A stretch of 64,000 nucleotides of DNA from Bdellovibrionota bacterium. Lineage in GTDB: Bacteria > Bdellovibrionota_C > UBA2361 > OMII01. A program made the position numbers and the translations under genes. Below, piece after piece: positions 1 through 64,000 of this stretch (position 1 is the first letter of the stretch; the number at the start of each line of letters is the position of its first letter). Where the stretch lies: the NCBI GenBank assembly GCA_044345405.1, contig JBIJBE010000003.1, positions 8,427-72,426 on the forward strand, in the 5' to 3' direction. The notes beneath the pieces are model-generated. The model ran no database searches. It had not been told where the DNA came from and was given only the letters and a program-made list of their open reading frames with translations.

Positions 1-446
1 GTTGGAAATGGGGGGGGCTGCGATTTGAGCCTGGGTTCGGTATTCGGACGTTTACGTGCACATGCACGTAAACGTGAACGTACCCGTGCCCCATTTTCGC
101 AGGGAGCTTAAAACGAATGGCGTAGACTTGCTCCGCAGGCGCTTTGAGCGTCTTTGATTCGCTATCAAACGAGAAAGAAGTTTTTTCGGGTGCGTTCACG
201 TTCACGTTTACGAGCACGTTCACGTTGGAAATGGTGGGCAGCGATTGGAGCTTGGGTTCGGTATTCGGACGTGAACGTGCACATGCACGTAAACGTGAAC
301 GTACCCGTGCCCCATTTTCACAGGGAGCTCAAAACGAATGGCGTGGAATTGCTCCGCAGGCGCTTTGAGCGTCTTTGATTCGCTATCAATCGAGAAAGAA
401 GTTTTTTTCGGGTACGTTTACGTTCACGTTTACGAGCACGTTCACG
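1..446. repeat. Two tandem copies of a ~223-bp unit (1-222 and 223-446, ~93% identical). Each holds a 26-bp palindrome CGTTTACGTGCA-ca-TGCACGTAAACG and runs of GTTCACG/CGTGAAC heptamers. The array may continue upstream of the window.
   Basis: The two units align directly in the sequence. The six-frame ORFs across it (FTFTFTSTFT and similar) are low-complexity repeat translations. Confidence 0.85.
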
Positions 447-475
447 TGTGTTCCAGGGGCGTGGACGTCCCACCC

Positions 476-3400
476 CTACGCCTTCACTAACCCCACCGTG
501 ATCTCGCCACCATCTACCTTCACTGAGCGCTCAATAAGCGCCTTCGAAAGTGATGACGTGACCTCAACGCACAGCGTCTCAGACTTCACATACTCCTCAT
601 GCGCCTTCAAAAGACCATCTGCCCCGCGGATAGACAGTTTAATTCGATCCGCGATGTGGAGGTCAGCCTCCTTACGCATATCTTGAATCTCTCGCACCAG
701 GTCACGAGCTTGTCCCTCAAGGGCGAGCTCTGGAGTTACGTTGGTATCGAGCGCGACGACGAAGCCGTTGCCTGATTCAACCGCGAGTCCTGGCTTACCA
801 GCGAATCCGACCTCAACCTCTCCTGGGTTAAGGGTGATATCGCCGATCTTGATCGTGTTCTCGCCGATTACCTCAAACTCGCCGTTGCGTACCTTCTGAA
901 TCACCTCTTGGACCCGGGCGCCGAGGCGTGGTCCGAGCACACGAGCGTTTACCTTCGCGCTCAGGGTCGCGATAGAGGATGCGTCGGCCAAGAACTCAAT
1001 CGTCTTCACGTTAAGCTCTCCGCAGAGAACGGGGATGTACGGCTCAAGTTCAGCAGCGAGGTTCTCCTTCACCGCGACCTTCGCTGACGCGAGTGGGAGT
1101 CGCACCCGAAGCTTCTCGCGAGCCCGAACCGACAGGCCTGCCGACACCATCCCTCGGACGAGGTTTACCTGCTTCGACAGCTTGTCGTTGATCAATGATT
1201 CACGAACCGTTGGCCACTCGGTGAGGTGCACGCTGTCCTTAAAGCCAAGCCGCTCCCACACAAGCTCCGAGATAAATGGGCAGAGTGGGGCAAGCGTTTG
1301 CGATACGGTCTTCAACACATCAAAGAGCGTCGCGTAGAACGCGAGCTTCTCAGGAGAGCGTGGGTCGTCTGACCATACACGCTCGCGGCTCCGACGGATG
1401 TACCAGTTGTTGAGCGTATCGAGGAACGGCGAGAAGAGCCGCATCGCCTCATTTATTCGATAGGTCTCAAGGTAGTCGGTCGCGGAGCGCTTGAGAATCT
1501 CAGCCTCGGAGAGGATGAAGTGATCGAGCTCGCTCAGCTCCTTCCCTTCAAGTCCGATGTCCTGAGGAGAGATGTGGTCAACCTCGGTGTAGGAGGTGAA
1601 GAACGAGAGCGCGTTCCAGATAGGAAGCATGATCGACTTGACCATGCTCTCGACGCCTTCGTCACGGAACGAGAGATCCTCGATACCCACCGCCGAAGAA
1701 GTGAACAAATAAGCACGAAGAGCATCCGCCCCGTGCTTGTCCATAAGCTCAAACGGATCGGTGTAGTTCTTGAGACTCTTCGAGATCTTCTTTCCATCGG
1801 CCGCTAAGAGCGTTCCGTGAACCATGCAGTTCTTGAACGCGGGCTTGTCGAAGATAGCGGTCGAGAGTACGTGGAGGTAGTAGAACCAACATCGGATCTG
1901 TCCCGTGTACTCCACGATGAAGTCCGCTGGGAAATGAGAGAGGAAGTACTCAGCGTTCTCGAACGGATAGTGGAACTGTCCGTACGGCATTGAGCCCGAC
2001 TCGAACCAACAATCGAGAACCTCCGGCACGCGCGTGAGCTTCTTGCCGCAGGAGCACGGTACCTCGACGGCGTCGAGGTGCTCCTTGTGAAGATCGTTGA
2101 GCTTCACGCCAGCGTCCTTCTCAAGTTCGGAAACGATTCCGTACACCTTTTGATTGCCGCAATCGCCGCACTCCCAAACCGGGATAGGGGTCGCCCAGTA
2201 ACGGTTTCGAGAAAGGTTCCAGTCTCGCGCGTTCTCGAGCCAGTTGCCGAAACGCCCATGCTTCACGGTCGCTGGATACCAATTGATCTCCTCGTTCGTT
2301 TGAATGAGGCGGTCGCGGATCTGTTCGACCTTGAGGTACCACGCGTCGAGCGCCCGGTAGATCAATGGAGTGCGGCAACGCCAGCAGTGTGGGTAGTTAT
2401 GCTCGATCGTCTCATCGCGAACGACCTTGCCCTGCTCTTTAAGGAACTTGATGATCGCTGGATTCGCCTCGTGTACGTTCTGTCCGACGAAATCACTAAC
2501 CTCGGCGGTGAAACATCCGTTCGAGTCAACTGGATTCTTAACCTCGATCTGGTATTTGCGGCACGCCCAGTAGTCGTCCTCGCCGAAGGCTGGAGCCATG
2601 TGAACGATCCCGGTTCCATCCTCGGTCGACACGAAATCGGCCGAGATGATACGGAACGCGTTCTTATCGTCCTTAAAGTATGGAAGGAGTGGCTCGTAGG
2701 TAATCGTTTTGTCGACGAGTTCAGCGCCAGTGTGGGTCGCGATAATCGTTGCCTCTTTGCCGAGCTCTCGCTCGTAGCGCTTGAGCGCGTTCTTCGCGAG
2801 GAGTACTCGACCGACGTTCGTGTCGGCGATTACGTACTCGATCTCCTTTCCAACGGCGAGCGCTAGGTTTGATGGAAGGGTCCACGGCGTCGTCGTCCAG
2901 GCGAGCGCTGATACACCCTCCATCCCTTTAAGCGCGAATTTCACGGTGATGGTGCGGTCCTGCTTCGGGCGGGTGGCGTCATCAACACGGATCTCAGAGA
3001 AGGAGAGGGGAGTCTCGCATCGGTAGCAGTACGGCGCTACGCGGTAGTCCTTGTAGATGAGCCCCTTTTTGTGCGCTTCGCCGAAGGCCCAGATCACGGA
3101 TTCCATGAAGGAGCGGTCGAGGGTTTTATAGGCGTTGTCCATATCGACCCAGCGACCGATACGGTTGATGTACTTTTTCCAGGAGTCGTTAAACTCAGAG
3201 ACGATGCGACGACATTCAGCGTTAAACGCCGCGACGCCCACCGTGCGCTCGATCTCGCCTTTGTCTTTAAGTCCGAGGTTCTTCTCCGCGATCGTCTCGA
3301 TCGGCAATCCGTGACAATCCCATCCCCACGTTCGTGGTACATGGTACCCTCGCATCGTTTTGTAGCGTCCGACGACATCCTTCAGGATGGAGACGAAGAT

Positions 3401-3589
3401 AGTGCCGTGGTGGGGGCTTCCGGTTGGGAAAGGCGGGCCGTCATACAGGATGAACTCCGGCTTGGTAGCGTTCTCGGTGACTGAGCGTTGGAAGGTGTTC
3501 TCTCGTTGCCACCGTTCGACGACTCCGTTCTCAAGTGCGGGAAGGTTTGGACGGGACTCAACCTTACGGAAGGTGTTCTCTTGGCTCAT
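476..3589 (-). CDS. ileS: Isoleucyl-tRNA synthetase, type 2 (eukaryote/archaeal-like, 1037 aa)
   Basis: Full-length ORF with the class I aaRS HIGH region (PTGSPHHGT), the WDCHGLP motif typical of type-2 IleRS, and editing and anticodon-binding regions. Confidence 0.95.
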   Translation of the reverse strand: MSQENTFRKVESRPNLPALENGVVERWQRENTFQRSVTENATKPEFILYDGPPFPTGSPHHGTIFVSILKDVVGRYKTMRGYHVPRTWGWDCHGLPIETIAEKNLGLKDKGEIERTVGVAAFNAECRRIVSEFNDSWKKYINRIGRWVDMDNAYKTLDRSFMESVIWAFGEAHKKGLIYKDYRVAPYCYRCETPLSFSEIRVDDATRPKQDRTITVKFALKGMEGVSALAWTTTPWTLPSNLALAVGKEIEYVIADTNVGRVLLAKNALKRYERELGKEATIIATHTGAELVDKTITYEPLLPYFKDDKNAFRIISADFVSTEDGTGIVHMAPAFGEDDYWACRKYQIEVKNPVDSNGCFTAEVSDFVGQNVHEANPAIIKFLKEQGKVVRDETIEHNYPHCWRCRTPLIYRALDAWYLKVEQIRDRLIQTNEEINWYPATVKHGRFGNWLENARDWNLSRNRYWATPIPVWECGDCGNQKVYGIVSELEKDAGVKLNDLHKEHLDAVEVPCSCGKKLTRVPEVLDCWFESGSMPYGQFHYPFENAEYFLSHFPADFIVEYTGQIRCWFYYLHVLSTAIFDKPAFKNCMVHGTLLAADGKKISKSLKNYTDPFELMDKHGADALRAYLFTSSAVGIEDLSFRDEGVESMVKSIMLPIWNALSFFTSYTEVDHISPQDIGLEGKELSELDHFILSEAEILKRSATDYLETYRINEAMRLFSPFLDTLNNWYIRRSRERVWSDDPRSPEKLAFYATLFDVLKTVSQTLAPLCPFISELVWERLGFKDSVHLTEWPTVRESLINDKLSKQVNLVRGMVSAGLSVRAREKLRVRLPLASAKVAVKENLAAELEPYIPVLCGELNVKTIEFLADASSIATLSAKVNARVLGPRLGARVQEVIQKVRNGEFEVIGENTIKIGDITLNPGEVEVGFAGKPGLAVESGNGFVVALDTNVTPELALEGQARDLVREIQDMRKEADLHIADRIKLSIRGADGLLKAHEEYVKSETLCVEVTSSLSKALIERSVKVDGGEITVGLVKA

Positions 3590-3737
3590 GTAGGTCCTGT
3601 GCCGATAGCCGGCTCATAGAGGGTTTTTAGCCCTTCTATAGTGCCGAATTATGGTGGGGGAGTAAACCCGCCGAACTGACCGGAAGGGCAGCTAAGGTGC
3701 TGTCTTCGTTGGCCTGTTCTAGAGGATTCAGAGGTCC

Positions 3738-4205
3738 CTACTTATTGAGTCGCCGCAGCGCGATCTTCACCGAATGGGGCGCTGGATTCACGAGCTGATC
3801 TCCGATGACCACCTGTGGAAGTGCGCTGGAGCCTGATACCCTCTCAGCTTGGACGCGCAACGCCGCCGCGGCTTGGTTGGCGTCGATGTTTTGCTCCTCG
3901 AAGGGGATACCAAGATCCTTGAGGGTGCCGGTCAGGGTTGAGCACGACGGGCAGGTCGACGCCACGAGGATGATCGGTTTGGCGTACGAAAACTGCATCC
4001 CGTTTTGGTCGTAGAACTGCTGCGCCTCTTGAGCGGACCGAAAGAGGGGCACTGAGCTTTTTCGCGGTGAAAAGCTCATCATTCCGATGCCCAGCACTAC
4101 GAGCACCAGGGGCAGGGTGCTGACCGATATCTCCATGATTGTGTCGAAGATGTGCGCGCGTCGCGCGCGTTTGGCCTTGGGTTCCTCGGTGTGCATCGCT
4201 GTCAC
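3738..4205 (-). CDS. Membrane-anchored glutaredoxin/thioredoxin-fold protein (CPSC active site)
   Basis: N-terminal TM helix (LPLVLVVLGIGMM), a STCPSCS redox motif and a Grx-like LPQVVIGDQLV motif. It lies directly upstream of ileS on the same strand. Confidence 0.55.
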   Translation of the reverse strand: MTAMHTEEPKAKRARRAHIFDTIMEISVSTLPLVLVVLGIGMMSFSPRKSSVPLFRSAQEAQQFYDQNGMQFSYAKPIILVASTCPSCSTLTGTLKDLGIPFEEQNIDANQAAAALRVQAERVSGSSALPQVVIGDQLVNPAPHSVKIALRRLNK

Positions 4206-4395
4206 TGTAGCTCCTGAGGGGGTCTCTTTCCCCGCGTATATTTAGACACCGTGGAGGTCGGTATCGTTGCGGGATCGCTTGATGATTTGGTGCTTCTTTA
4301 GGTTTGGAATTGGGGGTTTGGGAGGGTAGTGGCCGGGGTGGCGCGGTAACCACCTGAAATGGCGCAGGCGCTTACTATGGAGCGGCTAGCACACA

Positions 4396-4519
4396 GGGAG
4401 GGCGACCGTCCCCGGTCGCCGAAATGTTTACGTGTCGTACACTACATTCGACCTATGCGAACACGGCGGTCGAGGACCCCACTTCGCTACGCTACGAGGG
4501 ACATGCTGACCGCCCTCCC
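4396..4519. repeat. Copy A of a dispersed REP/MITE-like palindromic element (GGGAGGGCGACCGTCCCCGGTCGCCGAAA ... CTTCGCTACGCTACGAGGGACATGCTGACCGCCCTCCC)
   Basis: Terminal inverted repeats GGGAGGGCGACC / GACCGCCCTCCC. The same family recurs at 17480, 33027, 43003, 49027 and 50298. This copy sits 27 bp downstream of the bioB stop. Confidence 0.8.
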
Positions 4520-4546
4520 ATGCCATGGGTCGGAGGCTGATATTCC

Positions 4547-5545
4547 CTACGCCGCAATCGAAGAGTGACACTCCTTATTCTCACGGAAGCTCATACCGAG
4601 CCGCTTCATGAGCTTGTTGTCGTGGTCCTCTCCTGGATTTGGAGTTGTGAGAAGCTTCTCTCCGGCGAAGATGGAGTTCGCTCCAGCGACGAAGCAGAGC
4701 GCCTGCATCTCATCGGACATCTCGGTCCGTCCCGCTGAGAGACGAACCATCGAGTGCGGCATCATGATACGAGCTGTCGCGACGAGGCGCACGAACTCGA
4801 GGGGATCAACCTTTCCGCCTTCGGCGAGAGGTGTGCCCTCCACGCGAACAAGCATATTGAGTGGTACGCTCTCAGGGTGAACCTCTTGGTTAGCGAGTTG
4901 GACGAGGAGACCGAGGCGGTCATCAGCCTTCTCTCCCATGCCGACGATTCCGCCACAGCATACGGTCATGCCCGCTTTTCGCACGTTGTTGAGGGTCTTA
5001 AGGCGATCCTCGTAGGTACGGGTTGAGATGATCTCGCCGTAGTACTCAGGGGAGGTGTCGAGGTTGTGGTTGTACGCGTAGCATCCGGCCTCACGAAGTC
5101 GTTCTGCTTGTGACTCGGTGAGCATACCAAGGGTACAGCACACCTCCATGTCGAGGCTCTTAACTTCTCGAACAAGATCGAGGATGGCATCGAAATCTTT
5201 GCCGTCCTTTACCTCTCTCCACGCCGCGCCCATGCAGAAACGGGTGGATCCTTGCTCCTTCGCTTGCAGTGCTTTAGAGCGGACAACTTCAGGGGGAAGA
5301 ACGGCGTGACGCTCAACGCCCGTCTTGTAGTGAGCGGATTGTGGGCAGTAGGCGCAATCCTCTGGGCATCCACCGGTCTTTACGGAGAGGAGGGTCGACC
5401 GTTGAACTTCACGGGGATTGAAGGTCGCGCGGTGAGTGGTTTGCGCTTGATGAAGAAGGTCGGGGAACGGTTGTGAGTAAATGGAGGAAGCTTCCTCTCG
5501 TGTCCAGTTGTGACGGATGGCAATTGTTTCGTTGGTCATACGCAT
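4547..5545 (-). CDS. bioB: Biotin synthase (radical SAM)
   Basis: [11 protein letters not shown] radical-SAM cysteine motif, BioB-like length and conservation throughout. Confidence 0.9.
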
Positions 5546-5661
5546 TCCTTTACAAACGTGAAAGGTTACATAGCTGATTTTCGCGGGAGGGGATAGGGCA
5601 GGCAGAACGCGAATTTAAATTATTGAAGCATGTTGGGCCCTTACGATCGGGCTAGGGTGTC

Positions 5662-6327
5662 GTGGGTAGGCGTCACGACCTCTCTAGGCGGAAGAGGGTC
5701 TATCTTTTACACTTCGCCCCTATGTCACACATCGATTGGATTCTCTTTGATCTCGGCGGTGTCCTCTTAGAGGTTAACCAGTCGCGAGTTTTTAGCCGTC
5801 TTGAAACCCTCACGGATATCCCCGCCTCCGTGATAGGGGAGCGTCTTACCTCGGCGCCATTCTTTCGTGAGCAGTTTATCGTTCGTGAGTTCTCACCTCT
5901 CGAGATAGCGGAGCGTGTGAATACGATCTTGGGCGTTCGACTTCCGACAAACGATATCGTAGAGGCGATCAACGCCGAGCTCGGCGCTGAGATCTCCTCG
6001 ACCGCGAGCCTTTTGCCAAATCTTAGGCGGCGAACGAAGATCGGATGTCTCTCCAATACAAACTCGATTCATTGGGACCAGCTCCTTCAAAGCTATCCCT
6101 TCATGCAAAACTTTGATCGGCGTTTCGCTTCGCAGATCCTCGGCTTCGCCAAGCCGGGGAGGGAGATCTATGAGAAAGCCGCTGAATATCTCAACGCGCA
6201 ACCTCGGCAGATCCTCTTCTTCGATGACAAGATGGAGAACGTCGAGACCGCACGACGACTTGGATGGAACGCGCACCAGTACGTGGGGCACGAGCAGCTC
6301 CTCGCTGAACTCGCGCGGTTCACGTGA
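5662..6327 (+). CDS. HAD-superfamily hydrolase (haloacid dehalogenase-like). The likely true start is the ATG at 5722 (MSHIDWILFDLGGVLLE).
   Basis: HAD motif I DxG (FDLGGV) near the N-terminus and a C-terminal FFDD motif. Confidence 0.6.
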   Translation: MGRRHDLSRRKRVYLLHFAPMSHIDWILFDLGGVLLEVNQSRVFSRLETLTDIPASVIGERLTSAPFFREQFIVREFSPLEIAERVNTILGVRLPTNDIVEAINAELGAEISSTASLLPNLRRRTKIGCLSNTNSIHWDQLLQSYPFMQNFDRRFASQILGFAKPGREIYEKAAEYLNAQPRQILFFDDKMENVETARRLGWNAHQYVGHEQLLAELARFT

Positions 6328-6333
6328 TCCCTG

Positions 6334-7395
6334 CTAGTACTGTAACTTGAAACAGGTAAGCCCACCTGGATTGACGCCGCTATTGTACTGACACGCGTTA
6401 ATCACGGACCACGTTGTTCCGTTCCACTTGACGATGGTGTTGTTGGCGCACGACGCGAACTGGAGCGCCTGCACTGTTGTGACACCATCAAATCCATTCA
6501 ACCTACACATCTTCATGGCGGTCTCGGGATCGGCCGCCAGTCGAACGCCGGGACCCATCTGGACGGGAAGGTTCGTAAACTGAGCGATTCCGTAGGTAAT
6601 CTTCGAACCGAAAGGGCAGGATGCTCCCGCGGTCGGAACGAAATTGTTCACGTTGTCAGTAAAAGGACCATCAATGACCCCCTGAGCGCACGACGCGATC
6701 TTCACCTGGTTCGCCGCTGTAACTCCGGACGAGTCTCCGACCATAGCGCGCAGCGTTGGAAATTTACGGGTGCCGGACGGGGGCGCAAGCCAAACGTGAG
6801 CTTCAATTGTTCCCTCTCTTCGGTAGAAGCTCGACCCCTGTAACGATTGATCGGACTTCACATCGCTATCAAAGATAACCGGCGAGTTCTCGAGGAACGG
6901 CGTAGTGTCTGTCGCGGTCGCCTCTCGCACCACGATGCGGTGCTGCCACTTAGCGTCAGAGCCGAGGCGAATGTACCCTCGAGCCGCGAGACGCTTTGTG
7001 CCCTGGGTGAATCGGAGGGCGTCGAAGGCGTAGGTGATGTGGAAATGCGGCATCGATTGAGTCGCGATCACGGCGTCTCCGACCACCTGTTGGATCTGCG
7101 ATGTGGGCACCGCGGGTCCGGCTGGGCCTCTGGCTCCAGCTGCTCCACGCTCGCCTTGCGCACCCCGTTCCCCACGCTCACCTCGATCGCCTTTTGGTCC
7201 CTTCGCTCCCGAGGTCACTTGTCCTGTTGAGGCGACTTTCTTCTCTAACACACTTACCCGTTTTGAGATTGCGTTCAGCTTGCTTCCAAGCTCTTTCGTG
7301 CTCTGCGCCGCCGCTTCATTCATGAACTCCGCCGTGAGTACGCTCGCGGTGGCTAGGATAGAGCATGCGAAAATAGATGTAGCGCGTGAGAACAT
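6334..7395 (-). CDS. Secreted collagen-like repeat protein. It has a signal peptide, a coiled-coil segment, 11 Gly-X-Y triplets (GAKGPKGDRGERGERGAQGERGAAGARGPAGPA) and a Cys-rich C-terminal globular domain.
   Basis: N-terminal hydrophobic signal sequence, an uninterrupted GXY run, and six Cys in the C-terminal approximately 150 aa. Confidence 0.6.
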   Translation of the reverse strand: MFSRATSIFACSILATASVLTAEFMNEAAAQSTKELGSKLNAISKRVSVLEKKVASTGQVTSGAKGPKGDRGERGERGAQGERGAAGARGPAGPAVPTSQIQQVVGDAVIATQSMPHFHITYAFDALRFTQGTKRLAARGYIRLGSDAKWQHRIVVREATATDTTPFLENSPVIFDSDVKSDQSLQGSSFYRREGTIEAHVWLAPPSGTRKFPTLRAMVGDSSGVTAANQVKIASCAQGVIDGPFTDNVNNFVPTAGASCPFGSKITYGIAQFTNLPVQMGPGVRLAADPETAMKMCRLNGFDGVTTVQALQFASCANNTIVKWNGTTWSVINACQYNSGVNPGGLTCFKLQY

Positions 7396-7592
7396 TTGGA
7401 TCGCCTCCCTAGAGATGAATGGGCCTACGTGGCAACAACGCCACTATCCCCCCGAAGGTTGAGCGGATGTTTTGTTCTAACGCATAAGGTTTGGACGCTC
7501 ATTTGTAAGAGCCGGTGTGGGCGCGACGTCGTCCCGTGACACGGGGACTCAGGCACTTAAGGAACTGGTCCGTGTGAGACCGCGCGGGAATA

Positions 7593-8588
7593 CTACGCCT
7601 CGCCTCGCTTGCGTAGCTGAGCGAACGCTTCCGCGAAGTAGGTGATAATGATATCGGCTCCGGCGCGTTTGATGCTGGTCAATGACTCAAGCATGACCCG
7701 CCTCTCATCGAGCCATCCCATCTTCGCGGCCGCTTTCACCATGGCGTATTCACCACTCACGTTGTACGCGGCGGTTGGCATTTGGAAGGTTTCTTTCACT
7801 GCCTTGATGACATCAAGAAAGGCGAGAGCTGGTTTTACCATGACTATATCCGCTCCCTCTTGCACGTCGAGCTCAACCTCTCGGATCGCCTCACGGATGT
7901 TTCCAGGATCCATTTGATAGGTCTTTCGATCCCCATATTCAGGGGCTGACTGTACGGCGTCACGGAACGGTCCGTAGAACGAGGACGCGAATTTAGCCGC
8001 GTAGCTCATCAACGGCACCTCGGAGAAGTTGTTCTCATCGAGACCGTGACGTAAGAAGCCGATTGTGCCGTCTAACATCCCACTTGGGGCGATGATGTCC
8101 GCGCCCGCTTCCGCGTGCACAAGCGCTTGCTTTAAGAGGTTAGGGAGCGTTTCGTCGTTACACAGTTTGCCATCGTGCATGACGCCGCAGTGGCCGTGAT
8201 TGGTGTACTCACAGAAGCAGAGGTCGGTCACGACCATCATGTCCGGAACCGCTCTCTTGATGGATTTAATCGCCTTGGGAATGATCCCCTGGGGATGCCA
8301 CGCCGAGGAGCCTACCTCGTCTTTAAATTCGGGGATCGCGAAGAGAAGAACTGAGCGAATACCGAGCTCATAGAATTGAATCGCCTTTTCAGTGGCGGTG
8401 TCGACACTCAGATTGTATTGCCCTGGCATCGATGAGATCTCGCGCTGAACTTTTTCGCCCGGGACCACAAAGAGAGGGGCGATCATGTCCGAAACCTCGA
8501 GGCGGGTTTCACGGACCATCTCTCGGAGTGCTGGAGTGCTGCGAAGTCGTCTAAGGCGAGTTTGCGGATACATAGCAAGAATCTTCAA
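7593..8588 (-). CDS. hemB: Porphobilinogen synthase (delta-aminolevulinic acid dehydratase)
   Basis: Conserved ALAD motifs (FVVPG, the active-site lysine region VMVKPA, the GADII segment). 331 aa. Confidence 0.9.
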   Translation of the reverse strand: MKILAMYPQTRLRRLRSTPALREMVRETRLEVSDMIAPLFVVPGEKVQREISSMPGQYNLSVDTATEKAIQFYELGIRSVLLFAIPEFKDEVGSSAWHPQGIIPKAIKSIKRAVPDMMVVTDLCFCEYTNHGHCGVMHDGKLCNDETLPNLLKQALVHAEAGADIIAPSGMLDGTIGFLRHGLDENNFSEVPLMSYAAKFASSFYGPFRDAVQSAPEYGDRKTYQMDPGNIREAIREVELDVQEGADIVMVKPALAFLDVIKAVKETFQMPTAAYNVSGEYAMVKAAAKMGWLDERRVMLESLTSIKRAGADIIITYFAEAFAQLRKRGEA

Positions 8589-8855
8589 GGGGTTATAGAA
8601 ACTAGCCTACGAGATGGGGGGCGGGAAGTAAAGGGCCGGGTCCTGTGCGAATCTGTTCGGCTTAGGCGGTGGGGCTCTTTTCTCTTTGCTCCTCCACCAG
8701 TTGTGGCACTCTGCGTCGGTCATTTTAGCCGCCGTTTTTGTTCAAAAAGTAGTTCGTCCCACGCAACTTTTCCCCTCAAGGAGCGATGAGAGGCCTGACA
8801 GTGAAACTCCGACGCGTGAGGTCGGTGATTCATCAGGCAGGGAGATTGAACGCAT

Positions 8856-9615
8856 GTACGAGGAGCAGGTCGAGCCCCCTTTCCATCGAGGGGCTCGTGG
8901 AGAGAGCATGGGAGCCGTTCTCAATCATCATTTCGAGCGTGACGCGCTCATTGAGGAGTACCATGAATTCGTCGAAGGATTGGTGTGTCGCCTCATGAGA
9001 GCGATGGGTCTTCCCCAACGACATCGTGATGACTTCGTTTCCGCCGGGCTCCTTGGGTTAGTCGAGGCCGCCGGTCGTTTCGATCCGGGGCGGGGAAGTG
9101 AGTTTCGCTCCTTCGTGTTTTTACGGATACGAGGCGCCGTTATCGATCATATTCGGGCCTCGTGTGAGCTATCGGGTCACGCGTATCAGGTTCTTAAGGC
9201 CTTGGAGAGCGCGCAGGAGATTCGAGCGCAGGCGTTGGAGGCGCGACGATCGGGAGGTCATCCGCCCAGAACGCAAGCGATGGAGGGGGTAGATGTCCTC
9301 AGTAAGAGCGCGGTCGCGTTGGCGCTCGTCACTCAGTCGGTCGACGCTCCTTTTTTTGGTGGAACCGCTCCCTCGGATCCGGAGCGAGAACTTCATAAGA
9401 AACAAACCTCAGAAAAAATTCGCGCCGCGATAGCAACTTTGCCCGAAAAGGAGCGAATCATCATCGAGCAGTACTACTTCCACGACCTCACGCTGAGCGA
9501 GGTCGCTCAGCAGTACGCGGGACTTTCAAAATCCTGGGTGTCGAGGTTGCATGACAGAGCGTTGGGGATGTTACGGGAAAAGTTGGTTGAGGGAGGGATT
9601 GGGGTTAAAGCCTAA
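8856..9615 (+). CDS. fliA: FliA/WhiG-type sigma-28 RNA polymerase sigma factor. The ORF is open from 8686, but the ATG at 8856 with an upstream GGGAG gives the family-typical ~252 aa.
   Basis: Region 2 (DDFVSAGLLGLVEAAGRFDPGRGSEFRSFVFLRIRGAVIDHIR) closely resembles FliA. The region 4.2 HTH is LSEVAQQYAGLSKSWVSRLHDRALGMLREKL. Confidence 0.8.
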
Positions 9616-9631
9616 CTCTTGTTCGGCCGCC

Positions 9632-17604: not shown

Positions 17605-18270
17605 ATGGCAGGTTTAAAAGTTGGTCAATCAGCGCCACGATTCTCACTTAAAGATAAGGATGGAAAGGCGCACTCGCTTGATGCGTCCAAAGTTGACTAC
17701 ACGGTGCTCTATTTCTATCCAAAGGATGACACACCGGGTTGCACGCTTGAGGCGAAGGAGTTCTCTCAGTTTCTTGAGAAATTCACCTCCCGTAATGTGC
17801 GCGTTGTTGGCGTATCGGGTGGCGACGAAAAGACAAAAGCGAAGTTCTGCGCGAAGTACTCACTTAAGGTTCCCCTTGTTTCGGATACTAATTTCAAGGT
17901 GGCGAAGTCTTATGGCGCGTATGGCACGAAGCAGTTTATGGGGCGAACATTTCAGGGGATCTTCCGGAAGACCTTCCTCCTGGATAAAGCCGGAAAGATC
18001 GCGCGCATCTTCGATACTGTAAAGCCTGAAGGGCACGCCGAGGAGGTTTTGGCGGCTATCGATGAACTTTCGAAGAAGGGGGGCGTGAAGAAAGCTACCG
18101 CTAAGCCGGCCGCGAAGACGAAAAAGGCCCCCGCGAAGAAAGCGATCGCTACAAAGAGCGCGGTAAAGCGAGGTAGTAAGGCCAAGCCGGCTCGCGCGGC
18201 AGCGCCGAAGCGAGCCGCACGTAAAGCGACCGCCGCTCGTAGCGCCAAGAAGGCAACGAAAAAGAAGTAG
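17605..18270 (+). CDS. bcp: Thiol peroxidase / peroxiredoxin (Bcp family) with a C-terminal histone-H1-like Lys/Ala-rich tail. The six-frame ORF extends 5' to 17323, but the ATG at 17605 has an AGGAG RBS.
   Basis: Prx core (YFYPKDDTPGCTLEA contains the peroxidatic Cys; VVGVSGGDEKTKAKF). The last ~75 aa are KKATAKPAAKTKKAPAKKAIATKSAVKRGSKAKPARAAAPKRAARKATAARSAKKATKKK. Confidence 0.8.
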   Translation: MAGLKVGQSAPRFSLKDKDGKAHSLDASKVDYTVLYFYPKDDTPGCTLEAKEFSQFLEKFTSRNVRVVGVSGGDEKTKAKFCAKYSLKVPLVSDTNFKVAKSYGAYGTKQFMGRTFQGIFRKTFLLDKAGKIARIFDTVKPEGHAEEVLAAIDELSKKGGVKKATAKPAAKTKKAPAKKAIATKSAVKRGSKAKPARAAAPKRAARKATAARSAKKATKKK

Positions 18271-18323
18271 TCAGTTTTCGCGTAGTGCTCGAGAGCGGGG
18301 GCATCTCCGCTCTCGGGTCACTC

Positions 18324-19043
18324 CTACGCTACCCACGGAAGGAACGACCAGAAGCTCGGCTCATCAGCTGGGTCGTGCATAATATCACGAGCGATACACC
18401 TTCCAGCCTCATTTACCATCGCCTCGGTGTAGAGCATGTCGGATCGTTGCGAGGTCAGTCCAAACGTTCCGCTCACCTCGAACATGTCGTGTCTGTTCGT
18501 GACAACTCGTGAGGTTCCGTACCAGAGGGTCGTTCCTGAATCGGCATCGATAATTTTGGTGTGAATAGTCCACTCATCGAGGCGAGAGAGTCGCTCGAGA
18601 TATCCTACGAGGACGAGATCGTATCCCGCGGTGCGGGCGAGTGAGAGCGCCCCGAAGTTGCCGGTAAAGAAGTCATCCTTCTTGCCAGGCCAGTCTTGAC
18701 GATTGAATACCTCAATTATCGGAAGGGTATCGTATGCGAGCAGCTCTCGTTGGGTTGTCCATCCGAGTTGATCGCTAATTCCCGGAAGCTCAGAGTTCTG
18801 AGCGGTAAAGTTTGCCTGCGTCACGAAGGGGATAACCGCCATGCGCGCGGTGACACCACCCTTAAACCGCTGATCTATGAAGGCGGGAATGTCTGTCCGA
18901 ACATAGGCACGGGTTGTGCAAGTCTCGCCCGTGTGGCGAAAGAGCATCGCGCAGCTGGATAAAATTACCGGGAGTGTCAAAAGACTGACACGGAGAGCAC
19001 CCCGGATCCAGGTTGAAGTTTTTAAGGATGAAGCTAATTGCAT
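18324..19043 (-). CDS. Lipoprotein of the CsgG/FlgO/LpoB-like superfamily. The start is chosen at the Met that gives the signal peptide MQLASS...LPVILSSC.
   Basis: Lipobox LSSC and a GYDLVLVGYLE motif resembling CsgG/FlgO-family cores. The six-frame ORF runs on to 19280, but that extension overlaps the neighbouring gene. Confidence 0.45.
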   Translation of the reverse strand: MQLASSLKTSTWIRGALRVSLLTLPVILSSCAMLFRHTGETCTTRAYVRTDIPAFIDQRFKGGVTARMAVIPFVTQANFTAQNSELPGISDQLGWTTQRELLAYDTLPIIEVFNRQDWPGKKDDFFTGNFGALSLARTAGYDLVLVGYLERLSRLDEWTIHTKIIDADSGTTLWYGTSRVVTNRHDMFEVSGTFGLTSQRSDMLYTEAMVNEAGRCIARDIMHDPADEPSFWSFLPWVA

Positions 19044-19052
19044 GAGGTTACT

Positions 19053-19937
19053 ATGTTTACTCCAGTAGGTCTGAAAACCGGACATACACTTCTCTCGAGA
19101 GTTCAAAGAGTATGCCAGGTTCTGGGCGTTTGCACCGGTATTTTGCTTCTGGGTGCCGCTGGATGTAGCCCTCGCTACGATGACATGCCGGCGTATTGGC
19201 CGATTCCGAATAAAGATTACGACAACTACGGCCCTGGGCGTTTCAAGACCTCCCTCCTCGCGGCTCAGATTGATCGCCACTACCGAGGCTCGGCACCCGG
19301 TCCGATCGGTGTGACAACCTTCGTGAACGTTGATGATCTGTACTCCTCAAGCACTTTTGGACGCATGGTTGGAGAGCAGCTCATGAGTGAACTCGCGATG
19401 AAGGGATTCGATGTTATTGAGCTCCGTCACACCGATGCGCTGCAGTTCCTTGATCGTGGTGGAGAGTTCGCGCTTTCTCGTGACGCGGGTATGGTTCGAC
19501 CGGAGCGAAATCTCGCTGGTGTGGTTGTCGGCACCTACGTGGCTTCGCCAGAGCGGGTGTACGTCAACGCGCGCCTCATCGATCCCTCTACCTCAGTCGT
19601 GCTCTCAGCCGGTTCCGTTGAGATGAGCAAGACTCCCGAGCTGACGAAGCTTCTTCGTGGAGGAAGTCTCCCAGGATCGCTGGAGCGTATCCCCGTTCGA
19701 CACCTCGGAAATGTAACGCAGCAGATCGATCCAACCGAGACCTCTCGACGACGATGGAGTCAGGAGGAGGGAGGATGGGATATTCCTCAGACAGCTCCTG
19801 TGCCAAGCAGCCCTTCAGCGGCGCTTCCGTCAGCCCCTGTTTCGCCCAAGAGTTCGGCGAGCGCTCCTAAGGTTCTGAGCCAGCCCGAGGTTAGTGTGAA
19901 GGACGATGGAGTGGGTCCGGTCGTGAAGGTTCAATAG
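19053..19937 (+). CDS. FlgO/LPP20-like outer-membrane lipoprotein with a Pro/Ser-rich C-terminal tail
   Basis: Lipobox LLLGAAGC. The FlgO-like core is GVTTFVNVDDL...GFDVIE...LAGVVVGTYVASPERVYVNARLID. Confidence 0.45.
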   Translation: MFTPVGLKTGHTLLSRVQRVCQVLGVCTGILLLGAAGCSPRYDDMPAYWPIPNKDYDNYGPGRFKTSLLAAQIDRHYRGSAPGPIGVTTFVNVDDLYSSSTFGRMVGEQLMSELAMKGFDVIELRHTDALQFLDRGGEFALSRDAGMVRPERNLAGVVVGTYVASPERVYVNARLIDPSTSVVLSAGSVEMSKTPELTKLLRGGSLPGSLERIPVRHLGNVTQQIDPTETSRRRWSQEEGGWDIPQTAPVPSSPSAALPSAPVSPKSSASAPKVLSQPEVSVKDDGVGPVVKVQ

Positions 19938-20203
19938 CGTTGTGAAAGGTTTTTGCTGAGGCCAAACTTTGCCTCGCCTGGTCGCATTCTGCCAAGTTCC
20001 TCGAATGCGCCCCTAGGACCCTCTTCGGACTTATTCTGACAAAAGCCCGGCATGAGCCTGCAAGCTTGGGATTTCGCTGGTAAGTGGGTTCTCACGGTAA
20101 CCGTTAGTGCGACCAAGCAAACTACGATCACGACGCCCACCAGCACGTGGACTCGGTAGTCTGTTCGCTTGACCGCTGATTTGTTCGTAGCCCCTCTATC
20201 CAT
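19931..20203 (-). CDS. Possible small membrane protein (90 aa, one TM helix)
   Basis: An ORF with a hydrophobic stretch VLVGVVIVVCLVALTV in an otherwise ORF-free 430-bp gap. No homology-based support. Confidence 0.2.
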   Translation of the reverse strand: MDRGATNKSAVKRTDYRVHVLVGVVIVVCLVALTVTVRTHLPAKSQACRLMPGFCQNKSEEGPRGAFEELGRMRPGEAKFGLSKNLSQRY

Positions 20204-20368
20204 CGACTCCTCCGACCCTGACCTTCGTTCCTTGCTATCGGCCTCGTGGGGGGGGATCTTTAGATTTTCCTGGTATCTTCCTAGGTTTACTCATTTAGTA
20301 GCTGTAAACCACAGTTTTTTCTGATAGGTTCGTGAGCGACCTGTCGCCAGGCACCGCATGCCCGCTGC

Positions 20369-21112
20369 GTGCGGCAAACACACAGAGAATCTTTTAACTC
20401 TTTAAGGGGTTACGTATTCATGAGCGCTGTTGAGACAACCAGCCATTTTTGGGTAGCCGCGCCTCCTCTCTACTCAAGCACCCTTCTCGTTGCGCCCGGA
20501 GCTGATAGCTCCGGCCAGGGGCGAGCAACGACGCGACTTGAGATCTTTGATACGGATGGAACTCAGGTTAATTCGGTCGAGGTCGAGTTTCCGAGTTCTG
20601 AGGTAGGCTTTGTTGAGCTTGAGCCCTTCACCGCCGCTCTTAAGATGCAAGGAGGGGTCGCTCACGGCCATCTTAAGGTCACCTCATCTGAAGGGACCCG
20701 ACATCTCTTCCGACAGTCGATCGGCTCGAGCGTTGTGCTCTATCAAGATCCCGTGCCTGTCGCGTCACGCGAGAACAGCTTCATTCCTGTTGTTATTGGC
20801 GGTCGACGAGAGCACATGGTGGTACTCGTCAACGGCGGAGCAGAGGAGGGGCAGATCGCGTGTCGCCTTTTTTACGGCAACCGCTCTCCTGAGTGGACCT
20901 TAACCGTTCCCGGTAACGGAAGTCGCGTTCTTTCCCTTGAGAATGAGCTCATAGCGTCTGCTGACCAAAAAGCGTGGGAGAAGGGAGCTCTTCAAGCGTA
21001 CGTTCGATTGTCAGGGAAGCTCCAGTCGCCGATAGCGGGACACATTATCGAACGGACCCTCGGGGAGTCTCCTGAGCAGGACCTGTATCGTTGTTTACTT
21101 TCTTGGGGATAG
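20369..21112 (+). CDS. Hypothetical protein (P1 of a three-gene operon). The start may be the ATG at 20420.
   Basis: A long ORF with GC3-rich codon usage like its neighbours. Its stop and the next start are 8 bp apart. Confidence 0.4.
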   Translation: MRQTHRESFNSLRGYVFMSAVETTSHFWVAAPPLYSSTLLVAPGADSSGQGRATTRLEIFDTDGTQVNSVEVEFPSSEVGFVELEPFTAALKMQGGVAHGHLKVTSSEGTRHLFRQSIGSSVVLYQDPVPVASRENSFIPVVIGGRREHMVVLVNGGAEEGQIACRLFYGNRSPEWTLTVPGNGSRVLSLENELIASADQKAWEKGALQAYVRLSGKLQSPIAGHIIERTLGESPEQDLYRCLLSWG

Positions 21113-21119
21113 AGGCAGT

Positions 21120-21902
21120 ATGGATCGCGCGGCTCCCGCAGCAGTAAAAACCGTGATGTTTTGTCTCTCAACATCATCGATTAAAACCCGTGTACATTTC
21201 TTTCCGACCGCGGGCTCCACGGCCAGTCATCATCCAATAACGTGCGTTCTCTCGCTCTTCGGTAAGGGGATTGAGAAGCGAGCGGTGATGCTCGACGGTG
21301 GAAGGCTCAATCAGCCCGATGGCGTTCGCCTTGAGGAGGCGTTCCCGACCCTTCGAAATGAAGCCTCGGGTATCTTCGGGTTGGAGATCCAACTCTCGTC
21401 TCAGCAGGGGCGAGTGAACCTTCTTTCGTCTCAAGCCGCGATCGAGCTCGTCTCGCCCCAGGCTTCGATCATGTACTATAGCGCGCCATTCGTTCCCGAT
21501 GTGGAAGAGGTTGCGTCGCCAGAGCCGCAAGGAGATCTCTCCCAGCGCCTAGCTGACGCGCGACGGCGCAGTTTTGTTGGTGTTGGCCTACAGGACGCGT
21601 TCGTAACGACCTCGCTCGTTATGGTTAATTCGACGAACGAAACGGTGCGACCAGCCATCTTCCAAGGAGTGGGAGAGGAGGCTCAATCCCTTCCGGTTGG
21701 AAATATCTCGCCTGAATCGGCGATGGAGATTCCCCTTGAAGAATCGCTCTTCAAGAAGACAACGCCGCATGAATGTCTCTGGGGACTCTCTCGGGCTGAG
21801 AAGATCTCGGTTGGGCCGGATTCTCTCACTCCTCATACCGCTTTCTATGTCATGTATCGTGACCCAGTAAGTAAGCGTCCTGTTTCGGTGTGTGCGTTAT
21901 GA
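21120..21902 (+). CDS. Hypothetical protein (P2). Weak internal similarity to P1 (LEI... beta-rich segments).
   Basis: ORF with operon context. No recognisable motifs. Confidence 0.4.
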   Translation: MDRAAPAAVKTVMFCLSTSSIKTRVHFFPTAGSTASHHPITCVLSLFGKGIEKRAVMLDGGRLNQPDGVRLEEAFPTLRNEASGIFGLEIQLSSQQGRVNLLSSQAAIELVSPQASIMYYSAPFVPDVEEVASPEPQGDLSQRLADARRRSFVGVGLQDAFVTTSLVMVNSTNETVRPAIFQGVGEEAQSLPVGNISPESAMEIPLEESLFKKTTPHECLWGLSRAEKISVGPDSLTPHTAFYVMYRDPVSKRPVSVCAL

Positions 21903-22681
21903 AGTTAGCCATTTTTTCTCCGTACGGTTCCTTCCATCGCGAGAGTGGTCTTATGTACCTCGTCGCGAACTACCTCGATAAGCAGGGTGGTGATGTCGCC
22001 CAGCTTCGGTGCGATGGTGCGCTCCCCGCGTGTGGACGGGATAAGAAGCATCAGAGTGGGCGGACTCCGTTCTCTTGCTTGCAGTGCATGAGCGAACAGA
22101 AGGCGCTCGCTCAGTGGGCGAACATTAAGAGTCGAGACCTCTCGTCGTACATCGTCCCTGATGACGTGCTCAAGAGCGCTCAGTGGATCTCCTCAATCGG
22201 AAAAGCTGATCTCTATCGAATTGAGTTTCGAGGCGTTCGGTTATGGGATGTGTGCGAGAAGGAGTTTCAGTCGCGGTGGACCATCGAGTCGCTTGAGAAG
22301 ATATCACCAGCGCAGGAGCGAGACCTCCGAGCGCTCTACGTTTCGTATGTCCACACCGTTGTGAGCAGCGAGCGCTTTATCGCGTCGTGGAAGCCGACCT
22401 TGCATTTCGTTGTTGGCTCGAACGATCCGCTCGCGCAGGCTTACCTTTCGCAGGTTCGACGCTCGGAGGGCGAAGCTGCCCTCTTCTCGTATGACGCTAC
22501 CAATGAATCGATCTCCGTTGAAGCGCTCAAGAACGGCGAAAAATATACGACGACCTTGATTATCCCCGAAGCAACCGAGATGCGCGCGGATCCCCGCACC
22601 TGGGCTCCAGAGCTCACCGCGATCGTGAACGAGATGCTCTCGTTCCTCGGGCATGGGGCGGATCTGGTGCCGACGAAGTAG
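21890..22681 (+). CDS. Hypothetical protein (P3) with an N-terminal Cys cluster (C-x12-CxxC) that may be a zinc ribbon
   Basis: The ORF overlaps the P2 stop by 13 bp. It is followed by a strong terminator hairpin. Confidence 0.4.
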   Translation: MCVMKLAIFSPYGSFHRESGLMYLVANYLDKQGGDVAQLRCDGALPACGRDKKHQSGRTPFSCLQCMSEQKALAQWANIKSRDLSSYIVPDDVLKSAQWISSIGKADLYRIEFRGVRLWDVCEKEFQSRWTIESLEKISPAQERDLRALYVSYVHTVVSSERFIASWKPTLHFVVGSNDPLAQAYLSQVRRSEGEAALFSYDATNESISVEALKNGEKYTTTLIIPEATEMRADPRTWAPELTAIVNEMLSFLGHGADLVPTK

Positions 22682-22730
22682 GTGACTCGTAGCTCTCGGT
22701 GTCGAGGTTGTTCGGTAGCTGGTTGTTCGA

Positions 22731-22822
22731 CCACAGAGGACGCAAAGGACACAAAGGATCGGCCACCGGCACATCGTGTGCCAGTTCTTTGTGTCCTTTG
22801 CGTCTCTGTGGTTTAGAAAAAA
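22731..22822 (+). terminator. Rho-independent terminator: a ~25-bp near-perfect stem (CCACAGAGGACGCAAAGGACACAAAGG ... TCTTTGTGTCCTTTGCGTCTCTGTGG) with a structured loop, followed by TTTAGAAAAAA
   Basis: The inverted repeat can be read directly. It lies between the convergent P3 (+) and histidine kinase (-) genes. Confidence 0.6.
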
Positions 22823-22940
22823 CTCAAGAAGCTGATTAGAAGCGATGGGCGCTAGGCGAACCGTCTTACCGCGATACCTCCCGCTCGCTGGTGCCCCGCT
22901 CGCTATAAAACGAGGCGGAATAGGAGCTACGCAAGTGTTC

Positions 22941-24251
22941 TCACTGCCCCACCGGCTCCGGCGCCTTTCTTAGCTCAATCGTAAACGAGGTCCCCTGATC
23001 CTGCGCGCTCTCAACCTTGATACTCCCGCCCAGCTTTTCCACAAGCTTCTTCACCGAGGCGAGCCCAACACCGGTACCCTCGATCGTCTCCTCACCGGCG
23101 CGATTGAACGGCTTGAAGATCGAGTCGATCTTATCTGAGCTAATACCTCGTCCGTTATCGGACACCACGATCGAGGTTTTTCGCCGCGAGAGCGCTTTTT
23201 CGGATCCGATCGAGATGAGGAGGGGGCGATCGCTTTTCTTGTATTTGATAGCGTTGCCGATCAGGTTGCTGAAGACCTGATAGAGTTGCGTTTTGTTGCC
23301 GAGGACAACGGGAAGCTCTTGAATGGTCGTGATCTTCGCGTCGCTCTGTTGGATCTGCAGTTGATGATCTTCAAGTACCTCTCGAATAACATCGTGAAGA
23401 GGGATCGGCTCAAGGGACCGCTCTGCAGCCGAGATACGCGCGAGTTCCAGTACCCCCGAGACCAGATCTTGCAAACGCCTCGTCGCCTTTCTGATGTAGG
23501 TAAGGGGTTCCGCGAGCTGCGGATTGTTTTTTATAGCGTCCTCCTCCTCAAGGATTCCGAGCATCCCGGAGACGGTGAGGATCGGGGCTTTCAGATCGTG
23601 GGAGAGCATATAGGTAAACTCGTTTAGATCTTTATTGCGCTCCTCAACCTGTAGCTGATTCATAACGTGCGCCGTGACATCGATAGTGATCGAGAGCGCG
23701 ACGTACTCGTTCGAGGTGTTGTCGAGGATGGGCACGGTTCGGGTCTCTAGCCACAGCGTGATGCCTGATTTGTGGTAGAAGCGGTAACGGCACTGAAAAG
23801 GCTCGCCGGTCGCGACGATGTGGAGCGATCGTTGAACGATCTCTCGGTCCTCATCTTGAACGTTCGCGGTGAGGAAGGTGCTCTTGTTACGATAGATCTC
23901 CGAGAGGGGGAATCCGGTGAGGACCTCAGTGAAGGGGCTACACCACAGCACCGTTCCGTCGGCCTCATGAAGCATCACCGCCGCGGCTACGTTTTCGGTG
24001 AGGATCTTGTACCTGGTGCGATGATCCGTGTCGGATTGTCTTAGTTGCGCGACGAGGTGTTCCAGTTCACCCGCTCTCTTTCCGATCACGGGAATCCATC
24101 GGAGAGGGCCAGAGAAACGGACGCGAGGGGTCTCCTCATCCGCTGACGTGACGATACGAGAGAGGTGAGTAAGCGTCGCGATATACAACGCGGCGAGAGC
24201 GCATAGGAGTAACGCTAGTATCGCCGCGACGTAAATCACCCATTGCTCCAT
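22941..24251 (-). CDS. Membrane-anchored PAS-domain sensor histidine kinase (HisKA + HATPase_c)
   Basis: N-terminal TM helix, a PAS segment, the H-box LSHDLKAPIL and the G-box GTGVGLASVKKLVEKLGG. Confidence 0.8.
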   Translation of the reverse strand: MEQWVIYVAAILALLLCALAALYIATLTHLSRIVTSADEETPRVRFSGPLRWIPVIGKRAGELEHLVAQLRQSDTDHRTRYKILTENVAAAVMLHEADGTVLWCSPFTEVLTGFPLSEIYRNKSTFLTANVQDEDREIVQRSLHIVATGEPFQCRYRFYHKSGITLWLETRTVPILDNTSNEYVALSITIDVTAHVMNQLQVEERNKDLNEFTYMLSHDLKAPILTVSGMLGILEEEDAIKNNPQLAEPLTYIRKATRRLQDLVSGVLELARISAAERSLEPIPLHDVIREVLEDHQLQIQQSDAKITTIQELPVVLGNKTQLYQVFSNLIGNAIKYKKSDRPLLISIGSEKALSRRKTSIVVSDNGRGISSDKIDSIFKPFNRAGEETIEGTGVGLASVKKLVEKLGGSIKVESAQDQGTSFTIELRKAPEPVGQ

Positions 24252-25162
24252 GATTCGTAGAGGGAGCGCTCCTGCTCGAACGCGGATGCCGCTCTGTCGA
24301 GAAGTTCCGCTTGTAAGGGCTCCGCGACCTCAAGGTGGTTCCACGCGTCAGGAAGCATCGGCTCGTAAATCCGTCGCGCTTGATTGGCCTCCCGTCCAGC
24401 GCCGAGCGCGAGGGTATGCGCGATGATGTTAGCGGCTTTGACGAGGGCAACGACGGAGTCTTTCGGAATCTCCTGCCAACTCTTGTGATGTTTACTGATC
24501 ACCGCGGTGAGTTCGGGGGTGAAGTGCCATCGCTCCGCGATGAGGTGACCAACTTGGGTGTGATCGAACGGGTACGCGACCGTTTCGCCATCGATCGATT
24601 GGAGTCCCTCTTCATATCCCTTCGTGACAACCTTTTCATAATTAGTTGTGTGTTGTTGCAACATGAAGAGCTTTCCGATGTCGTGCATCAGCCCTCCAAG
24701 GAAAGCCATATCCGCCTGGGCAGGACGGAGCGTGTTGGCGAGTGTGCGTGCGGTGATCGCGACCGCGATATCGTGCGCCCAGAAGAGGGCCCGTAGAGGA
24801 TGACGAGTGGGGAAGAAGTTAGAGAGCGCGGTGGCGTTCATGAGGCACTGCAGCTCGGATATGCCGATAACGGTGACCGCGTCCGTAATAGTTTTACTGT
24901 CGGAGCCCCGGCTGTAGTAGACCGAGTTCGCTATCTTGAGTACGCGAGCAGAGAGGCCCTCGTCGTGCTCCACGACCGCGATGTAATCTTCGGGCTCAGC
25001 GTTTGGTGAGGTCGCCAATTGAAAGGCCTGCTGAGCGACCTTCGGCATAATTGGCAGTGATTTGATCCCGAGGTAGCTGACGATAGATTGCCGCACCCCG
25101 TCCGCAAGGGTAGGGTGTCCCTCGTTCTGCTTTGATTTGCGCCCGAACAATTTTGATAGCAT
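24236..25162 (-). CDS. HDOD-domain signalling protein
   Basis: HDOD signature (LPIMPKVAQQAF...LKIANSVYY...GLMHDIGKL). It overlaps the downstream kinase start by 16 bp, so the two are in one operon. Confidence 0.75.
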   Translation of the reverse strand: MLSKLFGRKSKQNEGHPTLADGVRQSIVSYLGIKSLPIMPKVAQQAFQLATSPNAEPEDYIAVVEHDEGLSARVLKIANSVYYSRGSDSKTITDAVTVIGISELQCLMNATALSNFFPTRHPLRALFWAHDIAVAITARTLANTLRPAQADMAFLGGLMHDIGKLFMLQQHTTNYEKVVTKGYEEGLQSIDGETVAYPFDHTQVGHLIAERWHFTPELTAVISKHHKSWQEIPKDSVVALVKAANIIAHTLALGAGREANQARRIYEPMLPDAWNHLEVAEPLQAELLDRAASAFEQERSLYESWSNG

Positions 25163-25404
25163 AACCCTCTAATAAGATGACGCTTTCCTTGCGGTCGGTG
25201 CCCGTTTCGATCGTACGCCGGGTTTCCCTCCGCGGTGGCTTACTGATACCGTGGGGTATCGGCACTCCCTCCTCCCTGATGAACGATTCGGCGCTGAGGG
25301 GATGGCGATGGAGCGGTAAGGCTAAGTGCCCTGGTTTTTTCAAGAATTTGCGTTAGAACCGGGGCACGGGTAGTATAGACCGATTAAGAAAGGGCCATTC
25401 GATT

Positions 25405-26769
25405 ATGCATACCCTCGCGAACCCTCACAGCTTTCAGGACGCAACCACCGCAAATCAACTCGTGTTAGTTGTTGATGATGAGGCGAGTATCCGCCGTTCC
25501 CTTGAGGGAGTCTTGAAGGACGAGGGTTTCTCGGTCGTTCTCGCAGAGGATGGGGAGTCGGCCATTCGCATTCTCATGAATACACGACCAGCCCTCGTGC
25601 TTCTCGACATCTGGATGCCGGGGATGGATGGTCTCGAGACCTTACGAAAGATCAAAGAGATCCATCAGGATCTTCCCGTTGTGATGATCAGCGGTCACGC
25701 CACGATCTCAACGGCCGTTGCCGCGACACGACTCGGGGCGATGGACTTCCTTGAGAAGCCACTCGATCTCTCTGGGACTATTCAACTCGTTCGTCGCGTT
25801 CTCAACCAAGCTGAAACGCCAGACTCTGACAATGAGCCCCGATGGGAGGCTATAGAGCCGGCATCTGTTGGACCCCTTCGTGAGTCCGTAACGATCAACC
25901 CTGTGGTCTTCACGAAGCAGACCCTGCGTGGTCGAGCGATGCCTCAAAAAACCCTCGCGCACGCCGCGATCTTGTACGGTCAGGGACTTCACTCCGGTCG
26001 TAAGAGCGGACTTATCCTTGAGCCACTTCCGCCGAACTCTGGTATCCACTTTGTTGGCGTTTCAGAGACCACCGTTGTTCCAGCGCACGTCGACTTCGTT
26101 GAGTCCACCGGATTCGCGACCACCGTTCGCCTGGGTCAGACCCAAGCGGGCACGATTGAACACCTTATGTCCGCGCTCTGCGCCTACGGCATCTCGAACG
26201 TTCTCATCAAGTGTAACGGTGAGGTTCCCGTAATGGACGGCTCGGCGCGTGAGTTCTGCCGCCTCTTTGAAGAGGTAGGTTTGAGCGAGCAGGACGGCGA
26301 GTGGTACGAGATCGATATCAAGAAGGTTATCGAGGTAGGGGATGGGAAAGAGTCCATCCGTATCGAGCCAGCTGATGAGTTCAGCGTCGATTACACCCTT
26401 CGCTATCCTGAGCCGGTTGGCGAGCAGCAGTTCTCATTCACCTTAACTGACTCCGCTTCCTACCGAGATCAGATCTCAGCCGCGAGAACCTTTAGTTTCG
26501 TGAAGGATGTAGGACACCTCCAACGTCAAGGGCTCGCGCTCGGTGGTCGTTTCGATAACTTCCTTCTGATCGGTACCGAAGGCGCTATTAACGATGAGTG
26601 GCGCTATCCAAATGAGCCGGTGCGTCACAAGGTCTTGGACGCTATCGGTGACCTCTTCCTTCTTGGACGGCGTTTGCGTGGAAAGGTCACGGCTCGAATG
26701 ACCGGTCACTCTGACAATATCGCGATCCTTAAGAAGGTTCGTGATGAGTTGATGCGAGCGGGGAGCTAG
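25405..26769 (+). CDS. lpxC: Fusion of a response-regulator receiver (REC) domain to UDP-3-O-acyl-N-acetylglucosamine deacetylase (LpxC)
   Basis: N-terminal REC (LVVDDEASIRRS, the phospho-Asp in LLDIWMPGMDG, the MISGHAT segment). The LpxC part shows GQGLHSGRKS, VPVMDGSAREF and the conserved HKVLDAIGDL zinc-site motif. 454 aa, against ~300 for stand-alone LpxC. Confidence 0.8.
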   Translation: MHTLANPHSFQDATTANQLVLVVDDEASIRRSLEGVLKDEGFSVVLAEDGESAIRILMNTRPALVLLDIWMPGMDGLETLRKIKEIHQDLPVVMISGHATISTAVAATRLGAMDFLEKPLDLSGTIQLVRRVLNQAETPDSDNEPRWEAIEPASVGPLRESVTINPVVFTKQTLRGRAMPQKTLAHAAILYGQGLHSGRKSGLILEPLPPNSGIHFVGVSETTVVPAHVDFVESTGFATTVRLGQTQAGTIEHLMSALCAYGISNVLIKCNGEVPVMDGSAREFCRLFEEVGLSEQDGEWYEIDIKKVIEVGDGKESIRIEPADEFSVDYTLRYPEPVGEQQFSFTLTDSASYRDQISAARTFSFVKDVGHLQRQGLALGGRFDNFLLIGTEGAINDEWRYPNEPVRHKVLDAIGDLFLLGRRLRGKVTARMTGHSDNIAILKKVRDELMRAGS

Positions 26770-26849
26770 TCTCGTCTGTCGATAGCAAGAGAAAAGGCCA
26801 CCACTACTCCTCGTAGTGGTGGCCTTCGTCATTTTTCAGGGATGTCGAC

Positions 26850-27191
26850 CTAGCAGAAGTTGCTGGTCTCTTCGTCGGTAAGTCCGTCCTCGTTGGTCGA
26901 GATAGCGGTAAGGATCGCCTTAGCGTCATCTCTAATCATCGCGGAGAGGCTGTTAATCAAGGTTACGTGACGAGTAACCTCATCCCAGTTTTTGGAAGCG
27001 ATCGCCTCACACAGCGCTACCGCGAGTGTGCGTTGCTTCGACAAGATGGTGTCGTATGACTCGAGGCGCCGTACAACTCCCTCAGGAACAGAGTCTCGAG
27101 TCTTGAAGGTCTGTCGAGCCTTCGTGATCGCGCCCTCAAGCTCAGTGAATGAAGCGAAGAGTTTTTCGATAATCTTTGGTTCCATGGTCAT
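26850..27191 (-). CDS. Hypothetical small helical protein (113 aa)
   Basis: An ORF with an appropriate start. No recognisable motif. Confidence 0.35.
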   Translation of the reverse strand: MTMEPKIIEKLFASFTELEGAITKARQTFKTRDSVPEGVVRRLESYDTILSKQRTLAVALCEAIASKNWDEVTRHVTLINSLSAMIRDDAKAILTAISTNEDGLTDEETSNFC

Positions 27192-27698
27192 AGTCTCCCT
27201 GAAAAATGTACTTCTCGAAATCCGTGTTACGTACCGCAGCTCGAATTTCCTTATTGGACTATCTGACGGCGGGGCGCTTCCTCGCTCGTCGTCGGAAGGT
27301 GAACCCGAAGGTCTCTCAACCGAGTATCTGCCCTGTTATTACGAAATCGGGCTACCTTGTCGCATTTCCCAAACGGAACTACCGAGTCCCCTCGAAAGGG
27401 GCGCAAGAGGGCGTTAGAGGCCCGCAGTAAGCCCCTCAAAAGTCTCGCTACTCCGATAGTGATTCCCATCAAGATCGTGTCTAAAGTTCTCATCTGTTCT
27501 GGCCTCCAACCTGGCAGATAAACGGTTTTGATTGGATACCAGTGCAAAGATGTTGCCAGGTTGTAAGGACCTGATTTTACAGCGCCTTTTTAGAGGCCCT
27601 TATCCTCCGCAGTAGGAGATCGGGCGACTCTTCAGTAGAATAGAGGAGTTAGCCCTGTTTCGATCCACGACACCTGTCTAGCTTGAGAACACCTCCCC

Positions 27699-28886
27699 AT
27701 GACCATCCCGCCGAGTGACCAAACCCCCGTTGCTGAGCCAGCTCCGGCTGCGGCGTGGGAGCGGTGCGAGGTGATCGATGATGGGGACCGCTTTTTTACA
27801 GCGCTTGAGGCCGCAATCGATGCGGCAACCGTGAGCGTTGATGTCGAGTTTTACATCTTCTCCACGGACCAGACGGGGCAACGGTTCTTTGAGGTTCTCA
27901 CTCGCGCGGCTCGGAGGGGTGTGGTGGTTCGTCTTCTGATTGATGGTATCGGCTCAACCGGCTTCGCTCGTAGTTACCGGGAGCGCGCGAAGGCAGCTGG
28001 AATTCTCGTTCGAGTGTTTCACGAACCTCCGTGGGAGCGGTGGCGGTGGTGGCAGCGGCGTCGAGGAGGGGTGGAGAGGAGGTCGACCTGGCGCCGAGTA
28101 TTTCGTCGCCTTAATCATCGCAATCATCGAAAGCTCTGTATTATCGATGGCCGGACCGCGTTCGTTGGAAGTTTTAATGTGACGCGGTATCACCTCGCCT
28201 CTGAGATGGGTACGGCGGCGTGGCGAGATACCGGTGTCATCGTTGAGGGATCAGAGATCTCACTACTTCGTAATACCTTCGAGGATATCTGGATCGGAAA
28301 GTTCCAACGCCTGAAGCGCAAGATCCGACGAAAACGATTGAAGACCAGCCCGCTCGTTAGATTAAATGTGACCGGAAAGCAACGGCGGGAGAACTACCTC
28401 GATCTCTTGGTGAGACTTCTTCGCGCGCGACAGCGAATTTGGATAACGAACGCTTACTTCGTTCCGGATGGTTCATTACTTCGGGTGCTCTCAGTGGTGG
28501 CTCGAGAGGGGATAGATGTGCGAATACTCGTGCCCGGTTTCTCTGACGTCGTGTTTATTCCTTGGATAACCTCAGCTTTCCATTTCGGTCTCCTCTCCGC
28601 TGGGGTTAAAATATTCGAATACCGCGGCTCGGTGCTGCACGCGAAGACGATGGTGATCGATGAGTGGGGGCTGATAGGCTCAAGCAACCTCAATCATAGA
28701 AGTCTGTTGCACGACCTTGAGGCGGATATCGTGGTAACGGATAAGGGTTCGCTCAAGAGTTTGAGCGATCAGTTCGTGACGGATCTCGGTCGCTCCGTCG
28801 AAGTGACCCTTGATAATTGGCGTCAACGTCCGTTTATTGAGAGGTTGCTCGGTCGGGTTCTTCTCTGGTTTAGGTATGTTCTGTAA
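27699..28886 (+). CDS. Phospholipase D / cardiolipin-synthase-family protein with two HKD motifs and a Trp/Arg-rich insertion
   Basis: HKD motifs NHRKLCIIDGRTAFVGSFN and HAKTMVIDEWGLIGSSNLNHRS. The unusual insert is PPWERWRWWQRRRGGVERRSTWRRVFRR. Confidence 0.75.
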   Translation: MTIPPSDQTPVAEPAPAAAWERCEVIDDGDRFFTALEAAIDAATVSVDVEFYIFSTDQTGQRFFEVLTRAARRGVVVRLLIDGIGSTGFARSYRERAKAAGILVRVFHEPPWERWRWWQRRRGGVERRSTWRRVFRRLNHRNHRKLCIIDGRTAFVGSFNVTRYHLASEMGTAAWRDTGVIVEGSEISLLRNTFEDIWIGKFQRLKRKIRRKRLKTSPLVRLNVTGKQRRENYLDLLVRLLRARQRIWITNAYFVPDGSLLRVLSVVAREGIDVRILVPGFSDVVFIPWITSAFHFGLLSAGVKIFEYRGSVLHAKTMVIDEWGLIGSSNLNHRSLLHDLEADIVVTDKGSLKSLSDQFVTDLGRSVEVTLDNWRQRPFIERLLGRVLLWFRYVL

Positions 28887-28894
28887 CGACACGC

Positions 28895-29656
28895 ATGGTC
28901 GATACCAGGGTTCTCAAAATTCTCTCCTATAACATTCACAAAGGGCTCGGCCTTGGTAATCGCGCGTTTACGCTCCCACGGATTCGGGAATCCCTTCAAG
29001 CACTCCAGCCCGACATCGTCTTCTTGCAAGAGGTTCTCGGGCAACACGATAAGCACGCCAACCGTTTTCAGGGGTGGCCAACGCTCTCGCAGAGCGATTT
29101 CCTCGCTGAGGCAGGATGGCCCCACGCCGCGTACGGTAAAAACGCGGTCTACTCGCACGGACATCACGGCAACGCTATCTTGAGTAAGTATCCGATCGTT
29201 GAGTACGAGAATATCGATGTCTCAACGAACGCCTTTGAGTCCCGAGGGATCCTTCACGCGGTTATCAAAGTCCCGTGGAGTGAGGTTCCCGTTCACTGTA
29301 TCTGTGTCCACCTCAATATGCTTCGTCGTGGACGTGACGCGCAGCTCAAGCATCTCTGCCGACGGGTGATGCGGAGTGTTAGTGAAGCGGAGCCCCTAAT
29401 CGTCGCGGGCGATTTTAATGATTGGCAAGAGAGCGCCACAAAGCAGCTCTTCGATGATATCGGGGTGCATGAGGTATTTCACACCTTACGTGGAGCGCAC
29501 GCGCCGACCTTTCCGAGTAGGTTTCCCGTGCTACGGCTCGATCGGGTGTATGCCCGCGGGGTGAAGGCGCTTGGTGGCGAGATCCTAAACGGCCCCCCGT
29601 GGACCGATCTCTCAGATCACGCGCCGCTCTTGGCGCAGTTAGAGATAGAGATTTAG
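28895..29656 (+). CDS. Endonuclease/exonuclease/phosphatase (EEP) family protein
   Basis: EEP motifs (ILSYNIHKG, FLQEV, the GDFND box, the C-terminal SDHAP motif). It lies 9 bp after the PLD gene. Confidence 0.7.
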   Translation: MVDTRVLKILSYNIHKGLGLGNRAFTLPRIRESLQALQPDIVFLQEVLGQHDKHANRFQGWPTLSQSDFLAEAGWPHAAYGKNAVYSHGHHGNAILSKYPIVEYENIDVSTNAFESRGILHAVIKVPWSEVPVHCICVHLNMLRRGRDAQLKHLCRRVMRSVSEAEPLIVAGDFNDWQESATKQLFDDIGVHEVFHTLRGAHAPTFPSRFPVLRLDRVYARGVKALGGEILNGPPWTDLSDHAPLLAQLEIEI

Positions 29657-29805
29657 AACCTAATAGCCTCGGTATTTGACTCCTTTCGAACCTCCTCGTA
29701 CCGTACCGGCGGAATATGGGTAGATGGTGACTTCTGGTCGACGACGTGAGCTCAACGTTCACGCCGTCGGCTGGTGTCGATGGTTTTTCACACGGGAGGT
29801 TTTCC

Positions 29806-30273
29806 ATGAGTCGATTCGTGAGTGTCACGATGGTCCTAGGCGCCTTGGGATTCGGCATGACCGCGCCGCAATCCGTAACGCCCCTCAAACAGCAGGACCT
29901 GGAGGAGGGGATAGAGGAGGTGCGACGCGCGATGAGCGATGTCGCGACAACGCTCTCCCGGATTCAGCGCGATGCTATCAATGACGAAGAGGTCTTCTTC
30001 GAGGGGCAACGTCGTCGTTTGCGAGGTATTCTGGCGCTCGTTCGATGTGTCGAAACGGTGAATGACGGTATGCCGCCCTCTCGCGATAAAGCGACGGTGG
30101 CGATATGCCTTCGCGCGGTGTCTGGGGAGATATCGCAGGCCGTGAGCGGTATTCGTTCGCTGGAGAGCGCCAACGACCACGGTCATCGTTTGCTCACCTC
30201 GAAGGCGTTCGCCCCCTTAGACGCTACCCGCGCTCAACCAAAGCTGAGCGTTGGGGAATCTATCGTTCCGTAA
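29806..30273 (+). CDS. Secreted hypothetical protein (signal peptide MSRFVSVTMVLGALGFGMTAPQS)
   Basis: GGAGG RBS before the ATG at 29806, then a hydrophobic signal sequence. The six-frame ORF is open from 29746. Confidence 0.4.
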   Translation: MSRFVSVTMVLGALGFGMTAPQSVTPLKQQDLEEGIEEVRRAMSDVATTLSRIQRDAINDEEVFFEGQRRRLRGILALVRCVETVNDGMPPSRDKATVAICLRAVSGEISQAVSGIRSLESANDHGHRLLTSKAFAPLDATRAQPKLSVGESIVP

Positions 30274-30354
30274 CTGAACTACAACTTCAGATGGACGACG
30301 GCATGTTTACGAAGGTTATCCTCGACACCATGCCGTCGTTCCATCGCGGCACAT

Positions 30355-31164
30355 TTATACGATCGTATAGTTCTTGAACTTGGCCGGCTTCACGCTCAAG
30401 TTGTGTCCCGCTGTGAAGGCGCGCACGAGTTTGAGGGCATCGTCGTTCCAGAATGCGCCGCTCTGCACATCATACGGTCCCACGATCTCAGCGTCTACCT
30501 TTCCTGGTCGACGGTACGAGAGTCGAATGGTCTCCTCCATGTTGTCTTTGTTGAGTCGGCTAATGGTAATCGAGTTGTCTCCATCTCGAGCGACGATCTT
30601 GAAGGCGGGCTGCTCTTTCGAGTGGGCGAAGCGTTCGATCGCCGCAAAGAGGGCTTCGTGTGTCGGAATCTTCCCCACCTTTTCGGTTGGAACGCTCGCG
30701 AGCACGAGTGGTCGAGGGGTGTCCTTTGTTCGCTCAAAGGTCTTTCCCTCGTACTTGCTTCGGATGGCGTTGACCTTCGGTTGAATCACCTTTTCCGTAA
30801 ACCTACGGATCTGTTTCAGGTTATCTGAGAGTTGTTTCTCAAGTTGTTCGCGGGTTGGCGCGAGAGTGTCCTTGGGCCCGAACTTCGCGGAGAGCCACGC
30901 CGCGCATCGAGCGAAAAATCCCTTCGGTTCCTCATAGGAGAGCGCCGCGATCTGTTCCCGCAGCTCGGCGTTGGTGCGTCTCATATCCTCAAGGGACTTG
31001 AGAGGAATCTTAAGCTGTGAGCCGATTCTCTCGATCTTTTTGTACTCCTCTTGCGAAAGAGGCATGACACTCGCGGTGGCGAGGCGACGAGCGCTTGATG
31101 AATCGCCTGGTCCTGGAGCGTCTCGTTTGGATGCTGGTCCTGCTGCTAGTTGTGAAGATGTCAT
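30355..31164 (-). CDS. Hypothetical protein (269 aa) with a low-complexity N-terminus then a coiled-coil/helical region
   Basis: A long ORF with no recognisable domain. Confidence 0.4.
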   Translation of the reverse strand: MTSSQLAAGPASKRDAPGPGDSSSARRLATASVMPLSQEEYKKIERIGSQLKIPLKSLEDMRRTNAELREQIAALSYEEPKGFFARCAAWLSAKFGPKDTLAPTREQLEKQLSDNLKQIRRFTEKVIQPKVNAIRSKYEGKTFERTKDTPRPLVLASVPTEKVGKIPTHEALFAAIERFAHSKEQPAFKIVARDGDNSITISRLNKDNMEETIRLSYRRPGKVDAEIVGPYDVQSGAFWNDDALKLVRAFTAGHNLSVKPAKFKNYTIV

Positions 31165-31395
31165 GGATTCCCCCCGGTTTCCTTAGTCGTAGGTACTATG
31201 AATCGGAACGCTACTCAAATTGTTTCGTCCTGGTGGTGAGGGTGCTGAACTGCTCTATGATATCCGTTTCCGGCCGGTAGGATATGAAAGCGACAGCAGT
31301 GCCCCTGGCGGAGGACACGACTAACTCCGCGGTTTTCCAAGACTCTCGAAACGGGGAGGGAAGGGTGGTTGGGGAGGGGGGTAGTTACCGTTCCT

Positions 31396-31983
31396 TTATT
31401 TTATTGCTTCGCATATAGCGGTCTCAAAGTCATTTAACTCCTCACCAACCGCGCGGTGATGGCTATCGACTCCTCGCAGCTCGGCCCAATCAGAGACTCG
31501 AGGCATACATCGGTAGACCCTGCGAAATCCGGCGAGCGACATCACTATCTGCGGTAATTCCCATGTCCACGCTGATTGATGGCCGTATCCGAGAAGGACC
31601 GCGCGTCCGGCTCCGATCGGGCTTGCGTCACCGAGACCGCGCTCGTGCGCGAGATTGAAATATCCGGTGCTTTGACCGAAGAAAACCTTTTCGACGGATG
31701 GAACGCACACGCGAAGCACTCCGTTGGGGCGGAGGATCCGCCTGCATTCGTCAAAGAACCTGAGTGCATCGGCGGAGCTGATGTGTTCAACGACGTGCTC
31801 CGCGAGTATGCAATCGACAACGTTATCGTCGTACGGTAGGCGGGCGCGGATGTCCACCTCGCTGTCGTGGTTGGTCCATCCTTCGAGTGGATTACCTCCG
31901 GATCCGAATTGAATTTTCAAAAGGGGCCTATTCATTCGCCTCCGGGGGATCGTAGGTGAATGTGAACGAGAGGTCCTTTCCAA
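31396..31983 (-). CDS. Class I SAM-dependent methyltransferase-like protein
   Basis: Methyltransf_11/23-like segment (ILRPNGVLRVCVPS). It overlaps the upstream gene. Confidence 0.45.
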   Translation of the reverse strand: MERTSRSHSPTIPRRRMNRPLLKIQFGSGGNPLEGWTNHDSEVDIRARLPYDDNVVDCILAEHVVEHISSADALRFFDECRRILRPNGVLRVCVPSVEKVFFGQSTGYFNLAHERGLGDASPIGAGRAVLLGYGHQSAWTWELPQIVMSLAGFRRVYRCMPRVSDWAELRGVDSHHRAVGEELNDFETAICEAIK

Positions 31984-32845
31984 GCGAGCGTTTGGCGAAC
32001 ATGCTGAGCTCGAGCGATAGGTGCTTCTCCGCTGCCTCTCGTTGTTCCAACCGTGCGTCGCGATAGGCTACCTGTCCATTCAACGTTAGCTTCGGAGTAA
32101 GGTAGTCCTCAGAGACGTAGACATTTCGGAGGAGGTACATCGCGCACGGATATCCGTTGTGTCTAGCGACTCGGCACGCGAAGCCTATAAAGGCATCCTC
32201 CGCGCCGTATCCACCAAGTGATTCGGGAATGCCCGTGAAGCTCAGAAGCTCCTTGGAGTAGAGGTTCATCCACCCAGTTCCAAATTTGGTTTCTTCGACT
32301 GGGACCGCGAAGATCTCCTGTGGCATTTGTCGTCTCGTCTCATCCGGTGAGTGAGTTAGGTAATATCCGAGAGGTTTGGTGAGGAAGTCAGGATGAACGA
32401 GCATGTCCCACGTCTCGTCCCATAGTCGAGGCACCGGAGGAGCGAGCATGTATCGTCCAGAGAGTTTATACGACATGTCGAGGAGCCCTTTAAGGAGATG
32501 CGGGGGGAATGCGATGTCAGGATCCGCGAAGATAAACTGATCGCAGTCGAGCGCTAGGCATTCACGCTTTTGTTGGGTCGTGCCCGCGAGGGAGTCGTCC
32601 TCCCGGATCTCGTAGTTGGCCGGAAGCCCCTCCATGAGCTGGCGAAATCTCTCCATGAAGTAGGTCGGAGTGAGGGAGCTTTTGCTCCAATCGATCAGGC
32701 GTGGATTAAGGTTCAGTGAGGCGCGAAGGGTTACTCGGTCGAGGGGAGTGAGAAATGACAAACTACGTCGAAAGTCGTCTATCCACCGTTCGAAGAGGCC
32801 GAACTCGGGGGGCATGACGTGAATGCAGATGAGGGTCCGTTTCAT
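31928..32845 (-). CDS. Hypothetical protein, possibly a GT-A-like glycosyltransferase (DCD/DPD motifs)
   Basis: A 305-aa ORF. The only hint of function is ALDCDQFIFADPDIAF. Confidence 0.35.
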   Translation of the reverse strand: MKRTLICIHVMPPEFGLFERWIDDFRRSLSFLTPLDRVTLRASLNLNPRLIDWSKSSLTPTYFMERFRQLMEGLPANYEIREDDSLAGTTQQKRECLALDCDQFIFADPDIAFPPHLLKGLLDMSYKLSGRYMLAPPVPRLWDETWDMLVHPDFLTKPLGYYLTHSPDETRRQMPQEIFAVPVEETKFGTGWMNLYSKELLSFTGIPESLGGYGAEDAFIGFACRVARHNGYPCAMYLLRNVYVSEDYLTPKLTLNGQVAYRDARLEQREAAEKHLSLELSMFAKRSLGKDLSFTFTYDPPEANE

Positions 32846-33026
32846 GGGCTTGTGAAATGATTCGAGTGAGCGCTAGGCGCTTCTTTTGGTTCACCTTTAC
32901 GTCTTCACTATCGGCATAGTGGCGGGGAATATGAATGGCGAGATGGGGACTCCCCGATTTGAGAAGGGATTTGATGGCGTTGGTGATGGGGTAAGTGTTT
33001 GATGTTTGGAGGGGGCCTTGCCATTT

Positions 33027-33084
33027 CCGGCGACCGTGATCCCCCTTCGCCAAGGCTTCGGGGGACAAGCTGGTCGCCCTCCGG
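33027..33084. repeat. Copy C of the palindromic repeat family (CCGGCGACCGTGATCCCCCTTCGCCAAGGCTTCGGGGGACAAGCTGGTCGCCCTCCGG)
   Basis: It shares the GGCGACC/GGTCGCCCTCC ends and the GGGACAAGCTG core with copies D, E and F. It lies about 75 bp downstream of the LON-N gene stop. Confidence 0.7.
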
Positions 33085-33157
33085 TTGTGCGACCCGTGAC
33101 ATCGGAGGGCGCGCATTCCTGCGCGCCACCTGCATGTTTGTTCGGATGTTTATATTG

Positions 33158-33805
33158 CTACAACGCCGCCGGCTTAATAACCCTCAAATGCCCATTCAAC
33201 GCGACCCGTTCCTTAAGCGCCTTATTATGAATCGCCTGCGGAATGGATCTTCGATAAAAGGCGATCAGGAACTCTAGCCTCATCCGCTCGCTTCGCATCT
33301 CAAGGAGCTCCTGTCGTTCGATGTCGGTGAGCCCCGCGTTGTGACCGAGCAAAAATGACACGAGGTCGTGCGCCTCGTACAACGGTACCTCGACCTTCTC
33401 CGTGGTTAGCTCAACAAGCTTCGTATGAAGGGAGGACGCCACGTTCGCGAGCCGTCCATCCGGGAACGCGTCGTCATCGTAGAAACCAACGATCGCCTGC
33501 GGGTAGGCGCGACCGGAAACGAAGCGTTGAACAAAGAAGCGTCGTGTTCCCCGCGCGAGTATGTCGATCGACCCGTCCGAATATCTTTTCAGTACCCGAT
33601 CCACGATTACGCAACATCCGACCTCGGCGTTGTCCTTGTCGGTCGCGAAGAGGATTCCAAATTCCCGTTTGCCACGTTCCCCGCTCTCATCGAGACAGTC
33701 CCGAATCATCGCCTTGTATCGGGGCTCATAGATTCGAAACGGGATCCGTTCACCGGGAAATAGCACGAAGGTCAGCGCGAAGATCGGTAGGGGCTGGGCG
33801 GGCAT
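33158..33805 (-). CDS. Stand-alone LON N-terminal (substrate-binding) domain protein
   Basis: LON N-terminal signature LPIFALTFVLFPGERIPFRIYEPRY. No AAA+ or protease domain. Confidence 0.65.
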   Translation of the reverse strand: MPAQPLPIFALTFVLFPGERIPFRIYEPRYKAMIRDCLDESGERGKREFGILFATDKDNAEVGCCVIVDRVLKRYSDGSIDILARGTRRFFVQRFVSGRAYPQAIVGFYDDDAFPDGRLANVASSLHTKLVELTTEKVEVPLYEAHDLVSFLLGHNAGLTDIERQELLEMRSERMRLEFLIAFYRRSIPQAIHNKALKERVALNGHLRVIKPAAL

Positions 33806-34405
33806 ACCTTAAGTATATCGTGGTGGTTGAGGGGTAACGAAGCGAAATTCTTTGGATAGGGAATTAGGTGGGTTAGGCGCTCCTCGTCCACGCGTGAAAA
33901 GGCTCCTCAAACCGCACGATTTTCAGTTCTACGAGTTCTTCGTTCTCTGGAGATCGGTGCCTCCTCATGATAGGTTGCGGGCATGTTCGGTCTCCGTTTC
34001 CGACACTCGATCTCCTTGATGATGGCCGTGGTGCTGTTGTCATTGGCTGTCGTATCGCGCGCCCCTCAAAGTAAGTGTCGATGTCACGAACGAAAGAGCG
34101 CTTCCCGAACGCAGAAGCAGGACCAGAAGCCGTGTGTCTTTGGACAGATGCGGTCGCTTACCGCGAGCTATGTGCTCCCAGCCTCTGTTGAGGCGCAGGA
34201 GAGCGAACGACTCTCTTTTCTTCCTATCATTCACTCTGCTCGCGACGGCGTTGCCCTACGGGTCGGAATCTATGAGCGCCCGCGGGCTCGGTCGCCCCCC
34301 GTTCTTTCCTAGCTTGCACTCATCCAACGCTCCTGGTTAGCAGAGAACGCTGTCTCGAGCGTGTGAGCGGTTTTTACCGCGCAAACGATTAGTATTGCTT
34401 ATCCT

Positions 34406-35482
34406 ATGAGAAAAATATTTATACGGCACGCACTCGCCGTTACATCAGTAGTGCTTCTCACCTCCCAACCCGCGAACGCCTGTGATGTTTGCGCGCTCTA
34501 TTCGGCGGTTCAAAATGAGAGCCCGGTTGAGAACGCGTTTCGGCTCAGTCTTGCTGAGCAGTTCACCGCGCTAGATCGAATTAAGACGGATGGCCACTAT
34601 ACCGAGAACACGTACAACCAGTTCCTTAAAAGCTCGGTGACGCAGGTTTCGGGTCAATACGACGTGAGCAACTCGACCTCCCTTCAGTTGGTGATGCCAG
34701 TTGTGAGTAGAACGTGGCGTCGAATTGAGGATGAAAAAGTTCAACGTGGAAGCGACGCGGGAATCGGGGATATTACCCTGTTGGCTCACTACGTTCCTGT
34801 GAACTATTCGAACGGCAACCTGCTCGCTCGCCTTCGTATGTTCGGTGGCGTTGAGCTCCCAACCGGAGACGCGCACTACCTCGGCGAGGAGAGCGCCCCA
34901 GGACACCACGGTGACGAAGGGGATTCTCACGGTGGGGAGGAGGAGGATTCTCACGGGGATTCCCAGGAGGATAGGGGACACCACTCCTTCACCCAGAAGC
35001 ACAACGGTACGGTTCACGCTCCGCAATCAGCGAACGCTATTCACGGTCACGATATTACCCTTGGATCCGGCTCGTGGGACTTCCCACTCGGAGCGGGTCT
35101 CTATACCCAGTGGAAGGGCTTCATCTGGCAGACCGATGCTCAATACACCATTCGCACGGAAGGTGCCTTTGACTACACCTTCGCCAACGACTGGGCATGG
35201 GCAACCGCGGTTGGTCACTACCTCTACCTTGAGGATGACGCGCAGGTCGCTCTCCGAGCTCGTCTCTCGGGGCAGTACAAGGGATACGATACCGGAAGTG
35301 GTGGCGTTCGGTACGACGACACCGCGTTTAACGGCACCTTTTTAGGTCCTGAGGTGACAGCGCTCGCAACCAATAAGTGGTTCGGCGTTCTCGGATACGA
35401 CCTTCCGATTGAGGTGCACAACTCAGATACCCAGATTACGCCAAGCTGGCGGATTAGAGCTGCTCTAACCTATCGGTTTTAA
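34406..35482 (+). CDS. Outer-membrane beta-barrel protein with a His/Asp/Glu-rich loop (HHGDEGDSHGGEEEDSHGDSQEDRGHH). It is a putative metal-binding or transport OMP.
   Basis: Signal peptide, alternating amphipathic beta-strands and a C-terminal ...LTYRF aromatic end typical of beta-barrel OMPs. Confidence 0.55.
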   Translation: MRKIFIRHALAVTSVVLLTSQPANACDVCALYSAVQNESPVENAFRLSLAEQFTALDRIKTDGHYTENTYNQFLKSSVTQVSGQYDVSNSTSLQLVMPVVSRTWRRIEDEKVQRGSDAGIGDITLLAHYVPVNYSNGNLLARLRMFGGVELPTGDAHYLGEESAPGHHGDEGDSHGGEEEDSHGDSQEDRGHHSFTQKHNGTVHAPQSANAIHGHDITLGSGSWDFPLGAGLYTQWKGFIWQTDAQYTIRTEGAFDYTFANDWAWATAVGHYLYLEDDAQVALRARLSGQYKGYDTGSGGVRYDDTAFNGTFLGPEVTALATNKWFGVLGYDLPIEVHNSDTQITPSWRIRAALTYRF

Positions 35483-35506
35483 GGACTAATCTTCCTCCCC
35501 CGGCTC

Positions 35507-36955
35507 TTGACGGAGCCGGGGGAAGCCGCAAGTATAGGCCCATATTCGTTTCAGCGGCGTACAGGGAGATTAGGGATGTCAGAGCAGGTGCGAAAGCTGC
35601 CTCAGCAGGAAGCGGTTCAGGGTGAGGCAGCTGTTCACGGCGAGGCCGCGGCGCGAGAGCTCCCGGTGAAGGATATTCGCTCCCTCATGACCGAGATCCG
35701 AGAGCGAATCAAGGCGGACGTCGAGGGAAACCGAGACAAGCATCGCGAGCTCTCTCGCACAGCTCCCCGCTTCGCTAAGGACGGGAACGTGAGGGTTGGA
35801 GACCTTCAACACTCAGAGGAGCTCCGGTTCGTTAATCAGAACTACGCCTACGACTCTCAGCTCACCCCAGCGGTGATCCCAAGCCACCGACGTGGACCTC
35901 TCGGGAAGCTTGTTCCCCTCTTTAAACGGGTCTCCCGCAAGATCGTTCGTAAACTCTTCCTCGCCGATTACCTCAACGCTGAGCGCGCGTTCTCGGAGCA
36001 CCTTGTTCGGCATCTGAATGAGATCGGTCGATATATCGACGCGCGGGACAACGACGTGATGCGAAAGATCGATCGGATCGATGATGAGAAGAGCGCGGCG
36101 ATCCTCGCCTTGCAGCAGGATATGCAGTCCCTCACACGGGATCGTATCGGCGCCCTTGATGAGATGATTCGAGGGTTAGAGGGAATCGTCAACAACTTCC
36201 CTCGCTACACCGATCCGAATCCGCCGCGTGTTCAAGAGAGCTCGCAACCGCTCACAGTTCCCGATCCTTCCTACCTCCTCCTTGAGAATCGGTATCGGGG
36301 AGGGGAGGCTGAGATTGAGCGCCGTCTCTCGATCTATCCTGAGATCTTTAAAACAGCTCCCGCGACGGTGCTTGAGATGGGATCCGGTCGGGGCGAGCTT
36401 CAGCGCCTCTTTAAGAAAGCGGGCGTTCCATCGTACGGCGTTGATCTCGACACCGTGATGGTGAATGTTGCGAACGCCGCTGGGTGCGATACGAAGTTTG
36501 GTGATGGGATTGCGCATCTTCGTTCGCTTCCCGACGCGTCCCTCGGCGGTCTTATCGCGATTCAGGTGGTAGAGCATCTCACCCGCTCGCAGTTGATGGA
36601 GTTATGCGAGCTCGCGAAGCGAAAATTAAAGCCGGGATCGAAGATCGTGTTTGAGACGATCAACCCGCAATCGCTCCTCGCGCTCTCCTCAAACTATTTC
36701 CGCGATCCAACCCACATCTGGCCGATGCATCCCGATACCCTCGGATATACGGCGACCCTTGCAGGTTTAAAGATCGTAGAGACCCGGTACCTCTCGCCGG
36801 TGGCGCCGAATCATCTTCTCAAGGAGATTCCGGTCGATCCGAACCATCCTCCTACCGTGGTCGATACCGTTCACCGCATCAACCAGAACATCGAGCAGTT
36901 GAATCGTTTGATCTACGGCTTTCAGGACTACGCCCTGATCCTTGAGGTAGCGTAA
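35507..36955 (+). CDS. Class I SAM-dependent methyltransferase with a long N-terminal coiled-coil region. The alternative start is the ATG at 35576 (GGGAGATTAGGG RBS).
   Basis: SAM-binding motif I VLEMGSGRGEL plus motif II/III segments. Confidence 0.6.
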   Translation: MTEPGEAASIGPYSFQRRTGRLGMSEQVRKLPQQEAVQGEAAVHGEAAARELPVKDIRSLMTEIRERIKADVEGNRDKHRELSRTAPRFAKDGNVRVGDLQHSEELRFVNQNYAYDSQLTPAVIPSHRRGPLGKLVPLFKRVSRKIVRKLFLADYLNAERAFSEHLVRHLNEIGRYIDARDNDVMRKIDRIDDEKSAAILALQQDMQSLTRDRIGALDEMIRGLEGIVNNFPRYTDPNPPRVQESSQPLTVPDPSYLLLENRYRGGEAEIERRLSIYPEIFKTAPATVLEMGSGRGELQRLFKKAGVPSYGVDLDTVMVNVANAAGCDTKFGDGIAHLRSLPDASLGGLIAIQVVEHLTRSQLMELCELAKRKLKPGSKIVFETINPQSLLALSSNYFRDPTHIWPMHPDTLGYTATLAGLKIVETRYLSPVAPNHLLKEIPVDPNHPPTVVDTVHRINQNIEQLNRLIYGFQDYALILEVA

Positions 36956-36957
36956 CG

Positions 36958-38058
36958 ATGGCGCGCATTCTCGTCCTTGGAGCTAAGGTCCCTTTCACGC
37001 ACGGCGGGCAGGAGATACTGGTCGCAACCCTGATTAAGCATCTCAAGGCGCGAGGGCATGAAGCGGATGTGATCGAGCTTCCCTTCAATCCGCTTCCGAA
37101 GCAGAACCTCCTTACGCAGGCCGCGATGTGGCGCTCGCTCGACCTCGCTGAGTTCGCCGGCGGTAAGGTTGATCTGATTATCGCCACGAAGTTTCCGACC
37201 TACTACGCCCGTCATCCAAAAAAGAGCGTCTGGCTCGTGCACCAGCTCCGTTCGTTCTACGACCTTCACGGAGGGCAATACTCCGATATGGGTGATGATC
37301 CCCGTGATGAGGTCCTGCGTCGGATGATCACTGACGGAGATGCGATTACGTTGGGTGAGTGCTCCTACCGCTCCGCTATCTCAAAGAACGTCGCGGACCG
37401 ATTGCAGTCGTATAACGGATTGTCCTCGACGGTTCTCTATCCGCCCCTTCCGCTTGGGGATCGATACCAAAACCGCGCGGCGAAGCTCTACATCCTCTCG
37501 GTAGGCCGTCTCTGTCGAATTAAGAGACTCGACCTGATGTTAAACGCCATGAAACATGTCTCACCTGAAGTTTCGCTCAAGGTCGTCGGTACCGCCGATG
37601 AACCAGGGGTCATGGAGTACTTCAACAACATCATTAAGGGGCACGATATCGGGCGTCGCGTTGAGTTCCTCGGACGTGTCAGCGATGAAGCGCTTATCGA
37701 CCTCTACGCCGAGGCGATGGGGGTGTTCTACGCGCCGTTTGATGAGGACTACGGGTACGTCACCCTCGAGGCGATGGCGAGCGGTCGTCCCGTTGTGACC
37801 GCGACCGATAGCGGTGGGACGTTGGAGTTTGTGAAGGATCGTGAGAACGGACGTGTTGTATCGCCTGATCCAGCGGCTATCGCTGAAGCGTTCAACGAAA
37901 TAGCCCGCGATAGCGAGACCGCAAAGCGCATGGGCGCGAACGGACGAGCGTTCATTGAGAGCTCCGGCATGTTATCCCAGGGATGGGATACCTTGATTGA
38001 CGCGCTCCTCTCCCCACTCTCGCAGGGGAGCTGCTCACAACCGAACAAGGCCGCGTAA
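36958..38058 (+). CDS. Glycosyltransferase family 1 (GT4-like, GT-B fold)
   Basis: Glycos_transf_1 C-terminal domain (GRLCRIKRLD..., the EAMASGRPVVATDSGG EX7E motif). Confidence 0.75.
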   Translation: MARILVLGAKVPFTHGGQEILVATLIKHLKARGHEADVIELPFNPLPKQNLLTQAAMWRSLDLAEFAGGKVDLIIATKFPTYYARHPKKSVWLVHQLRSFYDLHGGQYSDMGDDPRDEVLRRMITDGDAITLGECSYRSAISKNVADRLQSYNGLSSTVLYPPLPLGDRYQNRAAKLYILSVGRLCRIKRLDLMLNAMKHVSPEVSLKVVGTADEPGVMEYFNNIIKGHDIGRRVEFLGRVSDEALIDLYAEAMGVFYAPFDEDYGYVTLEAMASGRPVVTATDSGGTLEFVKDRENGRVVSPDPAAIAEAFNEIARDSETAKRMGANGRAFIESSGMLSQGWDTLIDALLSPLSQGSCSQPNKAA

Positions 38059-39386
38059 TGGCAGGTTCGAAGCTCCGCATAGCATGGTTCACCCCACTTG
38101 CTCGTTCAAACCAGGAGGTCGTTACTATTTCGCAGTACTGCACAGATCTCCTTCTTCCACTCATGAAGGATGAGTTTGAGATCGAGGTGTTCTCGGGCCT
38201 GCCATCGGGACGTCATCTCGGTGTGCCACGGTATAACACCCTCAACGTGTATCAACGGCATCGTGAAAATCCCTTCAATATCTACTTCTATCAGGTAGAG
38301 GACGGCCCTCTTGGGCGGGTCGTTCGTACCCAGGTCGGAACGATGCCCGGTATCTCGTGGATGCACGATACCTTCCTCTCTGATCCCGGAGCGGAGGGGA
38401 TTCACACGAGCCCCTGGGAGCGCTCAGTTCAACAGATGCTCGACCTCTCCTTGCCGTTTCTTGAACGGGGCGACCTTCCTCTTCAACCACAGCCTCAAGG
38501 CTATCGTGAGACCTCCGTATCGCCGATCGTGTTGTATAATTCAGCGTGGGCTGAGGGCACCCTTCACCGATTCCTCTCGGGTCGCTACGAGTACGCTTCG
38601 AGTGGGCACCGTTCTGACTCACTTCCGGTACCCGTCACGTTGATAGAGGATGCTCGATTTCACGAAGGTGAGAGGCCGCTTGAGATCGTCGCGCTCAGCT
38701 CAACACGTTTGGATGGCCGAGCGCATAAGTTTCTTCCGGCGTTGGCGGACTATTCCCGTACAGCGCGTCTTACCTGGGTCATTGACCCTTCCGAGCGAGT
38801 GGACGCCGAGCGCATGATCGGTGAGTTCGGTGTGCGTGATCGTGTCACCCTTGTTGAAGGGAATTCGCCAGATCGGTGGCGCTCGCTCGTCGCGAAGAGC
38901 GACCTCGCACTGCATCTTTCCTTCAATCCTCATTGTCGTTTGAGTCCCTACCTTGAGCTCTCGATGGCGGCAGCCGTCCCAACGGTGGTGATGCGGGTCG
39001 GAAGAGGGGAGGCGATACCGGAGAATGTCGCGTTCTCGCTTGAACCGGGGCTTCATGAAACCGCGCAGCTTGTTGGCGTTTTCGACGCGGTAGGCTCGGG
39101 AGATAGTCGTCAGCTTGGTCAGGCGGGACAGGCTTTGGTCTCACAAGAGAACGATCCGACTCTCGTCGCCGCGCGACTAGCGACAACTTTTCGCGAGAGC
39201 GCGCCGCTTCTTGCCGATGTTATGCGCGCTTGGGACGGCCTCTATACACGCGCTGAGGATGCGCTTTTGGAGGAGATTCGAGCCCTCGTTGATGCACCCT
39301 CGGGGGGGATGCCCGGAGCCTATGAGATGATTGTAAAGCCCTTCGTCGAGGAGATGCGAGCAGGGGCTAAGGCTTCTCGTTCGTAA
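38058..39386 (+). CDS. Hypothetical protein (442 aa), possibly a divergent GT-B-like glycosyltransferase
   Basis: Start codon overlaps the GT1 stop. Its N-terminus (KLRIAWFTP) resembles GT-B starts. No firm motif. Confidence 0.35.
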   Translation: MAGSKLRIAWFTPLARSNQEVVTISQYCTDLLLPLMKDEFEIEVFSGLPSGRHLGVPRYNTLNVYQRHRENPFNIYFYQVEDGPLGRVVRTQVGTMPGISWMHDTFLSDPGAEGIHTSPWERSVQQMLDLSLPFLERGDLPLQPQPQGYRETSVSPIVLYNSAWAEGTLHRFLSGRYEYASSGHRSDSLPVPVTLIEDARFHEGERPLEIVALSSTRLDGRAHKFLPALADYSRTARLTWVIDPSERVDAERMIGEFGVRDRVTLVEGNSPDRWRSLVAKSDLALHLSFNPHCRLSPYLELSMAAAVPTVVMRVGRGEAIPENVAFSLEPGLHETAQLVGVFDAVGSGDSRQLGQAGQALVSQENDPTLVAARLATTFRESAPLLADVMRAWDGLYTRAEDALLEEIRALVDAPSGGMPGAYEMIVKPFVEEMRAGAKASRS

Positions 39387-39445
39387 GCAGAATCCTTACG
39401 GGGCTTTTGGTTGCAAAACCCCTATCCATCCATTAGATTCCTCGC

Positions 39446-40645
39446 ATGATCAACCCACGAGTAGCTTCCATGCGGACCTACACCGCGGCGCGTAAAACGC
39501 AGCTATTCGCGGCGCTTGGACGCCCGGTTGTCGCTGACCTCACGATCGGTGAGCCGCAACATGAGCCGGATCCGAAGGTCGTTGAGATCCTAAACGCCTA
39601 CGCGGCGGAGTCTGTTAGTCGTTATCCAAAGACTAAGCAGGAGTCGTATCTGACCGAGGCGATCATCGCCGCCAACGTTCATTCGAAAAAGTTATGTGGC
39701 TCCATCGGCGAGGAGCAGGTTTTGGCGGGTCTCGGAAGTGGAGAGCTCCTGTATTCTCTCGCGACCGCGTCGCTCGACCCGGCGAAGCCGTACGTTTTAA
39801 TTCCCAATCCGTCGTATCAAGTTTATGCCTCCGCGACGGAGCTAGCGGGTGGCATTCCGTACTACTTCAATCTTACTAAGGAGAACAGCTTTCAACCTGA
39901 CCTTGCTCGGATCCCTCGTGATATCCTTGAACGAACGAGCCTATGTTACCTCAATAGCCCGAACAATCCGTGCGCGGTTTCGTACTCTGAGGAGAGTCTA
40001 CGAGAGATCGTTCTTCTTGCGCGGCAGTATCGGTTCGCTGTCGCTTCTGATGAGTGCTACAGCGAGATCTATTTCGACCGAAAGCCGGTGAGTATGCTTG
40101 AGGTATGCGCGAAGCTCGATGGTGACAATTCTTTCAAGAATGTGGTTGCGTTTGATACGCTCTCGAAGCGCAGCAGTCTCCCTGGGCTTCGTTCCGGATC
40201 GATGGTTGGCGACGCGGCTATCGTTTCGAACTATCTCAAGATCCGTTTGAGTGAGCGTAAGGTGCTGCCGAACAACGTGCAACGAGCCTCCGCATATGCG
40301 TGGATGAACTACGAGGATGTCGCGAGGAGTAGAGAGCTCTACCGACAAAAGTTCGAGATCGTTCGCGACGCGTTTCAGGCGATCGGACGCCCGATCACCT
40401 TGCCGGATGGAACGTTCTATTGTTGGCTCGATATATCGGAGCTTAACCCGAGCGACGAGACCTTCGCGTTGGAGCTCGCCAAAGAAACCGGAATTCTGAC
40501 CTTTCCCGGTAGCTATTTCTCGGTCGTTAACGAGGGTGTGAACCCAGGGGCGGGGTTCATTCGTATCGCGCTTATCGATACCGTCGAGGCTACAAGGAAA
40601 ACAGTTCAAACTTTAACCCAGTATATTACAAACTATAGGTGTTAA
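39446..40645 (+). CDS. dapC: Class I/II aminotransferase, probably N-succinyl-L,L-diaminopimelate aminotransferase (DapC-like)
   Basis: PLP aminotransferase fold motifs (NSPNNPCAV, FDTLSKRSSLPGLRSG) and its position directly upstream of dapD-dapE. Confidence 0.65.
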   Translation: MINPRVASMRTYTAARKTQLFAALGRPVVADLTIGEPQHEPDPKVVEILNAYAAESVSRYPKTKQESYLTEAIIAANVHSKKLCGSIGEEQVLAGLGSGELLYSLATASLDPAKPYVLIPNPSYQVYASATELAGGIPYYFNLTKENSFQPDLARIPRDILERTSLCYLNSPNNPCAVSYSEESLREIVLLARQYRFAVASDECYSEIYFDRKPVSMLEVCAKLDGDNSFKNVVAFDTLSKRSSLPGLRSGSMVGDAAIVSNYLKIRLSERKVLPNNVQRASAYAWMNYEDVARSRELYRQKFEIVRDAFQAIGRPITLPDGTFYCWLDISELNPSDETFALELAKETGILTFPGSYFSVVNEGVNPGAGFIRIALIDTVEATRKTVQTLTQYITNYRC

Positions 40646-41832
40646 CGATGTCAGCTGACGCGGCGCGTGGCCATTTTGCGGAGAACCTTCAACGACTCAC
40701 GGATCCTTGCCCTGAAGTGGGGGTAGTTAAAGTGTTCCTTGATGGAAAGCTCATTCGCGTTGTGGCGAACATTCCAGGGCAATCGGGATCCCTTCGGGTG
40801 TTTAACCACTTTCAAAAAAATGGAGAGCTCTCTCAGGCAGCGGTAGCTGGATGCCTTGAGGTATTCGCGCCACTCGTGCAAGAGGCGAAGGCTTCGCCCG
40901 GGTCTCATCCGAATATCGACCTTCTTCTTGGCCTTCGTTCGGATCAGGTCCTGACTATCACCACGGTGCGAACCTCCCCTGATCTCTTCGCGAAGCTCGC
41001 GGATGGAACCGCGAGTCAACGTGAGAAGCAGGGGGCCGTTGAGCTTCTCGATAAGGGGATCGTCCGATGCGCGGAAAAGTTGAGCAACTACACCATCGGC
41101 GCAAACGGAGTCGAGCTAACGGGTAACGGCACATGGGTGACACAGAGCTACGGCGTCGCGTGCATGAATGCCGGGTTCTCCGCGTTTCCGATGGTAAAGA
41201 TGGGTGAGCATTTCTACGACAAGGTTCCCCTTAAGACCGAAGGATGGAGCTCCGAGGATTTTGAGAACGCAGGTGTGCGCTTTATTCCTGGGTGCTTCGC
41301 TCGACGTGGTGCGTACATCGGAGCTGGAACGACGATTATGCCTGGCGGCATAGTGAACATCGGCGCGTACGTCGAGGGAAGTGGTGTTATGATCGACGGT
41401 GGCGCTCGTGTCGCGACCGGCGCTCAGGTAGGTAAAGGTGTTAAGCTTGGAGCTGGTTCCGGTATCGAGGGAATCCTTGAGCCCGCGGGACGGCTTCCGT
41501 CTATCATTGAGGACAACGTTCGAATCGGAGCGAACTGCGAGGTATGCGGTATCGTTGAAGAGGGCGCTGTCGTCGCGAGTGGCGTTGTGATGGCTTCCGG
41601 CAAAAAGATATTTGACCTTCGAACCAACGCTGAGGTTGAGCCACGCTACATGGCGATCGGCGAGAAGTTCTATGAGATACCGGTTATTCCGCGAAATAGG
41701 GTAGCGGTGTCCGGTGTCTATTCGAAGACTGAACAGCTTGGGATCGACTGTATCGTTCTCTTGGACAAGGACGCCTCCGATACCTCTCTCGCTCAGATGC
41801 CAAAGAACGCTTCGCTCTATGTGAAGCTCTAA
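40639..41832 (+). CDS. dapD: 2,3,4,5-tetrahydropyridine-2,6-dicarboxylate N-succinyltransferase (long form with N-terminal extension)
   Basis: Hexapeptide-repeat left-handed beta-helix core that aligns closely with DapD (FYDKVPLK...GAYIGAGTTIMPGGIVNIGAYVEGSGVMIDGGARVATGAQVGKGVKLGAGSGIEGILEP...IIEDNVRIGANCEV). Confidence 0.8.
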   Translation: MLTMSADAARGHFAENLQRLTDPCPEVGVVKVFLDGKLIRVVANIPGQSGSLRVFNHFQKNGELSQAAVAGCLEVFAPLVQEAKASPGSHPNIDLLLGLRSDQVLTITTVRTSPDLFAKLADGTASQREKQGAVELLDKGIVRCAEKLSNYTIGANGVELTGNGTWVTQSYGVACMNAGFSAFPMVKMGEHFYDKVPLKTEGWSSEDFENAGVRFIPGCFARRGAYIGAGTTIMPGGIVNIGAYVEGSGVMIDGGARVATGAQVGKGVKLGAGSGIEGILEPAGRLPSIIEDNVRIGANCEVCGIVEEGAVVASGVVMASGKKIFDLRTNAEVEPRYMAIGEKFYEIPVIPRNRVAVSGVYSKTEQLGIDCIVLLDKDASDTSLAQMPKNASLYVKL

Positions 41833-41847
41833 CAGCGAGGATACGTC

Positions 41848-42987
41848 ATGACGATCGGTAGCTCAGTCGAACTTACTCGGATGCTGCTTCAGGAGAATAC
41901 CTGCACCGGCTCGTTCGACTCTCACGTTTCGACACGACTCGCTGGATGGCTAGAGTCGTTGGGATTCGGTGTGGAGTCCGTTGAGGTCGATGGAATCGTT
42001 CATCTCTGTGGCTCGATTGGCCCCAAAGACGCTGCTACGCGACTCGCGTTTGTCGGGCACTACGATACGGTAGGGGCAGGAGAGGGATGGCGTTATCCAC
42101 CATTTGGAGCCGCGGAGGAAAACGGAATTCTCTACGGCAGGGGCGCGAGTGACATGAAGAGTGGGGACGCCGCGATGATATTCGCGGCCGTAAAGCTCGC
42201 TACTGTTGGAGCTCGCTCGACCGTTTTCTTGCCAGGCGATGAGGAGACGGCTTCTCGGGGGATGCCGGCGTTGCTTGAGAAGGTCGGTGGTACGTTTGAC
42301 TACTGCATCTGCGGCGAGCCAACCTCAAAGAAGAAGCTAGGAGACTGCGTTAAGGTAGGGCGCCGTGGCATGTTGGGCGCCGAGGTATCGCTCAAGGGGC
42401 GACGGGGACACACAGCGTACGCGGATATCACGCCCAACGTGGCGCATTCTCTGCCAGCGGTAATAACGGAGCTTACGAAGCCGTGGCACGACGCCTGCTA
42501 CGGTGTCGCGACAACCCTCTCTATTACAACTATCTCCACCGATAGCACCGCGCTGAACGTTATTCCGGGTGTTGTGTCGTTTAAGTTTGATATGCGATTC
42601 GCGCCGAATCGCACAATCGATGAGATGCAGGGTGAGATCATCGCGCGCCTCGACGCCGCTGGGGTCGCCTATGAGATTGAGTGGCAAAAGGCTACTCGCC
42701 CGTATGTGACGGGTGTGGATGCTGATCCTTCCTCTCCTCAAGGTAAACTCATTGCCGTTACCACATCGGTCATTGAGGAGACCTTGGGCGTTCGCCCCAT
42801 ACTCACCTGCGATGGCGGCACCAGCGACGCTCGATTCGTCGCCTGGCACGGTGTTCCAACGATTGAGTTCGGTGTTCCGCATGGCAACATGCATGGAGCC
42901 GACGAGTTTGTAGAGGTAAGGAACATTGAGCTGCTTGAGCGGGTGTTTGTGGAGATTGGGGAGCGGTTGGTGAGGAACGCTGTCTAA
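41848..42987 (+). CDS. dapE: Succinyl-diaminopimelate desuccinylase (M20 metallopeptidase family)
   Basis: M20 motifs HYDTVGAGEGWRYPPF, GRGASDMKSG and GDEE. Confidence 0.75.
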   Translation: MTIGSSVELTRMLLQENTCTGSFDSHVSTRLAGWLESLGFGVESVEVDGIVHLCGSIGPKDAATRLAFVGHYDTVGAGEGWRYPPFGAAEENGILYGRGASDMKSGDAAMIFAAVKLATVGARSTVFLPGDEETASRGMPALLEKVGGTFDYCICGEPTSKKKLGDCVKVGRRGMLGAEVSLKGRRGHTAYADITPNVAHSLPAVITELTKPWHDACYGVATTLSITTISTDSTALNVIPGVVSFKFDMRFAPNRTIDEMQGEIIARLDAAGVAYEIEWQKATRPYVTGVDADPSSPQGKLIAVTTSVIEETLGVRPILTCDGGTSDARFVAWHGVPTIEFGVPHGNMHGADEFVEVRNIELLERVFVEIGERLVRNAV

Positions 42988-43002
42988 TCGAGCCTGGTAC
43001 CA

Positions 43003-43126
43003 GGGAGGGCGACCGGCCTCCCCCTTCGCCAAAGCTTCGGGGACAGGTCGGTCGCCGAAAGCTTGCGATTAGCGGGAAATCTTTGCCTGGCGTATCCATA
43101 CGGCGACCGGGGACGGTCGCCCTCCC
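43003..43126. repeat. Copy D of the GGGAGGGCGACC palindromic repeat family. It is composite, with two ends in inverted orientation around GCCGAAAGC.
   Basis: CAGGGAGGGCGACCGGCCTCCC ... CGGCGACCGGGGACGGTCGCCCTCCCAGG. It begins 16 bp after the dapE stop codon. Confidence 0.8.
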
Positions 43127-43276
43127 AGGTGCGCACCTCAAAAGTCATTAACGGGACGCGCATTACCTCCTCGCCCCGACACTCTCCCCATATCCACGCT
43201 CCTCCAAAAAGTGCTATAAATTCCGCCAGTAACCCGTTGATACGCCGTGCCCTCAGTGGCGCGGTTGGAGGTATGT

Positions 43277-44404
43277 ATGCGCGTTCTTGTTCGTCCCTTG
43301 TTCGTAGGATTTGTCGCTCTTGCGAGTGTTCTCGGAGCGAGCGGTTGTGGCTCAAAAGAGAAAGCCCCCGAAGCTCCGCAATTAGAGATCTCCGTCGTTG
43401 ATATCGGACGCAAAGATGTTGTCCTCTCCTCTGAGTTCGTGGGGCGAACCAATGGAGCTATCGACGCTGAAGTTCGCGCGAGAGTTGAGGGAGTTCTTGA
43501 GGAGATACACTTTCAAGACGGCGGAGAGGTAACGGAGGGGCAACTCCTCTACTCGATCGATGACGCTCCGCTCATCACGACGGTTGCTCAAGCGAGAGGC
43601 TCCCTCGCGGAGGCGCTCACCCGTCAGACTCAAGCCGATGTTGATCTTAAACGAATTCGACCGCTCGCGGAGATAAACGCGGTGAGCAAGCGAGAATTAG
43701 ATGGTGCTATCGGTCGTAAAGGAGTCGCGGATGGCGCGGTAGACGCCGCTAACGCTCAAGTCGCTGCGGCCGAAATTCAGTTGGGGTACGCTAAGATCAA
43801 AGCGCCAACATCGGGTGTTATCGGGATTAGCAAGTTCAAGATCGGAGAGTTGGTCGGCAAAGGCCCCAACACCTCGGTGCTTAACACCGTATCAAAGATC
43901 GATCCGATCCATGTGAAGTTTCCCGTAAGTGAGAGTGAGTACCTCTATTTTTCAAAGCTCGCTGAGCAACAGGGCCCGAATCGGGAGAAGCGAGTTTTGC
44001 AACTCATCCTCGCCGACGGATCCGTTCATCCAGAGCTGGGCGAGCTTGTTTCCCTTGATAGAAATATCGACGCGCAGACAGGCGCAATCACCGCAGAAGC
44101 CTCGTTTCCTAACCCCACGAAACGAATTCGTCCGGGAATGTTCGCCAAGATTAAGACCGTCGCGGAAACCCGCAACGACGTCCTGGTCGTACCAAAGCGA
44201 GCGCTCAAGGAGATTCAAGGGAAGTATCAGGTGTTCGTCGTCGCGGCTGATGGAACGGTTGACGTTCGTAACGTTGAGGTTGGGGCGGACGCGGGAGACT
44301 CTCGCGTTGTTGAATCGGGTCTTAGTGAACATGAACTCGTGGCGGTGGATGGTATCCAACGTCTTCGTAGTGGCATGACCGTAAAGGCTAAGACCGTCAG
44401 TTAA
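43277..44404 (+). CDS. RND efflux periplasmic adaptor (membrane-fusion protein, AcrA/MexA family). The ATG at 43277 has a GGAGG RBS.
   Basis: Lipoprotein signal (LGASGCGSKE), then HlyD/biotin-lipoyl-like and beta-barrel segments. Confidence 0.8.
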   Translation: MRVLVRPLFVGFVALASVLGASGCGSKEKAPEAPQLEISVVDIGRKDVVLSSEFVGRTNGAIDAEVRARVEGVLEEIHFQDGGEVTEGQLLYSIDDAPLITTVAQARGSLAEALTRQTQADVDLKRIRPLAEINAVSKRELDGAIGRKGVADGAVDAANAQVAAAEIQLGYAKIKAPTSGVIGISKFKIGELVGKGPNTSVLNTVSKIDPIHVKFPVSESEYLYFSKLAEQQGPNREKRVLQLILADGSVHPELGELVSLDRNIDAQTGAITAEASFPNPTKRIRPGMFAKIKTVAETRNDVLVVPKRALKEIQGKYQVFVVAADGTVDVRNVEVGADAGDSRVVESGLSEHELVAVDGIQRLRSGMTVKAKTVS

Positions 44405-44434
44405 TCGCCTCGCGCGCGAGCTTCGGAGGAAAAG

Positions 44435-47400
44435 ATGAAAGAGTATTTCTTCGTTCGACGACCCACAGTCGCAATCGTACTATCACTTGTGCTCGTCATC
44501 TTCGGTCTCGTGACCATCATGGGATTGCCGATCTCCCAGTACCCAAACGTGGTACCTCCGGAGATCCAGGTGAACGCCACCTACTCGGGAGCGAACGCGC
44601 TCGCCGTTGAGCAGTCGGTGACGACCCCACTTGAGCAGAAGATTAACGGCGTTGAGAACTCGATCTATATGCGGAGTATCAACGCGAACGATGGTACTAC
44701 CTCGATTCGCGTATCGTTTGAGGTCGGTACGAACCTCGACATGGCGAACGTGCTCGTGCAAAACCGAGTGAGTGAGGCTCAAGCGAGTCTCCCTGAGGAG
44801 GTAAAACGACTCGGCGTAACGGTAAAGAAGTCGCTCTCGTTTCCGCTCCTTCTTGTGACCCTCCGTTCGCCAAAGGGAACGTACGACAACACCTTCCTCA
44901 GTAATTATGCATCCATCAACGTTTTGGACGCCCTCGCTCGAATCGGCGGAGTAGGGCAGGTAAACCAATTCGGTGGAAGCGACTACGCGATGCGTGTGTG
45001 GGTGAAGCCGGATCAACTCGCGCAGCTCTCATTGACGGTCGCTGATGTATACCGAGCCATTCAGCAGCAGAACGTGATCGCGCCAGCGGGCCAGATCGGC
45101 GGTCCACCCGCGCCTCCAGGAACCGATACCACCCTAGTGGTGCGAACATCCGGCCGTCTTGAGAGTCCCGAGCAGTTCGGTGAGATCGTTATCAAGTCCG
45201 ATGACGCGACCGGTTCGCTCATCCGACTCAAGGATGTAGCTCGGATAGAGCTTGGTACGCAGTTGTATAACGCTAAGGGCCGCTTCAACGGTGAGGACGC
45301 GGCGGTGCTCGCGATCTACCAGGTGCCCGGATCAAACGCGCTCCAAGTGGCGGATACGATCCGAAAGACGATGGATGAGCTGAAGACCCGCTTCCCAGAT
45401 GATATCGAGTATATCGTTTCCCTCGATACGACGAAGGCGGTCACAGAGGGTATCGATGAGATCATTAACACGCTGCGTGACGCCATCATCTTGGTGCTTA
45501 TCGTCGTATTTATCTTCCTTCAAAGTTGGCGCGCGACCCTGATCCCTATCTTAGTAGTACCGGTATCGCTCATCGCGACCTTCTCGGTGTTTCCAGCGCT
45601 TGGCTTCTCAGTCAACGTGCTCTCGCTTCTCGGACTCGTGCTTGCTATCGGCATCGTAGTGGACGACGCCATCGTGGTGGTTGAGGCGGTGATGCACCAC
45701 ATCGAGCACGGAGCCTCTCCTCGTGAGGCGACCAACAAGGCGATGGGGGAGGTGGCGGGTCCCGTTATCGCTATTGCCCTTATTTTGTGCGCCGTGTTCG
45801 TGCCGGTCGTCTTTATGGGTGGCATCACCGGACAGTTCTATCAGCAGTTCGCTGTTACGATCGCGGTGTCGGTACTCTTCTCGGCGGTAGGGGCTCTCAC
45901 CCTTACCCCGGCGCTCTGCTCCGTTCTCTTGAAGCCCGCGAGCCCCTCAACGGGACTCCTCGGTCGATTTTTCAAGGGGTTCAATAACGTCTTCGATCGG
46001 TGCACCGGCGCCTATGTGGGAATAGCTGGCTTTATCGCGAGAAAGCTGGTGCGCGGTTTCATCATCTTCGGTGTGGTGATGGCCGGAGTGATCTTCTTCG
46101 GCAAATCCCTTCCTACTGGCTTCGTTCCAGAGGAGGATCAAGGCTACATCCTCGCGAATGTGCAGCTTCCTGATGCCTCGTCACTCGAACGAACTGGCGA
46201 GGCGAGTCGACAGGTCGAGCAGATCCTCATGGAGACCCCTGGGGTCGATAGCGTAACGACCGTCGTCGGCTTCAGTATGATCTCACAATCGTACTCAAGT
46301 AACACAGCCTTCTTCTTCGTCTGGCTTAAGCCGTGGGAGGAGCGTAAGGGGCTCGTGAATTCATCCTTCGGACTTCTCATGCGCCTCAATAAGCGCTTCC
46401 AGGCAGAGTTCACTGATGGTGTTGCCATCGCGTTCGGCCCTCCAGCGATTCCCGGACTCGGTACAGGGTCCGGTTTCAGCATGATGCTTCAAGATCGAAG
46501 TGGTAAGGGACCTGAGTATCTCGATGAGCAGGCGAAGAACTTCGCGCAGGCTGCCATGAAGCGTCCTGAGATAGGGCGTATCTCGACAGCGTTTCGCGCG
46601 TCCGTTCCTCAACTCTTCGCTCAAGTTGATCGTGATAAAGCGCTCGCCGCCGGTGTTCCTATCAGTGATGTGAATTCGACACTTGGTTCCTACCTCGGTG
46701 GAAGCTACGTAAACGACTTCAATCGGTTCGGCCGCCTCTATAAGGTCTACCTCCAAGCTGACGCCACCTACCGTGACAAGAAAGAGGATATCCGCACCTA
46801 CTTCGTTCGAAACAAGAACGGAGACATGGTATCGCTTGGAACGCTCATAAACCTCACCCCAACAAACGGGCCTGAGTACACGAACCGTTTCAATCTCTTC
46901 CGCTCCGCGGAGATGATAGGAGCGTCCGGTCCAGGATATAGCTCGGCGCAGACGATGGCCGCTCTGAAAGAGGTCGCGGCTCAGGTGCTTCCGAAGGATA
47001 TCACCTACGACTGGAACGCGATGTCGTACCAAGAGGAGAAGGCAGCCGGAAAGGGCGCAATCGTCTTCGTGCTCGGCATGGTGTTCGTGTTCCTCATCCT
47101 CGCCGCTCAGTACGAGAGTTGGTCGTTGCCGTTCAGCGTACTTCTTGGGACCCCGTTCGCGGTGTTTGGAGCGCTCCTTGGTGTATGGCTTTGCCGACAA
47201 CTGGACCCATCTTACGTTAACAACATCTTCGCGCAGATCGGCATTCTCACCCTGGTGGGACTCGCGGCGAAGAACGCGATCTTGATCGTTGAGTTCGCCC
47301 GGGCGAAGGTCGCGGGTGGCGCTCCTCTGATTGAGGGAACCTTAGAGGCCGCGAAGCTTCGGTTCCGGCCGATATTAATGACCGCGTTCGCGTTCATCCT

Positions 47401-47617
47401 CGGCGTTGTGCCCCTCGTCATCGCGTCGGGAGCCGGCGCTCAAGGGCGCAAAGTAATGGGAATGGCTGTGTTCAGCGGAATGGCGATGGCGACGGTGCTC
47501 GGGGTTCTCCTCGTGCCGATGCTCTTCGTCCTGATTGAGAAGGTAACAAATAGGAAGGGGCACGGTAGGGCACCCTCGGAATCAACCACCACGAACGCGA
47601 CAGGAACTCATGGGTAA
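44435..47617 (+). CDS. RND multidrug efflux transporter (AcrB/MexB family, 1060 aa)
   Basis: 12-TM RND architecture with conserved segments (SVNVLSLLGLVLAIGIVVDDAIVVVE, the GAGAQGRK region). Confidence 0.95.
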   Translation: MKEYFFVRRPTVAIVLSLVLVIFGLVTIMGLPISQYPNVVPPEIQVNATYSGANALAVEQSVTTPLEQKINGVENSIYMRSINANDGTTSIRVSFEVGTNLDMANVLVQNRVSEAQASLPEEVKRLGVTVKKSLSFPLLLVTLRSPKGTYDNTFLSNYASINVLDALARIGGVGQVNQFGGSDYAMRVWVKPDQLAQLSLTVADVYRAIQQQNVIAPAGQIGGPPAPPGTDTTLVVRTSGRLESPEQFGEIVIKSDDATGSLIRLKDVARIELGTQLYNAKGRFNGEDAAVLAIYQVPGSNALQVADTIRKTMDELKTRFPDDIEYIVSLDTTKAVTEGIDEIINTLRDAIILVLIVVFIFLQSWRATLIPILVVPVSLIATFSVFPALGFSVNVLSLLGLVLAIGIVVDDAIVVVEAVMHHIEHGASPREATNKAMGEVAGPVIAIALILCAVFVPVVFMGGITGQFYQQFAVTIAVSVLFSAVGALTLTPALCSVLLKPASPSTGLLGRFFKGFNNVFDRCTGAYVGIAGFIARKLVRGFIIFGVVMAGVIFFGKSLPTGFVPEEDQGYILANVQLPDASSLERTGEASRQVEQILMETPGVDSVTTVVGFSMISQSYSSNTAFFFVWLKPWEERKGLVNSSFGLLMRLNKRFQAEFTDGVAIAFGPPAIPGLGTGSGFSMMLQDRSGKGPEYLDEQAKNFAQAAMKRPEIGRISTAFRASVPQLFAQVDRDKALAAGVPISDVNSTLGSYLGGSYVNDFNRFGRLYKVYLQADATYRDKKEDIRTYFVRNKNGDMVSLGTLINLTPTNGPEYTNRFNLFRSAEMIGASGPGYSSAQTMAALKEVAAQVLPKDITYDWNAMSYQEEKAAGKGAIVFVLGMVFVFLILAAQYESWSLPFSVLLGTPFAVFGALLGVWLCRQLDPSYVNNIFAQIGILTLVGLAAKNAILIVEFARAKVAGGAPLIEGTLEAAKLRFRPILMTAFAFILGVVPLVIASGAGAQGRKVMGMAVFSGMAMATVLGVLLVPMLFVLIEKVTNRKGHGRAPSESTTTNATGTHG

Positions 47618-49013
47618 GAAAAACGCTCTTCTCTCATTCGCTTTGGTCGGAACCGCGCTTCTGTCGGGGTGTATCTTTAAACCCGACTTTGAACGTCCCG
47701 TGGTCTTAGATGACGCTCCCTTTACAGAGGCGTCCCCAACCCAGGACACCCTCGCGAACCTTCCTTGGTGGGAGGTATTCAAGGACCCCCACCTTCAAGA
47801 TCTTATCCGCCGTTCACTCATCGCTAATCGCGACCTCAAGATAGCCATGGCTCGAATCGATGAGGCGCGAGGGCTGCTCGGCATCGCTCGTCCAGACCAG
47901 TTCCCCCGACTCGATGTCGCTGGGAACGCCACCCGTGTGGATGGAAGTGACTTCGCCCTTATTCCTACCGACGCGACGAACGATTTCGGGCTCTACGCGC
48001 GACTTGGATTTGAAGTTGATGTGTGGGGAAGGTACGCGAGCGCGACTGAGTCGGCGCGGGCGCAACTTCTTTCGACCGAGTACGCGATGCGCGCGGTAAC
48101 CCTCTCGCTCGTGGCTCAGGTAGCGACAGCGTACCTCCAGTTGCAGAACGTCGATCGCCAGATCGATATATCCGAGCGCACCTTAAAGAATCGACACGAT
48201 GCCACGGTGCTTAACGAGCAGCGGTTCAAGGGTGGCTACGTCGGACTGCTCGATGTGAACCAAGCGCAGATCCAAGAGGAGGAGGCCCGCGCCGCGCTGG
48301 TGGCGCTGAAGCGAGCGATGCGACTGATCGAGAACTCGCTGTGCGTACTATTAGGAGAGGTGCCGCACCCTATCAAGCGTGGTTCCTCCATGATTGACCC
48401 GATGTCGGTTACGGCACTGCCGGCCGGTGTTCCCGCCATGTTACTTGAGCGACGACCGGATGTGCAGTCCGCTGAAGAGAGCGCTCGCGCCGCGGTGATG
48501 CGAATCGGTGTCGCTCGAGCGCAGCAGTATCCAGCGTTTAGTATCACCGGCTTCTTGGGATTGAACTCCATTGAGCACAACGATCTCTTCAAAGGGGACT
48601 CCCGCACCTGGAATATCGGCGCTGGATTACTTGGCCCGCTCGTTGACCTCGGTAAGAGTTGGTCGAGGGTCGATGTAGCTGAGGCGCAAGCGCAGCAGGC
48701 GCTTCAGTCGTATGAGCAATCGGTTCTTGTGGCTGTTCGTGATGTTGAGGACGCGCTCGTGAGTGTGCGTACCTTCAAGGATGAGAATAAGGTCCGAACC
48801 GCGCAGGTGAAAGCGGGGCGAAGCGCCTCGTTTCTCTCCCGTCGTCGATATATGGACGGTGTGACATCGTACCTTGAGGTTCTTGATACCGAGCGGTCGT
48901 TGTTTAACGCTGAGCTCGCTCAATCGAATACGCAGGAGCGATATCTCGGGTCTATGGTGCAGCTCTACAAGGCGCTCGGGGGTGGGTGGCAGGCTGAGGC
49001 TGTGGGGAAGTAG
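47610..49013 (+). CDS. Outer-membrane efflux lipoprotein (NodT/OprM family)
   Basis: Lipobox LLSGC and the two OEP repeats. The gene overlaps the RND pump stop. Confidence 0.85.
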   Translation: MGKKNALLSFALVGTALLSGCIFKPDFERPVVLDDAPFTEASPTQDTLANLPWWEVFKDPHLQDLIRRSLIANRDLKIAMARIDEARGLLGIARPDQFPRLDVAGNATRVDGSDFALIPTDATNDFGLYARLGFEVDVWGRYASATESARAQLLSTEYAMRAVTLSLVAQVATAYLQLQNVDRQIDISERTLKNRHDATVLNEQRFKGGYVGLLDVNQAQIQEEEARAALVALKRAMRLIENSLCVLLGEVPHPIKRGSSMIDPMSVTALPAGVPAMLLERRPDVQSAEESARAAVMRIGVARAQQYPAFSITGFLGLNSIEHNDLFKGDSRTWNIGAGLLGPLVDLGKSWSRVDVAEAQAQQALQSYEQSVLVAVRDVEDALVSVRTFKDENKVRTAQVKAGRSASFLSRRRYMDGVTSYLEVLDTERSLFNAELAQSNTQERYLGSMVQLYKALGGGWQAEAVGK

Positions 49014-49026
49014 GGGGCCGGTGCCC

Positions 49027-49085
49027 GGGAGGGCGACCAGGATCCCACTTCGCTACGCTACGAGGGACAAGCTGGTCGCCCTCCC
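49027..49085. repeat. Copy E of the palindromic repeat family (short form: GGGAGGGCGACCAGGATCCCACTTCGCTACGCTACGAGGGACAAGCTGGTCGCCCTCCC)
   Basis: Perfect 13-bp terminal inverted repeats. It lies 14 bp after the OMF stop codon, in terminator position. Confidence 0.85.
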
Positions 49086-49148
49086 CTGGTGCTACCCTGC
49101 GCCCCCTCACACCACCGTCCCGGTGAGCTGACCTATACTCCTCTCCCT

Positions 49149-49709
49149 ATGCCATACCTCACCACCATCCGAACTCTCGCCCTCTCGCTCGTAGCTGCGC
49201 TCATCATCGCAGCACCTAACGCCCACGCCGAGTCCGCCCACGAAATGCAGCGCTCCGCCCGCGAAGCGTTACAAGAGTTATATCGAACGACCCCCGGAGC
49301 CGCGGCGATCGGGGAGAAGGCCGCCGGTATCCTCGTGTTTCCCGAAATTATAAAAGGTGGCTTCGTTGTAGCGGCGCAGTACGGCAATGGGGTGCTCTTT
49401 AAACGGGGAGCGGTCGCTGGATATTACAACACGAGTTCGGCATCGTTTGGGTTTCAGGCTGGGATACAAAAGTTCGGGTACGCCCTCTTCTTCATGACAG
49501 AGGACGATCTACACTATTTGAATTCCTCTCAGGGATGGGAGATAGGAGCTCTGCCGAGCCTTACTATCGTTGACACCGGCATCGCCCGATCGCTTTCAAC
49601 CACAACCCTTCAAAAAGGGATGTACGCCTTCTTCTTTAGTCAGAAGGGATTGATGGGAGGCCTTTCGCTCCAGGGAACCAAGATTACCCGCATCCATCCT
49701 GATACGTAA
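49149..49709 (+). CDS. Ysc84/SYLF (DUF500) lipid-binding domain protein with a signal peptide
   Basis: SYLF/Ysc84 fold motifs (GILVFPEIIKGGFVVAAQYGNGVLF, FGFQAGIQKFGYALFFM). The six-frame ORF is open from 49089. Confidence 0.65.
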   Translation: MPYLTTIRTLALSLVAALIIAAPNAHAESAHEMQRSAREALQELYRTTPGAAAIGEKAAGILVFPEIIKGGFVVAAQYGNGVLFKRGAVAGYYNTSSASFGFQAGIQKFGYALFFMTEDDLHYLNSSQGWEIGALPSLTIVDTGIARSLSTTTLQKGMYAFFFSQKGLMGGLSLQGTKITRIHPDT

Positions 49710-49916
49710 TTGTTTTTCGTAGTGAGCGAAGCTGTCACTTTTAGCTCCGAACAGGCATGTCCGTCGAATACCTTGGTCTTTTGAGGGGCATTAGTCTTTG
49801 AGCCCCTGCTAGTATATCTTGTGTGTTGGTGAAGTAGAGGAAGGTTGTTGGTGGGTTATCCAGTGGGTCGTTGAGCGCGTTCGAGGCACGTTCAACCACC
49901 CATTGGGTGATTCACT

Positions 49917-50171
49917 ATGCAAAAAGAAACGAAACAAACACGGTGGTTCCACCTCCCTAAACCGAGGTGGAAATGGATGGCAGCATGGCTTGGGCTTCAA
50001 CCCTTCGCCGCGGCTCCATTGGTCCTGATGGTGATGAAATTGGGGCCTTTCAAGGAACCATTCATCGCTAACGGACCGGTAGTTATGCCAGCTATGTTGT
50101 TGGCTGTAGCTCCGGTTATCCTCCTCATCCACGGCTCTGGGTTGCTCGATCCAGTGCCGAAGGATAAGTGA
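49917..50171 (+). CDS. Possible small membrane protein (84 aa, two hydrophobic segments), followed by a hairpin at 50183-50224
   Basis: ORF only. Hairpin: GCCCCTGCTGT...ACAGCAGGGGC. Confidence 0.2.
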   Translation: MQKETKQTRWFHLPKPRWKWMAAWLGLQPFAAAPLVLMVMKLGPFKEPFIANGPVVMPAMLLAVAPVILLIHGSGLLDPVPKDK

Positions 50172-50297
50172 GGTGTCATGCGCCCCTGCTGTTGTCTTTC
50201 TTACGAAAGCACAGCAGGGGCCGTCGACACTTTTTAGGTTTTCTCGACGGTTGATTCTACTTCACCAACATTCTCTTTTCATTGTAGCCCGGAATAA

Positions 50298-50449
50298 GGG
50301 GAGGGCGACCGTCCCCGGTCGCCGAAAAAGCCACGTGTGTTTCAAGGTATTCGCCATTCGCAACACGGCTTGTGCCCCATAGCTTTAGCGACGGGGTACG
50401 GTCAGGATCCCCCTCCGCTAAAGCTACGGGGGACAAGCTGACCGCCCTC
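50298..50449. repeat. Copy F of the GGGAGGGCGACC palindromic repeat family (long form, with an internal hairpin CCCCATAGCTTTAGCG/CGCTAAAGCTACGGGG)
   Basis: Its left end is identical to copy A (GGGAGGGCGACCGTCCCCGGTCGCCGAAA). It lies immediately downstream of the DAHP synthase stop. Confidence 0.8.
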
Positions 50450-50472
50450 GCAGATCCCGGGACGCGCAGCGG

Positions 50473-51510
50473 TCACCCCCGCAACACCCCATCCGCCTCA
50501 CGCAACAACGCCTCCGTACTCTCCCACGAGATGCACGCATCGGTGATCGAGACGCCATAGCGAAGGTCTCCCTTCTCAAGGTCCTGGCGTCCTTCATGGA
50601 GGTTGCTCTCGAGCATCCATCCCACGACCGGAGAGTCTCCGGCTTGAATCTGCCCTAAGATATCCTTGAACACCGCTGGTTGGCGGTTGTGATCCTTGTT
50701 TGAGTTGCCGTGACTGCAATCAACTATGATGTTCGGTGTGACGCCGTGCTTCGCCATCAGGCTCGCCGCTGACGCCACGCTCTCTGCATCGTAGTTTGGA
50801 GCCTTACTTCCTCGAAGTACGATATGGCCGTACCTGTTCCCTCGAGTTTGTACCACTGAGCACTGACCGTGCTGGTTAATACCGAGAAAACGGTGAGGAT
50901 GAGCGGCTGACATGATGCCGTTTATCGCGATGAGGACGTTTCCATCCGTTCCGTTCTTGAACCCGACAGGGGAGGAGAGGCCACTCGCCATCTCACGGTG
51001 GGTCTGGCTCTCAACGGTGCGGGCTCCGATCGCGGTCCAGGTGATGAGGTCACCGATGTACTGCGGAACGATCGGATCGAGCGCCTCGGTCGCTATCGGA
51101 AGGCCCACCTCAGCGACGGACATGAGGAGTCGTCGGGCCACGAAGAGCCCCTCTTCAACGTGAAAAGAGTCATCGAGTCGTGGATCGTTAATCAGCCCCT
51201 TCCATCCGGTTGTTGTGCGGGGTTTTTCGAAGTACACGCGCATGACGACGTACATCGTGTCTTTGACCTGATCCGCGAGAACCTTGAGGCGCTTCGCGTA
51301 CTCAAGGGTCGCCTCTGGATCGTACGCCGCGCATGGTCCGACGATGACGAGCTTTCGGTTATCCTTTCGGTCGAGGATCGCCTCGACGATTCGTCGGGAT
51401 TCGGTGATCTGGTCTTCTAGGATCTCTGGTAAGGGTAGGACCGCCTTTACCGCGGCTGGCGTAGGCAAGGTATCGACTGACTCGACGTGAAGATTCTCTG
51501 TGGTAACCAT
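50473..51510 (-). CDS. 3-deoxy-7-phosphoheptulonate (DAHP) synthase, class I-alpha (AroG/F/H-like)
   Basis: Conserved motifs (VVGPCAAYDPEA, KPRTTTGWKG, the GARTVESQTHRE region). 345 aa. Confidence 0.9.
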   Translation of the reverse strand: MVTTENLHVESVDTLPTPAAVKAVLPLPEILEDQITESRRIVEAILDRKDNRKLVIVGPCAAYDPEATLEYAKRLKVLADQVKDTMYVVMRVYFEKPRTTTGWKGLINDPRLDDSFHVEEGLFVARRLLMSVAEVGLPIATEALDPIVPQYIGDLITWTAIGARTVESQTHREMASGLSSPVGFKNGTDGNVLIAINGIMSAAHPHRFLGINQHGQCSVVQTRGNRYGHIVLRGSKAPNYDAESVASAASLMAKHGVTPNIIVDCSHGNSNKDHNRQPAVFKDILGQIQAGDSPVVGWMLESNLHEGRQDLEKGDLRYGVSITDACISWESTEALLREADGVLRG

Positions 51511-51718
51511 ACAACTTGGCCTCTCTGGGGGAGGATGAAGGGAACAATAACGATGTGAAGGAATGAACGATTTTTACCCGCGGAGCGGGAAATAAAAAAA
51601 GAAGCTGACGTAGGATCGCCAAGTGCGGTTCATGCAGCCAGGCTACGGGGGCCGAGCTCGGAAGTCAACAGCAAAGATGTTAGAGGATGCAAAACCCTAA
51701 CACGTCCCTCGCTATCCC

Positions 51719-53161
51719 TTAGTTGATTGAGTTAGTAGCTCCCGACTCGCCGCCATGAACCCTCAGACCGAGCGGTTTCGTTTGGCCGTTTAAAAGTCGT
51801 TGCGCCTCGCTCTCGGTCCACTGCTTCGTTTGAGAGAAGTAGTGCGCCATGATGTTTTCAGGGGTGCTTCTATTCATCAAGATATTGCGCACCGCGAAAA
51901 CCAGGGGAGCGGATGCTTCGCTGGTCGTGTTGTTTTGAATCCGTCGTGCCATCGCGTGAGCAGCGAATACCCCCTCGGCGGTGAGAAGGTGCCCGTTTTC
52001 GTCAGGCTTTGTCAGAATGTCGTAGATATTCTCTCCCATCGCTAGCCGCATGCCAGCTTGAACGTTGCGGCTCGTGAGGCTATTTACGGTGAGATTCAGG
52101 TCATGGTTTCCGACCATCATGAGCTGAGCGCCTTTTCCTCCACCCTCCGATTTGACCAGATTCACGATCTCACGGCTCGCGAAGTGTACGAGGCGATGAA
52201 GCGTATGCGTGTCGAGACTAGCCTTGTGCTCTCCATGGCTAATGTCTACTCGCTTCGTTATGCGGAAGAGCCCATCTGAGCCTACTTGAAGCGCCCCGTT
52301 TTTTCGCAGAATACCGAGAACGATACCACCGGCGAACGCCGCTACGTTCTTCATGGACGCCGCAAGTTCGAGGGCTGTGGGATTATTGTAGATCTCAAGG
52401 TTCTTGTCGCCGCTCATGCCACTGAAAACGAAGAACGCCTTAGCGACCGCGTCGGTGGCGTGAGGACTGCGGTTTTTAGCGCCGCCGAGCGTGAGTCCGA
52501 GGTATGCTCCGTCCTTGACGTCCTTGGCGAAGCCCGGACCGCCGACGAACACGAGGTTGTCCTTGACCTCACTCCACTGTGGGTGTTGTCGGATGTATTC
52601 AAGCGGGGTAAGGGCTCGAGAACCCTCCGGAGGTCCCTCACGGAGCGATTTCTCTGAGGAAAGGGGATCCCAGTCCGGCACGATAAGCCCCTTGGCGAAG
52701 CTTATAACGACGCTCTCTTTGTGCGGCCGGATCTGTGAGAGTACGTTTGGAAACGCGTTGGAGGGAACGGCCAACATAATAATACCGCGACCATCGAGCG
52801 CTTTTGAGAGGTCGTTGGTGACCATGTCACTCGTAGGATGTGACTCTGATTTGCGGGCCCATGGAAGGACGTCGAAGCTTTCGGCAAGGCGGTGATGGAG
52901 GGCTTCTCCGTACACTCCATAGCCTACCATGGCGATCTTTGAGTGGAACTCAGCTCGCTGCCCTGGGCTAAGTTGCCCCTGGAAGTTTGTAACCGGTGTA
53001 TCAATGTCGATTGACCGGAGGGATCCTCTTGGAGAAAAGGTGGTGTTGAGGCCGGGTACCTCCGCTGCTGAGAGGTCTTGGCGTTGGCCTGGTTGTGCTG
53101 TTCGATCGTCAGACACGCGATACTCCTTGAAAATCTCGTGACTCGACCCAAAAGGTATCAA
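51719..53161 (-). CDS. Divergent, extended NAD(P)H-dependent glycerol-3-phosphate dehydrogenase (GpsA)-like protein (480 aa)
   Basis: N-terminal Rossmann segment (KIAMVGYGVYGEALHHRLAE ... IIMLAVPSNAF ... VVISFAKGL) and a C-terminal segment (ELAASMKNVAAFAGGI) resembling GpsA. It carries ~70 extra aa at each end. Confidence 0.45.
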   Translation of the reverse strand: MIPFGSSHEIFKEYRVSDDRTAQPGQRQDLSAAEVPGLNTTFSPRGSLRSIDIDTPVTNFQGQLSPGQRAEFHSKIAMVGYGVYGEALHHRLAESFDVLPWARKSESHPTSDMVTNDLSKALDGRGIIMLAVPSNAFPNVLSQIRPHKESVVISFAKGLIVPDWDPLSSEKSLREGPPEGSRALTPLEYIRQHPQWSEVKDNLVFVGGPGFAKDVKDGAYLGLTLGGAKNRSPHATDAVAKAFFVFSGMSGDKNLEIYNNPTALELAASMKNVAAFAGGIVLGILRKNGALQVGSDGLFRITKRVDISHGEHKASLDTHTLHRLVHFASREIVNLVKSEGGGKGAQLMMVGNHDLNLTVNSLTSRNVQAGMRLAMGENIYDILTKPDENGHLLTAEGVFAAHAMARRIQNNTTSEASAPLVFAVRNILMNRSTPENIMAHYFSQTKQWTESEAQRLLNGQTKPLGLRVHGGESGATNSIN

Positions 53162-53431
53162 CTAAACAGACCTTTTGCATTCGAGATGGTGTTAATATTC
53201 TGTGAGGTCGTTGTGAGGCCAGGTTTGAGAGTAAGATTAACAAAAGATTAACGATCGACCGGTCCGAGGGACTGACTTAGGTGCGGGTATTGGGTAAGAT
53301 CCCCCCAACAATAACCGTAAGTACAATAGATTCATGAGTGGTATATGATTAGCGCAGTGTGTGCAGAAACGAACTCTTCCAATCTAAAACGAACCGTTGA
53401 TTCGGTTTCCCGTTCGACTCTCCTTTCCTCC

Positions 53432-54997
53432 ATGGCGAACGCGGGTGTCTACGACATGGTGGTCGTCGGCGGTGGTATCCACGGAGCCGCAGTCGCCCGA
53501 CTCGCCGCTGGCTACGGATTTAAAACAGCTCTTCTGGAAAAGCATGATTACGCCGCCGCTACCTCAAGCCGAAGCTCCAAGATGGCGCACGGTGGCCTTC
53601 GCTACCTTGAGCTTATGGACTTCGAGCAGGTCTTTGAGGGGATTAAGGCTCGTGAAGAGATGTTTGATCATGTCGGCAACCTCGTGAAGCCGGCCGAGTT
53701 CCTCATCCCAGTTCCGAGAGGGGCGTGGTTCTTCAAGCTCAAATTGGGGATCGGACTCTTCCTCTACGACCTTATGGTTAGTAAGGGTAATCGGCGTCAT
53801 CGATGGATACCTCGCTCGAAGCTTACCTTCCCAGGATTCCACAGCGGTAGAGAGGACCTCATGGGGTGCTTCGTCTACACAGATGGCATCATGAGTGACG
53901 CTCGTCTCGTTATCGACAACGTGATCGGGGCGCGTCGGTACGGAGCCGCTTGTCTCAATTACTGTGAAGTAAAATCCATGACTCGGGACGAGTCGGGTAT
54001 CTCGGAGGTAACGGCGGTCGATACCAAGAGTGGTAAGGAGATTAAGCTGAAAGCTCGCCTGGTGGTGAATTGCACAGGGCCTTGGGCCTCAACGTTAGCG
54101 ACCACCCTCGGTGCGGAATCCCGTCCTCTTAAATTTAGCCGCGGTTCTCACATTATATTCAATAAGCCGTGGACGGGCCCAAGTCTCTTCCTTCCAATGC
54201 CAGGAAAGGCTCGGTACTACTTCGTATGGCCGCATCATGCGGGCACGATGGTAGGGACGACTGAGCGTGAGGTTTCCTCCGTTGAACTTGATCCCCTTCC
54301 TTCCAAGGATGAGATTGAGGAGATCTTTGGTCGTCTTGAGAAGGATATTCCCGACGCGGGGCTCAACCGGGAAAGCGCTTGTTACGCATTCGCTGGTATT
54401 CGAACCCTTCCGATTCGTGGAAAGGACGCTAACTCCACAGTGCTCTCCAGAAAGCATATCTGGACTCATGTTAATGGTGTTCTTACCTTGTTAGGAGGCA
54501 AATACACCACCGCTTCTTGGACCGCGCTTGAGGGTGTAAAGGAGGCCGCGCAGATTTTGGGCAAGCCGATCTCGGCGGACGCTCTCAAGAGTCGCGTCGA
54601 TCTCAAAGAACTCCCCGGCAGCGCGACCGATGTTGAGTGTGAGGAGCTTCAACGTTCGCTCGCGACTCATGGCGTGTCCATCGAATCACAAAACCGACTT
54701 ATGGGGCGGTATGGTAAGCGGCTCGGCGATAACTATCTCGAGGCGGTGGAAGCTTCTCAAGAGAAATTGATCGAGCTTGAAACGATGATCGCGCTCGATA
54801 CCGAGCAGGTCGAGAGCCTTGAGGATCTCATGCGTCGACGACTTGAGCTTGAGTATACCGAGGGGCATGGAGAGAAGTATCTCCCCATCATCGGCGAGGT
54901 ATTTAAGCGCGTCCGACCTGACATTGATTTCGAGAAAGAGAGCGCCGCCTATATCGCTCGAATGAAAGCGGTTCGATCGCTCCTTGGAAAAGCGTAG
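53432..54997 (+). CDS. glpD: FAD-dependent glycerol-3-phosphate dehydrogenase (GlpD/GlpA family). The six-frame ORF is open from 53345, but the ATG at 53432 places the FAD dinucleotide fold at the N-terminus.
   Basis: DMVVVGGGIHGAAVARLAAGYGFKTALLEK FAD-binding fold, a DAO domain and a C-terminal GlpD-type domain. Confidence 0.8.
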   Translation: MANAGVYDMVVVGGGIHGAAVARLAAGYGFKTALLEKHDYAAATSSRSSKMAHGGLRYLELMDFEQVFEGIKAREEMFDHVGNLVKPAEFLIPVPRGAWFFKLKLGIGLFLYDLMVSKGNRRHRWIPRSKLTFPGFHSGREDLMGCFVYTDGIMSDARLVIDNVIGARRYGAACLNYCEVKSMTRDESGISEVTAVDTKSGKEIKLKARLVVNCTGPWASTLATTLGAESRPLKFSRGSHIIFNKPWTGPSLFLPMPGKARYYFVWPHHAGTMVGTTEREVSSVELDPLPSKDEIEEIFGRLEKDIPDAGLNRESACYAFAGIRTLPIRGKDANSTVLSRKHIWTHVNGVLTLLGGKYTTASWTALEGVKEAAQILGKPISADALKSRVDLKELPGSATDVECEELQRSLATHGVSIESQNRLMGRYGKRLGDNYLEAVEASQEKLIELETMIALDTEQVESLEDLMRRRLELEYTEGHGEKYLPIIGEVFKRVRPDIDFEKESAAYIARMKAVRSLLGKA

Positions 54998-55265
54998 CGG
55001 ATTGACTCCTAAAGAACGGTCGTGAGGTTCTCTGCGGGGAGGGGATGAATGATGATTCCTCTCCGTCGCTGAGTAGCCGTTGGCTGCTCCTAAAAGTACC
55101 GCGTAGCCGACACTCTCTCGTGTCGGTTTGGGTTGCAATTGGGACGTAGTAGTCACTACCGATACCGCGTCGCGTAGCCCTATGCTACCGTGCGTTTATT
55201 AAACCCAAAACTAACAGTGCCGGTTTGAGTATGATCGGCTTGCTCTGATACCGTGTGCAAACTTC

Positions 55266-56225
55266 ATGAATTCCGGTCGGGATTCAGATTGTTGTTCGAA
55301 TGAAGTTTGCGAGATTGACATGAAGATTGGGCAGCCAGGCCGGGCACCGGCAACAGATGCTATAGGAGATATGATGACACAAGGGACAGTAGCCCTCTCA
55401 TCTCAAGGATGTAAACCTGAAGTTACGACTGATGTAGCACCCATCTTGGAGAAAAAAGCTTTTCTCTTCGATTTTGACGGGACAGTGTGGATGGGCGGCA
55501 CCATGATTCCCGGAGTCGCTGAGACGATCAAAGAGCTTCGCCAAGCGGGGAAGCAACCTATTTACCTCACCAATAATTCATCCAAATCGCGCGCCGAGTA
55601 TTTTGAGCGTCTTCAGAAGCTCGGACTCTGCGCGGACCCGAACGAGATCGTGATGTCGACGGATACCGTTACGACGTACTTGAAGCAACATGGGTTCGCG
55701 AGCGCGTACATCATGGGCACTCCAGCTATGCGAGAGATGTGCGCTGAGGCGGGAGTTGTTCATGAGGAGAATCCAGCCAAGGTCGCGGTAGCGGTCATTG
55801 GATTCGACCGCACCTCAACGGCGGAAAAACTCACAACAGTGGCTCGTCTCGTCGCGAAGGGAGTCCCGTACATCGTCGCGCATCCGGATCCATTCTGTCC
55901 GAGCGATGAGGGTCCGATCGTCGATTGTGGCGCGTACTACGCGTGCATCAAGACCACAACGGGAGTTGAGGCGAAGGCTGTTCTCGGAAAGCCAAGCGCC
56001 TCAATGATAGCGGAAGTCGAGAAGCGCTTCTCGTTCGATCGCTCTGACATGGTGGTTCTCGGCGATCGTCTTTACACGGATGTCGCGTTGGGTCGAGAGG
56101 CCGGCGTTGACTCTGTGCTTGTGTTATCAGGTGAGAACACCCTTGAGCACGCCGCTGTGAGTAATGAGAAGCCCACCTGGATTCTCAACTCAGTGGCTGA
56201 TCTTCGATTCAAGATAGCGAAGTAA
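55266..56225 (+). CDS. HAD-superfamily subfamily IIA hydrolase (NagD/CUT1-like sugar or nucleotide phosphatase). The true start may be internal.
   Basis: Motif I FLFDFDGTVW, the TNNSSKSRAEYFERL segment typical of HAD-IIA, and a C-terminal GD motif (VVLGDRLYTDV). Confidence 0.65.
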   Translation: MNSGRDSDCCSNEVCEIDMKIGQPGRAPATDAIGDMMTQGTVALSSQGCKPEVTTDVAPILEKKAFLFDFDGTVWMGGTMIPGVAETIKELRQAGKQPIYLTNNSSKSRAEYFERLQKLGLCADPNEIVMSTDTVTTYLKQHGFASAYIMGTPAMREMCAEAGVVHEENPAKVAVAVIGFDRTSTAEKLTTVARLVAKGVPYIVAHPDPFCPSDEGPIVDCGAYYACIKTTTGVEAKAVLGKPSASMIAEVEKRFSFDRSDMVVLGDRLYTDVALGREAGVDSVLVLSGENTLEHAAVSNEKPTWILNSVADLRFKIAK

Positions 56226-56265
56226 ACACAGTACGCTGCCTGATTTAGTAGTAAGGAGAAAAGGC

Positions 56266-58209
56266 ATGGACGCGCATTCAGCAGTTATACGTGAAACTCG
56301 TAAAGAGGTGGATCCTCAATCGCAAGCTTGTGGGGTTCGTCTCCCAGGCCAGGCGAATCGAGAGGCGTACCTCCGCTCCTTAGCGGCTGGAACGGTGCCC
56401 CCAATGGTGGTGATGAGCGGGTTGCCAGGGGCTGGAAAGACCACGGCCCTTCAATTCCTCCAACAGGAGGGTTCGGCCACCTACACACCGGTGACTCGGT
56501 ATATGCCGCGAGATCGTCGTCCGAGTGATACCGCGGGCGATAAGCCGTGGAGCTTCGATAAAAACGCCGCGCCGGGTGAGGACCCAACGGCTCCAGGATC
56601 GGTCATTTTCTCGAACGTAAAGTACAAGGGGTACTACGGATTTCCGGGGCGTGACATCGTGAACGCGATCGACAAGGGAGAGATCCCTGTGATGCTCGTG
56701 ACAAGCTACGTCGAAATGGTTCAGCTCTCAGAGGCGTTGCACAACCTCGTTCCGGCAGCGCCGCTCGTGAGCCTACGTCTTGAGGTTCCTCAAGAGGTTC
56801 TTCCCGGACGTATTCTGCGAAGGGTAGGAGCGGACGCGACAGAGCACCAAGAGCGAATCGAGCGCCTCGACGGCTTAGTGAAGGCCGATCGCCTTCAAAC
56901 TCCGCTCTTGAACAAGGTCCACGATACGCGAGTTATCTGGAACTTGAAGCCAAGCGAGATAGCGGAGCACGGTTATTTTGGCTCTCAAATAAAAGCTCTC
57001 ACACCGGACGCTCTCGCCGCTATGCTTGTAGAGGCTAAAGTTGACGCGGTTGCTCGAGCGCAGCGAGAGGCTCAAGACATCCTCACACCGAGGCCGTTAA
57101 CGTACGATAGCGCGGTCGTTCCAGCTTCTATCACGGATGTATTGGATAGGGTGCTTCTGCCAGCAGCCGCGGCGCGATTAGCTGATGGGGCGTTGGGGCA
57201 GGGTGAGAGTCCGCTTGTCCTTAAGGCGGGTTTGGCCGCAGCCATCTATTTGGGAGACAAGGGACGAGTGGTTTCTCCTGACATCGATTTCGTTCTTCCG
57301 GAAAATCCGAGAGCGAAGATGCAAATGGAGGTCCTGATGGAGTCCTTGTCCGATCAGCCCGTGGAATGGGTTGATGGCAAGAACAAGGCCGTCTACCACT
57401 GCGAGGGAATTAAGGGCGAGGCGAAGGCGAACGATGGTACGAACGTTGAGCTTGACGCGTTGCTCAGCACTCGGGTTCAGCCTGATCCGAAGGGATTCGT
57501 GTTCGCCTGTACGCATGACGCTCACGACCTCTTCTACCGAAGAATGGTTACGACCCCGGCCGGAAACTCGGTGGCGATGATCCCGCCAGAGCAGCTCTGT
57601 GTCGAGAAATTAATCGCTGGTCGAGGGCCGGATATTAATAAGTTTGACCTGTTTGACGCGAGCGGACTCCTCGCCACCTTTCACCTCAATCCGAACCTCG
57701 TGAAAAAGATGATCGAGTCGCAACGTTTTGACGAGGCTCTCGATGAGGACGCCGCGCGCGTAATCTCGACGGCGAAGCGACAGCTATCTGACGAGGCGCT
57801 TACGCAGCTCGGAATCACGGAGCCGGAGGTGCAAGCTGTGGTGAGATCTCTTGGGGAGTTGGTCGACGATGAGTGGGCCGAGTATCCATCCGAAACTCGC
57901 GTTTTGACGAAGTCTGCTCTGAAGCAGTTCGCGTTCTTGAGCGCCGTAGAACGCTCTCTCAAGAAAGTAGAGGCGATCATGAACGACAGGGTTTTCTCCA
58001 TCGCCGGAGAGAAGGTGTCGATCGGTGAGCGCTTTGGAGAGGATAACGTCCGAGCTGGGATCGCCCGGTTGCGAGCGCACGTACGGCTGCACAGTGAGTT
58101 TTACGCCGGGACGCGTGATACCTTCGTGAGACGGGCTCTCGGAAAACAGGAAGACGAGACCCGATTCTTCCAGCATCTCGATAGTCAGCGTCAGCGTCTC
58201 TCTCGCTAG
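56266..58209 (+). CDS. Large (647 aa) protein with an N-terminal guanylate-kinase-like P-loop domain and a central segment resembling a Pol-beta-type nucleotidyltransferase
   Basis: P-loop SGLPGAGKTT, then GK-like segments (TPVTRYMPRDRRPSD...W-F and FSNVKYKGYYGFPG). The central GLAAAIYLGDKGRVVSPDIDFVL fits the NTase pattern G-x9-13-D-x-D. The ~300-aa C-terminal helical region has no match. Confidence 0.45.
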   Translation: MDAHSAVIRETRKEVDPQSQACGVRLPGQANREAYLRSLAAGTVPPMVVMSGLPGAGKTTALQFLQQEGSATYTPVTRYMPRDRRPSDTAGDKPWSFDKNAAPGEDPTAPGSVIFSNVKYKGYYGFPGRDIVNAIDKGEIPVMLVTSYVEMVQLSEALHNLVPAAPLVSLRLEVPQEVLPGRILRRVGADATEHQERIERLDGLVKADRLQTPLLNKVHDTRVIWNLKPSEIAEHGYFGSQIKALTPDALAAMLVEAKVDAVARAQREAQDILTPRPLTYDSAVVPASITDVLDRVLLPAAAARLADGALGQGESPLVLKAGLAAAIYLGDKGRVVSPDIDFVLPENPRAKMQMEVLMESLSDQPVEWVDGKNKAVYHCEGIKGEAKANDGTNVELDALLSTRVQPDPKGFVFACTHDAHDLFYRRMVTTPAGNSVAMIPPEQLCVEKLIAGRGPDINKFDLFDASGLLATFHLNPNLVKKMIESQRFDEALDEDAARVISTAKRQLSDEALTQLGITEPEVQAVVRSLGELVDDEWAEYPSETRVLTKSALKQFAFLSAVERSLKKVEAIMNDRVFSIAGEKVSIGERFGEDNVRAGIARLRAHVRLHSEFYAGTRDTFVRRALGKQEDETRFFQHLDSQRQRLSR

Positions 58210-58308
58210 GCGAGCCTCGCTGAAGCCCATAGAGGCTTTATAGGGAGATATGGGATACTCACGTGAGTCCCGTTCTCCTTGTAAGGTGGCTGGGGCTATC
58301 GGTAAGGT

Positions 58309-59106
58309 TTAGTGAGAGAACGTCGCGGGATCTCCACCTCGTACATCAACAGATACCTTTTCTCCCTCTACAGTTACTATCGTGTAACTCTTACTCGGCG
58401 TGCCGGTATTCGACACGTCCTCTACGCATGATTGAAGGGTGAAGTACGGGATGCCGTTGTGGGTCCACATATTGTTTCGATGGAGGTGGCCGTTGAAAAC
58501 CGCGATTACCTTGCCGCTCGCCTCAAGAACTGCTCGAACCTCGGCGCGATTCTCCACGAACGCTTTGTGCGGAGTTCCCTCAAACCAAAAGCACCCGGTA
58601 AGGTCTTGATCGCTGATGGGATGGTGCATGAACACAAGGGTTTTGCGCTTTGTGCTCGCGAGGTCCGCCGCAAGCCACTCAATCTGATCAGCTTCAATGA
58701 TCATACGAGAATGGTTGAAGTGTCGGGTGTACAGAAACACACAGTGGTAGTCGCCCACATCAAAGGAGTAGTGGAGCTTCTCACGGTGTAACAGCGCGCA
58801 GAGGTCCTCATACGTTAAGTTCTCTCGGTCGTGGTTGCCGACGGTGTGATGAACGGGAGCCTTGAATTTCCCGAAGTAAAAGAGAGCTCTCTTAAAATTT
58901 TCCCGGTCAAATTCTACGCTGGGATACCTGAGATCGTCCTGACTGATGTCTCCGAGTTGCGCGATGAACTCTACGTCGTTTTGGTTATTGAGGGTCTCCA
59001 CGAGTTCGGTGATAACGCGCTCAGATTCGAAACTCATGATACGATTGTTGCCCCGATAGAATGGGGTCGGGCCGATGTGACTATCTGTGATGATCGCGAA
59101 TTTCAT
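58309..59106 (-). CDS. Calcineurin-like metallophosphoesterase
   Basis: MPP motifs (ITDSHIG, the QLGDIS GDxxD/R box, VGNHD, the GHLH segment). Confidence 0.7.
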   Translation of the reverse strand: MKFAIITDSHIGPTPFYRGNNRIMSFESERVITELVETLNNQNDVEFIAQLGDISQDDLRYPSVEFDRENFKRALFYFGKFKAPVHHTVGNHDRENLTYEDLCALLHREKLHYSFDVGDYHCVFLYTRHFNHSRMIIEADQIEWLAADLASTKRKTLVFMHHPISDQDLTGCFWFEGTPHKAFVENRAEVRAVLEASGKVIAVFNGHLHRNNMWTHNGIPYFTLQSCVEDVSNTGTPSKSYTIVTVEGEKVSVDVRGGDPATFSH

Positions 59107-59261
59107 GAATTCTCTCCTAGAGGGGTGTCGCCGGCGAGTCTAATCAATACCGTTGCCTCTCGCAATAAAGGCCGGCCGGCGTCTGAATACACGGACATGG
59201 TCTTCGACGAGCGATGAGAAGAAAGTGCTCTGGGTGCCGGCATATCGGGCACAATTTCCCG

Positions 59262-60338
59262 CTATGACACGAGCCGTTGTGGATAGCTGATTCGTTTAAG
59301 AGTTTCGAATTGTTGAATAATTTTGACCGAGTCGATGGCGGGGCCAAAGGTGTCGTAGAGAGACTGGCAGAAGGTGTCCAACTCTCGACTGTTCTCCGTC
59401 TCAAAGCGTAGTTCGAAGTCCCAGTTTCCGGTACACGAGATCGCCGCCACAACGTTCGGACAGAGGGCTATCATTTTATAGAGAAGCTTTTTTTGATCCG
59501 GACTCATTCCTCGGTCCACGAGGAGAAGACGGTAGGTTTGCACGCCGATCTTGTCGGTTCGAAGTACGTATATTTTGCCCCGAATAATTCGCTGTTCGGT
59601 GAGTTTGTCTATTCGGTATTGAATGGAGCTCGCGCTCATAGCCATGGCGCGAGCTATCCCTTGGAGAGACGTGTCAGGATTGCCGCTCAAAAATTCGAGG
59701 ATTCTCCCATCTGTATCGTCTAAGGCTCGTACGGGAGTTTTCGATGTAAGGTGAATACTCTCTCTCTTGTGAGAGGATGGCGAGAGATAGAGAGGATTAA
59801 AAACACTCCAATCGATCGCAATTCGAACCGTTTTCTCGAAATGGGCGCCGGCCTCCGCCGGTCTCAGGAGTGTAAATAACTCATCGACTTCATGTATCTG
59901 TTGAGCCCACAACCACAGCATATACCGGTAGCCGCCACCCATTCGGTTTAATCCCATGACGCGGGAATGGGTCATAACCGTTTTTTCTAAACGCTTTTGG
60001 CCAGCGGAGCTCTCGGCTCCTCGATTAAAAAAAGTGGTAACGTCGAGGTATCCGAGAGCGAAGTGATCGATATGATAGATGGGAGTGATTATGCCACGAC
60101 GAAGAAGCGAGTCTCTCGCGTGTCGGGTGGCGTGCTGACTCAGACCGGATCTTCGAGCCAGCTCCTTCACAGAGTCGTCCGCGTTCAATACATTCGCGGC
60201 AAGGAAAATCCTTTCTTTGTCCGATAATCTGCTATGACTCTGCATCCGGTAGGATATAGCAGGAAGTGAGGGTGTGAGGCGAGTGGAATCATACTCCGCA
60301 CGGTCTGATGGGAATGTTCCGAAATCATGTAATGTCAC
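59262..60338 (-). CDS. Tandem Lrp/AsnC-like (HTH_AsnC plus RAM-like) two-module protein. It may be a siroheme-decarboxylase (AhbAB/NirDL)-like enzyme or a regulator.
   Basis: Two successive wHTH+RAM-like modules (DKERIFLAANVLNADDSVKELARRSGLS..., DGRILEFLSGNPDTSLQGIARAMAMS...). Confidence 0.45.
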   Translation of the reverse strand: MTLHDFGTFPSDRAEYDSTRLTPSLPAISYRMQSHSRLSDKERIFLAANVLNADDSVKELARRSGLSQHATRHARDSLLRRGIITPIYHIDHFALGYLDVTTFFNRGAESSAGQKRLEKTVMTHSRVMGLNRMGGGYRYMLWLWAQQIHEVDELFTLLRPAEAGAHFEKTVRIAIDWSVFNPLYLSPSSHKRESIHLTSKTPVRALDDTDGRILEFLSGNPDTSLQGIARAMAMSASSIQYRIDKLTEQRIIRGKIYVLRTDKIGVQTYRLLLVDRGMSPDQKKLLYKMIALCPNVVAAISCTGNWDFELRFETENSRELDTFCQSLYDTFGPAIDSVKIIQQFETLKRISYPQRLVS

Positions 60339-60586
60339 CTGTGCGTTACGTGTAGAGCGAGGGGGCGCGCGGTGTCTGAGATAAAGCGGGCGTCCACGGC
60401 GGTCTGGTATCGCGGTATCTCCTTCGAGTGGAAGACGGGCGATAACGGGCGATGCTCTAACTAAATTCTAGTCATTCCTGGCCAACTAAGTGTTTGCGCG
60501 TCTCGTGGGGTGTCGTATTTTCTTGCCCACGCTGTCCTTCGGACGCTGATGAATCGATGTTCACAGGTAGAATACAAGAGGAGTCC

Positions 60587-61789
60587 ATGGATAGAGTAGA
60601 TCGTACGCAGTCGTGTCGGTACGGTGAGATTGTTGATCTGGAGCGTGCTACCCTACCGGGAGCGTTTCGCCCGGCGATAAAGGGGCTCTCCGTTTCTGTC
60701 GAGCAGTTGCCCCACTATGTTGAGGAATCGCTAGCAATTGTAGGCTCGCGCTCAAGGAAAGACATCGAGATATTCCGAAATCTTCTGACAATCAAAGTGC
60801 CTGTGGAGTCCCTTCTTCAAGAGGTCGCCGCTAGCTCTGATGTTTCTATTTCAGAAATACCCGCCGCGTTGTGTCGGATCTGCAACGCGTGGGTTGAGGT
60901 CGCGCCCCAGCATGATGTCGCCGCCCGAATGCCCATCTCTTACGTGGTGGGAAGGCTCGTTGACCTTTGGGTGTCTCATCGTGACGCGAATCTGTCAGAT
61001 GACGAGCGTCGCACCATTCCGTCAAATGAGGCAACACGGGAGGGCTTTGTGAAGAACGACCTTACCGCTAAAGCTCTCTTTGACGCGATAAGTCGGTTAA
61101 GCGCTCCAGCTATGCTTGCCGCTGGCTCCATCGCGCAGCGAAGAGTAGAGCGAATCGGACGGGTAACGATGATAGGTCAGGACCCGTTTAAGGTTTTCTT
61201 CGATACACTTTTTGTCTTTGATCCAGAAAAGGCGAACGTCAACAAGTCGACATCAGAACAGTTTATTCCCTATCTGTGGTCTCGTCTCGAGGCCCGTTGG
61301 TTGGGGTCCGATCGAAAGAGGTGTGAGGATAAGGCTGTTCGATCCGTCAGGGGACGTGAAGGAGAGCTTACCGACATGGCCTCGATGCTGGAGGACAAAG
61401 GGGCACGCGACTTTACGGCATCCGTAGATCGTCGGGATGAGTTCGAGTGGACACGCGCCGCGCTTGAAAACGCGTTGGTAGATGGCGCTTTACGCCGCGG
61501 TGATTATGAAGCTATCCTTCAGTATTTTGGTCTAGGCGGTGCCCAAACAGGGCATGGAGCGCTGAAAAGTTCCGCTCTCTCCATAAAGACGAAGGCTCAA
61601 CGGGGAATCGATCATTTTAAGCGCTACCTCAAGGCCCAAGAGGCCGAGCGTGATGATATCGAATGCCTGTCTTCACAACCGGGTGATTGTGAGACCTTTG
61701 CTCGTTATCCAAAACTCTCTGGAGCTGGTTCTCATCCTAGGCTCATGAGGCGAGCGGAGCAGCGGGCGCAACGTCCAACTGTTTGGTAG
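60587..61789 (+). CDS. Hypothetical protein (about 400 aa from the ATG at 60587 with an AGAGGAG RBS; the six-frame ORF is open from 60494). A 5'-truncated paralogue begins at 63613.
   Basis: A long ORF. Nucleotides ~60961-61350 are ~85-90% identical to 63613-64000. Confidence 0.45.
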   Translation: MDRVDRTQSCRYGEIVDLERATLPGAFRPAIKGLSVSVEQLPHYVEESLAIVGSRSRKDIEIFRNLLTIKVPVESLLQEVAASSDVSISEIPAALCRICNAWVEVAPQHDVAARMPISYVVGRLVDLWVSHRDANLSDDERRTIPSNEATREGFVKNDLTAKALFDAISRLSAPAMLAAGSIAQRRVERIGRVTMIGQDPFKVFFDTLFVFDPEKANVNKSTSEQFIPYLWSRLEARWLGSDRKRCEDKAVRSVRGREGELTDMASMLEDKGARDFTASVDRRDEFEWTRAALENALVDGALRRGDYEAILQYFGLGGAQTGHGALKSSALSIKTKAQRGIDHFKRYLKAQEAERDDIECLSSQPGDCETFARYPKLSGAGSHPRLMRRAEQRAQRPTVW

Positions 61790-61972
61790 TAGTGAGAGTT
61801 AAGCCGGGCAACCCAAGCACCTGGATGTCACGTGAAGTGGAGCAACGGCTTTACCGTACAACACAAAGCCTCACCGTTGTCTTTGAGTTTTCAGTGTCCT
61901 TTGTGGTCCCGTCACTTGTATTCATGGGCCATCTAAGTCCACATGGACACCAGAAGCGGCTTATGCGGACTA

Positions 61973-62230
61973 TCAGTCCCGCTCAAAAAGCATCTGCTGT
62001 CGCTTCGGCTTGATCTGCACCGGCATTCCCGCGGGATAATTTCCAGAGAAGCAAGCGTCGCAATATTTACCATGGGTTGACTCAACGGCGCGGTAGAGCC
62101 CCTCGGTTGAGAGGTAGGCGAGGGAGTCAACACCTATGTACTCCGCGATCTCCTCAATGGTGTGCTTGGAGGCGATAAGCTCGTGCTTATCGGGGGTATC
62201 GATACCGTAGTAGCACGGGTTCTTCGTCAC
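61973..62230 (-). pseudogene. purF: 3' remnant of amidophosphoribosyltransferase (purF), C-terminal ~85 aa only. It is truncated where the REP array begins.
   Basis: PurF C-terminal signature GIDTPDKHELIASKHTIEEIAEYIGVDSLAYLS...CDACFSGNYP (the 4Fe-4S Cys ligands). No upstream PurF sequence exists, since the fragment runs straight into the tandem repeats at 62223. Confidence 0.6.
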
Positions 62231-62387
62231 TGGTGCCAGGCTCTTTTTAAGCGTTTCGTCACTGGTTCGTCACTGGTGCCAGGCTCTTTCTGGTTCGTCA
62301 CTGGTGCCAGGCTCTTTTTAAGCTGCTCGTCACTGGTGCCAGGCTCTTTTTAAGCGTTTTCGTCACTGGTGCCAGGCTCTTTTTAAG
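62223..62387. repeat. Tandem array of five full copies plus one partial copy of a 29-32-bp REP-like unit (TCGTCACTGGTGCCAGGCTCTTTTTAAGC)
   Basis: Directly visible direct repeats. An inverted single copy (GAGCCTGGCACCAGTGAC) lies at 63591-63608 on the far side of the transposase gene. Confidence 0.9.
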
Positions 62388-62420
62388 CAACTCTCTGCCC
62401 CGTTCCCCGATTACACCTGC

Positions 62421-63395
62421 ATGCGTAATCCAAGATTTCTCGTTCCCGGAAAGATACACTTCATCACCTTTCGAACTGAGGAGGGGCTTCCGTTTGTCCC
62501 TCTGCGATTCATGAATATTCTTATTCGGTCCGCCCTCGCCAGAGCCCAAAAGCTCTACCCTGTTAAAATCATCTGCTTTGTTGTTCAGGCTAACCACGTA
62601 CACCTTCTCGTACGGGTGACAAACCCTCAGGATGTTTCGAGCTTTATCGGGTACTTCAAAGCGGAGAGTGCTCACTACCTCAACCGTCTCCTCAACCGAC
62701 GACAACGAACTGTTTGGGCTCCACGTTTCGACAGTCCTGCCGTGTTGGACATAGACAAAGCTCTTGAACTATTCGCCTACTGCTCCCTAAATCCCGTAAA
62801 AGACGGACTAGTTGCGTCAATGCGGGAGTATCCTGGGCTTAGCTCATACCCGTATCTCCTGAGAGGAGAACAGGTAATCCCTGCGAAATCGATCCCAAGA
62901 GATAAAGTTCGCCCATTAGCGGATCCAACTAATCCCCAACGAGAGAACAAGAGCCTGTCTGAATATTTCAGCTCCGATGATTTCCAAGACCTTTCTATTA
63001 CACTCGCCCCGGAAGAGCTTCGACTAGCATTTCCATCAACCAAGGCCTCTACCGCGGAGGAGTTTCATAAAACGCTTCTACAAACCATCTCCAAGTACGA
63101 GCAGATTTATCTCGCTGACCAGGCTGGAGCAGCGCCACTCGGAGTCCCCAAGCTTCTCGCGATCTCCCTCCTTGCTCAACGGAATCCTCCCATCAAAGGT
63201 AGGAAAATGATCTGTCTCTCTTGTTGCAACGACCTTCGCCAGGCGTTCATATCATCATTCAGGCACATAAAAGCGCTGTGCCGGGAAGCCTTCATGAAGT
63301 GGAGCGCCGGACTCATGGTGCCTTATCCGCCCGGGATGTTCGCTCCCCATCCCCCTAGGATCGCGAATTTCATTCCTCAGACTAACTTCTCATAA
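62421..63395 (+). CDS. REP-associated tyrosine transposase (RAYT; IS200/IS605-like Y1 HUH transposase), 324 aa
   Basis: HUH motif NHVHLLV, the catalytic-Tyr region and the RAYT-specific Y-x-x-x-NPVKDGLV motif (FAYCSLNPVKDGLV). The gene is flanked by REP copies in inverted orientation. Confidence 0.7.
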   Translation: MRNPRFLVPGKIHFITFRTEEGLPFVPLRFMNILIRSALARAQKLYPVKIICFVVQANHVHLLVRVTNPQDVSSFIGYFKAESAHYLNRLLNRRQRTVWAPRFDSPAVLDIDKALELFAYCSLNPVKDGLVASMREYPGLSSYPYLLRGEQVIPAKSIPRDKVRPLADPTNPQRENKSLSEYFSSDDFQDLSITLAPEELRLAFPSTKASTAEEFHKTLLQTISKYEQIYLADQAGAAPLGVPKLLAISLLAQRNPPIKGRKMICLSCCNDLRQAFISSFRHIKALCREAFMKWSAGLMVPYPPGMFAPHPPRIANFIPQTNFS

Positions 63396-63612
63396 GACTC
63401 TGACTTCACAGTTAACAGCGCACGCGACCCCGTTGTTCCGCTAACTCATAGTGAACAAGAGATCACGTGGCTCCTTCTGGCCAAGAGCCAAAGTTATAGA
63501 CAAAGAATGCGTGGACCGCAGCTCTAGAGCTGCAGCCTTATGGGGGCAAAAAACAAGCGCCTGACCGCATGGTAAAGCAAGGAAAGCAAGGAGCCTGGCA
63601 CCAGTGACAACG

Positions 63613-64000
63613 ACCTTTGGGTGTCTCATCGTGACGCTAATCTGTCAGACGACGAGCGTCGCACCATTCCGTCAAATGAGGCAACACGGGAGGGCTTTGT
63701 GAAGAACGACCTTACCGCTAAAGCTCTCTTTGACGCGATAAGCCGGTTAAGCGCTCCAGCTATGCTTGCCGCTGGCGCTCTCGCGCAGCGAAAAGTTGAA
63801 CGGCTCGGTCGGGTCGCGATGATGGATCAGGACCCGTTCAAGGTTTTCTTCGATACCCTATTTGTCTTTGATCCTGAAAAAGCGAACATAAACAAATCGA
63901 CCTCGGAGCAGTTCATCCCCTACCTATGGGCTCGACTGGAGGCTCGTTGGTTAGAGTCAGATAAGCGCCGCTGTGAGGCTACGGCTGTTCGCACCGCGAA
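63613..64000 (+). CDS. 5'-truncated paralogue of the 60587-61789 gene (partial, runs off the window). It may be a pseudogene or a gene fragment.
   Basis: The in-frame translation DLWVSHRDANLSDDERRTIPSNEATREGFVKNDLTAKALFDAISRLSAPAMLAAG... is ~85% identical to residues ~125 onward of the first copy. Homology starts immediately after the inverted REP. Confidence 0.5.

Follow-up and report, generated by a model that had tools for sequence, protein, structure and literature searches.

A gene-less tandem cluster of hairpin arms downstream of ileS in a Bdellovibrionota bacterium, probably derived from PF05635 intervening-sequence-like cassettes

Introduction

The four-helix-bundle proteins of family PF05635, named "23S rRNA intervening-sequence" or Avd-like, were already known in 1993 from intervening sequences (IVSs) of rRNA genes, where the insertions lie in helix 9, 25 or 45, and they also occur as Avd in diversity-generating retroelements; for PF05635 genes that stand alone, we know of no function. 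Several kinds of short repeat likewise bear on the locus described here. REP/BIME elements are present in tens to hundreds of copies per genome, and those of Escherichia coli stop read-through or protect mRNAs from 3' exonucleases. The Correia elements of Neisseria and the ERIC elements are intergenic, non-coding sequences of 100–200 nt with long terminal inverted repeats, which are co-transcribed with their neighbors and form hairpins that RNases can cleave. The STRR heptamers of cyanobacteria are intergenic arrays of a short unit, of unknown function, and in Fur boxes and the heptads of the omega repressor of pSM19035, contiguous short units serve a cooperatively binding protein.

Two of these systems are close enough to be considered in detail. 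The IVS of Coxiella is a 428-nt selfish element with a PF05635 ORF and a 28-bp terminal stem; RNase III cleaves the stem in vitro, and the ends of the excised IVS, as mapped by RACE, fall within it (PMC4990558). REPINs are REP doublets that form hairpins; they are arranged in tandem as ordered clusters and lie on either side of their RAYT gene (PMC3116915).

Here we analyze an array at the start of a 64,000-nt stretch of a Bdellovibrionota contig (JBIJBE010000003.1), which we call the window. A first-pass annotation had noted a tandem repeat dense in ACGT-core palindromes and had read it as a transcription-factor binding-site array or a structured RNA locus. The observation is correct in essence; the reading is right in part only.

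Results

Layout and position of the array

The window opens with two head-to-tail units (1–223 and 224–446) whose starts are 221–223 nt apart and whose lengths are 223 and 221 nt. They had been annotated as two copies of about 93% identity, and TRF indeed reports 93% matches between them, with 94% identity over a 175-nt core. TRF counts 2.2 units in the full array, including about 0.2 unit upstream of the window. The first-pass annotation had allowed for more copies upstream, and the array does continue on contig L001, an identical 268-kb metagenome contig, but only by that fraction of a unit: the additional ∼140 nt consist of one B block and a short degenerate A block, after which comes the stop codon of a convergent gene encoding a 405-aa protein. 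The whole array occupies the 601-nt gap where the convergent ileS and 405-aa ORF face each other with their 3' ends, directly 3' of ileS, as had been stated. An IleRS exactly matching that of the window is encoded on six metagenome contigs, all of which are identical to the window over whatever portion of the region they hold; two of the six, and the window itself, end in the interior of the repeat, which indicates an assembly break. The features of the locus are as follows.

1–223, no strand: repeat unit 1, consisting of junction spacer, arm A1, 100-nt interior and arm B1
48–86, plus strand: arm A1, ACGTTT ACGTGC ACATGC ACGTAA ACGTGA ACGTAC CCG (arm profile E = 5e-15)
87–186, no strand: interior of hairpin unit 1 (A1 to B1), 100 nt
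187–225, minus strand: arm B1, reverse complement ACGTGA ACGTGC TCGTAA ACGTGA ACGTGA ACGCAC CCG (arm profile E = 1e-16)
224–446, no strand: repeat unit 2, ∼94% identical to unit 1, with 13–14 substitutions and indels of 2 nt and 1 nt
226–268, no strand: junction spacer B1–A2; its copy between B0 and A1 is window 1–47
269–307, plus strand: arm A2, with an imperfect copy of the palindrome, 2 mismatches (arm profile E = 8e-16)
308–408, no strand: interior of hairpin unit 2, 101 nt
409–447, minus strand: arm B2, 85% complementary to A2 (arm profile E = 2e-15)
456–476, no strand: short imperfect hairpin, GC-rich (GGGGCGTGGACGTCCCACCCC), adjoining and overlapping the stop codon of ileS, read from the sequence
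476–3589, minus strand: ileS, 1037-aa type-2 isoleucyl-tRNA synthetase, 3' end toward the array

The anatomy of the units, which had been overlooked, is one of A and B blocks that are 77–85% reverse complements of each other, separated by two alternating spacers. Along the array the blocks follow in the order B0, A1, B1, A2, B2 with alternating orientation, and given their reverse complementarity (77–82% for B1 with A1 and A2) the array is a run of alternately oriented arms. Each block, ∼39 nt in length, is made up of six (A)CGT-R-M hexamers in phase plus CCG, ending in ACCCG. The spacers are the 100-nt interior and a ∼43-nt junction, and both types are repeated (∼94% identity). A CRISPR array was considered and rejected, since the arms alternate in orientation and the spacers are themselves repeated.

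Motif density, coding potential and folding

The tetramer ACGT is found 18 times in positions 1–446, against 1.26 copies expected from its density in the remaining window; sequences simulated under a first-order Markov model contained 3.8 copies on average and 13 at most. All 18 copies are in 6-nt phase within the four blocks, a phased pattern that no dinucleotide shuffle reproduced, and ACGTNNACGT is present in 10 copies in the array and in none in the other 63.5 kb of the window. We thus confirm the dense array of one short motif in both orientations that had been described, and add that it is phased. The heptamer density given for it is also accurate, with four GTTCACG/CGTGAAC and three TTTACG/CGTAAA per unit. 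A perfect 26-bp palindrome had been assigned to each unit; it is perfect in unit 1 (49–74, 12+2+12), but the copy in unit 2 (270–295) has two arm mismatches, or 85% over 13-nt arms. A search for further sites within the window found no second arm copy outside the array.

The overlapping ORFs translate to FTFTFTSTFT, as reported, and the array is, as also reported, non-coding: the units are separated by 1- and 2-nt indels, neither a stop codon (TAA in one unit, CAA in the other) nor a frameshift (A6 vs A7) is shared, and no ORF is conserved between them, on which grounds coding potential for the window units was rejected. Both strands of the array fold far better than shuffled sequence (z = −8.5 and −9.2), although inverted repeats alone would give such scores. 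An Rfam search of the array returned only sub-threshold, miRNA-like palindrome matches, and a promoter and terminator scan of it found no promoter-like or canonical terminator-like site.

Absence from close relatives

Relatives with 96%, 91% and 84% IleRS identity keep the order of ileS and the convergent 405-aa gene, yet the gap between the two genes measures 116, 113 and 27 nt, respectively, as compared to 601 nt in the window, and no arms were found in that gap in any of the three. At the DNA level, ileS of the relatives is ∼77–85% identical to that of the window, with values falling as IleRS identity falls. By these sequence comparisons, the array is a lineage-specific insertion. A solo arm lies in the HAD–bioB spacer of one relative, at a site that is empty in the window. 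The idea of a transcription-factor array that controls the neighboring genes is not supported: the array lies between convergent 3' ends, no promoter-like site was found, and relatives with 84–96% IleRS identity do without it.

In the relatives L191 and L192, the same intergenic site is occupied by another inverted repeat, long and GC-rich, whose arms measure 26 nt, so that a hairpin there may be needed. This 26-bp repeat is present in the relative with 96% IleRS identity and in one with 94% identity that is without the 405-aa gene. One could accordingly envision a host-adopted, bidirectional 3'-end element, the stems of which would block read-through or shield the ileS and 405-aa mRNAs from 3' exonucleases, and the strong predicted folding on both strands would suit such a role. 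We nevertheless regard this explanation as unlikely. The stems are not followed by a U-tract and no terminator-like site was scored, an array of 2.2 units and 600 nt far exceeds what a terminator needs, and L194 manages with its 27-nt gap.

A family of arms in related genomes

A scan of species-representative genomes with a pattern defined by phased ACGT only gave 119 loci. Myxococcota and other phyla contributed many of these, in the form of hexamer microsatellites or hairpins. A subset matches the window arm over its full length, including the ACCCG end; these full-length matches are in two Lake Mendota Bdellovibrionota bins and in several MAGs with the label Proteobacteria or Pseudomonadota. 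With a more specific pattern for the arm, 65 further metagenome contigs were added. We then used a profile built from the five arms of the locus (the four window arms and B0 on L001), which themselves score 54–61 bits; at E = 1e-10 to 1e-14 it also matched arms of metagenome contigs and of related MAGs (contigs L009, L018, L049, L050, L075, L077, L078, L098, L107 and L130–L189). One arm-bearing MAG, JBDLRS, encodes an IleRS 95% identical to that of the window. The hosts of the family are freshwater bacteria of an uncultured lineage, labelled Pseudomonadota or Bdellovibrionota at NCBI.

The family comprises inverted pairs of arms that enclose 20 to 400 nt, tandem clusters without a gene, and arms that directly flank a PF05635 gene. 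The interiors between paired arms measure 20, 46, 48, 96, 100 (the window), 115, 148, 203, ∼250 and ∼400 nt. The window fits the family in its ∼39-nt arms of six hexamers ending in ACCCG, in their inverted pairing, and in its tandem clustering with alternating spacers, and a gene-less tandem cluster with two alternating spacers is also found in L171. In L145, L201 and L197, a PF05635 ORF has complete hairpin units to its left and right, and the window array could equal a structure of this type minus its ORF. Evident internal deletions of the cassette gene are seen in L132 and L160; one deletion derivative recurs at several sites in unrelated flanks, its copies being 91–97% identical to each other, from which it follows that gene-less copies proliferate. 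Several related contigs break at arms, and related MAGs hold several arm loci each. As for target-site duplications, there is one possible 8-bp candidate (L144) and none at the window locus, where the entire spacer differs from that of the relatives. No transposase was identified for the element. Left and right arms were also compared in the order of their hexamers, and a difference held in one subfamily only.

The existence of this family bears directly on the simplest alternative, namely that the array is a neutral local minisatellite without relatives, produced by chance duplication of a palindrome-rich spacer. Such an origin would agree with the single arm locus in the 74 kb of this genome examined, and with the similar divergence of arms and spacers between the two units (∼5% vs ∼6%), the arms being no better kept. 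However, there are dozens of significant relatives of the arms elsewhere, with the same make-up of six hexamers and ACCCG and the same paired and clustered architecture, and we find a purely local origin scarcely credible.

PF05635 cassettes

In the complete cassettes L173 and L148, an arm is followed by 49 nt, a 115-aa ORF, ∼10 nt and an inverted arm, and the ORF is a member of PF05635 (E = 7e-21). A second, outer inverted repeat of 27 nt (GGCTCATCGYGKWWTCGAGTGGGTAA) is present at the termini of many cassette copies, the A/T-rich flanks of which are unrelated. Rfam gave no rRNA match beside the cassettes, at the window or at 11 related loci. We also considered whether the upstream arm might encode an Arg-rich extension at the N terminus of the PF05635 protein, and rejected this: the two are in frame on account of their constant distance of 49 nt, and several copies have intervening stops.

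The homology between these cassettes and the window is confined to the arms, the only parts of the window with significant similarity to other loci. Neither single-sequence nor profile nhmmer searches found relatives of the 100-nt interior or the junction spacer outside the locus, and profiles of the cassette interior and outer terminus had no match in the window. By eye, interior and junction spacer had been likened to the 3' end of the cassette gene and to the outer terminus; nhmmer gave no significant match for this likeness. No PF05635 ORF was found in the window or in L001 (tblastn with two cassette proteins, nothing better than E = 1), and the outer terminal repeat is absent from the window, in profile and fuzzy-pattern searches, and from the extra 10 kb of L001. 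Because only the arms are homologous, we infer descent from a complete cassette from the graded series of interiors.

The association of PF05635 with such arrays extends beyond the family. Among the 119 loci found by hexamer pattern alone, five have a PF05635-like ORF within ∼0.35 kb of the array; they include Myxococcota elements with arrays of (ACGTCC)n or (ACGTGG)n and terminal repeats of their own, and these Myxococcota arrays are mostly direct rather than inverted repeats. In the ∼1.1 Mb of DNA that was fetched, all PF05635-like ORFs adjoin an array, and of six such ORFs that were checked against Pfam, five score above the curated threshold. The reverse test started from PF05635 genes of the clade that were chosen only for lying on long contigs and whose products are 53–65% identical to the L173 protein; ACGT-hexamer arms were present at 4/4. 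One of these cassettes is inserted within a two-component operon, and the pairing of PF05635 with an array is also seen in soil lineages. On Aulosira and Nostoc plasmids, PF05635 genes are bracketed by inverted (GTCAGGA)n heptamer arms that abut the ORF, and an IMG/VR contig has a PF05635 gene in the same layout with (AGTGAGA)n arms. Since arms accompany PF05635 genes of the clade, of Myxococcota, of cyanobacteria and of a viral contig, short-tandem-repeat arms look like a general property of PF05635 cassettes, the repeat unit differing from lineage to lineage. In the incomplete part of the literature that was covered, we found nothing linking PF05635 genes with tandem-repeat arms or with these sequences, and this family of hairpin repeats and cassette arms appears not to have been described before.

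Conservation of the arms

Across 17 elements with both arms, the arms of one element are complementary at 32.6/39 positions, no more than arms taken from different elements (33.7/39), and every permutation gave a value above the within-element mean; compensatory evolution, or covariation of arm pairing, is not seen in these elements. Nor do wobble pairs show a strand bias, G-U and A-C mismatches numbering 10 and 8 on the gene-sense strand. Selection for an RNA stem is thus unsupported, and with no Rfam match either, the suggestion of a conserved structured-RNA locus was not upheld. In a logo of 46 unique arms, the CGT core reaches 1.6–1.9 bits per position, and the two variable positions of the hexamer are almost always GC, GA, AC or AA. 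The arms thus appear, from these alignments, to behave as conserved sequence arrays such as transposon ends or binding sites rather than as an RNA helix whose strands co-vary freely; the same picture would result from recent common descent.

These results leave very little room for an independent structured sRNA gene or a small protein, for which an Arg-rich (RERARKRER) or His-rich (VHVHV) peptide might be imagined, and we consider both highly improbable. Fold z-scores of about −9 would suit the former. For the latter, a 51-aa ORF (318–473, minus strand) runs through arm B2 and the interior, and ACGT-hexamer tracts encode His-rich peptides in the unrelated loci L036 and L066; but a frameshift interrupts this ORF in unit 1, neither unit length is divisible by three, and in several cassette copies stops separate the frame of the arm from the real ORF. 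An RNA gene would sit oddly with an array that has no above-noise Rfam match, promoter, terminator or covariation, and the relatives do without the array in either case.

A protein-binding array on double-stranded DNA deserves more weight, and we regard it as possible though doubtful. On this reading, which is that of the first-pass annotation, each (A)CGT-R-M hexamer would be a putative half-site, bound cooperatively as in Fur hexamer or omega heptad arrays, in an operator, a centromere-like site or a nucleoid-organising site. The strong CGT core and the restricted variable positions would be expected of such half-sites, as would arms that are kept as sequence and not as compensating pairs; in the same vein, arrays in Myxococcota can be direct repeats, and the unit changes with the PF05635 lineage, from hexamers to two different heptamers. 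The location between convergent 3' ends with no promoter-like site argues the other way, as do relatives that have the same gene order and no array. Further, no DNA-binding gene adjoins the array in the window, and a period of 6 bp would place successive sites on nearly opposite faces of the helix.

Discussion

We conclude, with a probability of roughly 0.7, that the array is a gene-less, tandemly duplicated, non-autonomous REPIN/BIME-like cluster of arms from PF05635 IVS cassettes, and that it is selfish rather than a regulator of its neighboring genes. Our comparisons demonstrate the homology of the arms, the architecture of the family, the absence of the array from close relatives and the proliferation of deleted copies elsewhere; taken together, these make the spread of an element followed by duplication the most likely origin. 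Under such circumstances, a selfish IVS-like, REPIN-like element would have landed in the gap between convergent genes, where relatives hold a different hairpin, and would then have been duplicated locally to give the array, which presumably no longer encodes anything. Transcripts reading in from ileS or the 405-aa gene would fold the arms into stems of ∼39 bp that are predicted to be 80–85% paired. Such stems may act as those of IVSs do, being cut by RNase III or blocking 3' exonucleases, and could in this way define mRNA 3' ends; long stems at the 3' ends of both mRNAs would be the most plausible effect of the array on its host. The phased hexamers may in turn be the recognition units of a protein supplied in trans, for which the PF05635 protein is the prime candidate. 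That the binder is the cassette's own four-helix-bundle protein, and not a host transcription factor, is a live idea for the family, and a trans-acting reader of the phased hexamers would be the most interesting possibility that the array raises.

The array and its relatives resemble the IVSs of Leptospira and Coxiella burnetii in being small elements (0.4–0.7 kb), both regarded as selfish, and in the related cassettes the PF05635 ORF is likewise bracketed by terminal inverted repeats, with a stem of 28 bp in Coxiella and ∼39 bp here. The window array shares with IVSs terminal inverted repeats that form a long predicted stem. In contrast to IVSs, the array and the related cassettes lie between or inside protein-coding operons and not in rRNA, an ORF is missing from the window copy, phased tandem hexamers make up the stems, and elements of the family form tandem clusters and include many deleted copies; cleavage of the stems of this family by RNase III would be a parallel with Coxiella.

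The likeness to the REP/BIME and REPIN-RAYT systems of E. coli and Pseudomonas fluorescens concerns organization: extragenic inverted hairpin doublets, often at the 3' ends of genes, tandem clusters with alternating conserved spacers, clusters around a single small partner gene, and gene-less copies that disperse. The two differ in their partner, here a four-helix-bundle PF05635 protein and not a Y1/HUH transposase, and in their arms, here 39-nt arrays of a 6-nt unit and not short palindromes. Given the likeness, one might ask whether a RAYT (Y1/HUH) transposase has mobilised the array, which would then be a REP/BIME or REPIN cluster of the classical kind; these clusters too have inverted hairpin doublets, an ordered tandem arrangement with flanks, an extragenic position, and clusters around a partner gene (PMC3116915). 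We consider this improbable, since the arm-flanked gene is PF05635 in all cases found and the arms are hexamer arrays of 39 nt rather than 20-nt palindromes with a GTAG-type head.

Other short repeats are less close. Correia and ERIC elements are likewise non-coding intergenic hairpin elements of 100–200 nt with long terminal inverted repeats, but they have no sequence similarity to the window array, its family has no clear target-site duplication (one candidate), and the window arms differ in their internal 6-nt periodicity and their link to PF05635. With the cyanobacterial STRRs the array has in common an intergenic run of a 6–7-nt unit, and inverted heptamer arrays on Nostoc and Aulosira plasmids abut PF05635 genes; the sequence and length of the unit differ, and we do not equate the PF05635-flanking heptamers with the classical STRR families. 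Fur boxes and omega heptads are comparable as contiguous short units, direct and inverted, that could be read by a small, cooperatively binding protein, but they differ from an array that lies at convergent 3' ends with no adjacent promoter or known binder.

A broader proposal is that PF05635 proteins and the 6–7-nt tandem-repeat arrays that flank them form a widespread partnership of the RAYT/REPIN kind. We offer this tentatively, and on present evidence it is rather less likely than not to hold in full. The small protein would recognize the phased units in the arms around its own gene, in either DNA or RNA form, the unit being (A)CGTRM in Bdellovibrionota- and Myxococcota-type lineages and the GTCAGGA or AGTGAGA heptamers elsewhere, and it would promote the spread or maintenance of the arms. 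Gene-less doublets and tandem clusters, the window array included, would be the non-autonomous progeny of this partnership, and the classical rRNA IVSs would be copies that had landed in rRNA helices.

Taken by itself, the array is one more intergenic cluster of hairpin repeats, probably selfish or neutral, and it is notable for breaking assemblies, in that the window and two other contigs end within it. The interesting part is the wider link between PF05635 and the arms, together with the finding that the arrays spread without the gene. The arms provide PF05635 with a concrete partner in cis for questions of binding, RNase III processing and mobility, and the link joins IVSs to dispersed repeats of the REPIN or STRR type.

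PF05635 cassettes and a Myxococcota element

PF05635, the family of 23S rRNA intervening-sequence (IVS) and Avd-like four-helix-bundle proteins, is represented by genes or by a PF05635-like ORF in the following fetched DNA loci (L-numbers):

L199 1432-1908: PF05635 cassette (the ORF flanked by arms) with 33-39-nt ACGT-hexamer arms, between sensor kinase and response-regulator genes
L202 645-1057, L203 624-1078, L204 522-1064: PF05635 genes with inverted tandem-heptamer arms on both sides
L079 5240-6030, L019 2100-3050: ~0.9-kb repeated element in the Myxococcota genome CBDCGT01

The sensor kinase gene of L199, the cassette and the kinase's response-regulator gene all lie on the same strand, and the cassette is an IVS-like insertion within the operon. 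The arms of L202, L203 and L204, which derive from cyanobacterial plasmids and one viral contig, are built of (GTCAGGA)n or (AGTGAGA)n heptamers and may be linked to the cyanobacterial STRR repeats. The CBDCGT01 element carries a PF05635-like ORF and ends in 19-nt terminal inverted repeats (TAGAGCACCGAAYGRGTAA); within it are a 130-nt (ACGTCC)n array, mostly in direct orientation, and a conserved, GC-rich non-coding stretch of ~330 nt, for which a comparison with Rfam gave no match.

Elements beside ACGT-arm hairpins, a second inverted-repeat family and the ileS site

L130 2684-4476: group II intron (Rfam RF00029 and RF01999)
L078 6950-7360, L196 1890-2080: second inverted-repeat family (CCTACATTCGGCAGTTGCGGGTCTGAAAATGGCGCATCTG...)
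L049 1-560: ~130-nt tandem repeat (GTAGTTACCAACG...GGCTAGG), Lake Mendota Bdellovibrionota bin
L191 7118-7230, L192 7118-7230: long GC-rich inverted repeat with ~26-nt arms (GGGAGGCCCGTCTCCTGACGGGCCGG...), 3' of ileS

The end of the group II intron is 13 nt away from an ACGT-arm hairpin, and the hairpin of L049 is surrounded by the ~130-nt tandem repeat. In L078 the second inverted-repeat family surrounds what remains of a PF05635 gene; it is also present in the relative whose IleRS is 95% identical to that of the window, filling a spacer whose counterpart in the window holds a HAD hydrolase gene. The GC-rich inverted repeat of the relatives L191 and L192 differs from the ACGT array, whose intergenic site it occupies.

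Other features of the window and its source contig

Window 62223-62388: 32-nt-unit tandem array (TTCGTCACTGGTGCCAGGCTCTTTTTAAGCGT), ~4.9 copies, 73-88% matches
Window 34907-34972 and 35607-35651: short tandem repeats with units of 12, 18 and 24 nt (TRF)
L001 1-4682: type III secretion or flagellar-type gene cluster (FHIPEP, FliMN_C, YscJ/FliF)

The 32-nt array is separate from, and unrelated to, the ACGT arms, and the short repeats probably lie inside coding sequence. On the source contig, the gene cluster lies upstream of ileS at a distance of ~5-10 kb and includes a sigma-70-family factor, with a collagen-repeat protein encoded close by.

ACGT tracts in possible coding frames

L036 2330-2442, L066 4379-4491: ACGT-hexamer tracts in Sandaracinaceae MAGs

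The frames of these two tracts would encode His-rich peptides (HEDVHVHEDVHVH), and phased ACGT tracts are therefore not all non-coding.

Follow-up and report, generated by a model that had tools for sequence, protein, structure and literature searches.

Few non-coding features are as common in bacterial genomes as repeats of the REP and REPIN type, which are known mostly through work on cultured Pseudomonas, enterobacteria and Stenotrophomonas. A REP is a short palindrome with a tag, and two inverted REPs together with the spacer between them make up a REPIN (PMC3733652, PMC3337134). Two REP superfamilies have been described, tagged GTAG and CGTC respectively, and CGTC REPs lack a dedicated transposase; RAYT-like genes flanked by inverted repeats that are not REPs are known as TIRtrons or TIRYT (PMC3733652). 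Here we describe a GGAG-tagged family that extends this kind of repeat to an uncultured lineage. In the window, by which we mean the whole stretch of DNA that was analysed (64,000 nucleotides, 64 kb), ten hairpin modules of this one family lie at six intergenic sites. The elements and their parts are:

4396-4519, unstranded: element A, long form, 27 nt past the stop of bioB (bioB on the minus strand)
4397-4420: A unit 1, GGAG followed by GGCGACCG-TCCC-CGGTCGCC
4421-4464: A linker, GAAATG...GCGAACAC
4465-4514: A unit 2, with apical core extension and compensated stem GGCGGTC/GACCGCC, then CTCCC
17459-17499, unstranded: element B, decayed, between divergent HpcH aldolase and AhpC/TSA genes; outer pair and right arm GGGGACGGTCGCCCTCCC retained, left arm gone, GTGTGCCGGGTC tail after it
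33027-33084, unstranded: element C, short form, a single core-extended unit GGCGACC...GGTCGCC-CTCC, 73 nt beyond the stop of the LON_substr_bdg gene (minus strand)
33104-33127, plus strand: solo minimal unit, 19 nt to the right of C
43003-43126, unstranded: element D, long form, beginning 15 nt past the dapE stop
43008-43056: D unit 1, core-extended
43057-43101: D linker, GAAAGC...CCATAC
43102-43121: D unit 2, minimal, GGCGACCG-GGGA-CGGTCGCC, then CTCCC
49027-49085, unstranded: element E, short form, with perfect 12-nt arms and core extension, 13 nt past the stop of the OEP (outer-membrane efflux) gene
50299-50449, unstranded: element F, long form, its end 23 nt from the DAHP synthase stop (minus strand)
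50300-50323: F unit 1, minimal, followed by the linker
50368-50396: F inverted partial core copy
50400-50446: F unit 2, core plus stem GGTCAG/CTGACC, right tag degenerate (CTCG)

Reading the sequence directly at 4396-4519 and at five other places showed that every copy listed in the preliminary description is present at its coordinates, and the grouping of copies into short forms of ~60 bp and long forms of ~125-150 bp was reproduced by a repeat search. The same search found that unit 1 of A and of F is identical over 26-29 nt to unit 2 of D, and that A and F share a 26-nt end whose exact reverse complement forms the opposite end of D. The 12-mer arm GGGAGGGCGACC has eight exact matches in the window, every one of them inside these elements; allowing as many as two mismatches raises the count to 17, where shuffled sequence gives 9.0 +/- 2.9, and none of 100 shuffles reached 17. 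The right arms of A and F read GACCGCCCTCCC and GACCGCCCTCG, that of A being offset by a compensating GGCGGTC on its inner side, and C is without the left GGGAG, its degenerate left tag reading TTTCCGGCGACC. The 33104 unit, GGAG-GGCGCGCA-TTCC-TGCGCGCC, was absent from the first list; it lies 30 nt from the upstream stop codon, and the spacer between it and C resembles the inter-element spacer of a metagenomic contig (L068, see below). No additional diverged unit turned up in the window when it was scanned with a covariance model based on the units. Pfam searches confirmed the flanking genes as bioB, LON_substr_bdg, M20/dapE, OEP and DAHP synthase, and A, C, D, E and F have one end 13-75 nt from the stop codons of these genes, where 14-75 bp was originally given. 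Placement after a stop codon, which had been claimed for the family, thus applies to these five copies but not to B, which sits between divergent genes. Nor is B the half copy it was taken for: its outer GGAGGGC...GCCCTCC pair is retained around a decayed interior.

The basic unit emerged from a scan for hairpins made blind to the family, in which stems had to be perfect over 7 bp or more and loops could measure 3-8 nt. One unit recurred, 27 times in all, across the window and its relatives: the tag GGAG, then a perfect stem of 8 bp with a loop of 4 nt. The hairpin itself measures 20 nt and, with its 4-nt tag, is a short palindromic stem-loop of the 20-40 bp class. Its stem has the form GGC-NNNNN/NNNNN-GCC, in which the GGC/GCC base is invariant, and the loop is TCCC, TCCT or TTCC (TCCY/TTCC). 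The tag is GGAG in 23 of the 27 units, with GAAG, AGAG and ACAG as variants; GTAG occurs in none of the 27, and CGTC is found at neither end of the unit.

The long forms A, D and F consist of two such units around a linker, the second unit being inverted, with loop GGGA, AGGA or GGAA and then CTCC. These elements, like the doublets in relatives, have the inverted arrangement by which a REPIN is defined, and the inversion allows the tags to pair (GGGAG/CTCCC) and close the whole element. The linker is typically ~42-45 nt long, ~31-37 nt in the subfamily of the related locus L151 and ~75 nt in F, where there is an extra inverted core copy; its length is conserved and its sequence partly so, and no conserved secondary structure was found in it. 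Terminal inverted repeats of 12-13 bp had been reported, and they are indeed present, but this understates the anatomy, since the ends of D and of a copy in another genome (L022) form a perfect inverted repeat of 25-26 nt in which each terminus is itself a hairpin. In A, F and the related locus L154 the stem of the second unit differs (GGCGGTC/GACCGCC), and the local hairpins are each perfect despite interrupted long-range pairing between the units, which indicates that it is the local hairpin that is kept intact.

A short form is one unit with an apical loop extension of ~30 nt, which corresponds to the core of the preliminary description. The extension sits in the loop (GGA-TCCC...GGGA-CAAGC) and has an invariant UCCC/GGGA helix, and covariation is seen in the basal stem of hairpins that bear the core. 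Conservation of the core was found to be partial, a 27-nt version being exact in A and E and only diverged versions (64-71%) being present in C, D and F. The apex of the core (CCTTCGCC, ACTTCGC) resembles the mid-linker of other copies (ACCTTCGC in L154, L065 and L068), and on the strength of this resemblance the short forms may be collapsed doublets.

Five of the eight stem pairs vary on both sides among the 27 units (60 cells, compared with 21 +/- 3 after shuffling and 0-10 in slid controls). Considering that these units came from a hairpin search, their 99% pairing is partly built in by construction; what still marks them as homologues is the conservation of tag, loop, stem base and genomic position. 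The inner stem pairs differ among subfamilies and are fully compensated, with CGACCG, CGCGCA, CGAGCA and CGGTCR found in the window, L154, L157, L159, L022 and L068, and CCCGTC, CCTGTG and CCCGTG in L151 and L161. At syntenic sites the stems are genome-specific, CGACCG in the window, L154, L157 and L159 versus CCCGTC in L151 and L161, and both subfamilies are present in one genome, L022. The covariance model found no unit in ~50 unrelated control loci.

As RNA, the elements fold at -31 to -78 kcal/mol; relative to shuffled sequences, D, E and F have z = -4.4 to -5.4, and A and C stand out less, at z = -1.9 to -2.9. A role as terminators had been proposed, and the sequence does not support it: the GC-rich hairpin of an intrinsic terminator is there and the T/U tract is not. 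Read in the sense of its upstream gene, no copy has a T-run after it, meaning that none is a canonical intrinsic terminator, and a terminator scan calls none of D, E and F. A canonical T-run hairpin does lie near F, 60 nt away at ~50178-50245 (GCCCCTGCTGT...ACAGCAGGGGC, then CTTTTTAGGTTTT), and is conserved in L154 (18325-18390), showing that this lineage does use T-tract terminators, unlike the elements. In E. coli, REP/BIME hairpins protect the mRNA upstream of them, and by analogy a function of the present elements as a barrier to 3' exonucleases, or mRNA stabiliser, is plausible. Rfam gave no match at gathering score in the whole window, and at permissive E-values only chance-level matches around the elements. 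Pairing of GGGAGG with CCTCCC as Shine-Dalgarno and anti-Shine-Dalgarno was dropped as an idea, there being no suitably placed start codon.

Other repeats and hairpins were seen in the window. Its left edge (12-447) carries a block of ACGT-rich repeats (CACGTTCACGTTTACGAGCACGTTCACGT) in which direct as well as inverted copies are present, and a similar CACGTGCACGTTCACGTTCACGTGG run is intergenic in L157 (~14720 and ~16450-16500). A perfect 14-bp hairpin at 26794-26826, AAGGCCACCACTAC-tcctc-GTAGTGGTGGCCTT, lies between convergent ORFs and has GTAG at the foot of its loop; it is unrelated to the family. Between co-directional genes at 35496-35523 there is an 11-bp hairpin, TCCCCCGGCTC-ttgacg-GAGCCGGGGGA, whose sequence is conserved in L154 (3618), L157 (2061) and L159 (3623), loci with 76-83% dapE identity, making it a candidate conserved regulatory or terminator structure.

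The family is not confined to this region, as would be expected of a local duplication: copies follow unrelated genes elsewhere and also occupy orthologous sites in relatives. In uncultured Pseudomonadota they follow pckA (L022), an ABC-F gene (L065) and a nuoB-like gene (L068), and these loci have no homology to the window outside the element, which argues against local duplication. L022, from a 'Proteobacteria bacterium' MAG, carries a 30-nt minimal form and a 95-nt doublet 33 nt past the pckA stop, as well as a solo unit from another subfamily, flanked by convergent genes. It was the only true relative among 25 loci returned by a scan of the genome collection, which does not contain the source genome, with the pattern GGGAGGGCGACC-N6-36-GGTCGCCCTCCC; the other 24 were rejected as unrelated GC-rich hairpins, mostly of actinobacteria, and a different repeat of Chitinophagaceae. 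The latter, GGTGAGCCGCCCCGGGAGGGCGACCCACC...GGTGGGTCGCCCTCCCGGGGCGGCTCACC, is present on at least two contigs of a Chitinophagaceae MAG (L003, 1030-1100; L004, 1005-1075) and has its 12-nt arm in common with the family by chance. A metagenome scan with the pattern GGGACAWGCTGRYCGCCCTC, which is too loose, gave at least three true contigs (L065, L068 and L095), all from one sample, among the 120 matches listed, the other 117 of which were coding-sequence noise. Viral contigs and plasmids gave no relevant matches to the family, and a literature search for the arm sequence returned nothing relevant. On L068 (424-470), an element unit supplies the C-terminal residues and the stop (...HFGEQECSPSGRASP*) of a histidine-kinase/response-regulator-like ORF on the minus strand, so that here the repeat reshapes the end of a protein.

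Inverted doublets with a linker were found outside the window in L022, L151 (four), L154 (two or three), L159, L065, L068 and L095, and solo 20-nt units at 33104 in the window, at 7220 in L022 and at 20474 in L151. REPs and REPINs are extragenic and number tens to hundreds per genome. All copies of the present family are extragenic. There are 10 modules per 64 kb in the window, 4-9 per 21 kb in L151 and L154, and one or two modules in the other relatives, any copy number per genome being an extrapolation from the 64-kb window and the ~21-kb relative loci. Exact matches to dapE come solely from Logan assemblies of SRR274xxxxx runs, in which D and E are identical to those of the window.

Five syntenic loci (L151, L154, L157, L159 and L161), retrieved through dapE homologues of 74-86% identity, allowed orthologous sites to be compared. 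The site after dapE holds an element in the window, L151, L154 (as the minimal form), L157 and L161; no recognisable member was found there in L159, where the spacer is too diverged to define boundaries. The site after the OEP gene is occupied in every locus covering it, and that after the DAHP synthase gene carries a doublet in the window, two copies in L154, a solo hairpin in L151 and a remnant in L159. The elements are stable over short evolutionary distances, a relative at 98% (L169) retaining D with three changes. D is identical in Logan contigs L026-L030. L151 and L154, on the other hand, are the closest pair by dapE (86%) and yet differ in subfamily at all three sites that they share, which points to turnover or recolonisation and against vertical drift. 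The basal L161 has the subfamily type of L151. Moreover, element A and the DAHP copy of L154, which are non-orthologous and come from different genomes, are ~90% identical, as alike as orthologous copies. The simplest reading is that coexisting subfamilies displace one another time and again at a small number of gene ends, permissive or preferred, by mobility or conversion and not by vertical drift.

Taken together, the elements are probably a REP-like family of non-coding, non-autonomous palindromic repeats whose hairpins would be copied or replaced in trans, most likely by an HUH-type enzyme. The units would fold as hairpins in single-stranded DNA, where a trans-acting enzyme could recognise the shape of the hairpin along with the features that do not vary (tag, stem base, loop), and so copy or replace units within each lineage; by analogy with REP/RAYT, this putative mobiliser would most likely be an HUH Y1 transposase. 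Elements would survive only at tolerated positions, within the few tens of nucleotides that come directly after stop codons, and as parts of 3' UTRs their very stable hairpins would obstruct 3' exonucleases and not serve as canonical terminators.

Two explanations that do without such an enzyme have to be weighed against this one. The elements could be immobile cis-acting RNA elements, that is, factor-independent terminators or 3'-UTR stabilisers that are inherited vertically and kept by selection on the RNA, as their position 13-75 nt past stops, the great stability of the hairpins, their presence at the same three gene ends in relatives and the retention of pairing by compensated changes might suggest. 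We consider this very unlikely, given that T-tracts are absent, that both orientations relative to the upstream gene occur (A and F reversed, D forward), that B is in a divergent promoter region, and that unlinked copies within a genome are more alike than orthologues between the closest genomes (L151 versus L154); a linker that is conserved and yet unstructured is also hard to explain by gene-by-gene selection on RNA. The second alternative is that the elements are MITEs, internally deleted derivatives of an IS whose DDE transposase recognises the 12-26-bp terminal inverted repeats. Those termini, the size of 60-150 bp, the intergenic location and the existence of long and short forms would all fit, but there is no direct target-site duplication at any copy, and a search of the element flanks and related loci found neither a target duplication nor a clean empty site. 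Neither the window nor the related loci or plasmids yielded an IS with such ends. The termini are perfect hairpins with covarying inner pairs, which fits recognition of structure rather than of double-stranded sequence, and solo 20-nt units are not predicted by a mechanism that depends on terminal inverted repeats. A MITE origin is therefore highly improbable, and of the two types originally offered for the family, REP/BIME or MITE, it is the former (including REPINs) that agrees with tagged hairpins and inverted doublets with a linker. Integron attC sites, which came to mind since the palindromes vary in length and follow stop codons, were considered and rejected, as the ends read GGGAGG/CCTCCC without the R''/R' core sites (RYYYAAC/GTTRRRY) that bound promoterless cassettes, and in all relatives the elements are flanked by housekeeping genes in synteny; a CRISPR-like mini-array was likewise rejected, the units being inverted and not direct.

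If the elements are REP-like repeats moved in trans, a RAYT encoded in the window itself comes into consideration as the mobiliser. The features that bear on this are:

42990-43005, minus strand: copy of the RAYT-repeat core, CCCTGGTACCAGGCTC, 14/16 to CACTGGTGCCAGGCTC, overlapping the left end of D by 3 nt
62223-62402: five tandem TTCGTCACTGGTGCCAGGCTC... units (GGTGCCAGGCTC-containing), upstream of the RAYT-like gene
62421-63395, plus strand: RAYT-like gene, 324 aa (context 62223-63617), not shown to belong to the GGAG family
63588-63617: one inverted unit of the same repeat, downstream of the gene

The RAYT has the Pfam domain Y1_Tnp and matches NCBIfam REP_Tyr_transpos at 80.7 bits against a cut-off of 80. 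Homologues at 84, 67, 54 and 50% identity have the same arrangement, and in all five cases (window; L162, L163, L165 and L167) the flanking repeats are inverted and non-hairpin and have a conserved GGCACCA core. The preliminary description held that the GGAG family is distinct from these repeats, which is correct at the level of sequence; however, a RAYT-type copy abuts D, and element ends often carry GCAC(C), and the two repeats may therefore not be completely independent. The copy at D is the only one elsewhere in the window, where ~0.03 would be expected window-wide, and L169 has TCTGGCACCT at its position. An association with a second RAYT or an IS, which had been suggested for follow-up, was found neither in the five RAYT contexts nor, for IS, in the window, related loci and plasmids.

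A more specific version of the preferred explanation is that the GGAG elements are the REPIN population of the window's 324-aa RAYT, which would recognise a two-part site of GGCACC(A) and a GGGAGG-tagged hairpin, the RAYT-proximal repeats keeping only the first part. The copy beside D speaks for this, as does the presence of GCAC 1-4 nt outside GGGAGG at 5 of 11 element ends in the window and also in L022, L154 and L169, where chance would give ~2% per element end by a rough estimate. In L163 and L165, GGGGAGGGGGAG comes next after the RAYT-proximal repeats, and the 67% homologue of the RAYT (L167) comes from the same sample as the elements of L154. Aligned to the RAYT motif, element flanks score 4.78 compared with 3.89 at random sites (p = 1e-4), but a shuffled-motif control reaches 4.25 +/- 0.26, an excess of only ~2 sd, and ends of the L151 type show no resemblance to the motif (p = 0.92). 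Furthermore, no GGAG-GGC unit was found within the 15-21 kb around any of the five RAYT genes, so that neither the window's RAYT nor its four homologues is flanked by the hairpin unit as a cognate RAYT would be by its REP, and the copy at D may merely reflect different repeats gathering in one permissive spacer. The GCACC motif is thus a lead that might tie the elements to this RAYT; the link in its specific form is possible, though on balance unlikely.

The surroundings of the RAYT gene are themselves repeated. A 300-nt direct repeat, 91% identical (60962-61261 and 63612-63911), brackets the gene and its flanking repeats, and in L167 a direct repeat of ~33 nt (AACGCGGCTCAACGTGCCTC.CCATGAAGCTC; ~7350 and 8775) brackets the homologous cassette. 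From these repeats it looks as if the RAYT unit was inserted with duplication of host sequence, which would be unexpected for 'domesticated' single-copy RAYTs.

A still bolder proposal is that the family represents a third, GGAG-tagged REP superfamily, in which the enzyme would read the invariant frame (tag, GGC/GCC and TCCY), the inner five base pairs would serve as a lineage-specific, covarying 'address', and the 324-aa TIRYT-like RAYT would service the elements via GGCACC. We hold this to be quite improbable. If true, a GGAG superfamily and a TIRYT-like RAYT would together make a two-part recognition site of a sort not described for REP/RAYT, and this would explain the repeated recolonisation of the same gene ends by different subfamilies. 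Unless the link to the RAYT is confirmed, the current understanding of REP-type repeats is unchanged.

Three gene ends that carry different, fully compensated stems in close relatives amount to a natural experiment, which bears on site choice and turnover. The elements break short-read assemblies, as seen in Logan contig L029, which ends at D, and L026, which starts beside the 33104 unit just past C. In annotation they can be mistaken for terminators or small RNAs.

Among described systems, REPINs or REP doublets with their RAYTs in Pseudomonas fluorescens and E. coli (Bertels & Rainey 2011, PMC3116915, PMC3337134) are alike in being extragenic, inverted palindromic pairs around a spacer, present in many near-identical copies, with singlets as decay products, master-sequence behaviour and persistence at orthologous extragenic sites. 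The GGAG family differs from them in that its tag is GGAG and not GTAG, each unit is a perfect hairpin of 8-bp stem and 4-nt loop, doublets are closed by an outer GGGAG/CTCCC helix, some units have the ~30-nt apical extension, and no RAYT among five contexts is flanked by its units. E. coli BIMEs resemble it as mosaics of inverted REP units and conserved linker modules located at gene 3' ends or between the genes of operons; there is no sequence similarity between the two, the GGAG linkers are without a conserved fold, and the lineage is a different, uncultured one. TIRYT concerns the neighbouring RAYT: the 324-aa protein and its four homologues, with their inverted non-hairpin GGCACCA flanks, fit this arrangement better than a classical REP arrangement, and the GGAG elements are not those terminal repeats. 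The GTAG and CGTC superfamilies (Di Nocera et al. 2013, PMC3733652) share with the GGAG family stem-loops of 20-40 bp with a conserved tetranucleotide at one end, as well as the occurrence of monomers, of dimers joined head-to-head or tail-to-tail and of clusters, for the most part directly downstream of genes. In the GGAG family, unlike in these, the GGC/GCC stem base and the TCCY loop are invariant and the inner stem is free to covary, and its tag lies outside both described superfamilies: the family is new, while the kind of element is well known.

Follow-up and report, generated by a model that had tools for sequence, protein, structure and literature searches.

The gene examined here lies on the plus strand of the window, the whole 64-kb stretch of DNA that was analysed. 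It encodes a peroxiredoxin of the Bcp/PrxQ type that continues in frame into a polycationic tail. The features of the locus are as follows.

17561–17566, plus strand: candidate −10 hexamer TATACT, conserved in five of six aligned upstream regions, with a putative promoter role
17592–17596, plus strand: Shine-Dalgarno sequence AGGAG, read from the sequence, 8 nt 5′ of the ATG and invariant in the upstream alignment
17605–18270, plus strand: whole coding sequence of the Bcp/PrxQ protein with polycationic tail, 221 amino acids plus stop (ATG at 17605, TAG at 18268–18270)
17605–18072, plus strand: peroxiredoxin core, residues 1–156, predicted thioredoxin fold with the last helix at 144–159
17740–17742, plus strand: codon of the peroxidatic Cys46, in PGCT within P39-x3-T43-x2-C46 (PxxxTxxC), aligned with Cys48 of Xanthomonas PrxQ
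17848–17850, plus strand: codon of Cys82, probable resolving cysteine of the helix α3 type, which corresponds to Cys84 in an ungapped alignment to 5iiz/5iox
17965–17967, plus strand: codon of the active-site Arg121, an invariant column
18073–18267, plus strand: polycationic tail, predicted to be disordered, residues 157–221, 65 amino acids, KKGGVKKATAKPAAKTKKAPAKKAIATKSAVKRGSKAKPARAAAPKRAARKATAARSAKKATKKK
18290–18315, no strand assigned: GC-rich hairpin of 9 bp, CGAGAGCGG / 8-nt loop / CCGCTCTCG, between the convergent bcp and minus-strand ORF 18324–19280

The initiating methionine is identical in the orthologs, whose proteins begin with MAGLK, MPSLK or MADLK. A longer ORF with a TTG start at 17323 is unsupported because the orthologs share the ATG-encoded methionine. 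The reading frame runs from core into tail without a stop codon, as it does in every ortholog, which rules out the tail as a separate ORF or as the product of a frameshift. The original prediction placed a Bcp core and a basic tail in one ORF with no stop between the two domains; the 221-codon frame and its match to AhpC-TSA bear this out, and the separate-ORF alternative fails. The opposite strand holds a 98-residue ORF rich in Ala, Leu, Arg and Phe (17952–18248, minus strand), which is a compositional shadow of the Lys and Ala codons of the tail and not a gene. The whole protein carries a net charge of +33, with a calculated pI of 10.2.

Flanked on both sides by minus-strand genes, bcp stands alone. 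The upstream neighbour encodes an HpcH/HpaI-family aldolase; the product of the downstream one has no Pfam match, and FlgO comes next. Further upstream are FlhA, a TPR protein, a response-regulator/HisKA protein and an RNase D-like exonuclease. The downstream gene order is kept in the closest relatives. The neighbours show no tie to DNA metabolism, oxidative stress or a peroxide regulon, and no secretion genes were found near bcp. The GC content is even across the window (52–59%) and gives no hint of a foreign island near bcp. Two of the downstream ORFs, the Pfam-less 18324–19280 (minus strand) and the FlgO ORF 19038–19937 (plus strand), overlap by ~240 nt; gene calls of 207–253 amino acids in the relatives imply that the minus-strand gene starts later, and is shorter, than ORF 18324–19280. 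Flagellar genes occur on either side of bcp (FlhA at 11840–13753, FlgO at 19038–19937), so the organism is probably motile.

The candidate −10 hexamer belongs to a conserved block (17530–17604), common to five of six relatives, in which TATACT is followed by a leader of roughly 40 nt (17567–17604, CACATCGTCTAnCACTACAGGAG). A scan for sigma-70 consensus promoters did not call the hexamer, and a search upstream of bcp for an OxyR/PerR-like palindrome found no operator-like repeat. The hairpin at 18290–18315 is a candidate terminator. Neither strand shows a U-tract after it, which sets it apart from canonical intrinsic terminators, and it was not reported by the terminator scan. An Rfam scan of the whole 64-kb window gave no match.

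Residues 6–134 match the Pfam AhpC-TSA family with an E value of 1.3e-33 (116 bits; cut-off 26), and residues 5–146 match Redoxin with 78 bits. The NCBIfam model PRK09437 (thioredoxin-dependent thiol peroxidase) is covered from position 1 to 154 of 156 and scores 139.5 bits, its cut-off being 140. The AlphaFold2 model, computed with an 83-sequence alignment as input, has block-mean pLDDT values of 80–93 over residues 1–160, and the top Foldseek matches of the core are all Bcp/PrxQ structures, with target-normalised TM-scores of 0.87–0.93. The best sequence match in the PDB is Xanthomonas campestris PrxQ/Bcp (PDB 5iiz, 3gkk, 3gkn), with an E value of 1.7e-25 over an ungapped alignment of residues 20–154 and a target-normalised Foldseek TM-score of 0.87. 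Its Cys48 and Cys84 are the counterparts of Cys46 and Cys82, and this is the cysteine pair mutated in PDB 5io2 (C48S) and 5iph (C84S). The fold and the catalytic apparatus, including the conserved PxxxTxxC motif and the Arg, are shared by the protein with Xanthomonas PrxQ and E. coli Bcp. Across 83 aligned homologs, P39, T43, C46, C82 and R121 never vary, and the peroxidatic cysteine proposed earlier in PGCT is thereby confirmed as Cys46. No cysteine occurs five residues past Cys46 (C46-T-L-E-A-K), and the protein is therefore not of the E. coli CxxxxC type. Judged by these matches and by the modelled fold, the protein is a PrxQ/Bcp peroxiredoxin with a complete set of catalytic residues. The predicted activity follows an atypical 2-Cys mechanism, with the resolving cysteine on helix α3 and thioredoxin as the reductant. 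The enzyme part by itself is ordinary. The solved Bcp/PrxQ proteins, however, end at ~156–163 amino acids, whereas the protein described here is 65 residues longer, the added segment being polycationic and predicted to be disordered; its core is also basic, with a net charge of +7.

The tail contains 21 Lys, 21 Ala, 5 Arg, 5 Thr and 4 Pro residues and neither Asp nor Glu, which corresponds to 32% Lys, 32% Ala, 8% Arg, 8% Thr and 6% Pro and to a net charge of +26. Its length depends on where the core is taken to end: the ~75 residues of the original prediction are obtained when counting from the end of the Pfam domain, whereas the count used here starts after the final helix of the core and gives 65. 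The block-mean pLDDT drops to 40–55 from residue 161 onward, and no secondary structure is predicted past residue 159. Only one residue of the tail is large and hydrophobic. No amphipathic helix was found in it, the best helical hydrophobic moment (0.32) being lower than that of 94% of shuffled sequences, and a membrane-inserting amphipathic helix is ruled out by this value. The tail had also been described as an AKP repeat, and this did not hold: Tandem Repeats Finder detected no array spanning the tail DNA, only one 19-nt match (10-nt period, 1.9 copies, score 31), no repeats are visible in the tail peptide, and Pro accounts for only 6% of the residues. When the tail alone was submitted to Pfam, no family was returned at E values up to 10, and a homology search with the tail alone yielded 697 word-sharing candidates, none at E ≤ 10. 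Two NCBIfam models, for adenylate kinase and for ValRS, matched it weakly in their own tail portions (E 0.3–0.6), a hint that such tails also occur on enzymes without a link to DNA.

The fusion is real and the tail is under purifying selection. Comparison with the closest ortholog DNA (L044, 92% identity) gave dN/dS values of 0.042 for the core and 0.21 for the tail. Two remoter orthologs, for which synonymous sites are near saturation, gave 0.03–0.05 and 0.20–0.38, respectively. Purifying selection is thus five times weaker on the tail than on the core. Among the 221-residue orthologs the Lys/Arg positions are kept while the small residues between them vary. Since the basic register is kept, the spacer residues vary and disorder is predicted, selection on the tail appears to act mainly through the charge pattern of what the model depicts as a disordered polycation.

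A six-frame scan of the 64-kb window found no Lys/Ala-rich segments besides the Bcp tail, and in 59 kb of flanking sequence from eight related loci such segments occur only in the Bcp orthologs. Within these ~120 kb of window and relatives' flanks the tail thus does not reflect a compositional habit common to the lineage, and a Lys/Ala bias of the whole proteome can be dismissed over the same span. The only other notable basic stretch in a long ORF is KFQRLKRKIRRKRLK, which is strongly basic and internal to the 395-residue ORF at 27699–28886 (plus strand).

Bcp proteins with similar tails, for which a database search had been proposed along with the original prediction, proved common among the relatives. 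Among the query and its 120 closest database clusters at 90% identity, 121 sequences in all, 110 have a basic tail of at least 25 residues, down to ~52% identity to the query, and tails occur again in a clade that includes Kofleriaceae. The 110 tails have a median length of 63 residues, with a near-clade range of 26–95, and a median net charge of +0.38 per residue. Pooled, they consist of 29% Lys, 22% Ala, 9% Arg, 8% each of Thr, Ser and Val, 6% Pro and 5% Gly, with less than 1% Asp and Glu together, and 78 of the 110 end in a Lys/Arg cluster. The proteins are named simply "peroxiredoxin Q/BCP" in the database. The nearest genomes are MAGs of uncultured bacteria that carry the label Pseudomonadota, Proteobacteria or Deltaproteobacteria. 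After them comes a protein from a Bdellovibrionota MAG, which is 66% identical and has a basic extension of 10 residues only; tail-less relatives also occur at 66–70% identity. Basic extensions of 10–16 residues (for example ALKPKVGPKR) are found in several homologs (L006 4001–4480, P0088, P0101, P0104 and P0106) and bridge the tail-less Bcp proteins and those with tails of 60–95 residues as a continuum of lengths.

The wider survey covered 1.84 billion representatives at 50% identity, 12,017 of which are Bcp-like. Among the best 150 of the 12,017, basic C-terminal tails are present in 32; they are very diverse, reach 185 residues and include perfect PAAKK and PVAKK arrays. A second clade of tailed Bcp proteins, which includes MAGs of Kofleriaceae (Myxococcota), was reached by a search from P0196, one of the 32. 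The top 120 matches of that search comprise 56 proteins with repeat-type tails and 57 without a tail, the latter at 72–74% identity. The tails of this clade (P0196, P0299–P0417; partly Kofleriaceae-labelled) are built of tandem PAAKK, PAKKA or TPAKKAPA units over 38–125 residues, which suggests growth by repeat expansion. The presence of a clade with tails beside tail-less kin argues that the architecture is recurrent. Parsimony on a neighbor-joining tree of 162 cores requires at least 27 changes of tail state, a rough count given the short alignment, some fragments and a match list in which tail-bearing proteins are over-represented because the tail adds score. Although the figure is approximate, it is clear that basic tails have repeatedly been gained on, or lost from, Bcp.

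The basic core was considered as a companion of the tail. The raw set gave a median core charge of +7 for tail-bearing and +2 for tail-less proteins (p 3e-11), whereas the 50%-identity representatives gave +2 for both (p 0.39). The difference is gone at the 50%-identity level and is an artefact of phylogenetic redundancy.

The tail shares a Lys/Ala-rich, acid-free, disordered composition with the chlamydial Hc2/Hc1, Bordetella BpH1 and the C-terminal domain of eukaryotic H1, which, however, are stand-alone nucleoid proteins and not enzymes. The HC2 family (PF07382) scores some ortholog tails below its gathering cut-off of 40 bits (P0040 26.3, P0059 31.9 and P0036 17.3 bits) and does not match the window's own tail, and a Pfam scan found no linker-histone winged-helix globular domain. 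The earlier likening of the tail to H1, Hc2 and AlgP thus stands only for its Lys/Ala-rich composition, there being no Pfam family, no H1 globular domain, no repeats and only 6% Pro; "H1-like" accordingly denotes composition and a probable mode of action, not homology.

The PhaF and AlgP proteins of Pseudomonas also carry a disordered Lys/Ala/Pro C-terminal domain on an unrelated N-terminal module; these tails bind DNA, carry cargo and position it at the nucleoid or at polyphosphate granules (PMC9239181). Their tails are tandem KPAA arrays of at least 154 residues, in contrast to the non-repetitive tail with 6% Pro seen here, and the cargo here is an enzyme and not a granule protein. Tandem repeats of the K-P-A-A type are absent from this tail but present in Kofleriaceae homologs, for example P0301 and P0317 (PAAKK). 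By these sequence comparisons the protein is not a member of the HC2, H1 or KPAA-repeat family. Low-complexity Lys-rich tails on an enzyme or repair factor are further known from actinobacterial TopA (PMC7398561) and from mycobacterial Ku, where they take the form of PAKKA repeats (PMC3553676); both bind DNA, and the tails modulate DNA binding. TopA and Ku, however, already act on DNA, whereas a peroxidase has no DNA substrate, and a tail on the latter would therefore create a DNA association and not reinforce one.

The yeast peroxidase Dot5/nTPx is localised via nuclear import and is not known to depend on a polycationic tail. It is likewise a Bcp-type peroxidase that resides with the genome, and its structure (PDB 2a4v) matches the protein with an E value of 3.3e-13, but it is eukaryotic and has only 24% sequence identity. 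The Bcp core also serves as a module in the Thermotoga Bcp–nitroreductase fusion (PDB 4eo3), in which the partner is a folded redox domain and not a disordered polycation. The closest functional analogue would be Dps. Dps resembles the tailed Bcp in concept, as an antioxidant held on DNA via a flexible Lys-rich extension, at its N- or C-terminus, and no DNA-binding fold (PMC6300522, PMC12642551). It differs in being a ferritin-like dodecamer with ferroxidase activity and much shorter tails, and experiments have shown that it binds DNA, whereas the tailed Bcp is known from sequence.

The reading favoured here is that the tail tethers the peroxidase to DNA and thereby provides local protection, with a probability of about one half. 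Cys46 would attack the peroxide and Cys82, on helix α3, would resolve the resulting sulfenic acid. No hydrophobic signal peptide can be read at the N-terminus and the tail forms no amphipathic helix, so a cytoplasmic protein that does not insert into membranes is expected, and the enzyme would depend on thioredoxin. Having no fold of its own, the tail would act by its charge of ~+26 through multivalent, sequence-independent contacts to a cellular polyanion; with 26 positive and no negative charges on a flexible chain, polyanion binding is expected. The partner would most probably be chromosomal DNA, such that peroxide is removed beside the nucleoid ahead of Fenton damage to the DNA. Polyanion binding, DNA as the partner and protection are each inferred. 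The sequence does not separate DNA from other polyanions, and DNA is the most likely partner given the precedents of Dps, PhaF/AlgP and Ku/TopA. The points against a role at DNA are that the tail has no recognised DNA-binding domain, that no family threshold is passed, that the neighbouring genes are uninformative, that core charge does not follow tail presence among the 50%-identity representatives, that a +25 GFP in E. coli bound ribosomes, that the tail of AlgP lies on polyphosphate granules, and that the weak adenylate kinase and ValRS matches hint at such tails on enzymes unconnected with DNA.

Ribosomal RNA is the most abundant cytoplasmic polyanion, and the tail might anchor the peroxidase to ribosomes or RNA instead of DNA, as a translation-associated antioxidant. 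The overall charge of +33 and the weak ValRS match of the tail noted above agree with such a role, as does a GFP supercharged to +25, which in E. coli was mostly ribosome-bound and did not co-localise with DNA (PMC5726854). That GFP, however, carries its charge on the surface of a folded domain, unlike a flexible tail, and among natural disordered tails rich in Lys, Ala and Pro, those studied so far (PhaF, AlgP peptides, Ku, TopA, Dps and HU) bind DNA; for Dps and HU it is the Lys-rich extensions that do so (PMC6300522). Anchoring to ribosomes is considered unlikely. Polyphosphate granules or anionic phospholipids as the ligand are quite improbable. AlgP, with its H1-like KPAA tail, is enriched in and localised to polyphosphate granules, and its tail is needed for granule spacing (PMC9239181), but no link to polyphosphate metabolism was found among the neighbours of bcp. 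Binding to phospholipids would place at the membrane an enzyme whose counterparts in other bacteria prefer lipid or alkyl hydroperoxides, a location in keeping with the title of the closest solved homolog, which describes an alkyl-peroxide-reducing Bcp (3gkn/3gkm). The single large hydrophobic residue of the tail and its low hydrophobic moment (0.32, below 94% of shuffles) stand against it.

The tail might also not tether at all and serve instead as a solubility tag or "entropic bristle", attract an acidic thioredoxin, tune turnover or stability, or be a weakly constrained by-product of repeat expansion. Tail sequence and length differ widely by clade (26–95 residues in the near clade and up to 185 elsewhere), gain and loss seem easy (at least 27 changes on the rough neighbor-joining tree, and tail-less kin at 66–74% identity), and the tail is under a fivefold weaker constraint than the core. 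The exclusion of acidic residues, the kept basic register and an omega of ~0.2 nevertheless point to selection for dense positive charge, which a solubility tag would not need, and the cost of a +26 tail amid cytoplasmic polyanions argues for a binding purpose; a tail without a tethering function is fairly improbable. Positive charge at the C-terminus is typical of some type IV secretion substrates, and relatives bear the labels Bdellovibrionota or Deltaproteobacteria, taxa with predatory members, so that the C-terminus could be an export signal or the cell-penetrating segment of a delivered effector. This is highly improbable: the Lys/Ala-rich tail of 65 residues is far longer than type IV signals, no secretion genes lie nearby, and the architecture occurs on many unrelated contigs with no conserved secretion context.

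Tethering to DNA can be extended to a bolder proposal, which is held tentatively and is on balance doubtful. The tailed Bcp proteins would be recurrent, convergent chromatin-resident peroxidases of uncultured former Deltaproteobacteria, namely the lineage of the window and the Kofleriaceae, in which the tail co-condenses the enzyme with DNA and measurably lowers oxidative DNA damage. If true, they would parallel, in bacteria, both Dps and the nuclear Bcp-type peroxidase of yeast.

A literature search in full text, with most subscription journals outside its scope, returned no description of a Bcp or other peroxiredoxin with an H1-like or Lys-rich tail, an absence that is not proof. The principle of a Lys-rich disordered tail on a functional module is already well known. 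Should the tail prove to be an appendage under little constraint, nothing would set the gene apart from an ordinary bcp. Peroxiredoxins are usually seen as freely diffusing scavengers. A selected +26 tail that has arisen more than once would mean that some bacteria place peroxide removal on a polyanion, be it the nucleoid, ribosomes or polyphosphate. The tailed Bcp would then be a simple natural test case for the sorting of enzymes by charge-only disordered tails in the bacterial cytoplasm, and it would also bear on whether local scavenging shields DNA better than bulk scavenging.

Follow-up and report, generated by a model that had tools for sequence, protein, structure and literature searches.

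The window, that is, the whole 64-kb stretch of DNA that was analyzed, carries the genes for an HDOD protein and a histidine kinase on one strand and, divergent from both, an intact gene for a receiver domain fused to LpxC (REC-LpxC). The coordinates first given for the three open reading frames (ORFs) were all confirmed, and the locus is made up of the following features:

22941-24251, minus strand: histidine kinase, TM-PAS-HisKA-HATPase (ORF list and Pfam)
24236-25162, minus strand: HDOD protein, 308 aa (ORF list and Pfam)
25163-25404, no strand: spacer of 242 bp between the divergent genes (ORF coordinates)
25335-25376, plus strand: promoter-like element of REC-lpxC (alignment of 19 clade spacers)
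25405-26769, plus strand: REC-LpxC fusion, 454 aa (ORF list, Pfam and NCBIfam)
26794-26826, no strand: bidirectional hairpin (stem of 14 bp) that closes both REC-lpxC and the gene converging on it (113 aa)

The first-pass annotation had the HDOD and kinase frames overlapping by 16 bp. This holds for a kinase start at ATG 24251; a start at GTG 24239 would give an overlap of 4 bp (GTGA), and in 6 of 18 orthologues only the equivalent of that GTG is present. Under either start, the overlap of the frames indicates that the two genes are translationally coupled.

The spacer had been taken for a promoter region shared by the divergent genes. The 242-bp divergent spacer is real, but REC-lpxC has a conserved promoter-like element of its own, which is not obviously shared. 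This element consists of a T-rich stretch, TTGCGT (25348-25353), a 17-nt spacer and TAGTAT (25371-25376). The columns TTTC..TTTGCGTT..GTAsTAT are kept in all 19 aligned clade spacers, which are 177-414 bp long with the exception of L009, where there is a 2-kb insertion. A sigma-70 consensus scan of the spacer returned nothing above thresholds; the element thus falls below them, and it is from the alignment that we infer its promoter function. By eye, the spacer has no sigma-54 -24/-12 match. With its own promoter-like element and its own strong hairpin (26794-26826), REC-lpxC appears to be a separate monocistronic unit.

As had been claimed, no DNA-binding regulator adjoins the kinase. The accompanying claim, that the LpxC-fused receiver is the only one nearby, has to be narrowed, since the 64 kb include a second receiver at 14655-15377, at a distance of 7.6 kb from the kinase, in a REC-HisKA protein that lacks an ATPase domain. 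There is no further kinase core, HDOD protein or LpxC within the 64-kb window. The conserved flanking ORFs 20369-22681 and 26850-27191 have no Pfam or NCBIfam match, and in Rfam (22000-27600, E ≤ 1) there was only sub-threshold noise.

REC-LpxC has a complete receiver and a complete deacetylase

LpxC, an antibiotic target, is the enzyme of the committed step in lipopolysaccharide synthesis. The fusion protein is organized as follows:

Residues 20-126 (25462-25782, plus strand): REC domain
Residue D68 (25606-25608, plus strand): phospho-acceptor of the REC domain
Residues ~140-178 (plus strand): variable linker (alignment)
Residues 181-445 (25945-26739, plus strand): LpxC domain

Pfam assigns Response_reg at 5.4e-31 and LpxC at 4.7e-79, the latter match covering profile positions 1-266 of 268, and the protein passes the curated lpxC equivalog TIGR00325 (221.4 bits against a cut-off of 187.25). 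Its TIEHL, RHKVLDAIGD and TGHS align with TVEHL, KHKILDAIGD and SGHA of Pseudomonas aeruginosa LpxC. The Zn-ligand and catalytic motifs (EH, HKxxD, GH) and TF are kept, and the motifs are invariant in homologues. The receiver pocket (D24/D25, D68, S96, K118) does not vary among 22 close homologues, nor across the full set of 76 aligned fusions.

The receiver is NtrX-like (NCBIfam NtrX, 1.5e-36; closest PDB entries 4d6x and 5m7n). Pfam finds no AAA+ or HTH domain in the window protein, which, lacking both AAA+ and a DNA-binding domain, is not an NtrX. Because all phosphorylation and catalytic residues are present in REC-LpxC, the non-transcriptional two-component output that had been suggested for the locus is the natural reading, and the domain architecture gives good support to a direct phospho-control of LpxC. 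An AlphaFold2 model of REC-LpxC (22 homologues at ≥75% identity) had a mean pLDDT of 51.8 and a pTM of 0.35 and was unusable for the inter-domain interface.

The kinase and the HDOD protein

The kinase is 436 aa long (432 aa from GTG 24239), membrane-anchored and without a periplasmic domain:

Residues 5-27: transmembrane segment (N-terminal hydrophobic stretch, read from sequence)
Residues 83-195 (24005-23667, minus strand): PAS domain
Residues 209-275 (23627-23427, minus strand): HisKA/DHp domain
Residue His218 (23600-23598, minus strand): phospho-acceptor
Residues 319-429 (23297-22965, minus strand): HATPase domain

It matches PAS_3 (1.8e-9), HisKA (9.4e-12) and HATPase_c (9.3e-27) in Pfam. 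It is a HisKA-type kinase, with a DHp H box containing the histidine and complete ATP-binding boxes (N, G1, F and G2 read from the translation as NLIGNAIKY, DNGRG, FKPF and GTGVGL). All 19 orthologues have the His box SHDLK(A/N)P, and His218 itself (SHDLKAP in the window) is invariant in these 19 and in 166 family members. Among the 19 orthologues, PAS is the most conserved kinase domain.

We know of no agreed function for HDOD domains, and the metal-binding His/Asp set is present in only some of them. The window protein scores 2.4e-47 for HDOD (161.4 bits against a gathering score of 22.9) and 1e-6 for HD in Pfam. Among solved structures, 3HC1 is the closest (E 7e-20); the protein aligns to it through WAHD, MHDIG, FDH and KHH with every aligned His/Asp retained. 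The 18 clade and 7 out-of-clade members compared all have H160, D161, H201, H225, H226 and H249. The HDOD protein is thus predicted to keep an intact HD-type di-metal site.

The three genes stay together within one clade

Neighborhood conservation in relatives, on which the first-pass annotation had staked its proposal, was found throughout: the kinase-HDOD|REC-LpxC block is together in 19 of 19 related species genomes. Identities within the clade go down to ~54% for the kinase, 53% for the HDOD protein and 43% for one flanking gene, and REC-LpxC evolves more slowly than the kinase (71-98% versus 54-88% identity). Four different neighbors adjoin the block on the left and at least five on the right. 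In L011, L012, L038 and L079 the flanks are swapped and the block is intact, and its inner junction is disturbed once only, in L009. In the sister clade, REC-LpxC sits among infB, rbfA and truB (named by eye), with purA upstream and mreB downstream (both Pfam-confirmed). This housekeeping context, the slow evolution and the lack of another LpxC in the 64 kb give indirect support to the idea that REC-LpxC may be the organism's housekeeping LpxC.

Both halves of the block also occur apart

REC-LpxC fusions span several phyla, with 79 species genomes that carry one, mostly without a nearby kinase. Outside the clade, REC-LpxC is normally an orphan: at about 45 of 60 loci, there is no two-component gene at a distance of up to 6 kb. 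In seven genomes, from other phyla, REC-LpxC is immediately preceded on its own strand by an NtrY-like kinase with an NtrY_N domain; in two of these (L075 and L077), the LpxC is fused to an NtrX-like REC-AAA+(no GAFTGA)-HTH-like protein. At three further loci (L068, L070 and L071), a kinase and an NtrC-type regulator lie 2 kb upstream of REC-LpxC.

The operon proposed for the HDOD and kinase genes has been borne out by genomes outside the clade, where the pair behaves as an obligate cassette: HDOD is directly 5' of the kinase in 12 of 12 contexts, with frames overlapping or closely adjacent. Five of the 12 are HDOD->HK->REC->..->motA-motB operons, and these include distant branches of the kinase tree. 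The cassette is older than its association with REC-LpxC. In the Oligoflexia genome SSF28, cassette and REC-LpxC are both present and unlinked. The first-pass reading of the locus is supported in part: linkage is conserved 19 of 19 times, but dedication of the window kinase to REC-LpxC is not established, since the parts are separately old and also paired otherwise.

Genes of ~190 aa and ~300 aa around the out-of-clade cassettes have no Pfam or NCBIfam match. A word-indexed search with the stand-alone receivers of L089 and L090 returned the queries alone; the idea that the cassette's CheY-like receiver type is rare was dropped when diverged copies were found in distant branches.

These contexts bear on the main alternative, which we rate a serious possibility at somewhat less than even: adjacency without phosphotransfer. 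The cassette would signal to a native, unlinked CheY-like receiver, probably in motility, and REC-LpxC would be served by an unlinked NtrY-type kinase. The conserved head-to-head arrangement would then be due to co-regulation, to some other functional connection or to a gene order that decays slowly in a single family. The motAB-linked operons speak for this, as do the unlinked genes of SSF28, the orphan status of most REC-LpxC and the flagellar genes found in the window at 3-12 kb from the cassette. So does the LpxC receiver, which is NtrX-like, unchanged in the clade and paired with NtrY-like kinases elsewhere. Set against it, neither the 64-kb window nor any clade locus has a CheY-like receiver of the type native to the cassette, motAB is absent from the window, and the block has survived at least 4-5 rearrangements per side.

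The same contexts bear on a quite improbable alternative, in which the HDOD protein acts on REC-LpxC instead of the kinase, either as a protease-delivery adaptor or as a phospho-receiver phosphatase. SadB, which belongs to the HDOD proteins, serves as an adaptor in the proteolysis of AmrZ (PMC12075610), E. coli LpxC is under proteolytic control (PMC12444477), and the fusion has no E. coli-type C-terminal degron tail. However, it is the kinase, and not LpxC, that HDOD accompanies in all 12 out-of-clade contexts, and the full metal site is kept, unlike in SadB.

Specificity residues of kinase and receiver

Compared with 130 family members, the clade kinases have a fixed, clade-specific set of DHp changes: His+7 F->V/L/N, H252Y, S266G, Y270L and S271A. 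H252 is at the start of DHp helix 2, and four of the changes are at helix-2 sites. The tip group that bears receivers (P0128, P0271 and P0272) has only two DHp differences, both conservative, and the five receiver-operonic kinases all keep F/Y at His+7, H252 and Y270. The clade-specific set argues, circumstantially, for rewiring of the kinase, and its helix-2 substitutions count against adjacency without phosphotransfer. The aromatic residue at His+7 is also lost in some family members outside the clade, and the whole kinase family has G and M at His+11 and His+12. Covariation within the clade between kinase His+7..+10 and receiver V36I was rejected as a signal; it tracks one subclade and is confounded by phylogeny.

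On the receiver side, the contact helix alpha1 of REC-LpxC in the clade is DDEASIRRSLEGVL. It is the same in the cassette-less lineages L018 and L020 (DDEASIRKSLEGVL) and in L054, behind an NtrY-like kinase (DDEASIRRSLSDIL). The cassette-operonic CheY-like receivers have a contact helix (DDE[PA]AH.xL..RAL) unlike that of REC-LpxC, and DHp helix 1 of their kinases is nearly identical to that of the window kinase, a combination that favors adjacency without phosphotransfer.

A branched pathway would reconcile the conserved receiver helix with the conserved linkage. Here, the kinase would serve both a CheY-like protein and REC-LpxC, or REC-LpxC would integrate an NtrY-like and the window kinase, with the HDOD protein setting the kinase/phosphatase balance. 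The layout of L068, L070 and L071 is compatible with one kinase and two receivers, but cognate two-component pairs are normally insulated, and we consider such branching improbable.

A candidate link between cytoplasmic sensing and lipid A synthesis

The best explanation, in our view, is that two separately ancient signaling parts were joined and are kept as a three-gene block in one freshwater Bdellovibrionota-like lineage. REC-LpxC would be the committed lipid A enzyme with an NtrX-derived receiver fused to its N terminus, and phosphorylation of D68 may change deacetylase activity directly, much as the CheB receiver gates its esterase. The HDOD protein would be a cytoplasmic co-sensor or modulator of the membrane-anchored PAS kinase. 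The clade's cassette would have lost its CheY-like receiver/motAB context, come to lie head-to-head with REC-lpxC and had its DHp helices altered. The rewired kinase would then phosphorylate or dephosphorylate the LpxC receiver, so that lipid A flux would follow the signals, whatever they are, that HDOD and PAS perceive. The sequences show the gene structure, the intact domains, the conserved linkage, the distribution and the residue patterns of DHp and REC; from these we infer that phosphotransfer takes place between kinase and REC-LpxC, that phosphorylation affects LpxC and what the HDOD protein does.

That the kinase has been rewired onto the LpxC receiver is a tentative conclusion, which we place just short of an even call. 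Several observations argue for the kinase as the partner of REC-LpxC: (i) the intact domains and acceptor residues, as one supporting point; (ii) linkage in 19 of 19 genomes despite divergence and swapped flanks; (iii) the lack of another kinase core in the 64 kb and of a native-type CheY-like receiver in the clade loci; (iv) the clade-specific DHp changes; (v) the use of REC-LpxC as a two-component output elsewhere, in the seven genomes with an upstream NtrY-like kinase; and (vi) the precedent of two-component control of lpxC, at the transcriptional level. Against it stand (i) the divergent, not co-operonic, gene order; (ii) a receiver alpha1 that is unchanged with or without the cassette; (iii) the near-identical DHp helix 1 operonic with receivers of a different helix; (iv) the family-wide invariance of His+11/His+12 and the loss of the His+7 aromatic outside the clade; and (v) the unlinked cassette and REC-LpxC of SSF28. 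The full proposal, in which aspartyl phosphorylation of the LpxC-fused, NtrX-derived receiver controls lipid A synthesis and, in addition, a motility-associated HDOD-kinase cassette was captured and rewired, is more doubtful, and we regard it as possible.

If true, a receiver on LpxC would be a third mode of control beside proteolysis and activator binding. Phospho-control of LpxC would be missing from current reviews and yet be found in at least 79 species of several phyla. Outer-membrane lipid flux would be set by a signal from the cytoplasm, sensed through a di-metal HDOD protein together with a PAS domain. The obligate HDOD-kinase pair with its conserved metal site offers a concrete candidate role for HDOD proteins, that of kinase co-sensor. 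The series NtrY / NtrX-LpxC / REC-LpxC may be read as a gene-fusion argument for the effect of NtrYX on lpxC and the envelope in alphaproteobacteria.

Comparison with known systems

How LpxC activity is set outside Enterobacteria and Pseudomonas is described as an open question in a review of LpxC control, which does not mention a receiver-fused LpxC (PMC12444477); we found no description of the REC-LpxC fusion in the literature searched. Proteolysis through FtsH/LapB/YejM in E. coli and activation by MurA in P. aeruginosa differ in mechanism from phosphorylation of a fused domain, and the E. coli degron is on a long C-terminal tail that the fusion does not have.

CheB, PleD and RpfG are response regulators with enzymatic, non-transcriptional output, as proposed for REC-LpxC. 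Shared features are an N-terminal receiver with a complete pocket, a flexible linker and a hydrolytic enzyme domain. The outputs of CheB-type proteins are signaling enzymes, whereas that of REC-LpxC would be an essential biosynthetic Zn-deacetylase.

NtrYX represses lpxC in Rhodobacter sphaeroides and Caulobacter crescentus (PMC12444477; PMC7240162). That control is transcriptional, whereas control of REC-LpxC would be post-translational; and while the window receiver is NtrX-like, the adjoining kinase is not NtrY-like (no NtrY_N or HAMP, different DHp). In Desulfovibrio vulgaris, DVU2931-DVU2934 encode a kinase, an HD-GYP regulator and a sigma54 regulator with lpxC as its single target (PMC3333781). 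This is a dedicated two-component unit, linked to LpxC as the window genes are and likewise including an HD-superfamily protein (PMC3333781; PMC4114195), but its output is transcription of a separate lpxC, whereas the window receiver sits on LpxC itself, and its HD protein is a REC-PAS-HD-GYP phosphodiesterase and not a stand-alone HDOD protein.

Among HDOD proteins, 3HC1 from Geobacter sulfurreducens (a di-iron structure) and DVU0330 have the His/Asp metal ligands, as does the window protein. In SadB and GsmR the site is degenerate and further domains (YbaK and REC) are present, whereas the window HDOD keeps the full metal site. None of these four is described as an obligate histidine-kinase partner, unlike the window protein. 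In the H-NOX/HnoK and NosP/NahK operons, a small cytoplasmic metal-center protein is encoded just upstream of a kinase without a periplasmic sensor. The window HDOD gene is likewise upstream of, and coupled to, the gene for such a kinase; its sensor fold would differ in being HDOD, and it is the obligate gene pairing alone that points to regulation of the kinase.

The HDOD-kinase pair and the divergent REC-lpxC gene

The first-pass annotation had proposed a signalling module in which an HDOD gene and a PAS-type histidine kinase gene (together, the cassette) are divergent from REC-lpxC, which encodes a receiver (REC) domain fused to the lipid A synthesis enzyme LpxC. All three open reading frames were confirmed where it had placed them.

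Features of the locus and the second receiver protein of the window
22941-24251, minus strand: kinase, 436 aa; N-terminal hydrophobic anchor, one PAS, HisKA, HATPase_c
24236-25162, minus strand: HDOD/HD protein, 308 aa
25348-25376: promoter-like TTGCGT-17-TAGTAT element of REC-lpxC, conserved in 19/19 clade members
25405-26769, plus strand: REC-LpxC, 454 aa; receiver joined to full LpxC domain
14655-15377, plus strand: REC-HisKA protein, 240 aa, without ATPase domain; only other receiver and two-component protein in the window

Depending on where the kinase begins, its gene overlaps the end of the HDOD gene by 16 bp (ATG 24251), as originally described, or by 4 bp (GTGA, from GTG 24239); the equivalent of GTG 24239 is the sole start available in 6 of 18 orthologues. 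A spacer of 242 bp separates the HDOD gene from REC-lpxC, which is a transcription unit of its own because it has its own conserved promoter-like element and a hairpin (14-bp stem) downstream of its stop codon. No second kinase core, HDOD or LpxC was found in the 64-kb window. The first-pass statement that no DNA-binding response regulator is adjacent stands, but the receiver fused to LpxC is not the only one in the window: the REC-HisKA protein, 7.6 kb from the kinase, carries another. The neighbours of this protein are flagellar (FlhA, 11840-13753; FliN-like, 10547-11413; FlgO, 19038-19937), and it could be a candidate phosphorelay or phosphatase component.

The receiver of REC-LpxC has a complete D24/D25, D68, S96 and K118 set. 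Its LpxC domain matches P. aeruginosa LpxC over the full length, keeping the Glu-His, His-Lys-x-x-Asp and Gly-His motifs, and at 221 bits the protein clears the 187-bit cut-off of NCBI's curated lpxC equivalog model. In the kinase the His box is invariant, and no domain is better conserved than PAS. The HDOD protein retains every His/Asp aligned to the di-iron site of PDB 3HC1, residues that are invariant throughout the wider cassette family, whereas the HDOD site of SadB is degenerate (PMC12075610). Immediately ahead of the LpxC domain lies the segment NPVVFTKQTLRG (residues ~163-176; about 25891-25932), with the pattern xNPvVFxxQxxRG conserved in Bdellovibrionota-like clades and the remaining linker variable; this segment may serve to regulate the fusion.

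Conservation of the three-gene block

Scanning species-representative genomes yielded 79 loci encoding receiver-fused LpxC. In all 19 with at least 71% REC-LpxC identity to the window (71-98%; the clade), the kinase and HDOD genes are head to head with REC-LpxC. The clade is deep: its kinases are as little as 54% identical to that of the window, its HDOD proteins 53%, and the product of one flanking gene 43%. Outer neighbours vary, with four kinds next to the kinase and five or more beyond LpxC. Flanks are swapped around an intact block in four loci (L011, L012, L038, L079), and the inner junction is disrupted in a single locus, L009, where 2 kb have been inserted. An unconserved neighbourhood had been named as evidence against the module; since the block stays linked in 19/19 loci despite these flank changes, the proposal survives that comparison.

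Three consecutive ORFs at 20369-22681 (plus strand; 247, 260 and 263 aa) and a 113-aa ORF at 26850-27191 (minus strand) are clade-conserved and often flank the block; none has a Pfam or NCBIfam match. At 27699-29656 (plus strand), a PLD protein resembling cardiolipin synthase (180 bits with the ClsB model, under its cut-off) is followed by an endonuclease/exonuclease/phosphatase-family protein, an arrangement like the E. coli clsB-ybhP pairing. This pair is near the block, on either side, in many clade members, so membrane-lipid genes neighbour REC-LpxC.

The cassette outside the clade

Searched against the whole library, the PAS+DHp region of the window kinase (DHp, the HisKA helical domain) recovered a family of small kinases with one PAS domain, 40-50% identical to it. 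An HDOD gene lies immediately upstream of the kinase, overlapping or within about 10 bp, in 12/12 distinct non-clade contexts, and clade kinases form a single nested monophyletic branch of the kinase tree. The HDOD-kinase pair is an independent unit, older than its link with REC-LpxC, and the two proteins very probably function as one.

Downstream of the kinase, five of the 12 contexts (P0128, L089, L090, L091, L093) have a stand-alone receiver of 132-139 aa, followed by motA-motB wherever the contig reaches far enough; GT-C glycosyltransferases are often upstream. Because these five are spread over separate kinase-tree branches, the HDOD-kinase-receiver(-motAB) arrangement is probably ancestral. 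In L080, L082, L087, L090 and L091, HDOD is preceded by divergent GT-C glycosyltransferases (PMT_2/Dpy19-like, ArnT-type fold) and by a conserved gene without annotation (product about 190 aa), and DegT-type aminotransferase, motAB, LemA or flagellin genes lie downstream. The recurrence of such neighbours points towards motility or surface/flagellin glycosylation as the original role. One HDOD-associated family kinase, P0144, has SQDL in place of SHDL and hence lacks the phospho-acceptor histidine.

Oligoflexia SSF28 (GCA_019694515.1; JAIBBU01) carries a cassette on contig 6 (L092), with no adjacent receiver, and REC-LpxC in a housekeeping context on contig 12 (L030). The two are therefore unlinked in one assembly, a natural test case for whether they cooperate.

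Kinase-receiver specificity

The HDOD-kinase unit and its conserved linkage to REC-LpxC are thus supported; of the dedicated-module claim, the pairing of kinase and REC-LpxC is plausible only, and we favour it tentatively. Only somewhat less likely is the main rival, in which the cassette still signals to a CheY-like receiver encoded at another locus and an unlinked kinase of the NtrY type acts on REC-LpxC. The receiver contact helix of the clade, DDEASIRRSLEGVL, is virtually unchanged in cassette-free lineages and in L054, where REC-LpxC lies behind an NtrY-like kinase, which argues against the pairing. So does the DHp helix 1 of the kinases of stand-alone receivers: it is almost identical to that of the window kinase, yet their receivers (mutual identity only 30-49%) share a contact helix, DDE[PA]AH.xL..RAL, quite unlike that of REC-LpxC. 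For the pairing speak changes fixed in the clade relative to 130 family members: His+7 (seven residues after the phospho-acceptor) from F to V/L/N, H252Y at the start of helix 2, S266G, Y270L and S271A. By comparison, the receiver-bearing tip group P0128/P0271/P0272 differs by two conservative DHp changes only, and all five receiver-operonic kinases retain the His+7 aromatic, H252 and Y270. The His+7 aromatic is also lost in some family members outside the clade; H252Y and Y270L appear clade-specific. No CheY-like receiver of the cassette type was found in the window or any clade locus.

REC-LpxC beyond the clade and its relation to NtrX

The remaining 60 REC-LpxC loci are labelled Bdellovibrionales, Oligoflexia, Thermodesulfobacteriota, Syntrophaceae, Deferrimicrobium, Thermodesulfovibrionia, Aminicenantes, Chrysiogenia and others, and about 45 lack any two-component gene within 6 kb. 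The sister-clade context is housekeeping, with infB, rbfA, DHH phosphoesterase, truB and purA upstream and mreB downstream (purA and mreB Pfam-confirmed, the others named by eye). REC-LpxC is far older and wider than the three-gene module. In seven loci a same-strand kinase is immediately upstream; the one profiled is NtrY_N-HAMP-PAS-HisKA-HATPase. Receiver and LpxC occupy separate ORFs in L027:1449-2765 (single in-frame stop between) and L078:5827-7345 (frame change), which could reflect sequencing errors, pseudogenes or real gene splits.

The best matches of the window receiver are NtrX (NCBIfam, 1.5e-36; Brucella NtrX structures). Two proteins of 739-742 aa (L075:727-2943, L077:4594-6819), each directly downstream of an NtrY-like kinase, combine REC, a sigma-54-type AAA+ domain (Walker A present, GAFTGA absent), a Fis-type HTH-like stretch and a complete LpxC. 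They look like a full-length NtrX-like regulator joined to LpxC, perhaps an intermediate between an ntrYX-lpxC gene order and REC-LpxC. Given the architecture and distribution of REC-LpxC, this LpxC is likely built for regulation through phosphorylation of its NtrX-derived receiver. How phosphorylation would act on LpxC, and in which direction, is inferred by analogy only, as are the signals that HDOD and PAS would sense.

Targeted literature searches returned no description of the REC-LpxC fusion, and the words "receiver" and "fused" are absent from a 2025 review of lipid A regulation (PMC12444477). NtrYX represses lpxC in R. sphaeroides and C. crescentus (PMC12444477; PMC7240162), and lpxC is the single target of a D. 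vulgaris operon encoding a kinase, an HD-GYP regulator and a sigma-54 regulator (PMC3333781; PMC4114195). An NtrX-like receiver on LpxC itself fits these published transcriptional links.

Follow-up and report, generated by a model that had tools for sequence, protein, structure and literature searches.

A response-regulator receiver domain fused to the lipid A enzyme LpxC in a bacterium of the Bdellovibrionota and in other bacterial lineages

Described control of LpxC and related receiver-enzyme proteins

LpxC catalyzes the committed, flux-controlling step of lipid A synthesis; it is usually essential for LPS synthesis and is a major antibiotic target. The canonical enzyme is controlled through FtsH/LapB/YejM in E. 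coli and is activated by MurA in P. aeruginosa. The FtsH degron is located in the C-terminal tail of LpxC, and its regulation in bacteria other than a few model proteobacteria is recognized as an unsolved question (PMC12444477). At the level of transcription, control of lpxC by two-component systems is known: NtrYX and ChvGI act on lpxC in alphaproteobacteria (PMC12444477), the amount of lpxC transcript depending on NtrYX in Rhodobacter and Caulobacter (PMC7240162, PMC12444477), and in Desulfovibrio vulgaris a separate DNA-binding response regulator, DVU2934, binds the lpxC promoter (PMC3333781). The other recognized multi-domain LpxC architecture is the bifunctional LpxC-FabZ fusion (PRK13188), and "LpxC-FabA" fusions have been reported for the Omnitrophota-PVC-FCB cluster (bioRxiv 10.1101/2025.10.16.682753).

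Here we describe a gene for a receiver domain (REC) joined to LpxC, found in a 64-kb stretch of DNA that was analysed as a whole (the window). In having an N-terminal receiver, a flexible linker and a C-terminal enzyme, the protein resembles CheB (REC-methylesterase), PleD and WspR (REC-GGDEF), and RpfG (REC-HD-GYP). As in regulators of the CheB type, the Asp/Asp/Asp/Ser/Lys site is canonical and phosphorylation is expected to switch the enzyme; the output, however, is a zinc amidase that acts in lipid A synthesis, and no paper found describes LpxC as the output of a response regulator. Compared with canonical LpxC, the fusion represents the same enzyme with the same fold and active site, and presumably the same need to limit flux; it differs from the E. 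coli protein by its N-terminal receiver and by lacking the long FtsH-degron tail, and its input would be phosphorylation. In LpxC-FabZ, the partner is a C-terminal metabolic enzyme and not an N-terminal signalling domain. DVU2934 is, like the fusion, a "deltaproteobacterium" response regulator dedicated to lpxC, whereas in the fusion the receiver is part of the enzyme. The new element is thus the physical fusion, two-component control of lpxC being already known transcriptionally.

The REC-LpxC gene and its domains

The gene and its surroundings are summarized in Table 1. The predicted protein comprises, in this order, a CheY-like REC (residues 20-126), a variable linker, and a full-length LpxC (residues 179-447); both Pfam domains were matched in one continuous ORF without an internal stop, as an earlier note, made from the sequence alone, had proposed. 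The linker, given there as about 40 residues, was measured at about 43-53. The identical 454-aa protein is called as a single gene on each of 22 contigs, which come from independent samples of JGI and Logan, and the fusion is confirmed as genuine. We found no point in support of an artefact (frameshift, mis-assembly, or read-through of two genes), the probability of which is negligible: besides the continuous ORF and the 22 independent contigs, the fusion is shared by more than 110 clusters and by 77 of the 79 best loci of species representatives, has been conserved in 77 genomes at species level and in database clusters numbering thousands, and has a linker that keeps the reading frame and shows the evolution of a coding sequence. 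The frameshift or chimera considered in the earlier note is therefore ruled out.

Table 1. Features of the REC-lpxC locus (positions in the window)
Feature	Position	Strand	Basis or remark
REC-LpxC fusion gene	25405..26769	+	ATG start; uninterrupted ORF, 454 aa plus stop; Pfam Response_reg and LpxC; above TIGR00325 cut-off
REC domain, NtrX/NtrC-type, residues 20-135	25462..25809	+	Pfam, NCBIfam, PDB match, AF2 model
Asp68 codon, predicted phospho-acceptor	25606..25608	+	Invariant in 75/75 fused orthologues
Inter-domain linker, residues 136-178	25810..25938	+	Low pLDDT, variable length, low identity
LpxC deacetylase domain, residues 179-447	25939..26745	+	Pfam LpxC, Foldseek
Glu252 and His253 codons (TIEHL; general base, first zinc ligand)	26158..26163	+	Invariant 77/77
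H408-K409-...-D412-...-D416 codons (HKVLDAIGD; zinc ligands His and Asp, substrate Lys, Asp)	26626..26652	+	Invariant 77/77
His435 codon, equivalent of E. coli His265	26707..26709	+	Invariant 77/77
Divergent intergenic region, HDOD gene/REC-lpxC	25163..25404 (242 bp)	.	Sequence read
Hairpin, 14-bp stem, then T run; candidate bidirectional terminator	26794..26826	+	Terminator scan; 25 nt after stop codon
Small ORF	26850..27191	-	Convergent with REC-lpxC
HDOD protein, 308 aa, first gene of divergent operon	24236..25162	-	Pfam HDOD E 2.4e-47
Membrane-anchored PAS-HisKA-HATPase histidine kinase, 436 aa, candidate phosphodonor	22941..24251	-	Pfam domains
ClsB-like cardiolipin synthase	27699..28886	+	Pfam PLDc_2 x2; NCBIfam cardiolipin synthase/ClsB matches below cut-off
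EEP-family protein	28895..29656	+	Pfam Exo_endo_phos
REC-HisKA protein without ATPase domain	14655..15377		Domain search

The receiver was matched by Pfam Response_reg (PF00072; residues 20-126, E 5.4e-31, 107.5 bits versus a cut-off of 30.2). Its best NCBIfam match is NtrX (126 bits), and its best PDB match is the REC of Brucella NtrX (4d6x); RssB models are also among the NCBIfam matches, with NtrX/NtrC scoring above them. In the AF2 model, residues 19-135 form five strands alternating with five helices (pLDDT about 90). All motifs named by the earlier note are present, i.e. D24-D25-E26, D68 in LLDIWMPGMDG, S96, and K118 in the receiver, and HKVLDAIGDL (408-417) in LpxC. Across fused orthologues, D24, D25, D68, S96, and K118 are invariant (75/75).

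The LpxC half was matched by Pfam LpxC (PF03331; residues 181-445, E 4.7e-79, 266 bits versus a cut-off of 27) over positions 1-266 of the 268 of the profile, and it scored above the cut-off of the NCBIfam lpxC equivalog TIGR00325 (221.4 versus 187.25 bits). The model for bifunctional LpxC/FabZ (NF009667) reached 195 bits versus its cut-off of 465, with only its LpxC half matching. The modelled domain is consistent with the two-lobed LpxC fold, with target-normalized Foldseek TM-scores of 0.78-0.86 against the Pseudomonas, E. coli and Aquifex enzymes; the Insert II region (364-399) is of low confidence in the AF2 model. Further LpxC motifs are E252-H253 (TIEHL), T362-F363, and H435, of which we take E252/H253 to be the equivalents of E. 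coli E78/H79 (aligned by eye and in a structure-database comparison). The His-His-Asp zinc site, the Glu/His acid-base pair, and the Thr/Lys/Asp substrate residues are thereby complete, and E252, H253, T362, H408, K409, D412, D416, and H435 are invariant in 77/77 orthologues.

E. coli LpxC extends about 40 residues beyond its GH motif. In each of the 77 orthologues the chain ends just 16-28 residues after the catalytic GH motif, hence there is no long C-terminal tail, and the enterobacterial FtsH-degron tail is absent from the fusion and from all 77 orthologues.

By their substitution rates, REC (dN/dS 0.014-0.117) and LpxC (0.03-0.055) are both under strong purifying selection, and in distant orthologues the receiver is as conserved as the enzyme (54% versus 49% identity). 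With the key residues of REC and LpxC invariant across orthologues, both halves look functional. The linker has a dN/dS of 0.125-0.24 and 6% identity in distant orthologues, its length differs by tens of residues between lineages, and it is predicted to be disordered (pLDDT <50 at residues 137-171 in AF2); a semi-conserved NPVVFxxQxLRG motif within it occurs only in Bdellovibrionota-like clades. The linker is a freely evolving tether between the two domains. An internal start giving free LpxC was considered and rejected: Met179 is found in only 15/77 orthologues and is not preceded by a Shine-Dalgarno sequence. The AF2 model of the whole protein, computed from a 76-sequence alignment, has a pLDDT of 74.7 and a pTM of 0.62; with the linker disordered, its inter-domain geometry is unreliable, and neither docking of REC on the LpxC active site nor an autoinhibitory interface of the CheB type can be read from it.

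Distribution and ancestry of the fusion

Fusions of this kind form a large family, with members in six or more lineages that bear different labels. Both Pfam domains are present in more than 110 clusters of 76-100% identity, and among the species representatives of GTDB the match spans REC and LpxC in 77 of the 79 best loci. The orthologue genomes are labelled Bdellovibrionota, Thermodesulfobacteriota/Syntrophaceae, Polyangiaceae, Thermodesulfovibrionia, Acidobacteria/Aminicenantes, and Chrysiogenia. Everywhere the protein is annotated simply as LpxC, so that thousands of database entries of this name conceal a signalling domain. The earlier note did not recognize the architecture as a described one: it is not rare, occurring in several phyla, but a full-text search, including the 2025 JBC review of lipid A regulation, found no description of it, although mention in a census table is possible. 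Since the family is widespread but without a published description, only the first half of "widespread and characterised" applies, and the fusion is common in several bacterial phyla yet apparently unstudied.

Neither the 64-kb window nor the +/-10 kb around each of the 79 loci contains a second LpxC. This observation bears on the possibility that the fusion is an accessory, conditional paralogue that boosts or remodels lipid A on a signal, with housekeeping left to a canonical, unfused lpxC at another site of the genome. Such a role would agree with the treatment of lpxC as an ordinary gene in many cultured relatives, e.g. Desulfovibrio (PMC3333781), and with the gene neighbourhoods, as no lipid A gene cluster surrounds the fusion in any lineage examined and its neighbours are housekeeping or miscellaneous genes. 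For lack of lipid A neighbours, however, the context speaks neither for nor against a housekeeping role, apart from the conserved string nusA-infB-rbfA-truB-purA-[REC-lpxC]-mreB of Oligoflexia-like genomes, which counts against an accessory one. So do the score above the lpxC equivalog cut-off with all catalytic residues invariant, the lack of a second LpxC at these loci, and the clustering of the fused LpxC domains as an orthologous lineage would (moderate support), and we regard an accessory role as unlikely, with perhaps one chance in a few.

This clustering depended on the distance measure. In a neighbour-joining tree of BLOSUM62 distances the fused LpxC domains group apart from unfused ones; in a tree of Kimura distances the exact split between fused and unfused domains is absent, and it was recovered in 59/100 bootstraps. 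The core-only fused split was found in 9/60. A single origin of all fusions is plausible, but not established.

The relatives of the fusion also include long forms of the type REC-AAA+-(HTH)-LpxC, in about 17 sister clusters, with the domain order REC-Sigma54_activat-AAA_lid-LpxC; AAA+ and HTH domains are carried by L075, L077, P0199, and others, and a REC-HTH_8-LpxC intermediate was also found. The central modules of the long forms are degenerate and lack GAFTGA, and it is with NtrX, which has the receiver closest to that of the fusion, that the long forms share an AAA+ domain without GAFTGA and a Fis-type HTH. In the window protein, Pfam detected neither a Sigma54_activat AAA+ nor a Fis-type HTH domain. 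Because these domains are absent while its REC is NtrX-like, the window protein is to be seen as a derivative, not a member, of the NtrX/NtrC family. The NtrX-like REC, taken together with long forms in which the central module is decaying, indicates that the short fusion probably arose by reduction from a regulator of the NtrX type (REC-AAA+-HTH) that had become joined to LpxC. Unlike NtrX, the window protein cannot be a transcription factor, since it has no AAA+ or DNA-binding domain, and its link to LpxC is covalent, not transcriptional. Neither the NtrX origin nor the long REC-AAA+-LpxC relatives had appeared in the earlier note.

The series from REC-AAA+-HTH-LpxC to REC-LpxC also serves as a "Rosetta-stone" fusion, by which NtrX-type signalling is tied to LpxC across phyla, and it fits the unexplained effects of NtrYX on lpxC and the envelope in alphaproteobacteria. 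With such an ancestry, signalling of the NtrYX type, known in alphaproteobacteria for its control of lpxC transcription, would be physically linked to the enzyme itself. Switching of LpxC by phosphorylation, if true, would further offer a mechanistic explanation of the tie between NtrYX-type systems and the cell envelope.

Gene neighbourhood and proposed control by phosphorylation

The gene is preceded, 9 nt before its ATG, by a Shine-Dalgarno-like element (AAGAAAGGG, by eye). In the divergent intergenic region (25163-25404), a sigma-70 consensus scan found no promoter, and no sigma-54 promoter was seen by eye. The candidate terminator downstream (26794..26826) suggests a monocistronic REC-lpxC transcript, convergent with the ORF at 26850..27191 (-).

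The divergent HDOD and PAS-kinase genes are arranged as first described, and their coding regions overlap by 16 nt. HDOD is adjacent and divergent to the fusion in all 18 close-clade loci; across these 18 loci the HDOD/kinase synteny persists even where the fusion protein has fallen to 71% identity, with the PAS kinase at 58-88% identity. The pair is not kept in distant lineages: L054 and L077 have abutting or overlapping co-directional kinases of 734-744 aa, and most other fusions are orphans, with an abutting upstream kinase in a few. The earlier proposal of the divergent kinase as phosphodonor is hence reasonable for the clade of the window (18 loci), but does not extend to lineages in which the fusion is an orphan or lies next to a different, large kinase. 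The adjacent kinase also differs from NtrYX systems, as it is a 436-aa PAS kinase and not of the NtrY type.

On balance we lean towards the reading that the protein is a hybrid response regulator, the output of which is a catalytically competent LpxC switched by kinase phosphorylation of Asp68. With both halves intact and the FtsH-degron tail absent, phospho-control, as suggested in the earlier note, is the most economical reading of the sequence. The occurrence of histidine-kinase genes next to the fusion in several lineages speaks for it; the presence of HATPase_c in only 2/128 family neighbours counts against it. A sensor kinase would phosphorylate Asp68, in this genome most likely the divergent membrane-anchored PAS kinase, co-produced with its HDOD partner. 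Phosphorylation would alter the alpha4-beta5-alpha5 face of the receiver and thereby switch LpxC activity, either by an intramolecular REC-LpxC contact that is made or broken (CheB-style autoinhibition) or by dimerization; the latter is, to our knowledge, without precedent for LpxC, because the enzyme is monomeric in known structures. The sign of control could be activating or inhibiting. Lipid A flux would then be set by the signal post-translationally, in place of the enterobacterial FtsH/LapB proteolysis. The wider proposal, that in several phyla the sole LpxC of the cell bears an NtrX-derived receiver and is turned on or off in catalysis by phosphorylation of Asp68, is put forward more tentatively, as a possibility somewhat short of even.

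Phosphorylation of Asp68 might instead govern stability, following the logic of RssB and CpdR: the receiver would be a phospho-dependent degron or a dock for a protease adaptor, and kinase-gated proteolysis would set LpxC abundance. LpxC is under regulated proteolysis in enterobacteria and possibly, by Lon, in alphaproteobacteria (PMC12444477), and as the usual C-terminal degron tail is absent, the protease would require a different handle; RssB models also occur among the matches of REC. This likeness, however, is generic REC similarity, exceeded by the NtrX/NtrC scores, and no protease or adaptor gene is conserved beside the fusion, so that we consider control of stability improbable.

Still less probable, and in our estimation only a slight chance, is a receiver that leaves catalysis unchanged and sets the location or partners of LpxC (membrane or pole, envelope enzymes), or acts chiefly as a phosphate sink within a branched pathway. 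There is precedent for control of LpxC through a partner, because Ght of Neisseria is proposed to localize LpxC and MurA of Pseudomonas activates it by binding (PMC12444477), and the fusion lies beside mreB in one clade; no partner is conserved across lineages, however, and a pure sink would not need a lasting covalent tie to an intact enzyme across phyla.

Switching of catalysis through Asp68, if true, would be a post-translational control of LpxC unlike the proteolysis, MurA binding, Ght, or transcriptional control of current reviews. The fusion thus suggests direct two-component control of outer-membrane synthesis, and yields a directly testable hypothesis, i.e. that lipid A flux is set post-translationally by a signal from a kinase, with Asp68 as the predicted phospho-acceptor.

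Other genes of the window were inspected as well. The ClsB-like/EEP gene pair is a conserved neighbour, found near the fusion in 9-11 close-clade loci; a functional link to the fusion is a mere possibility. The three ORFs without annotation that lie upstream of the kinase gene, at 20369-22681, are not paralogous to one another. The REC-HisKA protein that the earlier note had placed in a T3SS locus is present at 14655, but its surroundings look flagellar, with genes for a FliA-like sigma factor, a FliN-like protein, and an FHIPEP/FlhA protein.

The REC-LpxC gene and its spread

The earlier note had read a CheY-like receiver (REC) joined to the lipid A deacetylase LpxC in a single gene, and this observation is correct and robust. 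The open reading frame matches exactly and is unbroken; in its product, Response_reg covers residues 20-126 (E 5.4e-31) and LpxC residues 181-445 (E 4.7e-79; profile positions 1-266 of 268; both Pfam), and the NCBIfam equivalog TIGR00325 (lpxC) is passed with 221 bits vs a cut-off of 187 bits. All motifs named before were found, i.e. D24-D25-E26, D68 within LLDIWMPGMDG, S96 and K118 in the receiver and HKVLDAIGDL in LpxC, supplemented by the TIEHL Glu-His pair, RTFSF and the His of MTGHS. The stop codon is directly followed by a strong hairpin and T run, from which REC-lpxC looks monocistronic; it converges with a small ORF of 113 aa, which shares the terminator and is retained (68-95% identity) beside REC-lpxC in 11 loci of the close clade.

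An artefact (assembly chimera or two separate genes) was ruled out: independent lake metagenomes and SRA assemblies yielded 22 contigs on which the identical protein is one gene call; both domains are present in more than 110 clusters at 76-100% identity, and were matched in 77 of the 79 best loci of GTDB species-representative genomes (L handles), at identities down to 42%. No conserved internal start for a free-standing LpxC was found; the boundary Met179 lacks a Shine-Dalgarno sequence and is shared by just 15 of 77 orthologues.

The architecture is abundant, not rare. Both Pfam domains are present in each of the best 120 profile-search matches, whose scores hardly differ (703-711 bits), and 7641 of 8000 scored candidates had E <= 1e-20. 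Counted at 90% identity, the family thus has thousands of clusters; at 50%, ~20 clusters are of the short form (REC-linker-LpxC). The window's lineage is freshwater, with species representatives labelled Bdellovibrionota, Pseudomonadota or 'delta proteobacterium'; full-length fusions are also present in MAGs labelled Oligoflexia, Syntrophaceae, Syntrophorhabdaceae, Thermodesulfobacteriota, Candidatus Deferrimicrobium, Polyangiaceae, Thermodesulfovibrionia, Acidobacteria/Aminicenantes and Chrysiogenia. Among the entries examined, the source name is always plain 'UDP-3-O-acyl-N-acetylglucosamine deacetylase'. The architecture is therefore widespread. No description of a REC-LpxC protein was found by full-text literature searches, although a response-regulator census table might list one, and the fusion is apparently an uncharacterised response regulator with enzymatic output.

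Conservation of both halves and probable NtrX-type origin

Both halves look functional, judged from their conservation. D24, D25, D68, S96 and K118 of REC are invariant in 75/75 fused orthologues, and E252, H253, T362, H408, K409, D412, D416 and H435 of LpxC in 77/77. Values of dN/dS, computed only where dS was not saturated, were 0.014-0.117 for REC, 0.03-0.055 for LpxC and 0.125-0.24 for the linker, with 54%, 49% and 6% identity, respectively, in distant orthologues; linker length differs by tens of residues among lineages. REC and LpxC each fold as expected in an AlphaFold2 model, the modelled LpxC reaching TM-scores of 0.78-0.86 with solved LpxC structures (Foldseek); the linker has a pLDDT <50 and the pTM is just 0.62, and the model says nothing on REC-LpxC packing. 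The PDB holds no entry with both domains.

The best named NCBIfam match of the receiver is NtrX (126 bits), and its best named PDB matches are the Brucella NtrX receiver (4d6x and 5m7n); it appears to descend from NtrX-type regulators, which are already linked to lpxC control. NtrYX and ChvGI control lpxC transcriptionally (PMC12444477), lpxC mRNA is up about nine-fold in Rhodobacter sphaeroides without NtrYX (PMC7240162), and lpxC is the single target of the DNA-binding regulator DVU2934 in Desulfovibrio vulgaris (PMC3333781).

A long form of 731 aa (REC, Sigma54_activat AAA+, AAA_lid, LpxC) is encoded at two of the 79 loci, L077 and L075 (labelled Gemmatimonadota). The representative protein library contains 15 more long-form clusters of 650-736 aa (P0199, P0203-P0211, P0213, P0214, P0216, P0218, P0223; REC-Sigma54_activat(AAA+)-AAA_lid-(HTH)-LpxC), and long-form diversity at 50% clustering is about equal to that of the short form. 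Intermediates comprise P0212 (REC-HTH_8-LpxC), P0202 and P0217 (REC, ~90 residues without recognisable domain, LpxC), and P0207 and P0213, with degenerate AAA+ domains. The GAFTGA loop is absent from 17/17 long forms, the Walker B glutamate is usually substituted, three have lost Walker A and six the HTH; the central part is a decaying, NtrX-like, non-sigma-54 module. In a neighbour-joining (NJ) tree of LpxC domains (BLOSUM62 distance), the fused forms are separated from the 45 unfused LpxCs closest to them; among the fused forms, short and long ones are interleaved, and the window's subclade is entirely short. The exact fused/unfused split is missing from the Kimura-distance NJ tree, and found in 59/100 of its bootstraps (moderate support); the window's subclade is found in 78/100. 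The most economical history would be fusion of an NtrX-type regulator gene to lpxC and later loss of the AAA+/HTH core, possibly more than once.

Candidate kinase partners and proposed control of LpxC

As noted before, an operon for an HDOD protein and a PAS-HisKA-HATPase kinase lies upstream of the fusion in opposite direction; their coding regions overlap by 16 nt, and the kinase N-terminus is, by eye, a single membrane anchor. The pair is present in 18/18 loci of the window's clade (identities: fusion protein at least 71%, kinase 58-88%, HDOD protein 53-92%), which makes this kinase a fair candidate phosphodonor there; outside the clade, the proposed partnership does not hold, and the context differs. 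In Oligoflexia-like genomes, REC-lpxC lies between a housekeeping string (rimP-nusA-infB-rbfA-nrnA-truB-purA) and mreB, whereas in Syntrophaceae-like genomes its neighbours are radical-SAM/aldehyde-dehydrogenase genes on one side and a small HTH_17 protein on the other. Directly upstream on the same strand, an AtoS/LIC_11548-like kinase of 734-744 aa is found in L077 (long form) and in L054 (Thermodesulfovibrionia, short form); it is likely cognate there and has no relation to the 436-aa PAS kinase of the window. L065 and L075 have partial kinases upstream. In 26 further loci, HATPase_c was found in only two of 128 neighbours, and lipid A enzymes were absent from them. Most of the family are thus orphan response regulators, and during evolution the partner kinase was exchanged.

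Phosphorylation of Asp68 would change LpxC output, and we favour direct, CheB-like action of the receiver on catalysis, allosteric or steric, since the receiver has remained covalently joined to an active site that is unaltered, even where AAA+, HTH and neighbouring kinase were lost. The analysis established one conserved polypeptide with a canonical selected phospho-site and an intact enzyme, a flexible tether, and, in several lineages, kinase genes next to the fusion. The fused proteins end 16-28 residues past the catalytic GH motif in all orthologues, and none has the long FtsH-degron-type tail of E. coli LpxC. Rival readings are phosphorylation-dependent LpxC turnover, and a receiver that governs LpxC localisation or partners. 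A canonical lpxC might also exist in addition, with the fusion as an accessory paralogue, a question orthogonal to mechanism. Besides the transcriptional controls, a 2025 review describes for LpxC FtsH/LapB/YejM proteolysis, possible Lon turnover in alphaproteobacteria, activation by MurA in Pseudomonas and Ght in Neisseria (PMC12444477); the words receiver, fusion and fused appear nowhere in it. The earlier interpretation is reasonable once corrected for abundance, NtrX-type descent and a kinase limited to the local clade; REC-LpxC is a candidate for a new way of regulating LpxC, and not a system of an altogether new category.

Other neighbouring genes and window loci

A ClsB-like cardiolipin synthase gene (two PLD motifs; NCBIfam below cut-off) and an EEP-family gene, a pair that resembles E. 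coli clsB-ybhP, lie near REC-lpxC in 9-11 close-clade genomes, even with the block inverted; this fits a membrane-lipid theme and proves nothing. Purine-biosynthesis genes recur directly beside fused lpxC in unrelated lineages, i.e. purA upstream in Oligoflexia-like genomes (L013, L016, L017, L022, L030-L033, L055, L076), purM and purN downstream of the long form in L077, and AIRS (3) and SAICAR synthetase (2) among the 128 other neighbours, which could be ancestral synteny or coincidence.

The region taken earlier for a T3SS locus (8686-13753, about 19038-19937) looks flagellar from its genes, and a FlgO-family gene is called on equivalent contigs. The REC-HisKA protein reported there was confirmed; it might serve in phosphotransfer or as a module of phosphatase type. 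No paralogy was found among the three successive ORFs at 20369-22681.

Features of the window and of other loci with the fusion (L handles; own numbering)
Feature	Position	Strand	Remarks
353-aa ORF	6334-7395	-	weak match (E 1e-5, below Pfam cut-off) to the collagen triple-helix repeat
FliA/WhiG-like sigma factor	8686-9615
FliN-like C-ring protein	10547-11413
FHIPEP/FlhA export protein	11840-13753
REC-HisKA protein	14655-15377	+	240 aa; Response_reg, HisKA, without HATPase_c
Three ORFs	20369-22681	+	247, 260, 263 aa; no Pfam/NCBIfam match
Third of these	21890-22681	+	Cys-rich motif; kept beside kinase in 15 loci
REC-lpxC	25405-26769	+	ATG start, 454 codons, zero internal stops
Hairpin, T run	26794-26826
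113-aa ORF	26850-27191	-	no family match
ClsB-like, then EEP	27699-29656	+
Diaminopimelate-pathway-like cluster	39446-42987	+	class I/II aminotransferase; DapD-like succinyltransferase with N-terminal DUF2322 extension; M20 peptidase read as DapE-like
RND efflux operon	43247-49013		follows the preceding cluster
L054 kinase	2402-4606		overlaps fusion start by 4 nt
L054 fusion	4603-5883
L075 long form	751-2946
L077 kinase	6381-8615		11 nt from fusion
L077 long form	8627-10822
L077 purM, purN	11161-12833
L080 FlgO-family gene	3907-4533
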